Assembly (NCBI GenBank): GCA_043228905.1
Contig: JBHGNT010000008.1
Coordinates: 16,120,001-16,184,000, forward strand
Direction of reading: 5' to 3'
Length of the DNA: 64,000 nt
Origin: Azolla caroliniana
Taxonomy: Eukaryota > Plantae > Polypodiophyta
Below, piece by piece: positions 1-64,000 of this stretch (position 1 is its first letter; each line of letters starts with the position of its first letter). Both the position numbers and the translations under genes were made by a program. Below the pieces are notes generated by a model, which was not told where the DNA came from, ran no database searches, and saw only the letters and a program-made list of their open reading frames with translations.

Positions 1-270
1 TTAGTATGAGTCATAGAATCATATTCTATGACACATAACTTATGAGCTTTCACATTCCCCATGCTCCATGAGTTTTGTAGTTAATGAAGAGAGAGGGTGA
101 CTATATAAAGCACCCTCCTCCCACCTTCTATAATGTTGAGTCTTTCTCCTTTGTTAATACAATCTACCTTGCGTATACTCTGTGTGTGTGTGTCTCTCTC
201 TCTCTCTCACACATATGCACATAACACACATCTATTCTGCTACACAAGAATCATACCCGATTTCTTGACA

Positions 271-282
271 TGGTATCCGAGC
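271..282 (+). promoter_or_regulatory. Primer binding site (tRNA-iMet type, 1 mismatch) of copia A
   Basis: TGGTATCCGAGC directly after the LTR-terminal CA; consensus is TGGTATCAGAGC. Confidence 0.85.
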
Positions 283-430
283 AAGGTTGGTAGCTCGATC
301 TAGCCCATTCGCCTCATCATGATCGTGTGTTGTGCTCTATGCCGACGACCAAGAACCGGCTCATTGCTATAGCACCTTCGCTACATAGCTTGCATTCGAA
401 GAGAGAAGAAGAAGAAGAAGAATCAACATA

Positions 431-3400
431 ATGAATACTCAAATGGGGAGCGCTCTCCCTACTGAGAAGTTGGATCGAAACAACTTCGCATCTTGAGAGT
501 ACAAGATGCATCAATACCTTGTCGGACAAGGTTATTGGAGCTACATCAAAGGAGCGCATGAAGACCGACCCGCCGAAGCGGCTCCCGGATACGCAACATG
601 GGAGCAAGCCGCAAGCTGCGTGATGTATTGCTTGGCGACATGTGTTCACGATCACATGCTCAGCTACATTCGCGAAGCCAACATGCCGAAGGAAGCAATG
701 GAAAATCTATGAAAGATTTTCGTGACGAACACAACTGCAAGAAGGCTTCAACTCCGCCAAGAGTTGAACAACATTCAACAAAGGGACATGTCCATTACGA
801 CATACACCTCGAAGATCAAGGAGGTTTGCGATTCGCTCGGCTCAATAAGTGTAAATATCGATGATGATGATGAGATGGTTCAAATATGCCTCGGCGGCCT
901 AACACCACGGTTCGGCGCGATGCGAACCGCCATTCTAGCATGGGAAAAAACTCCCTCCTTCTTCGAGCTCCAATTAATGCTATTGGTCAAAGAAAACCAC
1001 GTGCGTACAAGGAGCAATGAGTCGGAAGGCCACATGCTCTACACGCACTCGAACGGAGGAAGAGGACGCGGACGGTTGAGAGGCCGATTCGGCCAAGGAC
1101 AAGGCGGACGAGGTTCGACCTATGATAACAACTTCCAATTTCGGCCGCTGAACGAAAGTCAACAAGGAACCTTCGCAAGAAGGGGGAGCTTCCACTACGG
1201 CCTGAGCCGTCAAAACGCAACCGAATGTGGATATTGCGGAAAGCTCGGCCACTACGAAGAAGAGTGCCGAAAGAAGATGCATGAATCGGCTTCCACAAGC
1301 CGACAACTCACGAATTACGCGCACAATTCCGACTATGAAGAGTATAGCGGAATGTACGGGAACAACTCCGACTATGAAGATCGTGCCGGAATGTATGCAC
1401 GCAACTCCGACCGTGGCGGTATGTTCATGATGAAACATAGAGCAAACTCTATGTCAGCCTCTACCTCAACTAGTGCCCTCAATCCGGAGGACGTATGGTT
1501 TGTTGACTCCGGAGCCTCAAACCATATGACATCCCATAAAGAATGGTTTCTCAAACTTTGAGAGCCGGAGTGATCCGGTTATGTCGAAACCGGAGATGAC
1601 ACTACGCACCCGATTCGGCACATTGGCAATGTTCCATTCGGCGAAAGAGGTAAGAAAACATACATTAAAAATGTCTTGCATGTTCCCACCATCACAAAGA
1701 ATTTGGTCTCGGTCGGCCAAATGGTTGAGCAAGGGATGCAAGTACGATTCGACCAAGATGGGTGCTTCATCGAAAAAGAAGGCCGAATCATCGCACGCGG
1801 AAGAAGAGAGGGCTGGATGTTCATTCTCGATTCACACGAGATGAAATCCGCCATGTTCGCGAAAAGCACGAAAGCCAACTCCGACATAGAGCTATGGCAC
1901 AAGCGAATCGGCCACATCAATCTCAACAAACTCAAAGCAATGAAATCGAAAGTAGTCGTCATCGGACTCCCGACATTCAAAGAGAAGGAGATTGAAGGTG
2001 TATGCGAAGCGTGCCAATTCGGCAAGCAACACCGACACCCATTCCTGAAAGAGTGGAACGTGAGCAAAGGTCTACTCGACGTAGTCCATTCTGACGTATG
2101 GGGACCGACACAAACGACTACATTCGACGGATGCCGATACTACGTGCTCTTCATCGACGACTTCTCTACGCACACTTGGATCTACCTGATGCGGCAAAAG
2201 AGCTAAGTGTTCAAACACTTACAAACATTCAAGAATGAAGTTGAGAAAGCCATGGGCCGACATGTATGCTGTCTTTGATCAGATGGTGGCAAAGAGTACT
2301 TCTCGGATGATTTCACGGCGTATCTCCGAATGGAAGGAATTCGGCGAGAATTCCCTTACCGACACACTCCGCAACAAAACAGAGTAGCTGAGCGCAAAAA
2401 TCGGCACATCCTCGAAGTAGCACAGACCATGATGAACGAGAAGCATATGCCCAAGTCATATTGGGCCGAAGCTGCAAATACGGTCGTCTACCTAATGAAC
2501 CGGTGCACAACATCCGGCGTGCACGAGGTCACTCCGCACAAAAAATACTTCGGAAAGAAGCTGGACTTATCACACATCCGGATATTCGGTGCGATAACGT
2601 ACATGCACATCCCCGACAACAAGCGTCAAAAGCTTGATCTGAAGTCGGAGAAATGTATCCTCGTAGGATACTCATTTGAGCAAAAGGGGTACAAGTGCTA
2701 CAACCCCTCAACTCGAGAATCTCGCGTAAGTCGAGACGTCGTTTTCGACGAGTCCGCATCCTGGTACGCACCCGAGACAACCCTGATTCCGCTCGATCCA
2801 GAATCCGCCGAACAAGGGATAGAGGATGAAGATCGCCCTATGTGCATGTTCGAAGAAAGTCCAATCACGACCCGACTGAGCGGACCACAAGAGCCTTTGA
2901 GCGATCAAAGCGCATCACGGCCTAGCCCGAAGATGGACAAAGGCAAGGTGAAAATGGCGGAATACGCAGACGATCGCTTTGACGACGATGAGTCGACTCA
3001 CTCACTCGACAGTGAGTTCGGCGACTTCGATGTACCAATCGGAGCTAAGAAAGCCCTCATCTCTGCAAATGAAAAGCTCCGTCGCTCCACCCGTGAAAAG
3101 AATCTGGTTAGCCGATTCGGCTACAACGACTACATGGCATATCACTATGCCTTCATGATGAAGGTGGCGACAATACGCGAGCCGGAAACATTTTCCGAAG
3201 CAGCTAAGGATCCGCAATAGATTGAAGCCATGAACGAGGAGATGCAGGCACTACGCAAGAACGAGGCGTGGGATCTTGTTCCCACCTCACCGCACAAAAA
3301 GGCGATCGAATGCAGATGGATTTACAAAGTGAAGTACAACGCCAACGGTTCCGTCAACCGCTACAAAGCGCGACTAGTAGCGAAAGGACACGCTTAGATG

Positions 3401-4984
3401 CATGGCGTCGACTATGAAGAAACCTTTGCCGCGGTGGCAAAGATGACGACGGTACGGACCGTAATTGCGCTTGCCGCGGCGAAAGGGTGGCACCTCCATT
3501 AAATGGACGTCAAGAATGCATTTCTACAAGGCGAATTAGAAGAGGAGGTGTACATGATACAACCACCCGGCTTCAACTTGAGCACCCATCTGAAAGTTGT
3601 ATGCCGACTCAAGAAGCCACTCTACGGCCTCAAGCAAGCACCACGTGCTTGGCATTCGAAGATAACGCAATATCTTCATCAAATCAGCTTATGTATGTCA
3701 AAATCGGAAAACTCCCTCTACATACGGAGCGATTCCGCAAGTCCGATCATCATCATCTTATATGTGGATGACCTAGTAATTGGCGGTGAGCATCTCATCG
3801 ACATCAATAAGGTCAAATTCCTCCTTTCCGACAAGTTCGAGATGACGGACATGAAGGAGCTCCACTACTTGCTCGGCATCGAGGTAATTCAGACGCCGGC
3901 CGGAATCATCATCTCTCAATGGCACTACATCCTCAACTTGTTATACAAGTTCGGTATGGCTGAGTGTAAATACGCGACAAACCCGCTCAATCGCAATCTC
4001 AAACTAGATGCGAACTCCGGCATCAAAGCGTGTGAACCGACTCAGTATCGGCAACTCATCGGGAGTCTCATCTACCTCACGATCACTCGACCCGATCTCA
4101 GTTATCCGATCGGTCTCCTTCTTCAATTCATGCAAACACCACGTGATACTCACTTGGATTGCGGTAAGCGAGTTCTATGATATGTGAGCAGCGGCACAAT
4201 GGATTGCGGCATCCTCTACAAGACCGCGATGCCAATACGACTCGAGGGGTACACAAACGCCGATTGGGCCGGCTACAAAGCCGATAGAAGATCAACCTCC
4301 GTATTTGTTTTCTCCCTCAGCAGTGGACCAATATCCTGGAGTAGCAAGAAGCAACCTATCGTCGCTCTTTCGAGTACGGAGGCGGAATACAGGGGTGCGG
4401 CCGTAGCTGCATGTGAAGCCGTATGGCTCAAGAGGATTTTGAAGGATCTGGGCATTCCCATCAAGGATCCGACTCTCCTTTATTGCGACAACATGAGCAG
4501 TATTTATTTGGCTCGGAACCCGGTGTTCCACGCGCGGACAAAGCACATCGAAGTGCACTATCACTTCATCTGAGAGCACGTTCTAGCTGGCGATATCGAC
4601 CTACAACACATTAGCACCAATCTTCAAACGACCGACATCTTCACTAAAGCCTTAGGAGCTGACAAGCTGTGGCAATTCATGGCCAATCTCGGATTGACGA
4701 TCCCTGACCTACCAAGCTTGAGGGGGAGTACTGAAGACACTGTGCAATAACGCGTGGATTACGTAACCGCGCAACGAAGCCGCGAAGAGCTGATGTACCG
4801 TGCAACTACGCACAACGCAAGCTGGAGCACGGATTCCGCAACTCCGCATAAATGTGAATCGACGCGAGTCGATGCGGACTCTGGAACGCGAGTCGAAGCA
4901 TATTTTAGATACCATCTGAAACCGACCCAACTTGAGCTTAAGGGGGCATGTTCAGAATCAAGCTCAACTTGGTCTAATGTGTGA
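431..4984 (+). pseudogene. Copia A gag-pol, broken by many stops and frameshifts
   Basis: Zinc knuckle CGYCGKLGHYEEEC; protease WFVDSGASNHMT; integrase HHCC and VHSDVWGP; [10 protein letters not shown]...YVDD; RNase H ADWAG...TKHIEVHYHF. Confidence 0.9.
1325..1411 (+). repeat. 39-bp in-frame tandem repeat (about 2.2 copies) in the Gag-PR linker of A
   Basis: NSDYEEYSGMYGN / NSDYEDRAGMYAR / NSD. Confidence 0.8.
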
Positions 4985-5061
4985 ACTCACCTTGAGAGTG
5001 AATAGACACTCCAACGGTCAAGAGTCACCACTATGTCACTAGTTTGTATTCTAGCTTTTGT

Positions 5062-5133
5062 CATGATATAACAAGACTCGAACCCATGACCTTATGTTAC
5101 ATGGGTCGAGCTCTTGACCATTACACTATCTAT
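5062..5133 (-). promoter_or_regulatory. tRNA-like Pol III A-box/B-box cassette, antisense in U3 of the C LTR
   Basis: Minus strand reads TAGTGTAATGG...35 nt...TTCGAGTC (GGTTCGAGTC). Cloverleaf stems are degenerate. Confidence 0.6.
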
Positions 5134-5629
5134 TGTAATATACAAAATATTACTTTTATTTAAGTTTTAGTATAGAAAATTAATGTATATTCCAAATTTC
5201 TCTAGAACATTTTAGAAGCTTCAGGACTACTCTTGAGAACACTATAAAAGGAGGTACAAGGCATTATTTCGAAAACCAAATCGGTTCAATGCCAGTCTTA
5301 AGCCTCCTAGCCTTCCTTTTATATTCTTCTCACATAATATATCATTGTCATCATCATTTTCTCTCGCTCTCTCTCTCGCTCTCTCTCTCAAGTGTTCTAT
5401 TCCCTCTATTCCTCTTAGTACTAATATTCCTCTCTTAGTACTAATTTCTTCTTTGTCTCAGTACTATTCCTAACAGTTTGAAGCGATTTTCTCTCCTTCC
5501 GTCTCCTCCTTTCCTCCACTTCCTTTTATCTTCTTACATATCCCCTTTTTTCCGGTCTTCTTTCCGGTTTGCCTCCTCTTCTTACCCCTTTTTTCCCTTC
5601 ATACGAATACTCTTATCCCCCTTAGTAAA

Positions 5630-5674
5630 ATGGAAATTGTTAGTGCTCTAGAATACCAATCTGTTTTCTCAGAG
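5630..5674 (+). pseudogene. Element C gag, first segment (MEIVSALEYQSVFSE)
   Basis: ATG at 5630; joins in frame to 32527 (LQCLKEKF...) after removing B and one CAGAG copy. Confidence 0.8.
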
Positions 5675-6198
5675 TGTTGAGAGACAAGCTCAACATCGGC
5701 CGGATCGGCTGAAGAAGCCGAGGACCGGATCGGTTGGGACTGATCAGTTAGGCCGAATGCATAAACCGGTATGCAGACCGATGCGTAGGTAGAGCCGGAT
5801 TGGTGCGTAAACCGGGAGGCCGTTAGGAAAGATATTCCGTGAGGAATATATTTAGGAGTTAGTGTAGGAGCTCTTAATGAGCATTGAAGTACTATCAGTA
5901 CTTCGGTCAGTCCTTCTAGGACTTGTATAAAAGTGTTCATTGAACACACATATGTACAGTGTGGTGAATAGAGATTGTGTACTATTGTTGAATATAGTTC
6001 TTGTTTTTTTTCTCTCTCACTCTCTCTGTCTCTCCTACGTATACTGCGTAAGCTCAAGCTCTCCATTAAACCTGAGTTTTCTTCCTTCTGTTCGGTCTTC
6101 ATACTTGCTTCCGCACGTTCCTTTTTACATGGTATCAGAGCGCGAGGGTTGAGAACCTCTCTGTAGCCGACACAGCTTGACGAAGAAGAACGAGAAGA

Positions 6199-6430
6199 AT
6201 GATGGATAGAGGCATGGCGAGCTCGCTTCCAACAGAGAAGCTCAACAGAACCAACTACGCGTCTTGGTCATACAAGATGCACCAGTACCTGATCGGGCAC
6301 GGGTACTGGAGTTATGTCGAAGGAGCTAATGGCGTGGGACCCGAATCGACACACAGAGACTTCCCGTCGTGGGAGCAATCGGCGAGCAGGGTATTATACT
6401 GCTTCGCGTCATGTGTGGACGAACAACTAT
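6199..6430 (+). pseudogene. Copia B gag N-terminus
   Basis: MMDRGMASSLPTEKLNRTNYASWSYKMHQYL; continues at 17593. Confidence 0.9.
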
Positions 6431-6479
6431 TGTTGGGATTACGGTCCCTCCGGATGGGATGGTCAGATGTCCGGGAATC

Positions 6480-6625
6480 GGGAATGAAGACCCGGTTCCG
6501 GAGCCGGATGATGAAGACCCCGGCTACGGAGCCGGATGATGAAGACCCCGGCTACGGAGCCGGATGATGAAGACCCGGTTTCGGATCCGGATGATGAAGA
6601 CCCCGGCTACGGAGCCGGATGACGA
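6480..6625 (+). repeat. 27-28-bp CCGG-rich tandem repeats in U3 of F-family LTRs (also near 10410-10635, 15310-15510, 16935-17105)
   Basis: Unit GCCGGATGATGAAGACCCCGGCTACGGA. Confidence 0.9.
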
Positions 6626-9600
6626 ATGTACCCGGAGAGAGATCCAGATGCGGGGACATATTTGTGAATATGTTTGCCAAGAGCCCTCTAGGCTATATTT
6701 GTAAATAGCCCGAAAGTCATATATGTATAAATATGACTTAGGGCAAACAGTTTTGGTTGTTGTTGCTCATTTTTCTGTTTTCCACTTAGAGGGAGCGAAG
6801 TGAGAGCAGCCGAGAGAGAGAGTGAGAGAGGGAAAGGAAGAGGTCGACGCCTCTGTGTAATACCGCCGCCTGTGGCGAGGACAGCGAGCTCAAGGTCGTC
6901 GCCTTGCAGCTCGCCATTATACATTCCCTGCGTATAGTGATAGTTGGAGTCTTGCACTCCCGTGGTTTTTCCCGTCTAGGGTTTTCCACGCTAAACCCTG
7001 TGCATTCGAGTCTTTCTCTGTGTCTTCGATTTACTGCTGCATTGATCCGTGTTTCCTCGGTTGTGGCCGAGAGGTGAAGGTTTTTGAAAGCGTCAATTTC
7101 TAACAATCTGGTATCAGAGCGACTGCAGTGCAGAAAATGGAAGGCGGCAGCAGCGGGCAGCCGGGGATGATGGTGCTGAATGCGCAGAACTACGCCGACT
7201 GGAAGATAAAGATGGAGGATCTGCTCATTGTTCGGGACCTGTATGAACCGATCGACAGGTCGGAAATACCCAAGGGGGTACTTGAGACGGAATGGAGGCT
7301 TCTGAACCGGAAAGCCGTTGCAACCATTCGGCAATACGTCGACGTGAGCGTTCTACAACATGTGGCGAACGACACCAACGCATATGAGATGTGGCAGAAG
7401 CTGTCGGGCCTCTACGAGAGGAAGAATGCGTTGAACCGGACCTCCCTGATGAGGAAGATAGTGAACCTCAAGTACCGGGACGGCGAGAATATGGTGGAAC
7501 ACGTAAGCACGTTCATGGGATTCGTGAACCAGCTTGCGGCGATCAAGTTCCCGTTGGAGGATGCAATGCAAGCCATCATTCTGATGTGTACATTGCCGGA
7601 AAGCTAGGAGAACTTGGTGGTGACTCTCAGCACCTCCTGCACCGAAGATAACTTGTCTCTACAAACGGTAAAGACAAGCATTTTGAACGAAGAAGCGCGT
7701 CGGAGAGATAAAGAACCGGCCTCCGATCCGAAGATGCTTCTTACCGAATCGGATCGGGGAAGACAACGGAACCGGAGTCCGCAAAGACGGGAGAAGTCGG
7801 GGACCCGGTCGCAGTCAAGAGGAAGGCCCACATGCTTCCACTGTGGGAAGCCGGGGCACTTCCGAAAGAATTGTCGGCATTACCGAAAAGACAACGGAGC
7901 CGACGACACCGATTCGAAGAAGTCTTCGGAACGGAACGGTGCTTACCGGGGAGCCACGGACCGGAATGGTTCGGATCGGCGAGGGCAGGACCGGAAAGGA
8001 ACGACGGCACTCGCGGCAAGTGAAGAGGAGATGATGCTCATCACCGAAGAAGGTGAACTAAACATTGCCGGCGATGAGACTACCTGGGTGGTCGATTCCA
8101 GAGCGTCGTTCCACCTGACCCCGGAAAGAAGATACTTCTCATCCTACACAGCCGGTGAGCATGGCTGTGTTCGGATGGGAAATGAAGATACGTGCCGGAT
8201 TGCCGGCATAGGAGACGTGTGGTTGACAACCTCGACCGGATGCAAAATGTTGCTGAAGGATGTCCGACACGTTCCGGAGGTTCGATTGAACCTGATTTCG
8301 GCCGGGAGGCTAGATGATAAAGGCTACACAGGTAGCATCCGGAACTGCGTAATGAAGTTCAGCAAGGGGAGCCTGATAGTGGCTCGGGCCCAGAAAGTCA
8401 ACACACTGTACCTTATGAATGCCTGGTTGTGTCCGGAGGAGTTGAACGTGGCAGCCGACACAGCCGGTGAGCTGTGGCACACGAGACTGTGCCACATGAG
8501 TGAGAAGGGGATGAAGAGGCTTGCAAAAGACAACCTTATTCCAGTGAAGCATGTGCACCTGGAGAAGTGCACCGATTGCTTGGCCGGTAAGCAGAACCGA
8601 ACCTCCTTCCACTCAAGGCCACCGACGAGACGTAGCGCACCATTGGAGTTGGTGCACACTGACGTGTGTCAAGTAGAAACGAAGTCACATGGTGGAGCCC
8701 AGTACTTCGTGACATTCATTGATGACCACAGCCGGAAGCTGTGGACGGCACCGTTGAAGACAAAGGACCAAGCGTTGTGCGTCTTCAAAGAACTCCACGC
8801 GAGAGTGGAAAGGGAATCCGGCAAGAAGCTGAAAGCGATACGAGCGGATAACGGAGGGGGATACCGGGGGCAGTTCAAGGAGTACTGTCGCTCGAAGGGA
8901 ATCCGGCTCGAGTTTACTGTGCCGAAGACGCCGGAACTGAACGGGCTGGCCGAGAGGATGAACCGGACCATAATGGAGAGGGTCCGGAGTATGCTGGCGC
9001 ATGCGAAATTACCCAAGGGGTTTTGGGCTGAGGCAATGTCGACGGCGACATACGTGATAAACAGATCACCCTCAGTACCTTTGGACGGAGACACGCCGCA
9101 GAGAGTGTGGACCGGTAGGGAAGTATCCTACCGGCATCTGAAGGTGTTCGGGTGTCTCGCATATGTGCATGTGGCAAAGGACCGGAGAGGAAAGCTAGAT
9201 CCAAAGACCCGGCCATGCATATTCCTCGGTTACGGCGATGACGAATTCGGCTACCGAGTATGGGACCCGGTCGACAAAAAGATATTCCGGAGTCATGATA
9301 TCATCTTCATGGAGGACAAGACACTCGCCGACTGGGAGTCGGAGAAGAAGATGAAGAGCTCCAAGTCGACTGGTGAGGATCAACTCTACGAGGAGCAGTC
9401 CCGACCGGCAAGGGACCGGTTAGCACTCGAGGATCCGGCCGAAGACGGCGAAGAAACAGAACCGGCCGAGGAAGATGAAACTGATACCGGAACCGGCCCC
9501 GATCCCGAAATGGATTCGGATGAAGAGGAAACGGAGGAGCCGGTTACCGAAGCTCCGGAACGGAGATATCCTATAAGAGAGAGAAGGGCCCCCCGGAGAT

Positions 9601-10333
9601 TTCCGGAACCAGAGCACGTGCTGCTAACCGACGAGGGGGAGCCGGAGAGTTTTGAAGAAGCAAAGCTTGACACCCATAGCCGCAGGTGGTTAAGTGCCAT
9701 GCAGGAGGAGATGGATTCCCTGCATGAGAACCACACATATGAACTTGTGGAGTTGCCGAAAGGAAAGCGGGCACTTCGAAACAAGTGGGTGTTCAAGCTG
9801 AAACCGGGAGATGCCGGAAACCCCCCGAGATACAAAGCCAGGATCGTGGTGAAGGGGTTCCAGCAGAAGAAGGGCGTCGACTTCGACGAGATATTTTCCC
9901 CGGTAGTGAAGATGACCTCCATCCGGACGGTGCTGAGCATAGCGCCAAGCATGGACCTCGAGGTAGAACAGATGGACGTGAAGACGGCATTCCTTCACGG
10001 TGACCTCGAAGAAGAGATCTACATGCAGCAACCGGAAGGATTCGAGAAGAAAGGGAAGGAGCACCTGGTATGCCGGTTGAAGAAGAGCCTTTACGGAATG
10101 AAGCAGGCTCCCCGGCAATGGTACCGGAAGTTCGACTCTTTCATGACCGACGAAGGGTACCACAAAACGCAGTCCAATCACTGCGTGTTTGTGAAGAAGT
10201 TCGAAGGAGGAGACTTTCTAATACTCCTCCTGTACGTGGACGACATGTTGATCGTCGGACGGGACCAGGGCAAGATACGGATGTTGAAGAAAGCGCTTCA
10301 CCGAACCTTCTCAATGAAGGACCTGGGTCCGGC

Positions 10334-13300
10334 TGTTGGGATTTACGGTCCCTCCGGATGGGATGTCCGGAGATGAATGACGGCAAGCCCGGTATCGGTT
10401 ACGGAACCGGAGGATGAAGAGTACCCGGCATGAAGCCGGATGAAGAGTACCCGGCTACGGAGCCGGATGATGTAGACCCCGGCTACGGAGCCGGATGATG
10501 AAGACCCGGCGACGGAGCCGGATGATGAAGACCCGGCTACGGAGCCGGATGACGAAGACCCGGCTACGGAGCCGGATGACGAAGACCCGGCTACGGAACC
10601 GGATGACGAAGACCCCGGCTACGGAGCCGGATGATGTATGTACCTGGAGAGAGATCCGGATGCGGGGACATATTTGTGAATATGTTTGCTAAGGGCCCTT
10701 GTGGCTATATTTGTAAATAGCCTGAAAGTCATATGTGTATAAATATGACTTAGGGCAAACAGTTTTATGTTGTTGCTCATTTTCTGTTTTTCCACTTAGA
10801 GAGAGTGAAGAGAGCAGCCGAGAGAGCGAGAGAGAGAGAGAGAGACGAAGAGGTCGTTGCCTCTGTGTATTACCGCCGCCTGTGGCGAAGACAGTGAGCT
10901 CAAGGTTGTTGCCTTGAAGCTTCACCATTGTACATCTCTGTTCATAGTGATAGTTGGAGTTTGAGGACTCCCGTGGTTTTTTCCCGTATAGGGTTTTCCA
11001 CGTTAATCCCTGTGTTATCGTGTCTTTCTCTGTGTTTCCTATTTTCTGCTGCATTGATTCGAGATTTCTCGGTTGTGGCCGAGTGGTCAAGGTGAATCGG
11101 AGCGTTGATTCGCAACAAACTGGTATCAGAGCGACGGCAGTGCAGAAAATGGAAGGCGGCAGCAGCGGGCAGCCGGGGATGATGGTGCTGAATGCGCAGA
11201 ACTACGCCGACTGGAAGATCAAGATGGAGGATCTTCTGATTGTTCGGGACCTGTACGAACCGATTGACAGGTCGGAAATACCGAAGGGGGTACTTGAGTC
11301 GGAATGGAGGCTTCTGAACCGGAAAGCCGTTGCAACCATTCGGCAATACGTCGACGTGAGCGTTCTACAGCATGTGGCGAACGACACCAACGCATACGAG
11401 ATGTGGCGGAAGCTGTCGGGCCTCTACGAGAGGAAGAATGCGTTGAACCGGACCTCCCTGATGAGGAAGATAGTGAACCTCAAGTACCGGGACGGCGAAA
11501 GTATGGTGGAACACGTAAGCACGTTCATGGGATTCGTGAACCAGCTTGCGGCGATCAAGTTCCCGTTGGAGGATGCAATGCAAGCCATCATCTTGATGTG
11601 TACATTGCCGGAAAGCTGGGAGAACTTGGTGGTGACTCTCAGCACCTCCTGCACAGAAGATAACTTGTCCTTGCAAACGGTAAAGACAAGTATTTTGAAC
11701 GAAGAAGCGCGTCGGAGAGATAAAGAACCGGCCTCCGACCCGAAGGCGCTGCTTACCGAATCGGATCGTGGAAGACAATGGAACCGGAGTCCGCAAAGAC
11801 GGGAGAAGTCGGGGACCCGGTCGCAGTCAAGAGGAAGGCCCACATGCTTCCACTGTGGGAAACCGGGGCACTTCCGAAAGAATTGTCGGCATTACCGAAA
11901 AGACAACGGAGCCGACGACACCGATTCGAAGAAGTCACCGGAGAGAAACGGTGCATACCGGGGAGCCACGGACCGGAGAGGTTCGGATCGGCGAGGGCAG
12001 GACCGGAAAGGAACGACGGCACTCGCGGCAAGTGAGGAAGAAATCATGCTCATTACCGAAGAGAGGGAGCTGAACCTTGCCGGAGAAGAGACGACCTGGG
12101 TGGTCGATTCCGGAGCGTCGTTCCACCTGACCCCGGAGAAGAAATACTTCTCATCCTACACAGCCGGTGAGCATGGCTGTGTCCGGATGGGAAATGAAGG
12201 TACATGCCGGATTGCCGGCATAGGAGACGTGTGGCTGATGACATCAACCGGATGCAAGATGCTGCTGAAGGATGTCCGACATGTTCCGGAGGTTCGATTG
12301 AACCTGATTTCGGCCGGGAGGCTAGACGATGAAGGCTACACGGGTAGCATCCGGAACGGTGTCATGAAGTTCAGCAAAGGGAGCCTGATAGTGGCTCGGG
12401 CCCGGAAGGTCAACACACTGTACCTGATGAATTCCCGGCTATGTCCGGAGGAGTTGAATGTGGCAGCCGACACTGCCGGTGAGCTGTGGCACAAGAGACT
12501 GTGCCACATGAGTGAGAAGGGGATGAAGAGGCTTGCAGAAGACAACCTTATTCCAGTGAAGCATGTGCATCTGGAGAAGTGCACCGATTGCCTGGCCGGT
12601 AAGCAGAACCGAGCCTCCTTCCACTCAAGGCCACCGACGAGACGTAGCGCACCATTGGAGTTGGTGCACACTGATGTGTGTCAGGTAGAAACGAAGTCAC
12701 ATGGCGGAGCCCAGTACTTCGTAACATTCATAGATGATCACAGCCGGAAGCTGTGGACGGCACCGTTGAAGACAAAGGACCAAGTATTGTCCGTCTTCAA
12801 AGAACTCCACGCGAGAGTGGAAAGGGAATCCGGCAAGGAGCTGAAAGCGATACGAGCGGATAACGGAGGGGAATACCGGGGGCAGTTCGAGGAGTACTGT
12901 CGCTCGAAGGGAATCCGGCTCGAGTTTACTGTGCCGAAGACGCCGGAACTGAACGGGCTGGCCGAGAGGATGAACCGGACCATAATGGAGAGGGTCCGGA
13001 GTATGCTGGCGCATGCGAAATTACCCAAGGGGTTTTGGGCTGAGGCAATGTCGACGGCGACATACGTGATAAACAGATCACCCTCAGTACCTTTGGATGG
13101 AGACACGCCGCAGAGAGTGTGGACCGGTAGGGAAGTATCCTACCGGCATCTGAAGGTGTTCAGGTGTCTCGCATATGTGCATGTGGCAAAGGACCGGAGA
13201 GGAAAGCTAGATCCAAAGACCCGGCCATGCATATTCCTCAACTTACGGCAACGACGAGTTCGGCTACCGAGTATGGGACCCGGTCGACAAGAAGATATTC

Positions 13301-15990
13301 AGGAGTCGAGATATCATCTTCATGGAGGACAAGACACTCGCCGACTGGGAGTCGGAGAAGAAGATGAAGAGCTCCAAGTTGACCGGTGAGGATCAACTCT
13401 ACAAGGAGCAGTCCCGACCGGCAAGAGACCGGTTAGCACTCGAGGATCCGGCCGAAGACGGTGAAGAAACAGAACCGGCCGAAGAAGATGAAAATGATAC
13501 CGGAACCGGCCCCGATCCCGAAATGGATTCGGAAGAAGAAGAATCGGAAGAACCGGTTACCGAAGCTCCGGAACGGAGATATCCTCTAAGAGAGAGAAGG
13601 GCCCCCCGGAGATTTCCGGAACCAGAGCACATGCTGCTAACCGATGAGGGGGAGCCGGAGAATTTTGAAGAAGCAGAGCTTGACACACATAGCCGCAGGT
13701 GGCTAAGTGCCATGCAGGAGGAGATGGATTCCCTGCATGAGAACCACACATATGAACTTGTGGAGTTGCCGAAAGGAAAGCGGGCACTTCGAAACAAGTG
13801 GGTGTTCAAGCTGAAACCGGGAGATGCCGGAAACCCCCCGAGATACAAAGCCAGGATCGTGGTGAAGGGGTTCCAGCAGAAGAAGGGTGTGGACTTCGAC
13901 GAGATATTTGCCCCGGTAGTGAAGATGACCTCCATCCGGACGGTGCTGAGCATAGCGGCAAGCATGGACCTCGAGGTAGAACAGATGGACGTGAAGACGG
14001 CATTCCTTCACGGTGACCTCGAAGAAGAGATCTACATGCAGCAACCGGAAGGATTCGAGAAGAAAGGAAAGGAGCACCTGGTATGCCGGTTGAAGAAGAG
14101 CCTTTACGGACTGAAGCAGGCTCCCCGGCAGTGGTACCGGAAGTTCGACTCCTTCATGACCGACGAAGGGTACCACAAAACGCAGTCCGATCACTGCGTG
14201 TTTGTGAAGAAGTTCGAAGGAGGAGACTTTCTAATACTCCTCCTGTACGTGGACGACATGTTGATCGTCGGACGGGACCAGGTCAAGATACGGATGCTGA
14301 AGAAGGCTCTTCACCGAACCTTCTCAATGAAGGACCTGGGTCCGGCGAGGCAAATACTAGGGATGCACATCATCCGGGACCGGAAGAAGAAGCAGTTGTG
14401 GTTGTCACAGGAGAAGTACGTGACAAAGGTGCTTCACCGGTTCAACATGTCGGAAGCAAGACCGGTCGGGTCAACACTCCCGGCAAACTGCAAGCTGTCC
14501 AGCAAGCAAAGCCCCAAGACAAAGGCTGAGAAGGAGGACATGATGAAAGTACCATATGCCTCTGCCGTCGGGAGCTTGATGTACGCGATGGTGTGTACCC
14601 GACCGGACATAGGATATGCAGTCGGAGTGGTGAGCCGGTACATGAGCAATCCCGGCAAAGAGCATTGGAACGCGGTCAAATGGATACTCCGATACCTGAA
14701 GGGCACGGCAAACATGTGCCTCCGATTCGGCTCCGGTAAGCCCGAACTCGATGGATTTACCGATTCGGATATGTCGGCTGATGCAGATACCAGCCGGTCC
14801 ACATCAGGGTATGTGATGACGTATGCAGGGGGAGCTGTTTCATGGCAGTCGAGGCTGCAGAAGACGGTTGCACTGTCAACCACGGAGGCGGAGTACATGG
14901 CGGCTGTTGAAGCCGGCAAGGAAATAATATGGATGAAGGACTTCATTAGAGAGCTCGGTATCCGGCAGGAGGAGTACCGACTCTACTGCGACAGTCAGAG
15001 TGCCATCCACCTTGCGAAGAACGCGGCCTATCACTCCCGGACGAAGCACATCCAGCGAAGATATCACTGGATCCGGGAAAGGATAGAAGACAAGGAGTTC
15101 GTGCTGACGAAGATCCACACGGACGAGAACGGGTCGGATATGCTGACTAAGGTACTTACACCCGACAAGCTGGAAGCATGCCGGAAGAGGATCGGATTGG
15201 AGAGACATCCCATGCCGAAGTGAAGGGGGAGTTTGTTGGGATTTACGGTCCCTCCGGATGGGATGTCCGGAGATGAATGACGGCAAGCCCGGTTGCGGTT
15301 ACGGAACCGGAGGATGAAGAGTACCCGGCATGAAGCCGGATGAAGAGTACCCGGCTACGGAGCCGGATGATGTAGACCCCGGCTACGGAGCCGGATGATG
15401 AAGACCCGGCTACGGAGCCGGATGACGAAGACCCGGCTACGGAGCCGGATGACGAAGACCCGGCTACGGAACCGGATGACGAAGACCCCGGCTACGGAGC
15501 CGGATGATGTATGTACCCGGAGAGAGATCCGGATGCGGGGACATATTTGTGAATATGTTTGCTAAGGGCCCTTGTGGCTATATTTGTAAATAGCCTGAAA
15601 GTCATATGTGTATAAATATGACTTAGGGCAAACAGTTTTATGTTGTTGCTCATTTTCTGTTTTTCCACTTAGAGAGAGTGAAGAGAGCAGCCGAGAGAGC
15701 GAGAGAGAGAGAGAGAGACGAAGAGGTCGTTGCCTCTGTGTATTACCGCCGCCTGTGGCGAAGACAGTGAGCTCAAGGTTGTTGCCTTGAAGCTTCACCA
15801 TTGTACATCTCTGTTCATAGTGATAGTTGGAGTTTGAGGACTCCCGTGGTTTTTTCCCGTATAGGGTTTTCCACGTTAATCCCTGTGTTATCGTGTCTTT
15901 CTCTGTGTTTCCTATTTTCTGCTGCATTGATTCGAGATTTCTCGGTTGTGGCCGAGTGGTCAAGGTGAATCGGAGCGTTGATTCGCAACA
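10334..15990 (+). mobile_element. Ty1/copia element F2 (same family as F1), inserted in F1 RT
   Basis: LTRs at 10334-11117 and 15234-15990. TSD CCGGC. PBS at 11121-11132. PPT GAAGGGGGAG. Confidence 0.95.
11149..15223 (+). pseudogene. F2 gag-pol, intact except for one frameshift near 13240
   Basis: Overlapping ORFs of 811 and 633 aa; TTCCTCAACTTACGGC versus TTCCTCGGTTACGGC in F1. Confidence 0.9.
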
Positions 15991-17587
15991 CCGGCGAGGC
16001 AAATACTAGGGATGCACATCATCCGGGACCGGAAGAAGAAGCAGTTGTGGCTGTCACAGGAGAAGTACGTGACAAAGGTGCTTCACCGGTTCAACATGTC
16101 GGAAGCAAGACCGGTCGGGTCAACCCTCCCGGCAAACTGCAAGTTGTCCAGCAAGCAAAGCCCCAAGACAAAGGCTGAGAAGGAGGACATGATGAAAGTA
16201 CCATATGCCTCTGCCGTCGGAAGCTTGATGTACGCAATGGTGTGTACAAGACCGGACATAGGATATGCAGTCGGAGTGGTGAGCCGGTACATGAGCAATC
16301 CCGGCAAAGAGCACTGGAACGCGGCCAAATGGATACTCCGATACCTGAAGGGCACGGCAAACGTGTGCCTCCGATTCGGCTCCGGTAAGCCCGAACTCGA
16401 CGGCTTTACCGATTCGGATATGTCGGCTGATGCAGATACCAGCCGGTCCACATCAGGGTATGTGATGACATATGCAGGGGGAGCTGTTTCGTGGCAGTCG
16501 AGGCTGCAGAAGACGGTTGCGTTGTCAACCACGGAGGCGGAGTACATGGCGGTTGTTGAAGCCGGCAAGGAAATAATATGGATGAAGGACTTCATTAGAG
16601 AGCTCGGTATCCGGCAGGAGGAGTATCGACTCTACTGCGACAGTCAGAGTGCCATCCACCTTGCGAAGAATGCGGCCTACCACTCCCGGACGAAGCACAT
16701 CCAGCGAAGATATCACTGGATCCGGGAAAGGATAGAAGACCAGGAGTTCGTGCTGACGAAGATCCACACGGACGAGAACGGGTCAGATATGTTGACCAAA
16801 GTGCTCACACCCGACAAGCTGGAAGCGTGCCGGAAGAGGGTCGGACTGGAAAGACATCCCATGCCGAAGTGAAGGGGGAGTTTGTTGGGATTACGGTCCC
16901 TCCGGATGGGATGGTCAGATGTCCGGGAATCGGGAATGAAGACCCAGTTCCGGAGCCGGATGATGAAGACCCCGGCTACGGAGCCGGATAATGAAGACCC
17001 CGGCTACGGAGCCGGATGATGAAGACCCGGCTTCGGATCCGGATGATGAAGACCCCGGCTACGGAGCCGGATGATGAAGACCCCGGCTACGGAGCCGGAT
17101 GACGAATGTACCCGGAGAGAGATCCGGATGCGGGGACATATTTGTGAATATGTTTGCCAAGAGCCCTCTAGGCTATATTTGTAAATAGCCCGAAAGTCAT
17201 ATATGTATAAATATGACTTAGGGCAAACAGTTTTGGTTGTTGTTGCTCATTTTTCTGTTTTCCACTTAGAGGGAGCGAAGTGAGAGCAGCCGAGAGAGAG
17301 AGAGTGAGAGAGGGAAAGGAAGAGGTCGACGCCTCTGTGTAATACCGCCGCCTGTGGCGAGGACAGCGAGCTCAAGGTCGTCGCCTTGCAGCTCGCCATT
17401 GTACATTCCCTACGTATAGTGATAGTTGGAGCCTTGCACTCCCGTGGTTTTTCCCGTCTAGGGTTTTCCACGCTAAACCCTGTGCATTCGAGTCTTTCTC
17501 TGTGTCTTCGATTTACTGCTGCATTGATCCGTGTTTCCTCGGTTGTGGCCGAGAGGTGAAGGTTTTTGAAAGCGTCAATTTCTAACA

Positions 17588-20500
17588 ACTATTGAGCTAT
17601 GTTCGGGATGCAAAGACGCCGAAGGGTGCGTGGGAAAATCTGGAGAAGATTTTCGCCTCGAGCACCACAACCAGGAAGCTTCAGCTCCGACAGGAGTTGA
17701 GCAACCCACGACAACGCGACTTGTCGGTGGCGGACTATACCTCGAAGATCAAGGATATCTGCGACCCCCTCGCCTCCATAGAGGTGAACATCGAGGAGAG
17801 CGAGATGGTCTAGATCTGTCTCAGAGGTTTGGCGTCGAAGTTTGGAGCGTTCCGAACGACTGTGTGTATCCGGGAGAATACGCCGTCCTTTTTCGACTTA
17901 CAGTCAATGCTCCTGGTAGAGGAGAACCACGTGGGTGCGTCTACAAGCACACACACCGACAGCAGAATGCTGTACACAGAGGGAGATAGGCCCCGTGGAC
18001 ATGGAGGACGAGGCGAGTCGGCGCGCAATGGAGGCGGCCGACGAGATCAAGGAAGAAGGCACCGAAGTGATGCTGACAGCAACTCCGAACCCTCCGGAAA
18101 CAGGGGGAGTCGAAGCGATGAGAATCGGCAAGGGAAGACCATCGCGGAGTGCTGGTACTGTGGCAAGAAAGGCCATAGGGAAAGTGAGTGCTGGAAGAAG
18201 CGCGCCGATTCGGAGAGAACCGGTTCCGGAAACGACTCCGGACATATCGACAAGGGAAATCGGCAGCGATCGCACTACGCCGAAGACTCCGGGAGAGCCG
18301 GAGAAGGGTCTACCTTCGTGACGAGACACGAAGCAAACTCAATGAAACGGACCACCCCGAGATCGGATGAGGTGTGGTACGTAGACTCTGGCGTGTCAAA
18401 CCACATGACGAGCCATAAGGAGCGGTTCTCGTACCTTGAAAAACCGATACAACCTAGAGTAGTCGCAACTGGAGACGACACTCCGCATCCGATCGCGAAT
18501 GTCGGAGAAGTTCCCCTTAGCCATGTCGGGCAGAAAGGGAAACTCATTAACGTGCTGCACGTTCCGACAATCACGAAGAACTTGGTCTCGATCGGACAGA
18601 TCGTCGACCAAGGGATGGAGGTTCGGTTTACACACCTCGGGTGCTTCATTGAGGAAGAAGGCCGTGTGATTGCGCAAGGGCGCAGAGACGAGAGGATGTT
18701 CATCCTCGATTCCACTGACGGCAGCACCGCAATGTTCGCGAAGGGACAAAAATCCGAGTCGGACATCGACTTGTGGCACAAATGGATAGGCCATGTCAAC
18801 TACCAGCGGCTTCAAGACTTGCAATCGAAACAAGTGGTGTTCGGATTGCCCAAATTTAGTGGCCGAAAGGCACAAATTTGTGAAACCGACATCCTTTCCC
18901 CAACGAGCGAAACTGGAGCCGGAACAAGCTCGACCTTATACACTCCGATGTATGGGGGCCGGCACAAAACGTTAGTCTTGGCGGGAGCCGATATTTCGTC
19001 TCCTTCATCGACGACCACACGCGGCACACGTGGATCTACCTCATTAAGAGGAAGAGCGAAGTCTTCGACTGTTTCCGGGATCTCAAAGGGTTCGTGGAAA
19101 CGGAAACGGGATGAAAGATCAAGTGCCTGCGGTCGAATGGCGGGAAAGAGTACTTTTTTGGTCAATTCAACGGTTATCTACAACAAATGGGAATTCGGCG
19201 CGAATTCAGTTGTAGATACACGCCGGAGCAGAATGGCGTGGCCGAGAGGAAGAATCGGTCAGTTGTGGAAGCGGCACGGGCAATGCTGGAGGAGAAGAGC
19301 TTGCCCAAGTTCTACTGGGCCGAGGCGGTAAGGACCGCAGTATACATCCAGAACCGGATCGGAGACAAAGTGTCGGCGCACGAGCTATATTTCAGAACGA
19401 AGCTGAACTTGCGACACTTGAGGGTGTTCGGTAGCATTGCGTATGTGCATGTACCGAAGGAGAAAAGGAGGAAGCTGGACGCAAAGGCCGAGAAATGCAT
19501 CTTGGTCGGTTACTCGGACGAGCAGAAGGGTTATAAGTGCTATAACCCTCGCACCAAACAAGCGCGTGTTAGCCGCGACGTTGTGTTTGATGAGTCCGCG
19601 TCCTGGTACCAGCCCCCGACTCCGAACCCCGACTCCAGTCCGAGTTCTGACGATGAGGTCAGCGAGGCCGAGATGCCTCCGGATGAGCCCGAAATCGAGA
19701 CCCGCGAAGAGAGTCCGATTTCACTCCGTTTAACTGGACCGATTGGACGACTGAGTCGGTACGATCAGTCCGATGAAGAGCCGACGAGTAGTGGAGACTC
19801 GGCCGTGCATTCCCCGCGTAGGAAGCCGAGGAAACGGCTTATGCGCAAAGAGAAAGGGAAGAAGAAGGTGTCGGATTCCGACACGGATAGGAACGAGTCA
19901 GACCGACGCGAGTCCGACTCCGAGGGAACCGGTGACGGGTCTTTAAAGGTGAAGTCCACGTCGACCGAGAAGGCCTCGACATCGGCTAATGTGAGATTAC
20001 GCCGATCTACCCGCCAGAAGAATCCTGTTTTGCGGTTCGGATACAACGAGTACATGGCGCAGCACAATGCATACATGACCCGTATAGCGGAGGTGCGTGA
20101 GCCGGAGAGCTATGCAGAAGCGGCGAAGGACGCTTATTGGCGCGCCGCGATGGAGGAAGAGATGCATGCATTGGCGGAAAACGAGACCTGGGATCTGGTT
20201 GATGCACCGAAGGGTGTGAAGCCGATCGGATGTAAGTGGGTGTACAAGGTCAAGTACAACACCGATGGCTCGGTCAACCGATACAAGGCCCGGTTAGTGG
20301 CAAAAGGTTACGCGCAGAAACAGGGCATGGACTATGATGAGACGTTTGCGTCGGTCGCGAAAATGACGACCGTCCGTGTTTTGCTCGCAGTAGCTGCGGT
20401 GAGAAGGGGTGGCACCTACATCAGATGGATGTAAAGAATGCGTTCCTACAAGGTGACCTTGAGGAACAGGTGTACATGGTACAGCCCCCCGAATTTCACT

Positions 20501-20790
20501 CTGGAACGAACTCCTCGGCAGTATGCCGACTGAAGAAGTCCCTTTACGGACTGAAGCAAGCCCCGCGTGCCTGGAACGCGAAGATCATGCAACAACTGCG
20601 TCGGATGGGCTTCGTCACGTCAAAATCGGACTCTTCCCTGTTCATCCGGAAAGGTCGACTCGGACCGGTTAGTATTTTACTATATGTTGATGACTTGGTC
20701 ATCACCGGGGCCGACCTAGGTGAAATCGACCGCGTGAAGCTCCAGCTTGCGGCATCGTTCGACATGAAGGATCTGGGGGACCTTCATTAC
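17588..20790 (+). pseudogene. Copia B gag-PR-INT-RT middle segment
   Basis: CWYCGKKGHRESEC; WYVDSGVSNHMT; integrase with a small deletion/frameshift near 18885; [10 protein letters not shown]...YVDD...DLHY. Confidence 0.9.
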
Positions 20791-23538
20791 TGTTGGGAGA
20801 CAGGTCCCTCCGGATGGGAAGAGACAGGTCCCTCCGGAAAGAGAAACCCTAAACCGGATGAGGAGTACCCGGCTACGGAGAGCCGGATGGTGCAGAACCG
20901 GTATGAACCGGGTGAGGAGTACCCGGCTTCGGAGAGCCGGATGATGCAGACCCGGTGAAGACCGGATGAGGAGTACCCGGCTACGGAGAACCGGATGAAG
21001 AGACATATTCGTAAATATGTTTTTTCTGATAGTCCATCGAGGCTAATTGGTAAATAGCCGAAAAGTCATATTAGTATAAATATGACTTAGGGGAAACTAT
21101 GAGTTGTAGTAGTTGTCCTTTTTCCTTGTTGGTGCAAGAAGAAGAGAGAGTACGTAACGTTGTACAGAGAGAGAGAGAGAGAAAGAGGTAGCTGCCTCTG
21201 TTGTAACCACCGCCTGTGGCGAAGATCGTGAGTCCGAGGTCGTTGCCTCCGTGAACTCACTGTTTTGTACATTCTTACATAGTGACAGTTTGCAGCCTGT
21301 CGGCTGCCGTGGTTTTTCCCCTAGTTTGGGGTTTTCCACGTAAACCTCCTGTGTATTTTCTTCTTCTTTGTGTCGCGTCTTATTTCCCGTTTTCTGTGTA
21401 TCATTCTAAGCTCGGTTGTGGCCGAGCGTTGCGCATAAGGAACGACCAGTTCCCGTCAAGTGGTATCAGAGCAACATGACACAGAAAATGGACGAATCGT
21501 TTGGCGGCATGTTCAAGCTCACCGGCTCCAACTATTCCGTGTGGAAGTTGAAGATGAGGGACATGCTCGTGGTTAGAGACCTCTGGCTGCCGGTTCAGTT
21601 CGGGGACAAGAGACCGGACAAAATCGACGCCGCGATATGGGAGGTGATGCACATGAAGACAACGGCGTACATACGGTGCTTCATCGACATGAGCCTATAC
21701 AACAACTTCAATGAAGAGAGCAAGGCTCATGAGCTCTGGGAGAAGATTGACATAATGTTTCAAAATAAAAATGTTGTTAATCAGGTTTCGGTATTCCGGA
21801 AGCTAGTAAGACTCTGGTACCAAGATGGCTCCAACATGGCGGAGCATATGAATGCCTTCCAGGGGCTGATACACTAGGCAACGTCATTGGAAGTACCTCT
21901 TGCCGATGAGGTACTAGCGCTACTCCTGCTCGGTTCCCTCCCTGATAGCTGGGAGACGTTGGTTGTCACTTTGGGCAACGCCGGGCCGGAAGGAAAGCGG
22001 TTATCCCTAGCAAGAGTAAAGTCGAGCTTGCTAGATGAGGAGTGCTAGATGAGGAGGCGCGTCGGAAAGACAAAGATACGAGCTCCGACTCCAAAGCGCT
22101 TCTTACCGAATCGGAACGCGGAAGACATAGAAACCGTAGTCCCTAGAACCGGGAGAAGTCGGGGACACGGTCAAAGTCAAGGGGGAGGCCTACTTGCTTC
22201 TATTGCGGCAAGCCGGGACACTTCCAGAAGAACTATCGGCATTTCCGTAAAGACAAGGAAACCGACGGTACCGACTCGAAGCAAACCCCAGACCGGAACG
22301 GTAAAGACCGGAGGGGGCCGGACCGGAAGGGAATGACGGCAATCGCGGCAAGTGAAGAAGATTTGATGCTCATCACCGAGGAGAGTGAGATAAACCTTGC
22401 CGGTGACGAGATGACCTGGGTGGTAAACTCCGGAGCATCGTTCCACCTTACCCCGGACCAGAAATGCTTCTCATCCTACTCAGCCGGTGACCACGGTTGT
22501 GTCCGGATGGGGAATGAAGGTACATGCCGAATTGTCGGCATAGGAGACGTGTGGCTGTCAACACCAACCGGATGCAAGTTGCTGCTGAAGGATGTCCAAC
22601 ACGTTCCGGAGGTTCGTCTGAACCTGATATCAGCCGGTCGGCTAGATGATGAAGGCTACACGGGTAGCATCCGGGACGGTGTCATGAAGTTCAGCAAAGG
22701 GAGCTTGATTGTGGCTCGGGCCCGGAAGGTCAACACACTGTACCTGATGAATGCCCGGTTATGCCCGGAAGAACTGAACGTGGCATCCGACACTGTCGAT
22801 GAGCTGTGGCACAAGAGGCTGTGTCATATGAGCGAGAAGGGGATGAAGAGGCTTGCAGACGACAACCTCATTCCACTGAAGAATGTGCACTTAGAGAAGT
22901 GCACTGATTGTCTGGCCGGTAAGGAGAACCGGACCTCCTTCCGACCAAGGCCACCGACGAGACGTAATGCACCACTGGAGTTGGTGCATACGGATGTGTG
23001 TCAAGTAGAAACGAAGTCACATGCCGGAGCGCAGTACTTCGTGACGTTCATAGATGACCACAGCAGGAAGCTGTGGGCCACACCGTTGAAGACGAAGGAT
23101 CAGGTGTTATCCGTCTTCAAAGAGCTCCACGCGAGAGTGGAAAGAGAAACCAGCCGGAAGCTGAAGGCGGTTCGAGCAGATAACGAAGGAGAGTACTGGG
23201 GGCAGTTCGAGGAGTACTGCCGCTCGAAGGGAATCCGGCTCGAATTTACCGTTGTCGCGAAGATTCGCGCGTGCGTGTGCTACTCGAGCGACCACCGGGG
23301 TCTTGGACTGGGGAGGACGTTCGCGGAATTATCGACGCTAGATGACGATCAATGTAAGATTAGACGGAATTTGTTCACTTGAGAAGAAGAAAAATTGTAC
23401 ACTTGAGAAGTAGAAAAATATGAAGAAGATAAAGACAAATTTTATATTGATGATAATGGTGTTGGTGATATCACATATTGAGCCCCCCTTACACAAGCCC
23501 AACTAGAGGCTTTTATAGGTCTTTCCATGCTCGTGACA

Positions 23539-23630
23539 TGCACAAAACCATGGGCTAAAACCATGGTTTTGTGCACACGGTTTTGCTTATGTCATGCACA
23601 AACCATGGTTTTAGCCCATGGTTTTGTGCA
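23539..23630. repeat. Inverted repeat with about 36-bp arms, made of AAACCATGGTTT palindromes, in the I LTR
   Basis: TGCACAAAACCATGGGCTAAAACCATGGTTTTGTGCA ... TGCACAAACCATGGTTTTAGCCCATGGTTTTGTGCA. Confidence 0.9.
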
Positions 23631-23699
23631 CATGGTTTTCTATGGTTGTTTCGTCTATAATTTGTATATGAAAAGGAAATACATAAAATCTACACTATA

Positions 23700-23770
23700 T
23701 GATAGTTGTCCTAGTGGTAAGGCAATTATCTTGTATCTTAGAGGTGCAAGGTTCAAACCTTGCTTGCACC
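23700..23770 (+). promoter_or_regulatory. tRNA-like Pol III cassette, antisense in U3 of the I LTR (second copy about 26571-26641)
   Basis: TGTCCTAGTGGTAAGG...GCAAGGTTCAAACCTTGC, with an intact T-arm-like hairpin. Confidence 0.65.
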
Positions 23771-23853
23771 CCTCTGTATGAACTCAAGTGCCACTAGGCT
23801 AGGTTTATTTGCTAAGTGCATGTGCAATGTTGCACATCCTTGGTTTATTCGTC

Positions 23854-26079
23854 TCACTCGGTTTCACACCGTAGCCGAAAATCGTCACGACATCCACCCC
23901 CACCAAACCCGCACATCCTCCGGTATGTGCCGAGAAAGGTGAAGAGGTGAGATCTTTGGCAACGGTGATCAACCGAGTTCCTCTGCACGCTCGTCGACTT
24001 CGTCTTCCACTTCGAGTATGCGCAATCTTTCCAACCGAACCACCGTAGCCACCCGATCCACCATATCCGGCGCTCACACCTTCTTCCCCGATCGGTTGTA
24101 GTAGATCTACCGAACGATGCCGTCGATACGACCGCTCTTCCTTCATCCACCGCGCGTCTCCTTCGATTGGACTCCTGACCACTCCTCACGCTCACCGTCT
24201 TCAACTGGGTATTGTAGATCGTTCGTGTCGATCTCCGATTAGGCCGGGTTTGCCCTTGTCCGGATCGGTCTCCACCGATCGCTTCTTGGCTTGGTTGGCC
24301 TTCGTCTGCATTCACATTTCGCCGAGTCGGGCTCGACCGATTGATTCTGGCTGGATCGGCCCCCTTCTGGATCGGAATCGTCCGATCGATTTTCGCCGAA
24401 TCAGGTTTCGGCCGGGTCGGCCCCGGTCGATCGGCTCCCATGTGGATCTTCCTTCGTTCGGGTCGGAATCCCGACCGGATCGTCTTCCGGTTCAACCGGT
24501 TCTCGACTCTTCCTTCCTTCCTGCATGCAACCTCTCCATCGAACTCAACCGCAGCTTCATCCTTGGCCTCCACGTCGGCCATATCCTTCCCTCTGTGTAT
24601 GCTCGCCTCGAGCCATATTGTCTCCTCTTCGCCACCTCCTTTATCTTCGGTCTTATGTCGACACACGGTCTCGACTGCCGAAGTCTCCGGAACCAGTGTG
24701 AAGGAATCCCTTCGTTCATTTACATTTACCTTGTCTTCTTCATCGCCCTTCCGGTCGTCCTCTTTTTTGTCCACACATTCTGTCTCTCCGGTCTCACGTT
24801 GGTGCACGTGCACAACCGCCGAAGTCTCTAGAATAGGTGTGGGGATATCCTTTCTTCCTCGATCTTCTTCCTCTTTGTGTTGGGCCTTTGTCTTCCCGTC
24901 ACCACCTTCCGTCTCTCCGGTCTCACGTTGGCACATGGGTGCAACCGCCGAAGTCTCTGGAACAATCGTGGAGAAAGTCTTGACATGGCTATCCGTTGTC
25001 GACTCGTCCATAGCCACCTCCGACTCGATGTCGTTTGTCATGGCTACCTCCTCAATCTCTTCAGACTCAAACACTTTTTCTCCCTCGATCATGCAAGCTT
25101 TTCTCATGCTTGCGCCGTCATCACCCGATGTTTCGTACACAATGCGTGTTCCAAAACATTTATCCTCCCTCGAAGTGGCGTTCGCCGTCCTCGAGTCATC
25201 GGCCTCCTCCTTCGCCGTCGTTTCTTTGTAAGACAAGAAGGTGACTTCTTTCACACCTTCTCTCTCGGTACCGTCATACCGAACCAGAGCCTTTGTATCG
25301 GCCACTTCATTAACCCGCATTTGTTGGGAGGTCTCTTCTTCCTCGATCACCATTCGCCTCGGTTTTGTCTCCCTTCTAAGCTTCATTTCTTTTGTTGGTG
25401 GTGCGTTGTTGCATCTCGTCCCTCTTCGATCGTCCCTCATGGGCCGTCTTGTTGTCGTCGATATTCTCACTTGCCCCTTATCGTGTAGTCGGCATACACT
25501 TTCCACTTTGCCCCAATCCTCGATGAGGCCATTTGCACCATCATCTTCTTCGAGTTTGAGGCCGATCGCCATCCTTTCCATTCGATCGATTGACTTCACG
25601 AACATAAGGACCTTATCGACCCCCACCAATCTTTGTTCCCGCTCCGACAATTGAGAAAAATGATGCTCGAAGTCTACGAATGCTTGTGTCGCACCTTGGT
25701 GGGTCTTCGCTGATGTCACCCATTGGTCGAAGTTGTGTCGATCTTGTCCCTTCAGTCTCTCATAGCCATATTCCTCCAATAGAGCCTTCTCGAAAGTCGC
25801 CCACGAATCATGAGCTTCTAGAAGCTTTGTTACATCTTTGAAGATCGGTTGAGACACCACCCGACAAAAGTACTCTAGCCTCATAGCTTTGTCCACACCT
25901 CTTGAATCCATCTCCGCATTGTAGACTTTTAGGAAACTTTGGACTTCGGCACCGTTGAAATAGCTCATTCGTTCGACTACCTTGTCGACGGCTTGTTGGG
26001 CTTCATTTCTTCTTTTCCCTTCTATCAGAAACTCCATCATCCTTTTTGACATTGCCTCCATGAGATATTCGACATCCAT
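23854..26079 (-). CDS. 741-aa ORF: Gag capsid-like N-terminus plus acidic/charged repetitive tail; no PR, RT, RH or INT
   Basis: N-terminus (FNGAEVQSFLKVYNAEM...DKVLMFVKSID) aligns by eye with D Gag (FNGKDVSRYLQDYKAEM...DKVIMFLRAV). Repeats of the form PETSAV..QRETGETE. Confidence 0.8.
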   Translation of the reverse strand: MDVEYLMEAMSKRMMEFLIEGKRRNEAQQAVDKVVERMSYFNGAEVQSFLKVYNAEMDSRGVDKAMRLEYFCRVVSQPIFKDVTKLLEAHDSWATFEKALLEEYGYERLKGQDRHNFDQWVTSAKTHQGATQAFVDFEHHFSQLSEREQRLVGVDKVLMFVKSIDRMERMAIGLKLEEDDGANGLIEDWGKVESVCRLHDKGQVRISTTTRRPMRDDRRGTRCNNAPPTKEMKLRRETKPRRMVIEEEETSQQMRVNEVADTKALVRYDGTEREGVKEVTFLSYKETTAKEEADDSRTANATSREDKCFGTRIVYETSGDDGASMRKACMIEGEKVFESEEIEEVAMTNDIESEVAMDESTTDSHVKTFSTIVPETSAVAPMCQRETGETEGGDGKTKAQHKEEEDRGRKDIPTPILETSAVVHVHQRETGETECVDKKEDDRKGDEEDKVNVNERRDSFTLVPETSAVETVCRHKTEDKGGGEEETIWLEASIHRGKDMADVEAKDEAAVEFDGEVACRKEGRVENRLNRKTIRSGFRPERRKIHMGADRPGPTRPKPDSAKIDRTIPIQKGADPARINRSSPTRRNVNADEGQPSQEAIGGDRSGQGQTRPNRRSTRTIYNTQLKTVSVRSGQESNRRRRAVDEGRAVVSTASFGRSTTTDRGRRCERRIWWIGWLRWFGWKDCAYSKWKTKSTSVQRNSVDHRCQRSHLFTFLGTYRRMCGFGGGGCRDDFRLRCETE

Positions 26080-26100
26080 CTTCGTCCTCCCCTGTTGCTC

Positions 26101-26118
26101 TTCACGTCGGGTTCACCA
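26101..26118 (-). promoter_or_regulatory. PBS complementary to the 3' end of plant cytosolic tRNA-Trp (element I)
   Basis: Plus strand TTCACGTCGGGTTCACCA matches the tRNA-Trp 3' end as I recall it; 5 nt from the LTR. Confidence 0.8.
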
Positions 26119-29100
26119 AATGATGTCGCGAAGATTCGCGCGTGCGTGTGCTACTCGAGCGACCACCGGGGTCTTGGACTGGGGAGGACGTTCGCGGAAT
26201 TATCGACGCTAGATGACGATCAATGTAAGATTAGACGGAATTTGTTCACTTGAGAAGAAGAAAAATTGTACACTTGAGAAGTAGAAAAATATGAAGAAGA
26301 TAAAGACAAATTTTATATTGATGATAATGGTGTTGGTGATATCACATATTGAGCCCCCCTTACACAAGCCCAACTAGAGGCTTTTATAGGTCTTTCCATG
26401 CTCGTGACATGCACAAAACCATGGGCTAAAACCATGGTTTTGTGCACACGGTTTTGCTTATGTCATGCACAAACCATGGTTTTAGCCCATGGTTTTGTGC
26501 ACATGGTTTTCTATGGTTGTTTCGTCTATAATTTGTATATGAAAAGGAAATACATAAAATCTACACTATATGATAGTTGTCCTAGTGGTAAGGCAATTAT
26601 CTTGTATCTTAGAGGTGCAAGGTTCAAACCTTGCTTGCACCCCTCTGTATGAACTCAAGTGCCACTAGGCTAGGTTTATTTGCTAAGTGCATGTGCAATG
26701 TTGCACATCCTTGGTTTATTCGTCTCACTCGGTTTCACACCGTAGCCGAAAATCGTCACGACACCGTGCCGAAGCACCGGAACTAAACGGGCTGACCGAG
26801 AGGATGAACCGGACCATAATGGAGAGGGTCCGGAGTATGCTAGCGCATGCAAAACTACCCAAGAAGTTTTGGGCTGAGGCATTGTCGACGGCGACATACG
26901 TGATAAACATATCACCCTCAGTACCCTTGGACGGAGACGCGCCACAGAGAGTATGGACCGGTAAGGAAGTGTCCTACCGGCATCTGAAGGTGTTCGGGTG
27001 TCTCGCGTACGTGCATGTAGCAAAGGACCGGAGAGGAAAGTTAGATTCAAAGACCCGGCCATGCATATTCCTGGGTTACGGTGACGATGAGATCGGCTAC
27101 CGAGTGTGGGACCCGGTCGACAAGAAGCTATTCCGGAGTCGAGATATTATCTTCATGGAGGACAAGACGCTCGCCGACTGGGAGTCGGAGAAGAAGATAA
27201 TGAACTCCGAGTCGACCGGTAAGGATCGACTCTACGATGAGCAGACCCAACCGGCGAGAGACCGGTTAGCACTCGAAGAACCAGCCAGATACGGTGAGGA
27301 TACCGAACCGGCAGAAGAAGAAGTAGAGGAAGCCGAGACCGGAACCGGCCTAGACCCTGAATCGGATTCGGATGAAGAGCAAATGGAGGAGCCGGCTACC
27401 GAAGCCCAAAGACGGAGATATCCTCTCAGAGAGAGAAGGCCCCCCCGGAGATTTCCGGATGCAGAGCATGTTCTGCTGACCAATGAAGGGGAGCCGGAAA
27501 GCTTCAAAGAAGCGAAGGATGACACCCACAACCGAAAATGGTTAAGTGCCATGCAGGACGAGATGGATTCCCTGCATGAGAACCATACGTACGAATTGGT
27601 GGAGTTGCCGAAAGGAAAGCGGGCACTCCGGAACAAGTGGGTGTACAAGTTGAAACCGGGAGATGCCGGAAACCCCCCGAGATACAAAGCCAAGATCGTG
27701 GTGAAGGGGTTCCAGCAGAAGAAGGGAATGGACTTCGACGAGATATTTGCCCCGGTAGTAAAGATGACCTCCATCCGGACGGTGTTGAGTATAGCGGCAA
27801 GCATGGACCTTGAGGTAGAGCAGTTGGACGTGAAGACGACATTCCTTCACGGTGACCTCGAAGAGGAGATCTACATGCAGCAACCGGAAGGATTCGTGGA
27901 GAAAGGGAAGGAGCACCTGGTATGCCGGTTGAAGAAGAGCCTGTACGGACTGAAGCAGGCTCCCCGTCAATGGTACCGGAAGTTCGACTCCTTCATGACC
28001 GATCAAGGGTACCACAAGACGCAGGCCGATCACTGCGTGTTTGTGAAGAAGTTTGAAGGAGGCGACTTCCTGATACTCCTTCTGTACGTGGATGACATGT
28101 TGATCATCGGACGTGACCAAGTCAAAATACGGATGCTGAAGAAGGTTCTCAACCGGACCTTCTCAATGAAAGACTTGGGTCCGGCAAGACAGATGTTGGG
28201 GATGCACATCATCCGGAACCGGTCAGCGAAGCAATTATGGCTGTCACAGGAGAAGTATGTGACAAAGGTGCTTCACTGGTTCAACATGTCAGAAGCGAAA
28301 CCGGTTGGATCGACACTTCCGGCAAACTGCAGGCTATCCGGCAAGCAAAGCCCGAAGACGAAAGCAAAGAAGGCGGATATGATGAAGATCCCATATGCCT
28401 CTGCCGTCGGGAGCTTGATGTAAGCAATGGTTTGTACTCGACCGGATATAGGATACGCAGTCGGAGTGGTGAGCCCGTTCATGAGTAATCCCGACAAGGA
28501 GCACTGGAACGCGGTCAAATGGATACTCCGGTATTTGAAGGGCACTTCAAATATGTGTCTCCGATTCGGCTCCGGAAAACCTCAACTGGACGGTTTCACC
28601 GATTCGGACATGTCGGCTGATGTGGATACCAGCCGGTCTACATCCGGGTATGTGATGACATATGCAGGGGGAGCTGTTTCGTGGCAGTCGAGGTTGCAGA
28701 AGACGGTTGCATTGTCAACCACGGAGGCGGAGTACATGGCAGCGGTGGAGGCCGGCAAGGAAATATTATGGATGAAGGACTTCATCGGAGAGCTCGGTAT
28801 CCGGCAAGAGGAATACCGACTCTATTGCGACAATCAAAGTGCCATCCACCTTGCTAAGAATGCGGCCTACCATTCCCGGACGAAGCATATCCAACGGAGG
28901 TATCACTGGATTCGGGAAAGAGTAGATGACCAGGAGTTTGCACTGACGAAGATTCACACGGCCGAGAACGGATCAGATATGTTGACCAAAGTGCTGACAC
29001 CCGACAAGCTGGATGAATGTCGGAAGAGAATCGGGTTGGTAAGACACCCCATGCCGGAGTGAAGGGGGAGTTTGTTGGGAGACAGGTCCCTCCGGATGGG

Positions 29101-29712
29101 AAGGGAGAAGAACAGTGCTGATGAACGAGCTACGAAGAGCCGGATGAGGAGGACCCGGCTACGAAGAGCCGGATGGTGCAGACCCGGTATGAACCGGATG
29201 AGGAGTACCCGGCTACGGAGAGCCGGATGGTGCAGACCCGGTATGAACCGTATGAAGAGACATATTCGTAACTATGTTTCTGAGAGTCCATCGTGGCTAT
29301 ATTTGTAAATAGCCGAAAAGTCATATTAGTGTAAATATGGCTTAGGGCAAACTTATACTCACTGTTGTTGTTGTCTTTTCTGTTTTTTGCACGAGATTAG
29401 TGTGCGTAACAGTACAGAGAGAGAGAGAGAGAGAGAAAGAGGTCGTTGCCTCTATTGTAACCGCCGCCTGTGGCAAAGATCCGTGAGCACGAGGTCGGTG
29501 CCTCAGTGAACTCACTGTTGTACATTCTTACATAGTGACAGTTTGCAGCTTGTGGGCTGCTGTGGTTTTTCCCCCTAGTTTGGGGTTTTCCACGTAAACG
29601 TCCTGTGTATCTTCCTCTTCTTTGTGTCTTGTTTTATCTTCCGTTTTCTGTGTATCATTCTAAGCTCGGTTGTGGCCGAGCGTTGCGCATAACGAGCGTT
29701 GAGTTCTCGTCA

Positions 29713-30047
29713 AGAGTCTAGCACAGGCCCAACCATGGTGGATCACCACAACCCAGCCATCAAGGTGGTGCTACAAGGGCATGAGATCATGGGATGCATT
29801 GTCGACGGTGGTTCCGGAGTGAATGTGATCATTAAAACCGCATGTAACCACCTCGGTATTAGTGAATGGGAGGCATGGCCATTTTGGCTCCAGATGGTAG
29901 GCACTCGTTCCCTCAAACCATTGGGGTTGGTCCGGAAGCTAAGGATTGTAATTGGCGATCGCACCTTTGAAATTTCCGCCGTTGTGTTGGCTTTGGACGC
30001 TCTAGGGGCATATGCAATCTTGTTAGGAAGACCATGGTTTAGGGTTG
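29713..30047 (+). pseudogene. Orphan fragment of a gypsy (Athila/Tat-like) aspartic protease, between two LTRs of G
   Basis: IVDGGSGVNVI...YAILLGRPWFR; matches no other element in the window. Confidence 0.8.
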
Positions 30048-30678
30048 AACCGGATGGTGCAGACCCGGTATGAACCGGATGAGGAGTACCCGGCTACGTA
30101 GAGCCGGATGGTGCAGACCCGGTATGAACCGGATGAGGAGTACCCGGCTTCGGAGAGCCGGATGATGCAGACCCGGTGAAGACCGAATGAGGAGTACCCA
30201 GCTACGGAGAACCGGATGAAGAGACATATTCGTAAATATGTTTTTTCTGATAGTCCATCGAGGCTATATTTGTAAATAGCCGAAAAGTCATATTAGTATA
30301 AATATGACTTAGGGCAAACTATGAGTTGTAGTAGTTGTCATTTTTCCTTGTTGGTGCAAGAAGAAGAGAGAGTACGTAACGTTGTACAGAGAGAGAGAGA
30401 GAAAGAGGTCGCTGCCTCTGTTGTAACTGCCGCCTGTGGCGAAGATCGTGAGTCCGAGGTCGTTGCCTCCGTGAACTCACTATTTTGTACATTCTTACAT
30501 AGTGATAGTTTGCAGCCTGTGGGCTGCCGTGGTTTTTCCCCTAGTTTGGGGTTTTCCACGTAAACCTCCTGTGTATTTTCTTCTTCTTTGTGTCGCGTCT
30601 TATTTCCCGTTTTTTGTGTATCATTCTAAGCTCGGTTGTGGCCGAGCGTTGCGCATAAGGAACGACCAGTTCCCGTCA

Positions 30679-32072
30679 ATTACTTCCTCGGGATCGAAGT
30701 GATCCGTTCCCCCGAAGGCATATTGATCAGCCAACGTCATTACGTGCTGAGTATGCTCTTCAAATTCGGGATGGCCGACTGTAAGTCCGTCTCGACTCCT
30801 CTGGACAAAACTGTCAAGTTTCGTCCCGATACGGGAAAGGTATGCAACCCGACGAGGTTCCGACAAATTGTCGGAAGCCTCATATACTTGACCATCACCC
30901 GACCCGACCTCAGTTATCCGGTCGGTGTGATCAGTCAGTTCATGGCACGACCTACCAAGGAGCACCTCCAGTGTGCGCAACGCATACTTCGGTATGTCAA
31001 TGGCACTAAGGACCGGGAACTGCTATATCGGACTGATGCAGCCGCGCAGTTAGTCGACTACACTGATGTTGATTGGGCTGGCAATGCCGCCGATCGTTGA
31101 TCCACGTCCGGATACGCGTTCTCCCTAGGGAGTGCCGCGATCGCGTGGAGCAGTAAGAAGCAGCCGATAGTTGTTTTGTCGAGCACCAAAGATGAGTACC
31201 AAGGAGCGGCTGTCACGACATGCGAAGCGATATGGTTGAAGCGGCTACTTAGGGACCTGCAAGAGGAGGTGTCAGATCCGACGACGATCTACTGCGACAA
31301 CCTCAGCAACATCCAACTCGCGAAAAACCCCGTTTTCCACGCACGGACCAAGCACATTGAGGTGCACTACCATTTCGTCCGTGAGCGTGTCCTTTCCGGT
31401 GAGGTCGAACTTCAGTACGTTCCGTCGGATCGGCAGACTGCCGACATCTTCACCAAGCCTCTTGGCCTAGACAAGTTGCGGCAATTCTCAGGTGCGCTTG
31501 GGTTGCGTCACCTCGACGTGCCAAACTTGAGGGGGAGAACAGTCCCGAACGACCAAGCAAGGCAACAGGAAAGGAGTGGAGACCGCGACACCGAGTCGGT
31601 TGACTCGGGTGTCGAGTTCGACTTCGGATCGGCTGAAGAAGCCGAGGGCGGACCCGGGGAAAAGTCCGAAAGCGGACAGAAGGGGAGCAGCCGAAGGAGA
31701 GAGCCGAAGCCAACCACGCATGGGGAAGATGACGCCATCGAGGGCGAGATGACCGAAGACAAGTTGGAGACAGCCAACTCGAACGAGAGCGAAAACCAAT
31801 CGGAGGTAGCCGAGTCGGTTTGGATGTTTGATTCAGATACGCTGAATCAACCGGGGCCCAAGCGGAAGAAAAGGCAACAAGAGAAGCGTCAACACCGCAA
31901 CAGTAGAAGAGTTGATAAGGGCCACATGAGCAAACAAGCCGACCGGAAGGGTCGAAGCGCGCGGAGTCAAACAGGTCGTGGAGCGCGAGCGAGGCGTGAA
32001 GCCAGGAGGAACCAGAGCTGTGAGCCCGAAGATCCTGAAGAGCCTCAAGTTGAGCTTGAGGGGGAGTGTTGA
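30679..32072 (+). pseudogene. Copia B RT-RNase H plus charged C-terminal tail
   Basis: YFLGIEV resumes after the TSD; TRPDLSY; TKHIEVHYHFVRE; ORF ends ELEGEC* inside the 3' LTR. Confidence 0.9.
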
Positions 32073-32521
32073 GAGACAAGCTCAACATCGGCCGGATCGG
32101 CTGAAGAAGCCGAGGACCGGATCGGTTGGGACCGATCAGTTAGGCCGAATGCGTAAACCGGTACGCAGACCGATGCGTAGGTAGAGCCGGATCGGTGTGT
32201 AAACCGGGAGGCCGTTAGGAAAGATATTCCGTGAGGAATATATTTGGGAGTTAGTGTAGGAGCTCTTAATGAGCATTGAAGTACTGTCAGTACTTCGGTC
32301 AGTCCTTCTAGGACTTGTATAAAAGTGTTCATTGAACACACATATGTACAGTGTGGTGAATAGAGATTGTGTACTATTGTTGAATATAGTTCTTGTTTTT
32401 TTTCTCTTTCACTCTCTCTGTCTCTCCCTCGTATACTGCGTAAGCTCAAGCTCTCCATTAAACCTGAGTTTTCTTCCTTCTGTTCGGTCTTCATACTTGC
32501 TTCCGCACGTTACTTTTTACA

Positions 32522-33006
32522 CAGAGCTCCAATGCTTAAAAGAGAAATTTGTAGCACTAGAACAAGAAAATCACCATTTGTTGGGGAACCTTCAACAAAT
32601 AGTGCTGGAAAAACAACAACACGGGGAGCTGACGTTACGTGTACAACAACTTGAAGCGACTATTGTATCACTACAACAACAAGGATCAAGCACTCAAGGG
32701 ATTCACAAAGAACCCAAGATCCGTCTTCCTACAAAATTTGATGGGACCCGATCACAGTTTAGAGGTTTTCTGAATCAGGTACATTTAGTGATTCAAATGC
32801 ATCCTTCTCGATATCCCACTGATGCATCGCGAGTGGGACTAGTAGGCACTCTATTTAGTGGCTCAACATTGGCATGGTTCGCTCCGTTGTTAGAAAAGGA
32901 ATCTCCATTACTAAACAATTTTGAAAAATTTATAAGTGAGTTTAAAGCCTGTTTTGGAAATACTGACAGCATAAGGACAACAATCAACAAAATCCGACGA
33001 TTACGC
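32522..33006 (+). pseudogene. Element C gag, second segment (Sushi/PEG10-like capsid)
   Basis: KEPKIRLPTKFDGTRSQFRGFLNQVHLVIQMHPSRY...AWFAPLLE; continues as RLR|QGD at 39783. Confidence 0.85.
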
Positions 33007-33089
33007 TGTCGTAGTGTAGGTTGCACACTATGTGGAAATTATATTTTTGTCCCTCTGGATAGAAAATGGAGTGCTCGGTGAGAAACGGA

Positions 33090-33228
33090 AGAAAACGGCA
33101 TACCGGCAAGGAGGAAAACGGCATACCGGCAAGGAGGAAAACGGCATACCGGCAGGGAGGAAAACCGGCATACCGGCAAGGAGGAAAACGGCATACCGGC
33201 AAGGAAGAAAACGGCATACCGGCAAGGA
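33090..33228 (+). repeat. 22-bp tandem repeat, about 6 copies, in U3 of the D LTR (second copy about 38986-39124)
   Basis: Unit GAAAACGGCATACCGGCAAGGA. Confidence 0.9.
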
Positions 33229-33278
33229 AGAGCCGGATAAAGAGACATAAATGTAAAAAGAAAGGAAATACTCACTAC

Positions 33279-33350
33279 TGCGCAGGGCATGATTCGAACT
33301 CTGCACCTTCACGTTGGCAAACCCCAACCTTACCATTACATTAACTTATC
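33279..33350 (-). promoter_or_regulatory. tRNA-like Pol III cassette, antisense in U3 of the D LTR (second copy 39175-39246)
   Basis: Minus strand TAATGTAATGGTAAGG...TTGCCAA...GAGTTCGAATC, with a T5 run about 20 nt downstream. Confidence 0.65.
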
Positions 33351-33921
33351 TTAAGTGTTTTAAATATAGATTTAATACGTATAAGACCTTTTATTTATGC
33401 ATACCTTTATTAAAAGGTAAATCGTGTATTTCTTTTAATATATGAAAAAGAAAAACGCGAGACACTAAAAATAACTCATGCACATCTAGCGTGCATGAGC
33501 CCTATACTTAGGAAAAAAAAAAAAGCAACACATGCACATTTAGTGTGCATGAACATATGAGAAAAAGCATGTAGCTACGCTTAGTCTCTCCCATCACTAT
33601 ATAAGGATGGGGAGCACATTGTAGTGGTTGTTGATTTTTTTGGATTAAGAATTAATCAATACAAAAATTATTCGTGGGATTCACGATTTATACATCTACT
33701 TCTCTCTTAACACCCTAAGTACCAATTAATATAGTATACTCGTGTGATTCACGAGTTTCTTATCTTTCTCTTTGCTATTTACTCATAATTAATCTCTATC
33801 TCACGAACTTCTTTCTCCTAGTCCAAGACCTCTGTGGTTCCCACCCGACTCACGCAACGATCCGGAGCCGAAAGGCACGACACAAGTTGGTGAACCCGAC
33901 GTGAAAACGGGTGGCAAGGAG

Positions 33922-35313
33922 ATGGAGGCTCAACAAGCTAACAATATGATGGCGATGTTCGAACGGATGCTTCAAGAACAACGCACGATGTCGGAGATTT
34001 CGGCATCAGTAGAGCGGCTCGTGCAACGGAACGGGCAATTTAATGGTAAGGATGTGTCGCGATATTTGCAGGACTACAAGGCGGAGATGCTCCGGTGCCG
34101 GGCTTCGGAAGGACTGCAAGTGACATCCTTTAACCGGGTGGCGACCGACGGGCTTCAAGGGATTATCCACGGGTTGCAACAACAAAATCCGACGTGGGAA
34201 GCATTCGAAGAGGCGTTAAAGACCACGTTTGCCATCGAGGACTTCTCCAAGGCAACGCGGAGGGGATTCGAGGATTGGGTGGAAACGTCAGGTAAGGGGC
34301 TGAAGGTCCTCGAAGTGTTTTCGGCATTCGAAAGTCGGTTCGGGAGGCTGTCCGCGAGAGATCAAACTATTCTTGCACCGGACAAAGTCATCATGTTTTT
34401 GCGAGCTGTGGGCGTCCGGGAAGCTACGGGATGGGAGTGCCCTGTCGACAAGAATAGCATATACGCCCTGTGTCAATTACATGAGGTGTATGTGGACGAG
34501 AAACGACGGCGCATGGAGGATGCGGCCGGACCATCGAAGATACCGGAAAGCTGGAACTCCGGAGGTAAGGGAAAAGAAAAGGCGACTCCGGCATTCAAGC
34601 TCGCCTCGGACATAGAACAACAAACCGACTTGAAAAGAGTGTTCGAGGAAAGAATCTTGGATAGCCGGGTAGATTTTTCGCTGCGGGAACTACTCGGAAT
34701 AGCGAAGAAGGAGTTTCACGATCTTCTCGTGGATCTCGTAAAAAGGAAGAGACAAAGTACGGAGGAAAATGCTCCAAGGGTGAATGCAAATACCGTTTCA
34801 ATGAACGACACCGAAGTGGAAGGCGAAATTCCGAACTCCCACTATACAAGGCCACACTGGGCACGTGCGACTACGGAGACTCCGGTCCGAATCGGCAACA
34901 TCAAAGAACCCGTGCTAGCATTGATTGATCACGGATCGGAGATCAACTTGATGTCCAAGGAGTTCTACCGAAAGGGGAAGTGGCCTATAAACACCAACCA
35001 TGGATGGAAGATTCGGGCAGCCACGAAAACGACAGAAGACCTATTTGCGGCTTGTCCGGATGTGACGGTAAAGATCGGGGATGTCGAAATTGACCAAAAT
35101 TTCTTTGTGCAGGATGAGGTTTCACATTCTGTCATCCTCGGCCAACCCTTTATCACGGCTTCACGGATGGAGACGAAGGTGCTCGATAGTGGTGCGGCTT
35201 TTGCGCGAATTCGGAGCCAAAACGGAGGGAAATCCGTCCAATTCCTAACGGTGCCGGCAAATCACGAAAGGAACAAGAGGGAACTCTTGTCCCAAGTGAG
35301 AATGGATTTTTAA
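33922..35313 (+). CDS. Element D Gag-protease ORF
   Basis: Capsid-like N-terminus; protease ALIDHGSEINLM...VILGQPF; no CCHC knuckle visible. Confidence 0.85.
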   Translation: MEAQQANNMMAMFERMLQEQRTMSEISASVERLVQRNGQFNGKDVSRYLQDYKAEMLRCRASEGLQVTSFNRVATDGLQGIIHGLQQQNPTWEAFEEALKTTFAIEDFSKATRRGFEDWVETSGKGLKVLEVFSAFESRFGRLSARDQTILAPDKVIMFLRAVGVREATGWECPVDKNSIYALCQLHEVYVDEKRRRMEDAAGPSKIPESWNSGGKGKEKATPAFKLASDIEQQTDLKRVFEERILDSRVDFSLRELLGIAKKEFHDLLVDLVKRKRQSTEENAPRVNANTVSMNDTEVEGEIPNSHYTRPHWARATTETPVRIGNIKEPVLALIDHGSEINLMSKEFYRKGKWPINTNHGWKIRAATKTTEDLFAACPDVTVKIGDVEIDQNFFVQDEVSHSVILGQPFITASRMETKVLDSGAAFARIRSQNGGKSVQFLTVPANHERNKRELLSQVRMDF

Positions 35314-35367
35314 AGCGGACTGTTGCGGAGTGGGGAAGTGATAGTCCGAGAAGCCCTGATACCCCAC
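35304..35367 (+). promoter_or_regulatory. -1 ribosomal frameshift signal: G_GAT_TTT plus H-type pseudoknot
   Basis: Stem 1 CGGACTGTT (35316-24) / GATAGTCCG (35340-48); stem 2 GTGGGG (35330-35) / CCCCAC (35362-67). Confidence 0.75.
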
Positions 35368-38300
35368 ACAGGAAGAAAACTCTCGGAGCAAAACAAGTAC
35401 GAATCGGCCCGGATGGGGCATCTACGTACACGGCCGTAACCGGAGGAATGAAGAAACAATACCGACAAGTGGAGGATAAGTTACGGTCGGCATCAATAAT
35501 AAAAGAAGACGAAGAAATCGTGGGAGTGATCGAGGAAGTGTTCTATGGGAATACACTACAACGGCTTGAAGAGCTTGCGGAAGATAAAAGCCAAGGGAAC
35601 CGGGTAGTCCCGGTGGAATCGGTCGAGATGTACGAGATCATTGCGAAAATGGAGCCGGATACGCTCCGCAAAGAAGAAGCAATGGTAAGTACGAAATACA
35701 AGACCGTGGAGAAAAAGGTGAAACCGGCCGCGGGACCATTACCCGCTGATAGCGAACAAAAGAGGAAAGAAGTCTCGAGAGATCCGACACTTCGGAAGAC
35801 CGTGGATATCGGACATGCCTTCACAGATGAGACCCGGAAGAAACTTCGGATCGGTGGAGGTGGGTTCCTCTTACAAGAAGAAGAAAAACGGTTTCGAGAG
35901 ATGTTGGAGCAACATGGCAAAGCATTCGCGTTCACATCGAGGGAGATCGGGTGCATTGATCCAAAGATAGTGGAGCCGATGGTGATCTTCACGATTGATC
36001 ATGTACCGTGGAACCTGAAGCCGATTCCGGTGCCACGGGCGCATATTCCGAAAGTCATCGACTTGCTCAAGGAGAAGGTGGCGATGGGGATTCTAGAGCC
36101 ATCAAGTGCTCCGTACTCAAATCGATGGTTTACGGTTCCGAAGAAGAATGGGTCACTCCGATTCATCCAAGACTTGCAACCGGTGAACAAGGTCACGATC
36201 CGGAACTCGGGAGTCGGTCCGATAGTGGACGAATTCGCGGAAGCTTTTGCCGGACGTGCGATATACTCCATCGGGGACCTATACTCGGGGTATGACCAAT
36301 TCCAACTAGCCGTGGAGAGCCGAGACATCACTACCATGCGGACACCGATAGGACTAGTTCGAATGTGCACACTACCACAAGGAGCGACAAACTCGGTTGC
36401 ACATATGATGAACGCGATGAACAAGGTGCTTCGAGATTGCATCCCGGAGATAACGATGCCGTTTCTAGATGACATTCCGATGAAAGGATGCGCGGTGGAA
36501 GAAAAAGATGAGACTATGGATGATCGGGGATGCCGAAAGTTCGTGGTCGACCATATTCATGATTGCGAGAAAGTGTTGCGAAAGCTAGAAGATGTGCACC
36601 TAACACTTTCCGGGGAGAAATCGGCATTCGGGCAAGAAGAAATATTGGTGGTCGGACATCTATGTGGACCCTACGGCCGAAGACCGTCACCAACAAAGAT
36701 CGATGCGATTCAAGCTATGAAGGAAGTATGTGAGTCAACATCGGAAGTCCGAAGGTTTCTAGGTGCGTGTGCATTCTATCACATATGGATTCCACACTAT
36801 GCACATATAGCGGACCCGCTCTATCACTTGTTGCGGAAAGGTAAGAAATTCGAGTGGAAACCGGAACACACTAAAGCCATGAGGAAGCTCAAGAAGACAC
36901 TATGGAGGGCGGAATCACTTAAGAAGCCAAGCTACGAGCGGCCAATCATAGTAACGGTTGATACAAGTCCAACCGGTATCGGGTGGGTCATCAATCAAGC
37001 CGACTCGGATGGTTCGCGGTATCCGATCCGATTTGGAGCAAAGGTCCTCAACGAAAGGCAACGCGGATATGCACAAATCAAAAGAGAATTGTGGGGAGTC
37101 GTGTCGGCGATAAAATCGGATCGGGATTATTTGATCGGAGCTGAAGTGGTGATCGAGACGGATTGTCTTCCGATACTCGGGATGATGCGGTGTTGTACGA
37201 TACCGGATGTGGCTATGCTAAGGTGGATTGCATATGTCAAGTCACTTAATCCGGAGGTTCGACACATCTCGGGGAAGGACAACGCGGTAGCGGACATGTT
37301 ATCGAGGGCGCGGTTTGAAGACGACATAACCGAATCAGATAATGAAGAAGTTTCCGAAGACTACTTCACGTCAGAACACATATGCCGAGTGAACGTGATC
37401 CGAGAATTCCGGGAAGAAGAATACGAGGGGGAAACCTTGATGATCGGGAAGATGCTACAAGAGGTCGAGGATTCAACCAATGATAAAGAAAGGAGAGCCG
37501 AGATCCGAAGGAAGAAGAGGCAAGTCCAAAAGTTCTTCTTGGAAAACGGTTTAATATGGAGGACGACGAAAAGACCGGATGGGATACCACTTCGAGTAGT
37601 CGGGACAAAAGAGCAACGAAACCGGATAATCTCCGAGTTCCACGAATCCGATTGGGCTGGACATCGAGGAACGTGGGCAACTTTTGTGAAAATCAAGCAA
37701 AGATATTGGTGGAAGAACATGTATAAAGATGTCGCGGAGTTCACAGAAAGCTGCGAGAAATGTCAAGTCTACTCCGGGGTCCGACACCGAGATGAGCTGC
37801 ATCCGACATTCTCACCGACAATCAACTTCAAGTGGATGGTCGACATTGTAGCTATGCCGACCGGGATTGGACAAAAGAAATACTTGGTGTTAGCTCGAGA
37901 AGATCTCACAAACCAAGTTGAAGGTCGAGCGCTTCGGAGGAAAACGTGTGCCGCGGTGTGCCAATTTCTTTTGGAAGAAGTGTTTTGTAGGTACGGCTGC
38001 GTAGGACAAGTGATTGCGGACCGGGGAGAACTCGACTCGGACAAAGCTAGGGGATTCTTCGCCAAACATGGAGTTCGATTAACGTTGACAACGGCCTACA
38101 ATCCGGAGGCCAACGGGAAGATCGAACGAGGACATAGTCCGATCGTGAAAGCACTTGCGAAGGCATGCGACGGAAGGGTGAAGGATTGGCCACAAATACT
38201 TCCGTATGCACTATGGGCGGATCGGACGACGCATAGCTCCGTGACCGGTTACATGCCGGCAGAACTCATGACCGGACAAGCACCGGTAATGCCAACGGAA

Positions 38301-38915
38301 ACCGCAATCGCGACATGGACAATACTACCGTGGAAGGAAGAGATGAGCCGGGAAGAACTACTAGCGGTCCGGATACGACAACTGGAGGGAAGACCGAAAG
38401 ATGTAGCGGAAGCGTCACGCCGACAACAAGAAGCACGGTTCCGGAACAAAAGCCGGTTCGACACAAAGCACCGACTACGACCGAGGAGGATTGAAGAAGG
38501 AGATTGGGTGATCGTCTATGATAGTAGCTTGGACCATCAACATACAACGATGCGGAAATTCGCGAAAAGGTGGTTCGGGCCGTACGAGGTTCGGAAGGTC
38601 TTCGACAACGGGACGTACCAACTGTCCGAGTTGGATGGAACAATACGACGAGTGCCTATAGCCGGGAAGCGGGTGAAGATTTTCAAGAAGCGGACCGACG
38701 ACAAACCTTATGTGATCCAAGTCGAGGCCGACAACGAGGAGCAATCGGACGAAGACCACAATGATGCGGGAAGCGAAGAAAGTGGATTACAACTCATAGT
38801 CGACATAAGGGGAGAATCGGAGGAAGCTTCGGATGAAGACGGATACGAAGAATCAAGAACTTCGGCACATACCGGAGGATGTGCGGGTTTGGAGGGGGCG
38901 AGTGTCGTAGTGTAG
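35304..38915 (+). CDS. Element D RT-RNase H-integrase ORF, in the -1 frame and intact
   Basis: LPQGATNS and PFLDD (RT); VDTSPTGIGW and NAVADMLSR (RH); HHCC, WMVDIV, IADRGE, NGKIERGH and GPY module (INT). Open from the slippery site to 38915; first ATG at 35448. Confidence 0.92.
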   Translation, partial: GFLKRTVAEWGSDSPRSPDTPHRKKTLGAKQVRIGPDGASTYTAVTGGMKKQYRQVEDKLRSASIIKEDEEIVGVIEEVFYGNTLQRLEELAEDKSQGNRVVPVESVEMYEIIAKMEPDTLRKEEAMVSTKYKTVEKKVKPAAGPLPADSEQKRKEVSRDPTLRKTVDIGHAFTDETRKKLRIGGGGFLLQEEEKRFREMLEQHGKAFAFTSREIGCIDPKIVEPMVIFTIDHVPWNLKPIPVPRAHIPKVIDLLKEKVAMGILEPSSAPYSNRWFTVPKKNGSLRFIQDLQPVNKVTIRNSGVGPIVDEFAEAFAGRAIYSIGDLYSGYDQFQLAVESRDITTMRTPIGLVRMCTLPQGATNSVAHMMNAMNKVLRDCIPEITMPFLDDIPMKGCAVEEKDETMDDRGCRKFVVDHIHDCEKVLRKLEDVHLTLSGEKSAFGQEEILVVGHLCGPYGRRPSPTKIDAIQAMKEVCESTSEVRRFLGACAFYHIWIPHYAHIADPLYHLLRKGKKFEWKPEHTKAMRKLKKTLWRAESLKKPSYERPIIVTVDTSPTGIGWVINQADSDGSRYPIRFGAKVLNERQRGYAQIKRELWGVVSAIKSDRDYLIGAEVVIETDCLPILGMMRCCTIPDVAMLRWIAYVKSLNPEVRHISGKDNAVADMLSRARFEDDITESDNEEVSEDYFTSEHICRVNVIREFREEEYEGETLMIGKMLQEVEDSTNDKERRAEIRRKKRQVQKFFLENGLIWRTTKRPDGIPLRVVGTKEQRNRIISEFHESDWAGHRGTWATFVKIKQRYWWKNMYKDVAEFTESCEKCQVYSGVRHRDELHPTFSPTINFKWMVDIVAMPTGIGQKKYLVLAREDLTNQVEGRALRRKTCAAVCQFLLEEVFCRYGCVGQVIADRGELDSDKARGFFAKHGVRLTLTTAYNPEANGKIERGHSPIVKALAKACDGRVKDWPQILPYALWADRTTHSSVTGYMPAELMTGQAPVMPTETAIATWTILPWKEEMSREELLAVRIRQLEGRPKDVAEASRRQQEARFRNKSRFDTKHRLRPRRIEEGDWVIVYDSSLDHQHTTMRKFAKRWFGPYEVRKVFDNGTYQLSELDGTIRRVPIAGKRVKIFKKRTDDKPYVIQVEADNEEQSDEDHNDAGSEESGLQLIVDIRGESEEASDEDGYEESRTSAHTGGCAGLEGASVVV

Positions 38916-39778
38916 GTTGCACACTATGTGGAAATTATATTTTTGTCCCTCTGGATAGAAAATGGAGTGCTCGGTGAGAAACGGAAGAAAACGGCATACC
39001 GGCAAGGAGGAAAACGGCATACCGGCAAGGAGGAAAACGGCATACCGGCAGGGAGGAAAACCGGCATACCGGCAAGGAGGAAAACGGCATACCGGCAAGG
39101 AAGAAAACGGCATACCGGCAAGGAAGAGCCGGATAAAGAGACATAAATGTAAAAAGAAAGGAAATACTCACTACTGCGCAGGGCATGATTCGAACTCTGC
39201 ACCTTCACGTTGGCAAACCCCAACCTTACCATTACATTAACTTATCTTAAGTGTTTTAAATATAGATTTAATACGTATAAGACCTTTTATTTATGCATAC
39301 CTTTATTAAAAGGTAAATCGTGTATTTCTTTTAATATATGAAAAAGAAAAACGCGAGACACTAAAAATAACTCATGCACATCTAGCGTGCATGAGCCCTA
39401 TACTTAGGAAAAAAAAAAAAGCAACACATGCACATTTAGTGTGCATGAACATATGAGAAAAAGCATGTAGCTACGCTTAGTCTCTCCCATCACTATATAA
39501 GGATGGGGAGCACATTGTAGTGGTTGTTGATTTTTTTGGATTAAGAATTAATCAATACAAAAATTATTCGTGGGATTCACGATTTATACATCTACTTCTC
39601 TCTTAACACCCTAAGTACCAATTAATATAGTATACTCGTGTGATTCACGAGTTTCTTATCTTTCTCTTTGCTATTTACTCATAATTAATCTCTATCTCAC
39701 GAACTTCTTTCTCCTAGTCCAAGACCTCTGTGGTTCCCACCCGACTCACGCAACGATCCGGAGCCGAAAGGCACGACA

Positions 39779-41101
39779 ACGCCAAGGTGATCGTCGAGCC
39801 TCCCATACGCTGCAGATTTCCGCCTACTCGCCGCCGATATCCCTTGGGATGATCAAGCATTGATGGAACAATTTCGTTATGGTCTACGCAACGATGTCAA
39901 GGATTTATTCTTGACCTTCCACGAAGAACCAAAGTCATTAACAGAAGCAATTAGTCGCGCGGTGAGTTGCGACAACCGCCTTTTCAAACAACGTTTGGAA
40001 TAGCAATTCCAGATGCCGAGGGCAAGATCAGAGCCCACCTACACCTCAGTGGTAGCGAAACCTTTTCCGATGGAGTCATATAATGTGTTTCCATTGAATA
40101 CTCCGACTTCGATGGAGATTGACACTACACATTGTCATGGACCATTATCGGAAGTAGAAAAGTAGCGACGTTGAGCACAGCGACTATGTCTTTATTGCGG
40201 TGGACCAGGGCATATTGAAGTAAATTGTCCCCATAGGCCAAGAAGACAAGTAAACCAAATAGTTGCTAGTTCTAATTGTACTAAACCCGAGTCTATTTCA
40301 GTAGGAATATATGATAGTCCTAATAGTACTAATAGCCCAAATCTAGCGAACAAATTTGATGTCCTTAGTGAGTTCGAAGAAGAGTTAAACGACTAAGTCC
40401 AGCCAAAATACGAGCCGTTTGGTTGGACAGCCCTAGATCTGTGCAGCCCATTACTGGTTCCATTCCCTCTAAGCAAGTTAGCAACGTGTTCGTAGCCCAA
40501 GTAACAGTTAGTACTAAAAGTACCCCTCCAGTACATGTCTTAGCACTTCTAGATTCCAGAGCTAATTCTTGCTTCATGGATAGGAATTTTGCCCAAGCTC
40601 ATCAGATATCTCTCAGAAAACTCGTGTCTCCAGCCTCTGTAGTAGTCATTGATGGTCGTCCCATTGCTTCCGAAAATATCATAGAAGAGTCAGAGCCCGT
40701 TAATATTGTCCTAGATAATCTAGCGTGTGTAGTATCATTTAATATAATTAGTATCCCAGAACATCCCATTGTTTTAGGATTACCATGGTTCGAATTACAT
40801 AACCCAGACATAGATTAGAGAACAAGAGAAATCCGGTATCGACAAGCCCGAGGATCTACTCATAAGATTGCAACCATTTCGCTACATCAGTTGCGGGAAG
40901 AAGGACGCAAGGTATAAATGTTTCTCTTCACAATATTAGTAATACCCTCTGACACCTCTAAAGAGGAGTCCATCGTTCAACTTCCAAAGAAGTATCATCA
41001 TTATGCCGATGTGTTCGATAAAGTACAAGCCAATACGCTTCCTCACCATCGACCGTATGATTGCCCCATCGATTTACAACTGGGAAAAGAGCCACCATGG
41101 G
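39779..41101 (+). pseudogene. Element C gag C-terminus, protease and start of RT
   Basis: Zinc knuckle CLYCGGPGHIEVNC; protease ALLDSRANSCF...IVLGLPWF; pre-RT LPHHRPYDCPIDL...EPPW, cut by E at 41102. Confidence 0.85.
40384..40428 (+). promoter_or_regulatory. -1 frameshift signal at the gag/pol junction of C
   Basis: G_TTA_AAC, 6-nt spacer, 11-bp stem GTCCAGCCAAA/TTTGGTTGGAC. The protease ORF is in the -1 frame. Confidence 0.65.
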
Positions 41102-43228
41102 TGTTATGTACACATAATGTTGGTGAGGGTACGTCACCAATATTTACATTAGTGAAGGGTATGTTCACTAATGTTAAAAAAGGGACTAATGATTGGATAG
41201 AAGGAATGATAGGTGCATGCACTGATTTGGACAACCAATGAATGGAGAGCCTTTTAGAAAGGCACATCTATTCAAGGGGCCTACGAAAAGGTATAAATAT
41301 GAGTTTTAGCTACCCTCATAATCACATTACATCGGAAGACTGCTATCTTAGACACTGGTGGTGCGAGCTAGGCTTTCGTCTCAACGATCGTGTTTATCTC
41401 TTCCAAGGTATTAGTCATCCTAATATCCGGCGGTATGGGACATCGGTGGTAGGTTGGCTATGTCTAGATCATAGCTCGGGGGTGGTCGAGTGGAACAGGT
41501 TCTTCGATCCATTCTATTTTGCTTCTTTTACTTTAGTTTGGTCTATTGATTAGTAATAGACTCTTAACAGTGGTATCAGAGCATTTACTAACAATTTTTT
41601 TGTTGTTTTGATGTTTTTTTGCGTGTGAGCGATGGAGATCTAACAAGGCTCGTCATGCTCTTCACAGGATCAAAACAACATTCTTAACCTGGTATTATTT
41701 TTTCTCGATCTCTCTTTTCTTTTCTATGATGCTTTCTTCTTGGTCATATGGAAGTGGTATTACATTTTCTTTTCTTTTCTTTCTTCTTTCTACCATCATA
41801 CGATGTTAATCTACTTATACATCGGGTCGGCCGTGTTTGCACTAATCGCACACGCTCAACTCATGGCCCTTTTGCATATTGCGATGTATCTCCCACTCTC
41901 CCCTCTCTTGAACCATCTCTTACGATAATAATTATTCTTTTGCGCCGGGTCGAGCGTGTTTGCCCTAATCGCACACGCTCACCTCATGGCCCTTTTGCAT
42001 ATGATATTGAGTATGCCACTCTTCCCTTTATTGAGCCATCACTTGGCTGATTCTATGGGATGTTGTGGTCTTGACGAGGTGTATGTTGCCTACCTATGCC
42101 ACTCTACTCTCTATTGAGCCATCACTTGGCCGATTCTATGGGATGTTGTGGCCTTAATGAGGTATATGCGACTTTACTCTTTATTGGGCCATTAATTGCC
42201 CGATTCTAGGGAGATGTGGTGGTTTTGAGGAGGCGCATGTCGACTACCTTGGGGTTTCTTACCTTAAGGCATGCTTAATGATTCATACACCTAATTTCTT
42301 ATTATTCTAATTAATTTCTAATTACACAAATTTTCGTTTCACTTTTTTATGTCATTTACCCACCCACAATTAACTCTCTTTCTTGCCGTTATTTTAAGTT
42401 CATCTACACTATTTACGTACGTTTAATGGTGTAACAATTCATGTAGACTATTTTTTAATATTGAGTGGGCATCATGTCGTTTTTCGAACGATTTTTTCCA
42501 ACGGCTCATCTAGGTTTCACTCATATTATCGAGCCTTAGAACTCGAGTAAAACCACATGAGTTCCCCTATTGATGTTTTACTCATAGATTTGAGTTCTAC
42601 ATCTTTGCGCACAACATCACTGCCACTTGTATCAATTTGTGGCTTATGTCACAATTGTGCAAATTACAACCACCATATTGGGATGTATATGTGCATACCT
42701 CACACCATCCATTTATTTGTGACATTATTTTTAGTAGGTAACACATGGGTTTTTTGACCCTTGTTTTCGTCACTGCTTGATTCTTATGGGTAGTGCCTTA
42801 TTTTATCGTTTTTGTCATAACATTTGCTTGTTACTTGCAAGACTAGTATATTACTTGCGAGTGCACTTGTTTTTTCACGTAATACACTTTCTCGACCATA
42901 TCAATACATGTTGGGTTGACATTCTAATATAAGGCTAACTAGGAAACTACGTTGATGTTAGAACCATGGTTGAGCCTCGGGGAGCCACCATGATTATTCA
43001 AGATAGAGATCCGAGAAAGACATATTAGCTATGTTTTCCCCCATGGTTTTTAAAACACCATAGTGTTACCATACCTATCGAGTCTCGAATCACATCTCAT
43101 ATATCTAGAGGGGTAAAGACGTGAGATGCTTTCTTGGTAAAGTTCTTACAATCAAAATTTCAAGCATTCATTTTGCTTGTGTATTTTCTAAACCTCCTTA
43201 TTTATATTGTATACCCATAGCTTGCATC

Positions 43229-44325
43229 ATGGAACAAGTTTTGAACGTTGTTGGAGCAATCTCTCTGACCGAGAACTCTCAACTCCAATCCGCATCTCGC
43301 ACACAAGCTGAGATCACTATTGAGCAATTGCTCACTACTACCTTGAATCAATTGGCTGAAATGAGGCAAACCAATATGGCATTGGAAAAGAAATTCCAAG
43401 AATTGACTATTGAGTCCAAGAAAGAAGGTGAGCCTTCTTTCGTAGTAACGTCATTCAAGGGAGATCAGAAAGAAAGAACTGAGGAGGCCATTAGCACTTG
43501 GCTTGGTCGTTGGGGGTCTCACTTTGAGCTCCACCCCAAGCCCAATGCTGTAAAAATTGGTTACGTCGGTCGTGAGTTAGGTGGCTTTGCTACTTGGTAG
43601 CACGGCCTAAGTACTGCAAAGAACTTACCCACAACTTGGGAAGGTTTCATTGATGTTTTTAAGAAACAGTTTTTGTAGCCACCTTCTCCAACTAAACAAG
43701 CACAACACTTGCTTACGTTGTCGAGTAAGCCATTTACCTCTCCCAAGGATTATGTGCATCATGCTCAGACCCAGATCCAAAAATCGAGACTTACGAGTGA
43801 GAAATGGTTTGTTGCTTGCTTTTTGAATGGTATTCCTAATGGGGATTACAATTGGATTGTCCATGAAAAGGACCCCACAACTTTTGAGGAAGCCATCAAC
43901 ATTGTACTTCAGTACCATAGGACTTCCAAGAAAGACCACAATAAACCTGAGTTCGCCAAAACTCCAAATGTCAAGTTCATTGGGAAACATAAGCAATCCA
44001 ATGACACTCTTGACCACGACTCCAAGAAACCTAACCTCTTCTGTGCATATTGCAAGAAGCGGCGCCACACAAAGGATACATGTATGTCGTCGTCTTGAGA
44101 GGAAGTCAATGAACACCCCTCCTCAAGAAAAATCTATGAGTCACACATGTGAGTCTTTTGATGTTATTGAAGTTCATGTGAATGCACTTTTCCTTCACAT
44201 TTACTTGGACCTAATGATTTACTCCGAGCAGTCGGGTATATCAATGGAACACAAGCACATTTCTTGTTTGATTCTGGTAGTTCTCACAATTTTCTTAATG
44301 ATCAGTTTGTGTAACAAATGGAACT
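43229..44325 (+). pseudogene. Element E gag and protease start
   Basis: CAYCKKRRHTKDTC knuckle; LFDSGSSHNF near 44265; several stops. Confidence 0.8.
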
Positions 44326-47300
44326 TGTAACAACGAATAGCATGCGGACGCAATAGAAAACCAAGCACAGAAACGCAGGTTTAATGGAGAGCTTGATAGT
44401 ACACGGGAGAGATAGAGAAAGAGCAGAACAAGTTAAATCTATTTCAAAACAATAATAGTTCGCCGTAATACTTTGTACATCGTATGTGTTCAATGAACAC
44501 TTTTATACAAGTCCATACAGACTGACAAAAGTACGGTGTACTTTAATGCTCACACAAGCGTCTAACACTAACTACGAGACATTAACTAGCTAGTAGTCTA
44601 GGTTGCTACTAGGCTTCCAGCTACTGATGGATCCGGCTAACCGGCTAACCAGCTCCCCAGCTCACCGGCTCACCGATCCGGCTCAGGCTTATTCAGCCGA
44701 TCCGGATCCGGTTGAGCTTGCTGCTCAACACTCCCCCTCAAGCTCAACTTGAGGTCGGATCGTAGTGTCAGTCTCCCTGGGAGCCGGTCCTTCTACCCGG
44801 CTCCTTCTAGAGTCACTCCGCCTCACTCGCGCTCCTCGTCCATGCGGGTCCCATTTGCCACGACCCTTCTGTTTCTACGCACCTCGACCTCCTCGATCGG
44901 CTTGTCTGATCAAAAGGCCCAAGTCAACTCCCTCGTTGTTGTGACTTCGGCACTTGTCAATTCGCTGATTCCTTCGTGTTGGCATCAATTTTTGCTGCCT
45001 TCTCGTCGTCTTGGCCTTGAATTGATCCAGTTCTTTCGAATCCATCTGTTGAACCTAGTAGACTGTCTCTGATTCATTCGAAATCTTGTCCGAATCGGTC
45101 GCTCCCAATTCGTCTTCCGGTTCTAGGCCCTTCACCACATCGAACCATGTACGGGTCTTGGCCTTCTTCTTCCAGTCAGCTCTGTCCTTCTTGACTCTGC
45201 TGTTGTTGCCGCATGTTCCGAATTGTTTGGATGTGTCAACTTCCTTTGTCGACTCGGCTCCTTTCTTCTTCTTGTCTCTTCCTTTGTCAGTTCTTCCTTC
45301 ACCGGCGCAATCGGCAGTTTCTTTGCCTTTGCCCGTTCTGGTGTCTTTGCCCGTTCTCCCCCTCAAGTGTGGCATGTCGAGATGCTGAACACCAAGCATT
45401 TTGGTGAAGTGCTGCAACTTGTCCGATCCGAGTGGTTTGGTGAAGATGTCAGCAACTTGCTGATCCGTATGAACATACCGAAGTTCAACGTCACCGCTCA
45501 GGACACGCTCACGCACGAAGTGGTTGCGCACTTCTATGTGCTTTGTGCGAGCATGGAATACGGAGTTCTTGGTGAGCTGCCTGCTGCTTATGTTGTCGTA
45601 GTAGATCAGGATCGGGGTCGGCACCTCGATTGGCAGGTCTTGCAGCAGTCGCCGAAGCCAGATGGCCTCACAGGTGGCATTGGTAGCAACCCGGTATTCA
45701 ACCTCAGTGCTCGAAAGAGCCACTATTGGCTGGATTTTGCTGCTCCACACAACAACCGCGCTACCAAGGGAAAACATATAGCCGGAGGTGGATCGACGAT
45801 CCGATGCATCGCCGGCCCAGTCGGCATTGGTGTAGCCGACTAGCTCTTCGGTTATACCATGCCGGTATAACAATCCCCGGTCCTTCGTGCCACTCACATA
45901 TCGCAAAATGTGATGCGTACACAGAAGGTGCTCCACGATCGGCTTCTGCATATATTGGCTGATCACGCCGACCAGATAATTGATGTCGGGTCGGGTGATT
46001 GTCAAATATATAAGGCTTCTGACGATTTGTCGGAACCGCTTCTCATCGCAGGCCGGTCCGGAGTCGGGACAAAACTTCTGGTTCCGGTCCAGGGGTGTGG
46101 AGATAGGTCGGCATTCTGTCATGCCGTACTTGTACAACATATTCAACACATAGTGTCGTTGTGAGAGCAGTATGCCGTCGGGTGTTCGGATCACCTCGAT
46201 CCCAAGGAAATAGTGAAGGTCCCCTAGGTCCTTCGTCTCAAATGTGTCTGATAGCTAGAACTTGACTCGGCTGATTTCATCAAGTCTGGGTCCGGTGATG
46301 ACTAGATCATCAACATACAGCAAAATGCAAACTGAACCATCCGGACATTGCCGGATGAACAACAAAGAGACGGACTTGGAGGATGCAAACCCCATCTTAC
46401 GCAACTAGTGCGTGATCTTCACATTCCAAGCTCGGGGGGCTTGCTTCAGGCCATAGAGTGACTTCTTCAGCTAGCATACCGCCGACTCTTTCATCTCTGT
46501 CTGGAAACCAAGGGGTTGGGTCATAAAGACCTCTTCTTCAAGATCTCCTTATAGAAATGCATTCTTCACGTCCATTTGGTGAAGATGCCACCCCCTTGCC
46601 GCGGCAATCGCTAGCACCACACGAACCGCCGACATTGTCGTTACCGGAGCAAAGGTCTCGTTGTAGTCGATTCCGTGGGTCTGCGCGTATCCCTTCGCCA
46701 CTAACCGGGCCTCGTACCGTTTAATCGAACCGTCAACATTGTACTTTACCTTGTACACCCACTTACTTCCGATCGGTTTATAGTGTCGGGGAGGGTCAAC
46801 TAGGTCCCATGTGTCGTTGGCATCAAGTGCCCACATTTCTTCCTCCATAGCGGCATGCCAACTTGCGTCCTTTGCCTCTTCTGCGTAGCTTTCCAACTCA
46901 CGCACTTCCGCCACCTTAGTCATGTACGCATAATGATGCGCCATGTATTCATTGTACCCGTACCGCGTAACTGGGTTCTTCAGGTGGGAAGACTGGCGTA
47001 ACTTGGTATTACCCGGTTTGGGGCCCTTCTTGGCCAGGTCGGACTTCGTTCTTGAAGATCCGCCTTCATCCTTTCCGGAGTCCGATTTGTTCCGATCTGA
47101 GTCATCGTTGCCAGTTTCGTATTCTAGCATCTTCTTTTTCCCCTTTTCTTTGCGCATGAACCGTCTCCTCAGTTCCTTGCATGGGGAGAACACGACAGAG
47201 TCTTTATTACTTGTCGGTTCCTCATCCGACCAGTCTATCAGACCCAGTCGCTCATTTGGCCTGCTCAACCGAAACGATTCCGGACTCTCATCTAGAGTCT

Positions 47301-50154
47301 CGAACCCTTCATCTTCTAACTGGACCGGTTCAGGCTCACTAGTCTCATCCTCCGGTATCGAGTCGGGGTCGTAAGTCGAAGCCGGTAAGGCATACCATGA
47401 TGCCGTCTCATCAAACTCAACATCCCGGCTAACTCGGACCTGCTTCGTTCGGGTGTTATAACACTTATACCCCTTTTTCTCATGCGAGTAACCGACTAGG
47501 ATGCATTTCTCCGACTTTGCATCCAACTTCCTCCGCTTCTCATCCGACACATGCACATATGTAATGCTACCGAATATCCGAAGGTGTCGCAAATTCGGCT
47601 TGCGCCCGAAATACAGGTCATGTGCGGACACCTTGTCACCGATCCGGTTTTGGATATAGACGGCCATCCGGACCGCCTCAACCCAGTAGAAATGGGGCAT
47701 GCTCTTCTCCTCCAACATTGCCCTTGCCGCGTTGACAATCGACCGGTTCTTCCTCTCGGCCACACCGTTTTGCTCCGGTGTGTATCTGTAGCTGAACTCT
47801 CTTTGAATTCCTTTTTGTTGCAGATAACTGTTGAGTTGGCCGGAAAAATATTCTTTTCCACCATCCGACCGTAGGCACTTCATCCTCCTCTCCGTTTCCC
47901 GTTCAACCAAACTTCGGAGGTTCCGGAAACACTCGAAGACTTCACTCTTCTGCTCAATGAGGTAGATCCACGTGTGTTGGTTGTAGTCGTCGATGAAGGA
48001 GACGAAATACTAACTCCCGCCAAGACTAACGTTCTGTGCCGGTCCCCATACATCCAAATGAATAAGGTCGAGCTTGTTATGGCTTCAGTTTCATTCGGTG
48101 GGGAATGAAAGCCAGTGTTGCTTCCCAAGTTGGCAGGCTTCACATATTTGGGCCTTCCGGCCACTGAACTTCAGTAAACCGAAAACAACTTGATTCATCT
48201 GCAAGTCTTGAAGCCTCTGGTAATTGACCTGGTCGATTCGCTTGTGCCAGAGATCAATATCCGATTCAATCTTTTGTCCTTTGGTGAACAAAGTGGTGCC
48301 AACGTCATTGGTGTCGACGATGAACATCCTCCCATCTCTGCGCCCTTGCGCAATAATTTGGCCCTCTTCCTCGATGAAGCACCCAAGATGCGTAAACCGC
48401 ACTTGCATCCCCTGGTCAACGATCTGACCGACTGACACCAGGTTCTTCATGATAATCGGAACGTCTAGTACGTTCATCAGCTTCCCCTTCTGTCCGACGT
48501 GGCTCAAAGGGACTTCTCCGATATGCACGATTGGGTGAGGAGTGTCGTCTCCGGTTTCAACGACTCGTTGTTGTTCCGGTTTCTCCAAGAAGGAGAACCA
48601 CTCTTTGTGGCCCGTCATGTGATTCGACGCACCGGAATCAACGTATCACACTTCCTCAGATTTGGAAGTGGTCTTCTTCATCGAGTTAGGCTTGTGTTTC
48701 ATCACCAAGGCTGGCCCTTTACCGGCTTCTCCGGTTTTGGATCCTCCCGATCCTTCTGCATAGTGCGAGTATTGTTGGTTCTCTCTGCCGGCTTTGCCGT
48801 ATCCGGATCTATCCGAATCAACGAGCTTCTTCTAGCACTCGCTTTCTCTGTGGCCCTTCTTACAACAGTACCAGCATTCCATGTCGGCTTTTGCTTGCCG
48901 ACCTCTGACGCCGCCTTGACTCCCTCTACTTGTGGAGGGTCTGGAACTGTTGTCGGCACGTTCTCTATGCCTTCGGTCATGCTCTTGTCGGCTCCTACCA
49001 TTGCGAGCTGACCGGCCTCGTCCACCACGTCCACGAGGCTGATCTGCCTTTGTGTACAACATCCAGTTGTCAGTGGGTGCACTTATTGACACACCGGCGT
49101 GGTTCTCCTCCACAAGGAGCATCGACTGTAAGTCGAAAAATGTCGGCGTATTCTCCCTTGTACACACAACAGTTCGGAACGCTCCGAATTTTGACGCCAA
49201 AATTCTGAGACAAATTTGCACCATATCGGCTTCTTCGATATTCACATCGATGGAGGCTAGAGAGTCGCAAATGTCCTTGATTTTGGACGTGTAGTTTGCC
49301 ACCGACAAATCGCGTTGTCGTAGGTTGCTCAGCTCTTGGCGGAGTTGAAGCTTACTGGCAGTAGTGCTTGCGGCGAAAATCTTCTTCAGATTTCCCCAAA
49401 CATCTTTCGGCGTTTTTGCATCCCGAATGTAGCTTAGGAGTTGTTCACCCATACAAGACGCAAAGTAGTACAGTACTTTGCTCGCTGACTGTTCCCACAC
49501 CGGGAAATCTTTGTGTGTTGATTCGGGGGTTGTGTCATTTGCTCCGTCGACATAGCTCCAGTAATCGTGCCCGAGTAGGTACTAGTGCATCTTGTAGGAC
49601 CAAGATGCATAGTTGTTTTTGTCGAGCTTCTCCGTCGGAAGCGAGCTAGCCATTCCTCTATCCATCGGTTTTTACCTGTTCTTCTTGGTTGGTTTTCTTT
49701 TCAAGCTATGTCGGTTGTAGAGGTTCTCAACCCTCACGCTCTGATACCATGTAACAACGAATAGCGTGCGGAAGCAATAGAAAACCGAACACAGAAACGC
49801 AGGTTTAATGGAGAGCTTGACCGTACACTGGAGAGACAGAGAAAGAGTAGAACAAGTTAAATCTATTTCAAAACAATAATAGTTCGTCGTATGTGTTCAG
49901 TGAACACTTTTATACAAGTCCATACGGACTGACAGAAGTACGGTGTACTTCAATGCTCACACAAGCGTCTAACACTAACTATGAGACATTAACTACCTAG
50001 TAGTCTAGGCTGCTACTAGGCTTCCGGCTACTCATGGATGCGGCTAACCAGCTCCCCAACTCACTGGCTCACCGATCCGGCTCATCCTTCCGAATACCTA
50101 ACCGGCTCAAGCTTATTCAGTCGATCCGGATCCGGTTGAGCTTGCCGCTCAACA
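44326..50154 (-). mobile_element. Ty1/copia element H (relative of A and B), full length and decayed, in E protease
   Basis: LTRs at 49750-50154 and 44326-44730 with substitutions and indels. TSD GAACT. PBS-Met at 49738-49749 (minus). PPT at 44731-44739. Confidence 0.93.
44725..49665 (-). pseudogene. Copia H gag-pol
   Basis: CWYCCKKGHRESEC; [11 protein letters not shown]; MDVKNAFL; ADWAGD; tail in frame to ELEGEC*. Confidence 0.9.
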
Positions 50155-53100
50155 GAACTCCACATAAACGCAAGTGATCATACCTATCAAGTTCACATGG
50201 CAAATAGAATTGTTCAATACATCACTGCCATTGTTTGTCAACTGCCAATTCAAATAGATATCTATTTGGAGAAGCTTGACTTTCATGTTATGAAACTACA
50301 ATCCATAGATGTCATTTTAGGATACCCTTGGTTTTTTAATAAAAACCCTTCTTTGTCCATTGATTGGGTTAATCACTCAATCACATTTGAAGTTAATAAT
50401 TGTAAACATTTTATTCAATGTTCCAAACTTCCTTCTCGTTCACTTGTGTCTTCTAAATCTTTAAGTGAGTATTCACGTTCATTAATTTATTCGTGTGTAA
50501 TTGATCTTGCGCTTCAATTTTATTATTTTAATATTGACGCCACACAATTACCACATTATGAACAACAATTACTAGACTCTATTTTAGATGATTTTCAAGA
50601 CGTGTTTCCTAACGAATTGCCACTTACTTTACCACCAAAATGTAATGTGGACCATCAAATTGAACTCATGCCTAGTGTTGCTCATGTGAGCATTCCACCT
50701 TACCGACTTAGTCGATTAGAAGAGGATGAGATCACTAAACAACTTAAGGAATACCTGAGTATGGGCCACATTAGGTATAGTAAATCACCTTGGGGTGTGC
50801 CTGTTCTATTAGTTAAGAATAAGGAAGGTTCATGGCAAATGTGTATCAATTATCGCCGTTTGAATAAAATGACAATTAAAAATGCATATCCGTTACCTCG
50901 TGCCGATGATTTGATTGATCGTTTGCATGGGCCCCGATATTTTACGAAAATTGACTTACAGACATGTTATCATCAGATTCGCATTGCCGAGGATGATATT
51001 CCTAAAACTGCTTTTCGTACGCGCTATGGCCATTATGAGTTTTTAGTCATGCCTTTCGGGTTGACTAATGCACCAACCACATTCCAACAAGCGATGAATG
51101 ACGTTTTCCTAGATCAACTCGGATTTTGTTGTCGTCTTCTTGGATGATATTTTGATATATAGCCATACCTTACAAGATCATGTTCAACATGTTCGATTTG
51201 TTTTGCAAAAGTTGCGTGACAACTCTTTCTATGCAAAACATTCAAAATGTGATTTTTTCCAAAAATCTATTGTGTACCTAGGTCATTTAATCACGGAAAA
51301 TAGTGTTGAAATTGAACCTTCTCGTATTGAAAAGGTTAAAATTTGGCCCATTCCTCGTAATATTCGTGAACTGCGATCATTCTTAGGGTTTGTTGGATTT
51401 TTATGAAAATCAATTCGTAACTATTCCAAATTGACTATGCCATTTACTGACCTTTTAAAAGGTCATCCACGTAAGTCTGTCAAACCAATTGCATGGAATG
51501 AACAACTTGACAAAGCATATGACACACTCAAAGAGCATGTGTGTCAGGGTCCCACTCTTCTATTATCGGACCCTTCTAAGCCTTTCTCAATCGAAACCGA
51601 TGCTAGTGATTATCCTATTGGTGTCGTTCTTTATCAAGGTGGTCACCCTATTGCTTTTGAAAGTAAGAAGCTTGATGCTGCTCAGTCTTGGTATTCGGTT
51701 CAAGAGAAAGAGTTGTTTGCGTTAATACATACACTTAAAACATGGAGGCACTATCTGTATAGAAATAAATTTGTGGTTACAATAGACATCAATCATTGAA
51801 GTATTTTTGTGACCAGCCAGATCTTGTTGGTCGTAAAGGCCGTTGGGCTTGACAAGAACTACACGCTCCCGATGAACAACGCTCGGCCACAACCGAGTCT
51901 AAGATCAAACACAGAAAACGGATAATGAACGCACGACACAAAGGAGAGAAGAGTACACAGGATGTTTAACATGGAAAACCCTGAGAGGGGGAAAAACCAC
52001 GGGAGTCCACAGACTCCAAACTATCACTATATCACAATGGTTACAACAGTGAGCTCATGGAGGCAACGACCTCGCGCTCACGATCTTCGCCACAAGCGGT
52101 GGTTACAACAGAGGCAACAACCTCTTCCTCTCTCTCTCTCTCTCTCTCTGTACACTGTTACGCGCTCTCTAATCTTGCGCAAACAAGAATGACAACAACT
52201 CATCATATTCTAAGTTTGCCCTAAGTCATTTATACTAATATGACTTTTCGGCTATTTACAAATATAGCCCCGATGGCCTCTCAGGAAACATATTTACGAA
52301 TATGTCCATTCATCCGGTGAACACTTCTCACCGGGCCTTCACCATCCGGCTCTTGCCGGGTAATCCTCATCCGGTTCTCACCGAGTCTTCCGTAGCTGGG
52401 TACTCCTCATCCGGTTCTCACTGGGTCTTCCGTCGTTGGGTACTCCTCATCCAGTTCTCACCGATTCTTCCGTAGCTGGGTACTCCTCGTCCGGTTCTCA
52501 CCGGGTCTTCCGTAGCCGGGTACTCCACATCCGGTTCTCACCAAGTCTTCCGTAGCTGGGTACTCCTCATCCGGTTCTCATCGGGTCTTCCGTAGCCGGG
52601 TACTCCACATCCGGTTCTCACCGGGTCATCCGTAGCTGGGTACTCTTCGTCCGGTTCTCACCGGGTCATCCCATCCAGAGGGACCTATTTCCTAACAGGG
52701 CTGACCTTATGCAAGATTTTGATTTTTCCATACGGTATCGCAAGGGTTCTATCAACATTGTTGCGGATGCTCTTAGTCGCATTAAAGAAGTTAACTTGCT
52801 TAGCTTCAGGGAAATAAAATATGATCTTTTAGATCACCTTCGAGGGAAATACCTTGATGACAGTTATTTTTCGAAATACTGGACGAAAGCCAAATCTGGT
52901 TTAGATGCCGATACTAGCACCCTACCCTCGAAGTTGATCTTTCACATTACAAATAGTTTGCTCTACCATAGTGGAAAGGTCTGTGTTCCAGATTTACCAA
53001 ACGTAAAACAGAAAATTCTTCATGAATGTCATGATGCACCATCTGTTGGTCATCCTGGAATACAACGCAGAGTCGTTTTCATCTCGAGTACTTTTTTCTA

Positions 53101-54006
53101 GCCTAAGATGCGCTTTGACGTGCATAAATACGTAACTCAATGCTTGCAATGTCAAACTAATAAGTCGGAACGACTTAAAGCTGCTGGTCTTTTACATCCC
53201 TTAGATATTCCCAACAACAAATGGGAAAGTATCTCAATGGATTTTATTGTTAGTTTACCTCGTACACAAAGGGGTCATGATGACATTTGGGTTTTCGTTG
53301 ACATACTAACAAAATTGGCTAGATTTATTCCTACCAAAACCACGATAACTGCTCAACAATTGGCTTATCAATTTGTTGATGAGTTATTTCGTTTTTATGG
53401 ATTACTGATGGATTTTGTTAGTGATTGAGATTCCAAGTTTAGTAGTAACTTTTGGACTCAAGTCTTTAAGAAACTAGAAACTACGTAGAGCATGAGTTCC
53501 GCAAATCATCCTCAATCTGATGGACAAATTGAACGAGTTAATCAAATTATTGAGGACATGCTTCGAGCTTATGTAGCAAAAACCCCTTCTAAGTGGGAGC
53601 AATACCTTCCTATCTTAGAATTTGCCTATAATAGCTCTAAACATACATCCACCGGATATAGTCCTCTTATGTTGATGTATGGTTTTCAGCCACATGCCCC
53701 AGTTGATGTCACGATTCATCGTGATACATTAGACAGTACACGCAATTTCTTGCAAGACATGAACCAAATGTTGCATATTTCCAAAGAGAATGTGAAGACA
53801 GCTCAAGATCATGCTCGATTTTATGTTGATCAAGATAAACGTCCTAGTGCATTTACTATTGGTCAAAAAGTTTTTTGCGTGTCCCTACTGACTCTACGTC
53901 ATTGTCTACGGGGAAGTGCGCTAAGTTAGCCCCACGATATTATGGCCCATTTGAAATCCTTAAGTGGGTTGGCTCATCTGCTTATCACCTTGCCTTACCC
54001 CATTGT
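50155..54006 (+). pseudogene. Element E protease end, RT, RNase H and integrase, interrupted by a solo LTR
   Basis: DVILGYPW; [11 protein letters not shown]; [16 protein letters not shown]; ETDASDY; WESISMDFI; HPQSDGQIERVN; APRYYGPF. Confidence 0.9.
51850..52697 (-). mobile_element. Solo LTR of the F/G (Tork-like) copia family
   Basis: TG...CA ends; TSD GGGCT on both sides; minus strand starts TGTTAGGAAATAGGTCCCTCTGGATGGGA; about 40-bp tandem repeats at 52350-52670. Confidence 0.92.
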
Positions 54007-54008
54007 TG

Positions 54009-55837
54009 TGTTGTTTCGCTTTCGCGTTGGAAATAAGGCGCGACCGCAGGGGCCCTGAACCGAGGAGCAAGAGAAAGAAAAGGGAGGGGGAAGCGCGCAA
54101 GCGTAGGGAAAAGAAAAGGAAGACTCACAAGAACACAGATAGACGAGAACAGGAGATTCAATTACAATAACAATAACGATTACAGTGTTTGCAAGATTAT
54201 AGCCGGCTAGCCGGCGACAAACACAACCCTCACAATCACTCACCCACACACCCACACAGTAGAGCCTTGCCAGAAGGCACACGGCTTTCCTCGAAGCAGA
54301 GGGAACCAACACGGAATCCTACAGAGAACAACGAAGGAGGAGAGAGCTCGGTTCCCAGTCCGACAGCACCTCGACCTGCCCTTCACACGCTCGTACCAAA
54401 GCCTTCACGATCGGTCCGTGTCTGCGTTCTACCTTCCTGTTCGCCTTCGGATTGTACGTTGTAGTGAGGGAGAGCTTGACCCCTAACCGGTCGAACAGCT
54501 CCTCAACTTCCCGCGCTTCCAGCTCTCCCCAATTCGCCACGATTTTCCCTACACATCCGTACCGGCACACTACCTCCTCGATCAAGAACCGGCACACCGC
54601 TGCAGTTGTCTTGTTCGTCTATGCGCGTCCTTCCACTTGGTTCATTAAATCTTCCCGCGCAAGCACCAGATACCGCATCTGCCCTACTCCCATCGGCATT
54701 GTCACTACGTCCACCATCCATTTGAAGTGGATGGTCGGCGGGTAGGTTGGGTGCAGCTCGTCTCAATGCCGGATTGTGAAGTGAATCTGACAGTTTTCAC
54801 ACGTTGTTACGAAGTGGAACACATCCCGATACAGCCTCGGCCACCAATACTTCTCTTTCAGTTTCTCAAACGTGGCCCATGTCCCGCGGTGTTCGGCCCA
54901 AGGACTCTCATGGTATGCCGTAAGCAACGCGTCCTGCTCGTCCTTTCTCGCTACTACGCGGAGTGGGACACCGCCTCGCTTCTTAGGGTGCCTCCATATG
55001 TTCCCGTCCCATAGGAAGAACCGGTAAGCTTTCTTTCGGATCCGGCTAGCCTCTTCTTTTGTCCACGCCGTGTCTGGTGTCATTGTCTTTAGGAACCTAC
55101 CGATCTAGAGCAACTCCCCATCGTACTCGTTAAGCGCCTGAGTGCTTCTCCCCTTAGTTATGTATGCCGTCTCGAAGAAGTCTACGCTGACTTCCTCGTC
55201 CTCTGAAACCATGTCGTCCTCGTCGTCGAACCGCGCTTTCGAAAGCATGTCGGCCATGGCATTGTCCGTCTCGATTATTACCTCTGTCCCTATAAGATAA
55301 TCTTTGTCGGCCTTAACCGTCGAAACGATACCCCATAGTTTGCGCTTAACTTGGGCGTATCCTCATTGTCGCTCACTGAGAACCTTCGCCCCGAACTAGA
55401 TCGGGAACCGCGCACCCCTCTCGTCCTCCTGATTGATCACCCATCTGATCCCGGTCGGGCTTGTGTCAACAGTTAAGTAGACAGGGATCTCCTTGCCATA
55501 AACCGCTTTCCTGAGAGCCGGTGATGCGGTAAGCGCCTCCTTCAGTCTCTGGACCGACTCAGTATGCTCCTTGCCCCATTCAAATTTGCGCCCCTTCTTC
55601 AGCAACCCGTAAAGTGGTTCTGCGATGTGTGCGTAGTGTAGAATCCACATGTGGTAGAACGCGCACGTGCCCAGGAACCTCCGCACCTCCGGAACCGACT
55701 TGCACTCTTCCTTCATTACGGAGATGGCTTCTATCTTTGCCGGAGACGGTTTTCGACAGTAGGGCCCGCACATGTGACCGACCACTAGGATCTCCGACTG
55801 ACCGAACGCCTATTTCTCTACGGAGAAGGTGAGCCGT
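54009..55837 (-). mobile_element. Truncated D-like gypsy J: part of the 3' LTR fused to integrase, plus RH and the end of RT
   Basis: EEVVCRYGCVGK, HRGTWATF and VDTSPTGI are homologous to D. Integrase breaks near 54365 into LTR-like sequence. Boundaries approximate. Confidence 0.8.
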
Positions 55838-56185
55838 TGTCGCGAAAATACGAAGAGGATACGTGAACTTGAGGCACGACACCGGGGCCTTCGGCTGGAG
55901 GACATCATATTCGTGCTTTTATATTTTTAACAATTAACGGAAATAAGAAATTTCATAATTTTCATTAACAAGAAAAGAAATTACAATATGTCCCAAGATT
56001 GGGATTCAAAAGTCTTATCTTATGGAAGCCATAGCTCTCAAAAACCCTAAATTTTCTATGGAAGCCATAACACTCATAAACCATAATTTTCCATACGGAA
56101 GCCATATCTCTCATAAACCCTAATTTTCTTACGGAAGCCAAAAACCCTATTTTTCCCTACGGAAGCCATATCTCTCAAACCCCTA
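55838..56185 (-). mobile_element. LTR fragment K of the D/I group, inserted in J RT
   Basis: Starts TGTCGCGAA like the I LTR; shares ACCGGGG..TT.G.CTG..GAGGAC; left flank CCGT; about 36-bp repeats GGAAGCCATA...AAACCCTAA. Confidence 0.65.
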
Positions 56186-58080
56186 ATGCATATATGCATA
56201 CACTGTTACACATACAAGCATACATACATTACATATTACATATATACACATATGTACATTCATACATGTACATACATGCATTGTATATGCATATATTACA
56301 ATCACACATTCATATACATTGAATCATGTACATTCTCATATATATATGCATACACATACATACATTACATATGCATACACATATGTACATTCGTACATGG
56401 ACATAACTATATTCATTTATATATTGCTACATATAGATACACTAGAATCATGTACATTGTCATATGGATATATGCATACACATACATACATACATGTATA
56501 TATACATACATACATTACATATGTATATATGCATACACATATGTACATTCGTACATGGACATACATATATTCATTTATACATTGGTACACATACATACAC
56601 ATACATACATAAGATATATACATAGATATTATGCACATATTACAATCACACATCAATACACATTGAATCATGTACATTTGCATATGCATATATGCATACA
56701 CATATGTACATTCGTACATGGACATACATATAGTCTTTTATACATTGCTACATGTACATACACATACGTACATACATACATACATACATACATATATTAG
56801 ATATATACACACATACATATATATATATACACCTACATATAGTCTTTTATACATACACATACATTACATATGGATATATGCATACATATGTACATTCGTA
56901 CATGGACATACATATATTCATTTATACATTGCTACATATACATACACATAGATATACATAGATATTATGCACATATTACAATCACACATCCATACACATT
57001 GAATCATGTACATTTGCATATCCATATATGCATACACATATGTACATGGACATACATATAGTCTTTTATACATTGTTACATGTACATACACATACTTACA
57101 TATATTAGATATACACACACATACATATATATATACATATATATATATATATATGTATGTATATGTATATGTATATATATATATATATGTATATGTATAT
57201 GTATATATATATATATGTATATGTATATGTATATATTATACATACACATACATATATATTACAAACAAATATCCACACACACATTCAAATATACATGCAT
57301 TACATATTACAATGTACATTCATATATTCATTCATTCATACATGCATACATTATGTGCACATACATACATAACATACATCCATACTAAACATAACATTCA
57401 AACATTCATGTTTTTTTAATTTAGATTTTTGCCGCCTCCTCCTTTGCTCCCTCCTCTTCTCTCCTCATTGCCACTGTCACCTCTTCTCCCCTTGTTTCTG
57501 TCCTCATTTTGTTGCCTTTGATCTTGTTTTTCCTCCTCCATTCTCGTTTGGCCGCCACCACCACTCACCTTGTCATGCCACTTTTGCTCACCATTATTCT
57601 CTGTCAGGGCTGCCACAACTACTATACAAATATTTTACAGGTACACATAAGTACAAACATCATACATACATAAACCAACACATAAATTCTTAGACACACA
57701 CACACACACATATAACATATATAACCATACACATTGGCCATAAATACAATACATACAATAAACGAAATTAATACATTACAATACAATATGTACATACATA
57801 CACACATACCTATATACACATATATACACTTACATACATACACACATACCTATATACACATATATACACTTACATACATACACATATAACACATAGCACA
57901 TAACACACAACACACATGCATACCACATACAAACATATATGATGTATGGAAAATACATACACATACACAAACATAACAAACAACACACATGCATACCACA
58001 TACAAACATATATGATGTATGGAACATACATACACACACACATCGCACATGCATACCACATTCACAATGCACACATACAC
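56186..58080. repeat. CATA/TACA/TA low-complexity array with about 340-bp higher-order units, interrupted by a pyrimidine-rich island at 57420-57620
   Basis: ATATTACAATCACACAT..ATA.ACATTGAATCATGTACATT recurs near 56293, 56636 and 56972. Confidence 0.85.
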
Positions 58081-58410
58081 ACATATATATGATATGGTTA
58101 TATAAAAAATGGTAGGTGGGCCATTCTATGTGTAGATAATGGATGAAGAATCTATCATTGAAGTGTTTGAATACCACATTCACAATGCACACATACACAC
58201 ATATATATGATGTATGGTTATATGAAAAATGATAGGTGGGCCATTCTATGTGTAGATAATGGATGAAGAATCTATCATTGAAGTGTTTGAATACCACATT
58301 CACAATGCACACATACACACATATATATGATGTATGGTTATATGAAAAATGATAGGTGGGCCATTCTATGTGTAGATAATGGATGAAGAATCTATCATTG
58401 AAGTGTTTGA
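58053..58410 (+). repeat. 120-bp tandem triplication that includes the transposase start codon
   Basis: Three copies ending ...TGTGTAGATAATGGATGAAGAATCTATCATTGAAGTGTTTGA. Confidence 0.9.
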
Positions 58411-61400
58411 ACATGAGAGGGATGATGAAGATAAACCTTTGGGCATTGTAAGTGTGAGAGGAACTCTTACATATGCAAAGATTCGAGTGGAAATAATTGA
58501 GGACGGTATATTTTATGAACCATTTTCCTTTGTGTATACAAAAAATAATATTTTGAATGGGAAACAAGAAGAGAAATGTTGTTTAAAAGAAATAAAGTCT
58601 ATATCAAGCCTAGTATTGATAAACAACAAAGAGTCTCTTCAAAATAATCATGCATTAATGTTGAGGGTTCATTGTTCAATCAAGCCGAGGACAATTTTAA
58701 AGATACATCTCCAAATGAAACAATCAAGGATAAGATTCCTAGAGATGTTTTAGGTAAATGGATGATAGAATGTAATAGGATACGTGTAAAATTAAGCAAT
58801 GCTACAATTCCTCGAGATGATAAATTTGAGTTGAAGGTTGAGGATTTTTGTGGAAAAATAGTCATAAGATTATGGTGCAATGAGTGTGGAGAACCCTATG
58901 GTGCTGGTTCTACGGAAGCAAAAGTAGCAAATGTGTGTCTTAATAATATTTTTAGAAGTCATATTAAGAGCCAAAGTCATGAAAAACGATATTATGCTCC
59001 AAGGGGGTTAAGCCAACAAGATGAATCAATAAACTTATCTAAAATAAATGATGAGGCCTATATCAAGTCTTCGTTGGAAGTTCTCAAGACTTTTAATGAC
59101 ACTACAAGTGGTAAGCATGTTTGTGCTTTAAACCTTAATATTGTAGTTATGAATAATATGCTAATATATGTGAAAATGTTGTTTTATAGATGCAAAATTT
59201 GATTGAATAGAGGCAACACTTCACATTGGATATAAAGATAAGGCAATGGTGAAGGTAAAATGCAAGATTGATGGATCTTGGTTGCAAGTATGCCCTCCAC
59301 AGAGTGATTTGTCAACAATTTTGTCTCAACACATACAATCCAAGACCCATCTAAAGGTAGTGGAGATGGTTCAACATGTTGGTACACCAATAATGAGTGG
59401 ATTTCTGGGTCGTCTACGAAAACAAGAAGCTTTACCTTCAAATCAACAAACCTTGAGCAAATTTCTTGTTTTAACTTTGCAACCTTCGTCTAGTCAAGAA
59501 TGTGAGTTCTCTACTCCACATTATTTTGGTTTGTCACTATTGTGTTGGGGATATTGGCATAACAACATAGTGATAAATGATGAAGAGATACATGTAAAAT
59601 CATTTCTCATTGATCAAAATCATGGCGCCTTATGGTACTCTGAGCCTTACACCAAAGCTGTTGTGATGTATGAGATGCAAGAGTGTGTTATTGATGGATG
59701 TTTTCGTCATTTTGATTGTAAAAGAGTATCGAAGCTTGAAGAACCCTTTCATAATCTTACATGTGAAAAATGTAATGATTTTGTATGAGGGTATATAGGG
59801 AGCGTAGGGCTAAAGTCAAAAGAGGTAATCGAGGAACTAGGGAGGGTAGGCGACTAGATTATCTTACTTAAGAAGACACAAGAAAGGAAATTTCAAGTTC
59901 TAAGCAAACAATCCGTCGCACTCATAGACAAATATGGTGGCTAGCTTGCAAAGTTGCAATGCTTTCAGTAAAGGTAATGACTCTCAAGGAAGCATCCCTT
60001 GAGAGTGTGGAATGGAAGGATGTTCGAAGATTTTGTAATAATATTATTGAGGCTCATCGAGCTGGAAAATTTGGTGGAAAGAATGCATCATGGGATTTCT
60101 TGACAAATGTTGCACAAAACCTTACTCAAAAGCCACATGGACAACGATTTAAAGACACATCTAAGGCAATTTTTGTCATGATTAAAATGTCGGGTGGACC
60201 AAGACTACACGACTTTGTTTCTAAATATTTAGATGGACCATCATTAAGCACTACAAAGAGAGTTGAGAGGAAGACATCTAAATACCTTCTAGGGATCCAT
60301 GAATATATATTTTAGGATGTGGCTAAGATTTATGAAAATGAAAAAAGAGTGCATGGCATTATAACAAAGGTTCCTTTCATTATTGTCGAGGATGAGACTG
60401 TGATTAAGTGGAATGTTAAGTGGGATAGCTCAAATAATTTACTTTTGGGTTTTTGTGGGCTGAAGTCATCCAATCATCAATGTGTCTCATCATGTATGAT
60501 AAAGGTGGGTGACTCAATTGTTGGTTATGAAACTATTGTTAGCTCCTTTAAAGACTATGTGGTTGGACACTATGTTAGCGTGTTAATTGCGAATCTTCTT
60601 CACCCTAAACTTCCACGATTAGTATTGGTTGTACAATGTACATGTAATTGCTTTGATGCAGATTTTGTAAAATGCCAATGGAATGAAGTGGAAACTCTAT
60701 GGGAAAAACACCTCTCCATAAGTATTGGGCCAATTGTTGGACATGCATAAGATGGAGATAGTAGGAGAAGAAAGATTATGCTTCAAGATTACTTAACCCC
60801 AAGCATATGCTTAAGATATAAATTGCCTTGGGATGGTTGGATCTTCACAAGTCAAATGCATAATGATATAGTAAGTTGTCTTCATGATCAAGATTTCATC
60901 CATAATGGAAAGAAACTTGTGAATGCACTAGATAATCCCTCAAGAAAATTAGTAATCGGAGATGTATGGATCACATTGAATCATGTGTCATTGGTATATA
61001 ATAACTTCTCTATCGATGCACATGGCTTAAGGGAATGTGATACTAAGAGAGAAGATAGAAACAATTGGGTTGGAGCCTAAAGAATTGCAAGTAGAAATGT
61101 TACTAATTGTTTAAAGATGTTATACCAAGGTGGAGAAGGTGTCAAAGTAAGAGAAAGAGGCGCTTTGGGAACACATGTATACTTGCATATATTAGGTGAC
61201 TATATGATATTTTTCTATCCCCTCATGAGAGCTTATTCAAGCGTGTGGCACTTGCATCTGAAGTTGCATTCTTCTTTCAAATATGGAGATTATGGATTCT
61301 AAATAATCCAATCTATAATTTAAAAAGTAGTTTCATTAGTCAGGAAACATTTTTGGATGTACAAATATCTTGTCACTTTGTAGTTTTACTTATAAAAATG

Positions 61401-61470
61401 TTTTGTGACTTTTATCCACAACTAGAATTTCCATTGCATCTCATAGGGTCTGATGGAGCTGAGATAGTTT
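58379..61470 (+). pseudogene. Decayed DDE transposase with P-element-superfamily-like motifs, two C2H2-like zinc fingers and at least one intron
   Basis: EDETVI (60391); GHA*DGDSRRRK (60751); QDFIHNGKKLVN (DxxH, 60892); LIGSDGAE (61461). Intron 59111-59189 (GTAAGC...CTAAT...TATAG) restores the frame. Confidence 0.65.
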
Positions 61471-62361
61471 TAGTTTTCTTGTTGTTGTTGTTACATGTTA
61501 TAATACAGGTCCAACGTTGAAGATGGAAACGACATGAAATTTATAGCATAAAATGAACTTCTTAGGGTTTTCTTTTTATATAGTTGATCTTTATAAGGGT
61601 AACATTTATTGCAATAAGTTTTTTAAGTAGACATTGCAATAACAAATTGATTTATTTTATTCCATTTGATTTCTTACACTTCAAATGGAAATATGAAGTA
61701 GGTTGCCATTTGTTTGATCAATTTGTTTGAGAAAAAATAATGTTATGGCTTCATATGAGTCTATCCATGAAACCAAACATAATGTTAATTTGTTAGTAAT
61801 TTCATTATTGATATGCATTTTGGATTGTTCCATGTGTGCTTTTTGAGATATATATGTCAAGTTCAAGATTGTTTTATTGTAAATTACATTGTTTTTTATC
61901 ACTCTATATTCTTCATACGTCTCAATAAACTAAAAACAAAAACTTACATGTGGTTTATATATGTTATACCTCTAGTGTTTTTGGGTAATGTTTCCTAATT
62001 TTGTGTGCATTACTTTGTACTTTACACATTGTGTTTTCAATCTATGTGGCACATGATGAAGCATTTCTAGGAATTTGCATATGATGTTTAATGTTGATTC
62101 ATAATTTTGCAAGTCATCAATTGTAAAGATAGTCATTGATCCCTTCTAGGATTAGAAACTATGTGTGCATGTATATTTTATATGTAAGGGTATTTGAAAT
62201 GGGTGGTTATCAAAAAATATATTGGTAATAAGGGGTATTTTTTTTAATCTTTTTTTCTACACAAGGGTCACTAAAATATTAAAAAACATACGTATAAGGG
62301 GTTTATAAATGATGTCATGAACGCACGTGATACAACCTTCTTATATATAGTGGAGTCCCCG

Positions 62362-64000
62362 GGGTGCCACCCTTTTGTTGCTGCAAGCGCGATCACAGTT
62401 CGAACTGTAGTCATCTTTGCTACAGGGGCAAAGGTCTCTTCGTAGTCAACACCGTATGTCTACATACCCCTTTGCCACAAGTCGGGCCTTGTACCGATGG
62501 AAAGTGTCATCAGTGTTGTGCTTTACCTTGAAAATCCACCGGCATCCAATTGCCTTTTGGTGGTTTGAAGAAGGGACGAGATCTCATGTCTCGTTCTTGG
62601 ACAGTGTTTGCATCTCCTCATTCATCATTTTGACCCATCTAGGGTCCTTCGTGCCTTTGGATTAGTTTTCCGGTTCTCAGACTATCGACACCTTCATTAT
62701 GAATGCATAATGATATACCATGTAGTCGTGTAGCTGAATCGACGTGGTTCTCCTGGTGTCCTTATGATAGGCACATCCAATCTACCAAACTCACATCCAA
62801 AAGTGAGTCATTTCATTTCCAACTGAGTCTTCATACTCAAGCATTTTGGCCTTCCCTTTGTCCTGTTTCAGACTCAGCCGCGACGTGCTTTGGTCGCCTT
62901 GAGGCTCGAACAAGTGAGTCGATTCATTTCCAACTGAGTCTTCGTACTCAGGCATTTTGGCCTTCCCTTTGTCCTGTTTCGGACTTGGCCGCGACGTGCT
63001 TTGGTCACCTTGAGGCTCTTGTGGTCCACTCAACTTGGTTGAGATTGGACTTTCCTCTAATGTGAACCTCAGTCGATCATCCTCCTCCGCATCTCTGTCG
63101 AACTTGGTTTCGATTGTGTCAAATGGGGCTGATTCGACTGTATACCAGGATGCTGACTCGTCAAATACTACATCCCTACTCACTCGTGCCTTCTTGGTGG
63201 AAGGGTTGAAGCACTTATACCATTTTTCCTCGAGTGAGTACCTTACAAGTATACATTTCTCTGACTTGAGATCGAGCTTCTACCACATGTCATCGGGAAT
63301 ATGTACATATGCAATTGAATCGAATATCCTAACATGAAATAGATCTGGTTTCTTCCCATAGAACTTTTCGCAGGGGTTAACTTCGTGCACTCTTGATGTT
63401 GTGCAACGATTCATCAGCTAAACAGCCACATTCACCGCTTCGGCCCAATATGACTTTGGCACATGTTTCTTATTCATCATTGCCCTTGCCACCTCGAGTA
63501 TGTGCCGATTCTTGCGTTCGGCTACTCCGTTTTGCTGAGGTGTGTGTCGGCAAGTAAACTCCCGCCGAATTCCTTCTTGTGGAAGGTATGTTGTAAAGGC
63601 GGCGGAGAAGTACTACTTGCCGTCATCCGATCGAAGGCATCGGACATGCCGACCAGTTGCCTTTTCGACTTTATTTTTGAACCTTTGGAAGTGTCCAAAC
63701 ACTTCGCTCTTCTGCCGCATGGGGTAGATCCATGTATGTGTGGAGAAGTCGTCGATGAACGTTACGTAGTACAGGCAACCACCGGATGTTGTCGTCTAGG
63801 TTGGACCCCATACATTTGAATGTATTACATCCAGGATCCCTTTGCTTGTGTTCCTCTCCTTTGGGAATGGTTGTCGGTGTTGTTTGCCGAATTGACAAGC
63901 TTCGCAAACGTGTGCAATTTCCTTTCCAATGAAAGTTGGGAGTCCGGTGACAACTCCTTTCGACTGCATTCCCTTGAGCTTTTGGAGATTGATGTAGCAT
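62362..64000 (-). mobile_element. Copia fragment L (A-like): integrase and start of RT; runs off the window
   Basis: [13 protein letters not shown]; [14 protein letters not shown]; ends at KGWH; 111-bp duplication at 62801-63018. Confidence 0.85.

Follow-up and report, generated by a model that had tools for sequence, protein, structure and literature searches.

In two LTR retrotransposons, hereafter elements I and D, we detected a tRNA-derived cassette in the U3 region that reads antisense to its element and whose motif is real and common to four groups of LTR sequences. Both elements lie in the window, the 64-kb stretch of DNA analysed here, in which plant LTR retrotransposons are nested in one another. 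We conclude that the cassette is probably under purifying selection. Our preferred explanation, held tentatively and placed a little short of an even chance, is that a decayed copy of a tRNA gene has been kept as a candidate TFIIIC/Pol III-binding unit, which would hold the chromatin of the adjacent Pol II promoter open. Pol III cassettes in LTRs have been described before, in very small elements without coding capacity, which they are believed to drive, and in foamy viruses, where they yield miRNAs. Because the cassette found here points away from the element it cannot make genomic RNA; reversed as it is, in plant elements with coding capacity, it cannot drive the element and must have another role or none.

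From their structure, we read I and D as Phygy-type Ty3/gypsy elements. A single 17-nt PBS, putatively of the tRNA-Trp type, is common to I, D and their relatives. Both have 4-bp TSDs of the form NCGN (CCGT in I, ACGC in D), and in D Pfam shows the domain order PR-RT-RH-INT, with neither a chromodomain nor aRH nor an extra ORF. The named homologues of D pol among its best 120 matches are Riccia proteins. These features resemble those of Phygy of Physcomitrella, a non-chromovirus Ty3/gypsy lineage with bryophyte relatives that is defined by 4-bp NCGN TSDs and tRNA-Trp as the dominant PBS and lacks a chromodomain and an extra ORF (Neumann 2019, PMC6317226; here and below, published work is cited from the parts of its text that were available), whereas the 6772 bp of D fall below the 7656-9968 bp listed for Phygy (PMC6317226). 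Element D is autonomous, with open gag-protease and RT-RH-INT frames, and is inserted in the gag-like frame of another element, while I is inserted in a copia integrase. Element I is gag-only and measures 3511 bp. The first 200 residues of its ORF are gag-like (27% identity to D gag over 194 aa, E 3e-21), and Pfam detected 0 families in the 741 aa. Judged by its identical LTRs and the open frame, I is a recently moved gag-only Phygy derivative. Beyond the gag-like part, its ORF has a long acidic, repetitive tail and terminates within the 3' LTR. The features of both elements are listed in Table 1.

Table 1. Features of elements I and D, with positions in the window.
Feature	Position	Strand	Remarks
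Element I, 3' LTR	23253-23892	-	640 bp, TG...CA; 100% identical to 26124-26763
Element I, 5' LTR	26124-26763	-	PBS next to LTR
Element I, TSD CCGT, 4 bp	23249-23252 (+) and 26764-26767	+	Inside copia integrase region
Element I, PBS	26102-26118	-	Identical in D
Element I, PPT (purine-rich tract)	23893-23910	-	Read from sequence
Element I, TATA-like box of LTR	23511-23517	-	About 190 nt from A box; putative Pol II promoter
Element I, 741-aa ORF	23854-26079	-	N-terminus gag-like, pol domains absent, non-autonomous
Element I, tRNA-derived cassette, U3 of 3' LTR	23700-23773	+	Antisense to element
Element I, second cassette copy, 5' LTR	26571-26644	+	
Element I, A-box region, tRNA positions 8-19	23707-23717	+	Rfam tRNA alignment; A14, T16, G19 invariant in 9/9 copies
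Element I, anticodon-loop remnant	23730-23736	+	Y32, T33, A37 kept; stem lost
Element I, non-tRNA hairpin enclosing B box	23743-23770	+	Arms 23743-23750 and 23763-23770
Element I, B box, positions 52-62	23750-23760	+	G53, T55, A58, A59 invariant in 9/9 copies
Element D, 5' LTR	33007-33882	+	876 bp; identical to 38903-39778; 4-bp TSD ACGC
Element D, 3' LTR	38903-39778	+	LTR pair identical
Element D, frames	33793-38915	+	gag-protease 33793-35313; pol RT-RH-INT 35190-38915 (Pfam)
Element D, cassette, 5' LTR	33275-33350	-	Antisense; T5 run 31 nt past B box
Element D, cassette, 3' LTR	39171-39246	-	Antisense

In the U3 of I and D, the cassette lies upstream of the TATA box at a distance of 190-255 nt. 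The preliminary description had read A- and B-box strings with 19-nt spacers in it, and these are present as written in both LTRs of each element (I, + strand, 23712-23760, repeated at 26583-26631; D, - strand, 33338-33288, repeated at 39234-39184). The 34-nt GG-to-TTC distance was likewise found in both, running from G19 to T54 (23717 to 23752 in I, 33333 to 33298 in D), and so was the antisense placement, with I on the - and its cassette on the + strand and the reverse in D. The statement that neither the spacers nor most of the surrounding U3 can be aligned is borne out for the flanks, since blastn between the I and D LTRs gave no alignment outside the cassette but a 22-nt U5 stretch; the spacers, with 6/19 identical bases, align without gaps via intermediate families and are therefore homologous. 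When the I and D LTRs are compared in full, the best 53-nt stretch is the in-register cassette. By itself, the pair is not above chance, with 30/53 identical bases and 35/100 block shuffles as high, and the sharing asserted between I and D becomes significant only with the relatives (E 6e-4). The Rfam tRNA model scored 13.8 bits on the I cassette (gathering 29, E 2.3) and did not list the D cassette, and ARAGORN predicted 0 tRNA genes over the window. A peak of contig depth at the I B box (4/4 runs) and a low depth over the D cassette (X20) were left unused, as contig depth cannot rank parts.

Relatives were fetched from metagenome contigs by their PBS, blind to the cassette, which yielded at least 121 loci. 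Long flanks were present in 80 of these, and the remaining 41, with 300-nt flanks, were left out of the cassette test. An LTR end with at least 450 nt upstream was found in 51 loci, and 45 LTR sides extended at least 700 nt upstream of the PBS. Before counting, L022 (on the contig of L021), L070 (doubtful LTR end) and L078 (out of register) were left out. The first profile found the cassette in 6 of the 45 LTR sides (L008, L077, L081, L042, L054 and L017), and in the other 39 it was absent or doubtful. A further copy outside this first profile was found in the 3' LTR of L018 (E 1.8e-7), an autonomous element with an RT piece 81% identical to D, which puts it at the same distance from D as two liverwort proteins, P0022 and P0038. 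With I and D, these seven relatives give nine copies in four LTR-sequence groups, all of them antisense and with the A box 134-261 nt upstream of a TATA-like box. The distance from A to B box, start to start as in a type-2 promoter, is 43 nt in 8/9 copies and 44 nt in L018. When scored with an untrained textbook consensus for the A and B boxes of type-2 Pol III promoters, the antisense strands of L042, L054, L081, I and L008 exceeded 20/20 shuffles, and D stayed within its shuffles (3/20 as high).

Similarity between the groups is mostly confined to the cassette, and the flanks are mostly unalignable; I and L081, for example, are 80% identical over 84 nt, a likeness limited to the cassette. 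Profiles built with one group left out regained I, L008, L081, L042, L054 and L018 (E 1e-12 to 4e-8) and L077 (E 0.031). Element D was regained without D and L017 at E 6e-4 (about 58 kb searched), and because this profile was built without its group, the D cassette is homologous to that of I. L017 was not regained by the profile without D and was retained among the nine copies. The two units of L083 (a and b), antisense and with the same spacing, were not regained when left out; they were excluded from the column analysis of the nine copies and included in the alignment behind the tests of the cloverleaf and of an extended D-arm hairpin. These units form a tandem antisense tRNA-like pair (L083:626-723 and 768-865), possibly a separate capture. 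Sense-strand tRNA-like A/B or B-box units, possibly also captured separately, occur at L078:1524-1575, L057:1594-1619 and in L045, with a weak profile match on the sense strand of L078 (E 0.005-0.013).

Across the nine copies, 13 of the 54 columns are invariant (tRNA positions 14, 16, 19, 21, 33, 37, 45, 46, 50, 53, 55, 58 and 59), and mutation bias in methylated DNA may be part of the cause for the invariant A and T. Identity between groups is highest in positions 44-51 (0.784), followed by the boxes (0.655), positions 22-43 (0.519) and the flanks (0.317). The conservation profile proposed as a check, with peaks expected at the A and B boxes, was thus reproduced in part: the boxes exceed the flanks (p 1e-6) and are not clearly higher than the spacer (p 0.067), the p values here and below being optimistic because the nine copies are related and their columns non-independent, and the best-kept block, positions 44-51, is not a TFIIIC box. 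T33 and A37 are the sole invariants among the 22 columns of positions 22-43, a pattern noticed post hoc to which L018 later conformed. Both are universal anticodon-loop bases and not promoter bases.

Variation within the I family was obtained from I-like contigs of four runs aligned on the I LTR, with a threshold of at least 10%. Variants occur at 2/21 box versus 9/19 spacer positions (p 0.012), both box variants falling on degenerate consensus positions (R15 and Y60), and no indels of at least 10% were detected inside the I cassette in these contigs. In the flanks, 16/206 positions vary. At this short range the boxes are hence no better kept than the flanking U3 (p 0.68), an outcome that the preliminary description had itself named as speaking against its reading. 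Loose contig ends on the I LTR come from families further removed, in which a stretch resembling the A box sits behind another spacer.

What is kept is not tRNA function, as had been claimed from I and D. In the cloverleaf 50% of the cells are paired, a value reached by 83/500 shuffles, with pairing of 32% in the acceptor, 53% in the D and 52% in the anticodon stem; the canonical T stem is no better than shuffles (104/500 as high), and the anticodon is not the same among the copies. As the cloverleaf is gone and the anticodon varies, tRNA function is excluded. ARAGORN found no tRNA gene at any cassette in 60 loci. An extended D-arm hairpin was rejected, with 56% of its pairs formed.

A different product is considered next. 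On this reading, the cassette would be a mini-gene for Pol III that is retained because of what it makes, a short antisense tRNA-like RNA with a hairpin at its 3' end, which would act as a small-RNA source, a self-limiting signal or a decoy. We regard this, the main rival, as unlikely. It would explain a non-tRNA helix of eight pairs around the B box that is 82% paired, above all slid controls and with 3-13/500 shuffles as high, and that covaries, 4/8 pairs having changed on both sides, counts that are biased since the hairpin was first read from I. In the I-like contigs both arms are free of variants (0/9 and 0/11) while 3/5 of positions 23758-23762 vary. An RNA product would also account for the anticodon-loop bases T33 and A37 as the only invariants of their region, and for a run of at least four T that begins 13-32 nt after position 61 in 6/9 copies. 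The production of miRNAs by Pol III units in simian foamy virus (SFV) LTRs provides a precedent (PMC3993851). Against such a product stands the lack of a T4 in three copies, for 236 and 630 nt in I, for 119 nt in L008 and for 212 nt in L042. Folding is strong in 5/9 copies (z -2.1 to -4.5) but weak (z above -1) in D, L054 and L017, the hairpin folds on either strand (in I, -17.0 sense and -14.3 antisense), and the anticodon and D stems are lost. The preferred reading as a chromatin unit meets a difficulty of its own here, because a barrier acting as DNA only would not need the kept positions 33, 37 and 44-51 or the hairpin. The idea that selection acts on a promoter rather than on an RNA finds support in A14, G19, G53, T55 and A58, invariant in 9/9 copies, but non-promoter positions and the hairpin are kept too, and the statement that only boxes and spacing are kept is too narrow. 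Since the hairpin, T33, A37 and positions 44-51 are all retained, the data do not separate promoter from RNA, and the distinction had been drawn too sharply.

The distribution of the cassette bears on whether it does anything at all. It is lacking in L009, L019, L059 and L080, which are closely related to D and I, and it is decayed in L077 at G18, in L054 at C56 and in L017 at T54; being present in only 6/45 LTR sides, lacking in close relatives and decayed in some copies, it is dispensable. In a gag tree with 27 rows (cassette present in 4, absent from 17, the other 6 too short to tell) it needs three changes and is unclustered, 129/500 shuffles being as low; support in the RT tree is 33-70 at most nodes. 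This patchy, unclustered occurrence points either to an old feature that was often lost or to a module of U3 that families exchanged. In several pairs from one and the same group, the homologous stretch starts at the B-box end of the cassette, which fits module swapping. L024 and L052 have RT pieces 90% identical to D, with gag and LTR ends from another clade, and are mosaic Phygy elements. Viral contigs gave six PBS matches, none with gag, and no pol relative. No RNA data set was listed as containing D, which does not bear on its expression.

Such a pattern could also mark a neutral relic: the head of a SINE, or a tRNA pseudogene, that entered a U3 a single time and was spread by LTR recombination, its likeness among groups reflecting recent shared descent. 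This we find quite improbable. It would accommodate, besides the patchiness, the decayed copies and the spacer, which likewise exceeds the flanks, and tRNA-like pieces are reported in 'not a few' Repbase LTRs (PMC10886601). Neutral descent does not explain, however, why variants are found in the spacer but avoid the universal box bases and the two arms of the hairpin, or why the cassette has one orientation and one position window across four groups. Nor was any copy outside an LTR detected at E < 0.08 in the 364 kb of window and loci, an LTR-centred sample.

A role unrelated to Pol III, as a palindromic enhancer site for Pol II or as a hairpin of the sense RNA or cDNA in reverse transcription, is very unlikely. 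Positions 44-51 as the best-kept block, the folding of the inverted repeat on the sense strand and a similar motif that recurs in L081, L054 and L083 at a place closer to the TATA box are consistent with it, but it leaves unexplained the A box found 43-44 nt upstream in 9/9 copies as well as G19, T55 and A58. Targeting of tRNA genes, or use of the cassette as a landing pad, is unsupported, with one true tRNA gene in 60 loci and no insertions before the four cassettes of the window.

In our preferred explanation, TFIIIC would recognise the cassette and TFIIIB would sit on its TATA-facing side. In the 5' LTR the unit has the flank on one side and the Pol II promoter on the other. In copies followed by a T run, we predict an antisense RNA about 90-110 nt long with the hairpin at its end. 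The U3 module would have been passed between LTR families by recombination, or would go back to one old gain followed by many losses. When an element lands in silenced repeats, the cassette might act in cis as a barrier or keep chromatin open, and this is the least supported step. Insertion of Phygy at NCGN and its nesting in other elements make a location in methylated repeats likely; nesting of Phygy in Tcn1 has been reported (PMC6911290). Chromatin boundaries at which TFIIIC sites or tRNA-derived B2 SINEs are active have been described in yeasts and mouse (PMC8136502; PMC3395662, PMC2040200), and no plant barrier of this kind was found in the literature searched. A broader reading, which we consider rather doubtful as a whole, is that autonomous plant retrotransposons carry and trade in U3 an antisense Pol III module, made from a host tRNA gene and with a remodelled hairpin, as a portable chromatin barrier or a small-RNA gene, which would counter silencing and keep the CpG-targeting Phygy active in heterochromatin. 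Should TFIIIC bind the cassette, and should the cassette protect the LTR promoter, the transposon would carry a barrier of its own and offer a direct test of tRNA-type chromatin insulation in plants, for which families with and without the cassette in one lineage are natural controls.

Among known systems, the Helenus/TRIMp3 elements are similar in having a tRNA-derived sequence in each LTR with conserved A and B boxes, for which a working tRNA is unlikely, as it is for the cassette of I and D; their use of Pol III was deduced from conservation only (Kojima 2024, PMC10886601). Helenus elements are non-coding TRIMs of 311-1263 bp, whereas I encodes a long ORF and D is autonomous, and the Helenus promoter is thought to transcribe the element, whereas the cassette is antisense in every copy here; the available Helenus text does not state the orientation of the tRNA-derived sequence. 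The sole plant family of Helenus described there is from Selaginella and has 5-bp TSDs, in contrast to the 4-bp TSDs of I and D, and autonomous partners of Helenus are expected to use Pol II and to lack such an LTR sequence (PMC10886601). Related cases may be listed in the supplements of that study. The Cassandra TRIM is likewise a plant LTR element with a Pol III promoter originating from a small-RNA gene in its LTR, but according to the same source this promoter is of type 1 and derived from 5S, transcribes the element from LTR to LTR, belongs to a non-autonomous element and has been demonstrated experimentally (PMC10886601).

Simian foamy viruses are comparable in that a retroelement that is autonomous and driven by Pol II carries A/B-box Pol III units, hairpins and T-run terminators in its LTR (Kincaid 2014, PMC3993851). 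Their units are transcribed, yield miRNAs and are not described as tRNA-derived in the text available (PMC3993851), whereas in the present cassette the eight-pair hairpin is short and I has no terminator. Boundaries formed by tRNA genes, ETC/TFIIIC sites and B2 SINEs share with it the combination of a B-box unit and a neighbouring Pol II promoter at the edge of a chromatin domain, but they are host loci or free SINEs of yeasts and mouse, and none is described in the accessible text as an LTR-borne module for the use of the element itself (PMC8136502; PMC3395662, PMC2040200). Mouse B2 reduced expression in its neighbourhood (same papers). As far as its available text goes, the description of Phygy does not mention an LTR cassette (PMC6317226), and that of expressed moss gypsy families is likewise without mention of such a unit (PMC7466625). 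We found no description of a cassette in Phygy in the literature searched, with most subscription papers and the Repbase notes outside its coverage.

Several further features of the LTRs and the window were recorded. A true tRNA-Arg(CCG) gene lies at L058:1150-1224, about 200 nt outside a Phygy LTR, and L038 has a decayed tRNA-like copy about 1030-1080 nt before the PBS. The U3 of I contains, between cassette and TATA box, a near-perfect inverted repeat of 86 nt (23542-23627 and 26413-26498) that scores as a miRNA-like hairpin below the Rfam cut-offs, with related palindromes in L008, L077 and L040; as this repeat is upstream of the 5' end of the cassette, the cassette would not transcribe it. 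Most Phygy loci carry a U5 motif 62-68 nt before the PBS (in the window at 23289-23310 on the - and 33820-33840 on the + strand), which may be a packaging or primer-activation signal; its string, B-box-like in some families and mostly GGTCCAAGACC, was rejected as a B box and looks like a small hairpin. In the U3 of D, a 24-25-nt unit is repeated in tandem about six times (33085-33225), directly outside the 3' end of the cassette. Elsewhere in the window, head-to-tail copia units with common LTRs containing 27-28-nt tandem repeats occupy 6430-17600, at spacings of about 4.0, 4.9 and 1.6 kb, and a long AT-rich low-complexity tract with CATA/TA-type repeats and strong strand skew extends from 56100 to 61500.

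What the first reader, a model, noticed from the sequence alone, without database searches (positions are those of the whole stretch)
33279..33350. Candidate new system: gypsy LTRs carrying a divergent tRNA-like Pol III unit in U3
Seen in D (minus strand): TAATGTAATGGTAAGGTTGGGGT-TTGCCAA-CGTGAAGGTGCAGAGTTCGAATC. It has an A-box, a Gly(GCC)-like anticodon loop, a B-box at tRNA spacing, and a TTTTT run at 33255-33259 that could terminate a short RNA. Three of the four gypsy families with a visible U3 (C, D, I; not E) share this antisense position upstream of the TATA box. I saw none in the copia LTRs. Established: Cassandra elements carry 5S Pol III units in their LTRs, and TFIIIC-bound tRNA genes act as chromatin barriers in yeasts and animals. 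Inference: a portable insulator protecting the LTR promoter in heterochromatin, or a small-RNA decoy. I cannot verify novelty without a literature search.
Basis: partly seen in the sequence, partly recalled or inferred. Interest (0 to 1): 0.8.

Follow-up and report, generated by a model that had tools for sequence, protein, structure and literature searches.

The report
Backward tRNA promoter in retrotransposon ends
Several families of jumping genes in a non-flowering plant carry, back to front in their end-repeats, the two promoter boxes of a tRNA gene without the tRNA's shape, and these boxes likely serve as a docking site for the host's tRNA-gene transcription factors beside the element's own promoter, although binding and function are untested.

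Summary
The boxes are real. D is a young Phygy-type gypsy element with identical LTRs. Its U3 holds an antisense A box and B box at tRNA spacing, then T5.

Of 33 Phygy-type LTRs (2 window, 31 from metagenome contigs), 10 carry such a U3 unit. Across these plus one copia-context LTR there were 15 strict hits against 0.17 expected. All point away from the TATA box (13 antisense upstream, 2 sense downstream) and 14 have spacing 43-44.

Between homologous LTRs the fixed box bases vary less than the rest of the unit (4/36 vs 42/111 columns). Acceptor, D and anticodon stems pair no better than chance. The Gly(GCC) triplet is a minority state, and a copia-context LTR also has a unit, so those two first-reader claims fail.

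Best reading: a selected, tRNA/SINE-derived TFIIIC site in a swappable U3 module, likely shielding the LTR promoter. No binding, chromatin or RNA data exist; 23 of 33 LTRs lack it.

Nearest known: Helenus/Cassandra TRIMs and foamy-virus LTR Pol III units. The scan noted similar LTR units before in fungal genomes.

The parts
33007..33882 (+). 5' LTR of element D (876 bp, TGT...ACA)
   Evidence: 100% identical to the 3' LTR; 4-bp TSD ACGC at 33003-33006 and 39779-39782
33333..33343 (-). A box of the Pol III-type unit (1 mismatch to the recalled generic consensus)
   Evidence: a common variant at 33341 matches the consensus better (27% of depth in X1)
33290..33300 (-). B box (2 mismatches, at its first and last position), 43 nt from the A-box start
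33313..33320 (-). Position of the former anticodon loop; the most variable part between the boxes among D copies
   Evidence: variants at 33313, 33315, 33316, 33317; stem pairs 1 of 5
33255..33259 (-). T5 run, possible Pol III terminator (predicted RNA about 91 nt, no RNA seen)
33351..33390 (-). AT-rich stretch upstream of the unit, predicted TFIIIB site, facing the TATA box
   Evidence: 80% AT, 92nd percentile of the LTR
33477..33584 (.). CATG-rich palindromes (RY-like; name recalled) between the unit and the TATA box
33598..33604 (+). Predicted TATA box of the LTR Pol II promoter
   Evidence: motif call only
33087..33228 (+). Six copies of a 23-bp repeat in U3, beyond the T5 run
33888..33904 (+). 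Primer-binding site (tRNA-Trp type; isotype label recalled, matches the Phygy entry in PMC6317226 supplement)
33793..38915 (+). gag(-PR) ORF and overlapping pol ORF (RT, RNase H, integrase; no chromodomain hit)
38903..39778 (+). 3' LTR of D, with the second copy of the unit (A 39239-39229, B 39196-39186, minus strand); PPT 38885-38902
26124..26763 (-). 5' LTR of a second Phygy-type family ('H' here); antisense unit on + strand, A 26578-26588, B 26621-26631
   Evidence: identical LTRs, TSD ACGG, same PBS
23253..23892 (-). 3' LTR of H; unit A 23707-23717, B 23750-23760 on + strand
4949..5475 (+). LTR after a copia internal domain and PPT; antisense unit A 5128-5118, B 5084-5074, spacing 44, best match of the three
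   Evidence: does not match the LTR end at 1-270

Best explanation
The feature is an antisense tRNA-type A box and B box at fixed tRNA spacing in the U3 of Phygy-type LTRs, likely captured from a tRNA gene or tRNA-derived SINE, and likely kept as a DNA docking site for TFIIIC (with TFIIIB predicted to load on the AT-rich side facing the TATA box) that would keep the LTR's own Pol II promoter open and shielded from surrounding silent chromatin. Shown: the boxes, their spacing, orientation, position 114-254 nt from the TATA box (nearest unit), lower variation than the spacer, loss of the cloverleaf, and co-occurrence with a CATG-palindrome array. Inferred: origin from a tRNA/SINE; exchange of the U3 module between lineages; TFIIIC/TFIIIB binding; any effect on chromatin or on the Pol II promoter. 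Any short RNA would be a by-product in this reading.
For: 15 hits in 34 LTRs (25,032 nt) vs 0.17 in 60 shuffles; 13 antisense upstream of TATA, 2 sense downstream, none in the other two classes; spacing 43-44 in 14 of 15 although 40-52 was allowed. In three groups of homologous units, fixed box columns vary in 4 of 36, other unit columns in 42 of 111 (Fisher p=0.0016; G/C columns 1/16 vs 20/42), and the 54-nt cores align without gaps while 9 of 13 pairs need gaps in the upstream flank. Acceptor 25/70, anticodon 24/50 and D stem 22/40 pairs equal shuffled values; T stem 38/50 vs 34.3, P=0.066, so DNA motifs outlast the RNA fold. Tandem duplicates keep both boxes (L063, L069, L073). In D copies, common A-box variants fall on degenerate positions or improve the match. 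Upstream 40 nt are above the LTR median AT in 13 of 14 units. All 10 unit-bearing Phygy LTRs have >=4 CATG in 200 nt, against 2 of 23 without. Unit-bearing LTRs sit in at least 3 places on a quick gag tree. Barrier function of A/B boxes in yeast: PMC7990762 (passages); a tRNA-derived B2 SINE 200 bp upstream of a TSS marks a methylation boundary: PMC8136502 (passages).
Against: No binding, chromatin or RNA evidence. 23 of 33 Phygy-type LTRs lack the U3 unit, so it is dispensable. D's own copy has 3 mismatches and the L017 copy has a decayed B box; one frequent variant in run X19 breaks the A box at 33341. The B box is invariant among D copies but so is 33225-33288, so that is not distinctive. 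Units were found by box match, so conservation tests are partly circular, and the LTRs are related, so orientation counts rest on perhaps 2-4 independent origins. The same unit sits in the 3' LTR in the path of the genomic transcript, and assembled Pol III complexes block Pol II read-through in yeast (PMC4228148, abstract). In the mouse B2 case the boundary lowered expression of the neighbouring gene. My search for plant tDNA barriers listed no plant study. Metagenome contigs can be chimeric.
Confidence: 0.45

Rival explanations
1. The product matters: Pol III makes a 65-95-nt antisense RNA from each LTR that pairs with the U3 part of the genomic RNA or feeds small-RNA pathways, tuning the element's own silencing, as foamy-virus LTRs make Pol III small RNAs.
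For: T4 within 35 nt of the B box in 9 of 14 units, D giving about 91 nt. The copia-context unit folds as a long hairpin (z -4.05) and H's partly (z -2.17). Precedent: A/B-box-dependent Pol III pri-miRNAs in simian foamy virus LTRs (PMC3993851, passages).
Against: No terminator within the LTR for H, L082 and the copia-context unit, and only distant ones for L007 and L076. Middle of the unit is at background identity (0.33) across families. D's RNA has no structure (z 0.31).
Confidence: 0.2
2. Passenger: heads of tRNA-derived SINEs inserted into LTRs, were copied along by successful families, and survive only in orientations that do not disturb the genomic RNA; apparent conservation is ascertainment.
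For: SINE insertion into an LTR is the origin proposed for Helenus and Cassandra (PMC10886601, parts 1-4 of 6 read), which also says that 'not a few' Repbase LTRs hold tRNA-like pieces. 23 of 33 LTRs lack the unit; L017 is decayed. An earlier scan note (e1-9852194) judged a fungal case a passenger.
Against: Boxes outlast stems and spacer, without indels. No free copy in 289,654 nt of loci or in the window: hits outside called LTRs were tRNA-like genes (L028, L043), one unit after a decayed copia RNase H region (L022) and a sense unit in an LTR of uncalled start (L060). No depth spike over the unit in run X1 (146-240k vs 160-259k in flanks; depth is a rough measure). No shared tail or TSD was evident in the 14 units (by eye).
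Confidence: 0.2
3. Landing pad or decoy: the unit recruits TFIIIB so that Pol III-targeting retroelements (Ty3-like) insert there, or it tethers the element's DNA to tRNA-gene domains.
For: Two unreviewed scan notes report this in gut-fungus-like genomes (e1-10420520, e1-10420559). Ty3 targeting of Pol III start sites appears in search listings.
Against: No insertion junction was evident in the 60 nt upstream of the 14 units (by eye); D and H themselves sit in coding regions of other elements at NCGN sites.
Confidence: 0.08
4. RNA-RNA pairing aid: being antisense, the unit makes the genomic RNA complementary to the primer tRNA and promotes minus-strand transfer, as reported for a tRNA-Lys3-like sequence in HIV-1 U3-R.
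For: Orientation fits. D matches the primer's 3' end read from the PBS at 8 of 14 positions. The HIV paper (PMC2802660) was seen only as a title in a reference list.
Against: Other units match at 4-8 of 14, two of which are universal positions. The triplet is not CCA. The conserved parts are the loops common to all tRNAs, not isotype-specific ones. The whole primer tRNA was not available for comparison.
Confidence: 0.07

Closest known systems
Helenus TRIMs (TRIMp3; Kojima 2024, PMC10886601; parts 1-4 of 6 and searched passages read, supplements not read)
   Same: [quoted passage not shown]
   Different: Helenus are 311-1263-bp non-coding elements in which the boxes are proposed to drive the element's own transcript. 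Here the unit is antisense in U3 of a 6.8-kb element with intact gag and pol and a TATA box, so it cannot make the genomic RNA. The paper's main text has no 'antisense' or 'opposite'.
Cassandra TRIMs (as described in PMC10886601)
   Same: Pol III promoter carried in plant LTRs.
   Different: 5S type-1 promoter that starts the element's RNA; non-autonomous.
Foamy-virus LTR Pol III miRNA cassettes (PMC3993851, passages)
   Same: A/B-box Pol III units with terminators in the LTR of an autonomous retroelement that is also transcribed by Pol II.
   Different: They make defined hairpin miRNAs; here sequence and fold are not shared between families and D has no hairpin.
tDNA and ETC barriers in yeasts; B2 SINE boundaries in mouse (PMC7990762, PMC8136502 passages; PMC4228148 abstract)
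   Same: A/B boxes acting as DNA elements on neighbouring chromatin and Pol II transcription; similar distance to a promoter.
   Different: Host loci, not parts of an LTR; not shown in plants by my search.
Phygy lineage (Neumann 2019, PMC6317226; passages and Additional file 5 read)
   Same: 4-bp NCGN TSD, tRNA-Trp PBS, no extra domain.
   Different: D is 6772 bp, below the listed 7656-9968 range; the passages read mention no Pol III unit.

Membership tests
Pol III type-2 internal promoter | A box and B box matching consensus | tested here: met
   D: 1 + 2 mismatches; far above shuffles. Consensus recalled; agrees with the motifs given in PMC10886601.
Pol III type-2 internal promoter | tRNA-like spacing | tested here: met
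   43-44 nt in 14 of 15 hits; tRNA genes in the loci give 43-44
Pol III type-2 internal promoter | Oligo-T terminator downstream | tested here: inconclusive
   Present in D; within 35 nt in 9 of 14 units
Pol III type-2 internal promoter | TFIIIC/TFIIIB binding and Pol III transcription | not testable with these tools
   No ChIP data; no usable RNA run
Functional tRNA gene (Gly-GCC) | Cloverleaf with paired stems | tested here: not met
   D: T 2/5, acceptor 3/7, anticodon 1/5; control tRNA-Arg 4/5, 7/7, 5/5; ARAGORN 0
Functional tRNA gene (Gly-GCC) | Conserved anticodon | tested here: not met
   Minority state among D copies; loop differs in every family
Helenus / TRIMp3 | tRNA-derived boxes in the LTR | tested here: met
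Helenus / TRIMp3 | Short, non-coding element (311-1263 bp) | tested here: not met
   D is 6772 bp with gag and RT-RNaseH-INT ORFs
Helenus / TRIMp3 | Pol III promoter placed to transcribe the element | tested here: not met
   U3 units are antisense; only the few sense units downstream of TATA (L069, L042; weaker L076, L060) could
Phygy | 4-bp NCGN TSD | tested here: met
   ACGC (D), ACGG (H) (definition)
Phygy | tRNA-Trp PBS | tested here: inconclusive
   PBS present and shared by D and H; the Trp label is recalled, no host tRNA-Trp was fetched (empty)
Phygy | No chromodomain or extra RNase H | tested here: met
   Pfam scan of pol
Phygy | RT/RH/INT phylogeny with REXdb references | not tested
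   Reference sequences not available here
tRNA-derived SINE insertion | Free copies, tail and TSD | tested here: inconclusive
   None found in about 354 kb and no depth spike; whole genome not held

The most novel reading that the evidence does not exclude
Autonomous plant LTR retrotransposons have domesticated tRNA-gene promoters as a portable, swappable TFIIIC barrier: outward-facing A/B-box units bracket the LTR's TATA box (one or two in U3, in some families another in R) and let each new copy carry its own island of open chromatin into heterochromatin; gypsy and copia lineages acquired it separately.
Probability: 0.3. Interest if true: 0.75.

Novelty: new variant of a known kind. Interest (0 to 1): 0.52.

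Why it matters
If the boxes are bound in vivo, this would be an anti-silencing device built from a core host factor rather than from an element-encoded protein, and a first handle on whether tRNA-type barriers work in plants. The design is easy to test: thousands of near-identical LTRs, sister families with and without the unit, and a two-base B-box mutation. It would also mean Pol III machinery has many more binding sites in these genomes than tRNA genes suggest. If the unit is a passenger, it is only a curiosity of LTR modular evolution.

Tried and rejected
No whole genome is held for this window, so no genome-wide LTR scan was possible.

ARAGORN and Rfam found no tRNA in the window. Viral contigs gave no relative of pol and six chance PBS matches. 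Searches for the host primer tRNA gene found nothing in viral or prokaryote contigs.

No RNA holder was listed for the LTR; this says nothing about expression. X18 (possibly RNA, 10 contigs) and X19 (probably DNA) cannot show transcription.

The 40 loci with 300-nt flanks could not be extended and were used only for U5 and gag.

Rejected: Gly(GCC) tRNA; a conserved cloverleaf; a gypsy-only pattern; the U5 motif as a second B box (21 of 116 have GTTC followed by RAGACC, most others GTCC, 56 no match). The apparent 'sense units' in H and L082 were set aside as by-products of a local inverted repeat. L030's sense B-like motif was set aside (partial LTR, no A box at tRNA spacing). In one search L018 was misaligned by one base; one search has the corrected values.

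The careful gag tree did not finish, and no single-clade test was run.

Full report
Setting. The window is a nest of plant LTR retroelements. The best named relatives of D's integrase are liverwort proteins, so the host is likely a non-flowering land plant; no genome is held. Element D spans 33007-39778, with identical 876-bp LTRs, TSD ACGC, a PBS at 33888, a PPT at 38885 and gag plus RT-RNase H-integrase ORFs without a chromodomain. A 4-bp NCGN TSD and a tRNA-Trp PBS define Phygy in PMC6317226 (passages and Additional file 5); I call D Phygy-type because no RT tree with reference elements was made. Laid contigs show that D is a very abundant family in several runs.

The observation. The A box (33343-33333), B box (33300-33290) and T5 (33259-33255) are on the minus strand as reported. 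With a recalled generic consensus, the window has 6 sites at <=1 A and <=2 B mismatches against 0.25 in 40 shuffles. Five belong to three LTR families: D, a second Phygy-type element H (23253-26763, minus strand, identical LTRs) and the LTR at 4949-5475. The third follows a copia RT and a PPT junction like that of another copia family, though it does not match the LTR end at 1-270, so the copia label rests on context. Thirteen other copia-type LTR stretches gave one weak hit at 4 mismatches. All three units are antisense and upstream of a TATA motif.

It is not a tRNA. ARAGORN and Rfam find none. D's predicted RNA folds no better than shuffles (z 0.31). Among D copies the former anticodon loop is the most variable part between the boxes, and the window's GCC is a minority state.

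Relatives. A scan of metagenome contigs for the PBS plus LTR end gave 120 loci, capped, 80 with long flanks. I could call the start of 29 5' LTRs and 2 3' LTRs (one cut short after its TATA box); the rest were too short, looked chimeric or were non-plant. With D, H and the copia-context LTR this gives 34 LTRs. A scan at <=3 total mismatches and spacing 40-52 found 15 units against 0.17 expected: 13 antisense upstream of the TATA box, 2 sense downstream, none otherwise; spacing was 43 in 11, 44 in 3 and 48 in 1. TATA positions were picked by hand from motif lists and L008 had none. Counting the decayed L017 copy (4 mismatches), 10 of 33 Phygy-type LTRs carry U3 units, three of them two in tandem; 23 do not. 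Weaker sense units downstream of the TATA box occur in L076 and probably L060, whose LTR start was not called. The LTRs come from few samples and are related, so the orientation rule rests on perhaps two to four independent origins.

What is conserved. Across 10 non-redundant units pairwise identity is 0.74 in the A box, 0.73 in the B box, 0.33 in the middle and 0.28-0.37 in the flanks; this is circular because units were found by their boxes. A less circular test within three homologous groups gives 4 of 36 fixed box columns variable against 42 of 111 others (p=0.0016), while degenerate box columns vary in 7 of 15. Acceptor, D and anticodon stems pair at shuffled levels; the T stem is marginal. 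T4 follows within 35 nt in 9 of 14 units and is missing from three LTRs. Folding differs: none in D, a long hairpin in the copia-context unit. In D copies common A-box variants hit degenerate positions or improve the match, with one exception in run X19; B-box invariance is shared with the flank. Thus the DNA motifs and their spacing are what persists.

A U3 module. All 10 unit-bearing Phygy LTRs have a CATG-rich palindrome array between unit and TATA box; 2 of 23 others have one. The 40 nt upstream of the unit, facing the TATA box, are AT-rich. On a quick gag tree of 57 fragments, the 5 unit-bearing rows that had gag need at least 3 changes against 14 unit-less rows. L076 shares 42 of 54 unit bases with H but only about 32% gag identity. 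This suggests exchange of U3 between lineages or repeated loss; contig chimerism could mimic it, but D and H come from the window itself and fall in different clades.

How it most likely works. TFIIIC binds A and B boxes and loads TFIIIB on AT-rich DNA upstream; such sites are nucleosome-free and act as barriers in yeasts (PMC7990762, passages). Here that upstream side faces the LTR promoter, about one nucleosome away. I infer that the unit docks TFIIIC and helps keep the promoter open against flanking silencing (0.45). This is untested. It has a cost to explain: the 3' copy lies in the path of the genomic transcript, and Pol III complexes can block Pol II (PMC4228148, abstract), so occupancy would have to be partial or TFIIIC-only. 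Rivals are a regulatory antisense RNA (0.2), a SINE passenger (0.2), a landing pad (0.08) and primer pairing (0.07).

Known and new. tRNA-derived boxes in LTRs are published for Helenus TRIMs, where they are proposed to drive the element's RNA (PMC10886601), and Pol III units occur in foamy-virus LTRs (PMC3993851). Ten literature searches (listings, with passages read for the papers cited) showed no description of antisense, promoter-flanking A/B-box units in autonomous plant LTRs. The library lacks most subscription journals, and Kojima's supplements and Repbase entries were not seen; his remark that many Repbase LTRs hold tRNA-like pieces may cover such cases. Earlier scan notes describe similar units in fungal LTRs with different verdicts; none matched this sequence, and the 16 notes shown for this genome concerned other features. 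Verdict: real, probably selected, a new variant of a known kind, function open.

Noticed in passing
window 33477-33584; 23525-23635; L007, L017, L018, L063, L069, L073, L076, L082: CATG-rich palindrome arrays just upstream of the TATA box travel with the Pol III unit; they resemble RY elements bound by B3 factors such as ABI3 (label recalled), which would give these LTRs a developmental or desiccation trigger.
   Followed up: partly
L063, L069, L076, L042; L060: Sense-oriented A/B-box units downstream of the TATA box, placed like Helenus or Cassandra promoters; in L063, L069 and L076 they bracket the promoter together with the antisense U3 units.
   Followed up: partly
window 5045-5135, minus strand: The copia-context unit is a long inverted repeat (z -4.05) in which the B box pairs with the spacer, like a Pol III pre-miRNA.
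   Followed up: partly
window 33818-33830 and most PBS loci: A conserved U5 motif about 59 nt before the LTR end is B-box-like in some families but not in most; nearby U5 stretches looked complementary to the primer tRNA by recall only, which would suggest extended primer pairing.
   Followed up: partly
window 1-270 versus 4949-5475: The two LTRs flanking the first copia internal domain do not match, suggesting a recombinant element.
   Followed up: partly
window 23253-26763: Element H has identical LTRs but only a 752-codon gag-like ORF with no Pfam hit: a young non-autonomous Phygy-type element.
   Followed up: partly
L014, L024, L027, L051, L058, L068: AT-rich, probably fungal loci share the same PBS with LTRs ending GTAAACA; L027 and L058 have tRNA genes about 2 kb from the PBS.
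   Followed up: no
L028 (about 1070 and 1440 nt before the PBS); L043 1150-1224: Two decayed tRNA-like copies (initiator-Met-like by recall) and a tRNA-Arg(CCG) gene lie in the flanks outside Phygy LTRs.
   Followed up: no
L022, about 11000-11100 nt after the first PBS: A further antisense unit with a weak A box follows a decayed copia RNase H region, a possible second copia case.
   Followed up: partly
window 56186-61400: A long TA/CA-rich repeat tract followed by an AT-rich, broken coding-like region of unknown type.
   Followed up: no

Follow-up and report, generated by a model that had tools for sequence, protein, structure and literature searches.

The window, a 64,000-nt stretch of Azolla caroliniana DNA, contains in all likelihood the dead remains of one copy of a multi-copy DNA transposon of the cut-and-paste kind, with a predicted P-element-fold transposase, a copy that likely belongs to a divergent and ancient P-superfamily lineage common to ferns, liverworts, and corals. 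We regard it as a variant of the P superfamily outside the canonical THAP-bearing subgroup, for which the tested features, namely the predicted fold, the catalytic triad, the DxxH motif, terminal inverted repeats (TIRs), and an 8-bp target-site duplication (TSD), were all found in it or in its relatives. The decayed element probably extends from 55881 to 62363 (~6.5 kb) and exceeds the span 59959..61470 that a first-pass annotation of the same DNA had given.

A collection scan returned 62 loci, and four of these (L001–L004) are 95% identical to the window across the gene. Three tandem copies of a 120-bp unit span the start-codon region of the window copy (58070..58429, plus strand), where L002–L004 have one copy, and a joint skipping 120 bp was observed in 3/3 DNA runs. 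Predicted exon 1 (58379..59110, plus strand) begins with the ATG at 58379 and carries a frameshift at 58592; in L002 and L003, an open frame of 271 codons starts at the equivalent of 58379, and L004 is broken in this exon. The exon contains a zinc-finger-like sequence motif, CxxC..HxxxxxH (58876-58980, plus strand), and its N-terminal domain has no Pfam match. A GT-AG intron is predicted from DNA alone at 59111..59189 (plus strand), with an ambiguous acceptor, three other nearby AG sites likewise keeping the frame. Removal of the matching 80 nt from L003 yields a single frame of 1,384 aa, a size that fits the 1,420-1,530-aa relatives P0057, P0058, and P0060-P0062. A two-exon gene encoding ~1,380 aa is predicted on this basis.

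Within the predicted second exon, window positions 59246-61463 are 91-92% identical to P0055, an open frame of 1,122 aa in public assemblies, and 445/482 and 78/86 residues match between P0055 and the read-through. By alignment and the P0055 model, the predicted exon 2 remnant (59190..61471, plus strand) corresponds to residues 1-746 of P0055 and comprises a second finger-like motif, a CxxC, a coiled-coil segment, an HTH (helix-turn-helix), and a split RNase H domain with a helical insertion. By alignment, it is interrupted by four stops (59869, 60313, 60748, 61078), a 19-nt deletion at 59782, and a shift of frame at 61204. The last three stops and the frameshift lie in the span of the first-pass annotation, which was right about frame breaks there but not about the extent, as the gene starts ~1.6 kb farther upstream. 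The remnant ends at the junction of a ~1,275-bp deletion (61469..61472, with loose ends at 61471-61475), where the window lacks the counterpart of L001 4228-5502; 376 codons at the 3' end of the gene, the BAH-like domain among them, were lost in this way. With L003 taken as ancestral, the window shows C>T or G>A at 19/92 CG, 13/55 CHG, and 28/999 CHH sites; an excess of CG and CHG transitions is the pattern expected from the methylation of plant transposable elements. With its stops, frameshifts, 1.3-kb deletion, and lack of a TSD, the window copy is dead and is in itself a fossil only. That a truly intact copy exists we infer from open frames in short-read repeat assemblies, which are possibly collapsed majorities. 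No RNA data set was listed as carrying the sequence; in the 12% of one poly-A library from a related organism that was read, two reads fell on the 3' non-coding part and none on the coding part, which we do not count as expression evidence.

The four motifs that the first-pass annotation had listed in order, DE(T), (S)DGD, DxxH, and GSD..E, all lie in that order on the plus strand of this collinear broken frame, which its agreement with P0055 and with 53 + 16 database proteins places far beyond chance. Residue counts come from 258 aligned domain rows, with denominators that vary by column. The first catalytic Asp, D389 of P0055, lies in EDET (60388..60399, plus strand), is Asp in 164/164 rows, and aligns with D230 of Drosophila P transposase in a wider-profile match at E 0.07 only. 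The second, D509, lies in DGD (60751..60759, plus strand) after strand 503-508 of the predicted secondary structure and is conserved in 179/184 rows; the segment 60742-60759 (plus strand) reads HA*DGD, the Ser codon of SDGD being a stop here. The DxxH motif is found in DQDFIHNGKKLVN (60886..60924, plus strand), with D556 in 179/184 and H559 in 183/183 rows. Finally, GSDGAE (61446..61463, plus strand) holds the catalytic Glu, E746 (123/125 rows), and D743 three residues earlier (114/126), a spacing equal to that of D528/E531 in Drosophila (excerpt of PMC7776569). Collectively, the D-D-E triad is near invariant across the aligned rows. Moreover, C410 (162/170 rows), H417 (162/172), C419 (164/168), and C473 (172/179) are conserved, a pattern from which we suggest that they may bind metal.

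The structural model of P0055, built with 64 sequences, has a mean pLDDT of 80. Foldseek placed Drosophila P transposase first (E 1.8e-10), followed by RAG1 (5e-5). Compared with 6p5a, the model gave a Z of 26.2, with 415/442 residues aligned at an rmsd of 5.3, residues 253-781 falling on 128-566 and an identity of 14-15% across the structural match; lower scores were obtained for Transib (Z 11.4), RAG1 (10.5), Hermes (8.8), and ISCth4 (8.3). The predicted model contains an RNase H-like DDE core with the P-type helical insertion, preceded by an HTH, and the structural match begins at residue 128 of 6p5a. A transposase of the hAT, Mutator, CACTA, or Transib type has in its favor that the 8-bp TSD fits hAT, that the right end contains TAGTG, and that RAG/Transib and Hermes appear in the fold lists. 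However, Transib, Hermes, and ISCth4 score far below the 26.2 obtained for P, neither the window nor the relatives examined have a hAT, MULE, or CACTA match in Pfam, and the mapped end is 11 bp farther out than TAGTG, which leaves this assignment extremely improbable. The first-pass annotation had named a best profile match to hAT, MULE, or CACTA as contrary to its P-like reading, and none occurred (Hermes Z 8.8 vs 26.2; no such Pfam family). That reading agrees with the Drosophila P transposase being the best fold match by two programs and with the P/THAP9 clusters in a language-model atlas.

In this atlas, the core fell with unnamed, mostly Basidiomycota clusters (0.96, 0.93), and rows 2, 4, and 5 were P/THAP9 clusters at 0.93-0.95; the C-terminal part reached 0.76 and gave no lead. 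Pfam searches with eight window frames and the read-through returned no relevant family, and the P0055 core likewise had no match. The P-transposase catalytic models (PF21787-21789) matched neither the window protein nor any of 45 relatives; PF21787 was recorded in 1/16 relatives at E 2.6e-4, below the cut-off. The Pfam check proposed in the first-pass annotation gave nothing for the window protein; among relatives, PF12017 was found in 3/45, one of them above the cut-off. Searches of the PDB by sequence gave nothing for the read-through, nothing relevant for the narrower profile A2, and P transposase at E 0.07 only for the wider profile A4.

To the right, the element ends in TAGTGGAGTCCCCGGG (62348..62363, plus strand), 16 letters that are identical in the window, L001, L002, and L003 and are followed by unlike flanks in all four. 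Furthermore, 14 contigs of run X6 depart at 62363 into unlike sequence (agreement 0.43), and L004 has a variant right end. One right end with four unrelated flanks indicates a dispersed mobile element whose right end is at 62363. The probable left TIR (55881..55897, plus strand) is decayed here. In its present state, it agrees with the right end at 11/16 positions, no better than chance (a score of 11 is reached at 52 places in the window, and the best is 13); with majority letters from four DNA runs at four places, it agrees at 15/16, these letters being drawn from several contigs and not necessarily from one molecule. For this reason, and because none of the fetched contigs runs from it across a simple-repeat tract to the gene, the left end at 55881 is probable only. 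The first-pass annotation had found no TIRs; that absence does not hold, given the sharp right end at 62363 and this probable left end.

Both flanks lie in other repeats. On the left, positions 55838..55880 lie outside the element and contain the initial 43 bp of another, high-copy repeat that is unrelated to it and begins TGT, probably the start of an LTR; this repeat adjoins a Gypsy-type pol on the minus strand, and 10-30 contigs per run depart at 55834-55838 into unlike sequence (agreement 0.39-0.49). On the right, an interrupted Copia-type retrotransposon (62364..64000, minus strand) lies outside the element, and 19-21 contigs per run enter from other sequence. The flanking GGCACGAC and GTGCCACC come from different repeats and contain no target duplication, an arrangement that would likely result from recombination between two copies or from an adjacent deletion. 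LTR-retrotransposon-like sequence is also present in 2/3 fetched flanks (L001 and L003), which is ordinary for such a genome, and no target preference is claimed.

Inside the element, five spaced copies (four exact, one mismatched) of GGAAGCCATA lie at 56024..56170 (plus strand) and are candidate subterminal transposase-binding sites; no exact copy occurs in window positions 1-55000, and one near copy lies in reverse at 61744. A CA/TA-rich simple-repeat tract follows (56186..58069), where the assemblies of relatives break or diverge; a window-wide repeat search returned simple repeats only. Near the other end, the 13-mer GAACGCACGTGAT (62319..62331, plus strand) is another putative binding site. 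Its distance to the right end is 32 nt here and likewise in the distant relative L012, whose protein match is only 39% identical. In addition, a joint skipping 3,158 bp in 2/3 DNA runs suggests that internally deleted derivatives exist.

The recurrence of near-identical open frames in many assemblies could also point to a host gene domesticated in the manner of THAP9, present once and accompanied by pseudogenes. The cluster of P0055 has 58 members; identity to it is 97.7-99.6% for 10 and 92-97% for 4 of the 14 other members that were examined. Such a gene is contradicted by one terminus joined to four flanks, with more among the run contigs, and the TIRs and TSDs of relatives, the internal-deletion joints, and the CG/CHG decay also speak against it, so that we give it next to no weight. 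The single host locus that the first-pass annotation had held to be contrary to a transposon was not what we found.

The ends of the mobile element are best seen in its relatives. A scan for TIRs with TSDs covered 29/62 loci, and L030 was found by a motif scan alone. L009 is a complete element with a perfect 26-bp TIR starting CTCGGGGGGG and an exact 8-bp TSD, GTTTTCAT. L030 has similar, imperfect ends with GTTACAGC on both sides (8-bp TSD) and two extra C at the left, and L012 has both ends with a 15-bp TIR and no TSD. L008, L033, and L038 have a right end of this type. In these distant relatives, the inverted ends are G-rich and start CCCGGG or CTCGGG. The TIRs of the P superfamily are thus represented in L009, L012, and L030 and by the mapped right end and probable left end of the window, and its TSD in 2/3 relatives with both ends; the 8-bp TSDs are known from relatives, no contig of the window's own family containing both ends. 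Accordingly, copies with TIRs and TSDs, which the first-pass annotation had proposed to look for, exist in L009 and L030, whereas L012 and the window have no TSD. For the superfamily, TSDs of 7-9 bp are given, and P-like elements are listed in protists and animals (excerpt of PMC3698922). Two candidate ends were rejected: an AT-rich repeat in L020 as an end pair from the TIR and TSD scan, and TAGTG as a CACTA end, the true end being 11 bp farther out.

Searched against protein databases at E<=1e-3, the read-through matched 53 proteins close to it in length and another 16 that are longer, with P0055 as the best match. The named homologues, all hypothetical proteins, are from Adiantum nelumboides (6), Riccia sorocarpa (4), Oculina patagonica, and Desmophyllum pertusum. 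Adiantum and Riccia are the only named plant sources, in agreement with the non-seed-plant lineage proposed in the first-pass annotation; no seed-plant name occurs among the named hits, and as few hits are named, absence from seed plants does not follow. A profile search gave 5,183 representatives at E<=1e-3, a total that may include ordinary P, and 890 at 1e-30, and its best 150 of 5,183 were inspected. In prokaryote genomes, 0/83 candidate stretches were confirmed, and in viral contigs 0/10, each by one short peptide pattern. A search among proteins of 2,868-5,000 aa found no relatives and is uninformative on range, as it concerns that size class only.

The FastTree phylogeny was computed from 96/214 core hits (at least 380 profile columns, or named with at least 150), most of them unnamed, with no P/THAP9 outgroup. 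It joins the window family with Adiantum (SH 99). All eight plant rows that have names fall within a single clade of 25 rows (SH 100), and Oculina falls in a separate 20-row clade (SH 100). Because the plant sequences form one clade, their inheritance looks ancient and not recently horizontal, and the sequences fit old vertical descent within land plants. A horizontal origin of the plant elements from corals or other aquatic animals, at a fairly recent date, is in keeping with the directly found coral homologues (E 3e-32 and 2.8e-25) and with the patchy distribution that has no seed-plant name among named hits; however, the plant sequences are only 33-35% identical to the coral clade, and the tree unites the sequences of ferns and liverworts in one clade, the fern rows lying next to each other, so that we regard it as very improbable. 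The tree would be compatible with a very old transfer that preceded or accompanied the early evolution of land plants. Of the two origins offered in the first-pass annotation, the tree favors an ancient one over a recent horizontal one.

The canonical N-terminal THAP (C2CH) domain had no Pfam match in the window frames or in the relatives examined. As THAP is restricted to animals (excerpt of PMC7776569), its absence excludes the canonical subgroup and not the wider P superfamily. P transposition is GTP-dependent and involves a 17-nt staggered cleavage of the ends, and the GTP contacts of P are D528, K385, K400, V401, S409, F443, D444, and N447 (both from excerpts of PMC7776569). Mapped through an alignment segment that is non-significant (-0.5 bits), the equivalent of D528 is kept in 114/126 rows, that of D444 is D or E in 95/146, and that of S409 is S in 52/162. 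In the same non-significant segment, the contacts are mostly lost at N447 (N in 0/146), K400 (K in 4/175), and K385 (K in 10/173), and V401 and F443 are also apparently lost. Because the segment is non-significant, this mapping is a lead.

These differences raise the question of rank. The clade might be a separate superfamily, sister to P, with the same fold and its own ends, DNA-binding module, cofactor use, C-terminal domain, and name. Such a rank would suit Pfam P models that barely detect the clade, 5,183 representatives at E<=1e-3 (ordinary P possibly among them), CCCGGG/CTCGGG ends with no THAP, conserved C410/H417/C419/C473 with a spacing of 120 vs 73 between the first two Asp, eight GTP contacts of which only D528 maps clearly and D444 and S409 partly, and a C-terminal profile in 34/46 proteins of at least 950 aa. 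In contrast, the 8-bp TSD, the DxxH, the D..E spacing, and the HTH are P-type, one relative exceeds the PF12017 cut-off, non-animal P is always without the animal-restricted THAP, and the GTP mapping is non-significant. We consider the separate rank distinctly unlikely and retain the lineage in the P superfamily.

The C-terminal domain that the window copy has lost was folded alone (pLDDT 76). The top 8 of 48,161 chains matched by this model are BAH domains or BAH-bearing proteins (Z 6.7-7.5, 77-95 residues), including AIPP3 7cce, EBS 5z8n, Rsc2 4bb7, ORC1b 5hh7, and DNMT1 BAH1 7lmk; BAH status is given in the title for four of the eight, and we take the other four to be BAH-bearing. The best BAH match has a Z of 7.5 and an rmsd of 3.0 over 84 aligned residues, which is within the range of common folds, and chromo and Tudor barrels score close behind (Z 6.0-6.6). 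Foldseek gave no match to the model at E<=0.001, and Pfam gave no BAH match. The profile of this domain was found in 34/46 proteins of at least 950 aa across clades, having been built from relatives of some of those 46, and one relative has a Tudor domain in place of the BAH-like tail. The capture of readers by transposable elements in general has been described (excerpt of bioRxiv 10.1101/2021.11.30.470311).

Based on these observations, a mechanism can be proposed. The zinc-finger-like motifs, replacing THAP, together with the HTH would bind the subterminal sites; the paired ends would then be cut, and the target DNA would receive their 3'-G ends at positions staggered by 8 bp. The residue pattern would suit a remodeled GTP pocket, and whether the need for GTP is lost or altered seems to us evenly balanced. 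It is conceivable, if doubtful, that the modeled BAH-like tail recognizes methylated histones when a target is chosen; if the reader-like tail is true, it would provide a testable model of chromatin-guided insertion by a cut-and-paste element. Extending this picture, we put forward, tentatively and as rather unlikely in full, a sister lineage of P that is undescribed and occurs throughout eukaryotes, has CCCGGG ends, zinc fingers for THAP, a GTP-independent insertion domain, and a fused BAH-type reader, has been present in land plants since before the fern/liverwort split, was lost in seed plants, and includes a family that was recently, or perhaps still is, active in this fern lineage.

In the literature searched, we found no paper on P-type elements in ferns or bryophytes; repeat libraries (Repbase, Dfam) and genome supplements may list them. 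Excerpts of PMC7466625, PMC9940879, and PMC4455052 contain nothing on plant P, and a 2019 introduction counts seven plant DNA-transposon superfamilies, with P unnamed in the excerpt (PMC6839031). The term "under-described" used in the first-pass annotation is in line with this literature, though short of proven. If Pfam has missed a P-type lineage that exists in many copies among ferns and liverworts, non-seed plant genomes would contain an unannotated class of transposable elements.

To place the element among known systems, we compared it with several of them. CACTA/EnSpm and Transib elements are defined by ends starting with CAC and by TSDs of 2-5 bp; both were rejected, as the ends here start CCC, CTC, or CCA, the TSD is 8 bp, and the Transib Z is 11.4. 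P occurs in Chlamydomonas. Fungal P elements ("P-Fungi") are likewise THAP-less P-like elements outside animals, and the nearest atlas core clusters are mostly Basidiomycota; this comparison is by class description and atlas, and no fungal name occurs among the named sequence hits. P is listed for Pucciniales (rust fungi) and Allomyces (excerpt of PMC5751038), and "P-Fungi" is a class in a Pleurotus repeat table (excerpt of PMC12387193). Vertebrate THAP9, including the zebrafish Pdre elements, shares the catalytic architecture, and human THAP9 keeps only some GTP contacts, the equivalents of F443, D444, N447, and D528 (excerpt of PMC10824691). In contrast, THAP9 carries a THAP domain, and TIRs are absent from the human gene, whereas the window family has no THAP and apparently no N447 equivalent but has termini and many flanks.

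The closest comparison is with the Drosophila P element transposase (6p5a, 6pe2; superfamily P, 1360/Hoppel, Galileo). Common to both are a predicted coiled coil, an HTH, and a split RNase H domain with a helical insertion, as well as a D-D-E triad with a DxxE third site, the DxxH, an 8-bp TSD, a 3'-terminal G, and internally deleted derivatives. However, the Drosophila protein has 751 aa, compared with ~1,380 aa here, and its first two Asp are 73 residues apart instead of 120, the 47 additional residues including conserved Cys/His. Where Drosophila P has THAP, the window family has two C2H2-like motifs and a CxxC, and in place of its acidic tail a C-terminal beta-barrel is predicted from the model. 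Finally, the ends of the window lineage start CCCGGG or CTCGGG, unlike those of Drosophila P.

Based on comparison of the window with contigs of the DNA runs, the P-like element appears to occur in internally deleted forms. In two of the three runs, contigs join position 58570 directly to position 61729 and thus skip 3,158 bp, and the summed depth of this joint is approximately that of the coding part. The joint probably represents a non-autonomous deletion family. Additionally, four further, smaller joints lie within the coding part of the element. In the window copy, a 120-bp unit is present in three tandem copies (58070–58429), so that the start-codon region occurs three times; the same unit is single in the related loci L002, L003, and L004.

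In L001, the 5′ region of a non-LTR (LINE-like) element on the opposite strand (1–1910) meets the P-like element within the predicted intron of the latter; the junction reflects either a true insertion event or an artefact of assembly. For L002, the right flank leads into a minus-strand stretch (about 6760–7164) that resembles a cellulose-synthase-like exon, and therefore a gene may be located close to this copy. The fragment at L052 (80–485) shares only 75% DNA identity with the window and belongs to a second, older subfamily. Among three relatives (P0190, P0199, and P0319), we found additional domains of other kinds: a PTM/DIR17-like Tudor domain (E 1e-9), a SAP domain (E 6e-10), and a weak match to a C17orf113-type zinc finger; terminal modules seem to be swapped within this clade.

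Nearly all of the window outside the element (1–55837 and 62364–64000) consists of nested Copia- and Gypsy-type retrotransposons. Two of these are very recent insertions, because their terminal repeat pairs are 100% identical (640 bp, 23253–23892/26124–26763; 876 bp, 33007–33882/38903–39778) and the second retains an uninterrupted 1,241-codon pol frame at 35190–38915. A solo-LTR-like insert (about 51848–52700) interrupts a Gypsy pol and contains a 40-bp tandem array (52315–52711). Other terminal repeats in the window also carry related arrays.

Several of the 8-bp flanks of the window element (55873–55880 and 62364–62371) and of L003, L009, and L030 begin with G and end with AC, AT, GC, or CC (GGCACGAC, GTGCCACC, GTGGGGAC, GTTTTCAT, and GTTACAGC). 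Over these very few flanks, the pattern may loosely resemble the target consensus of the fly P element.
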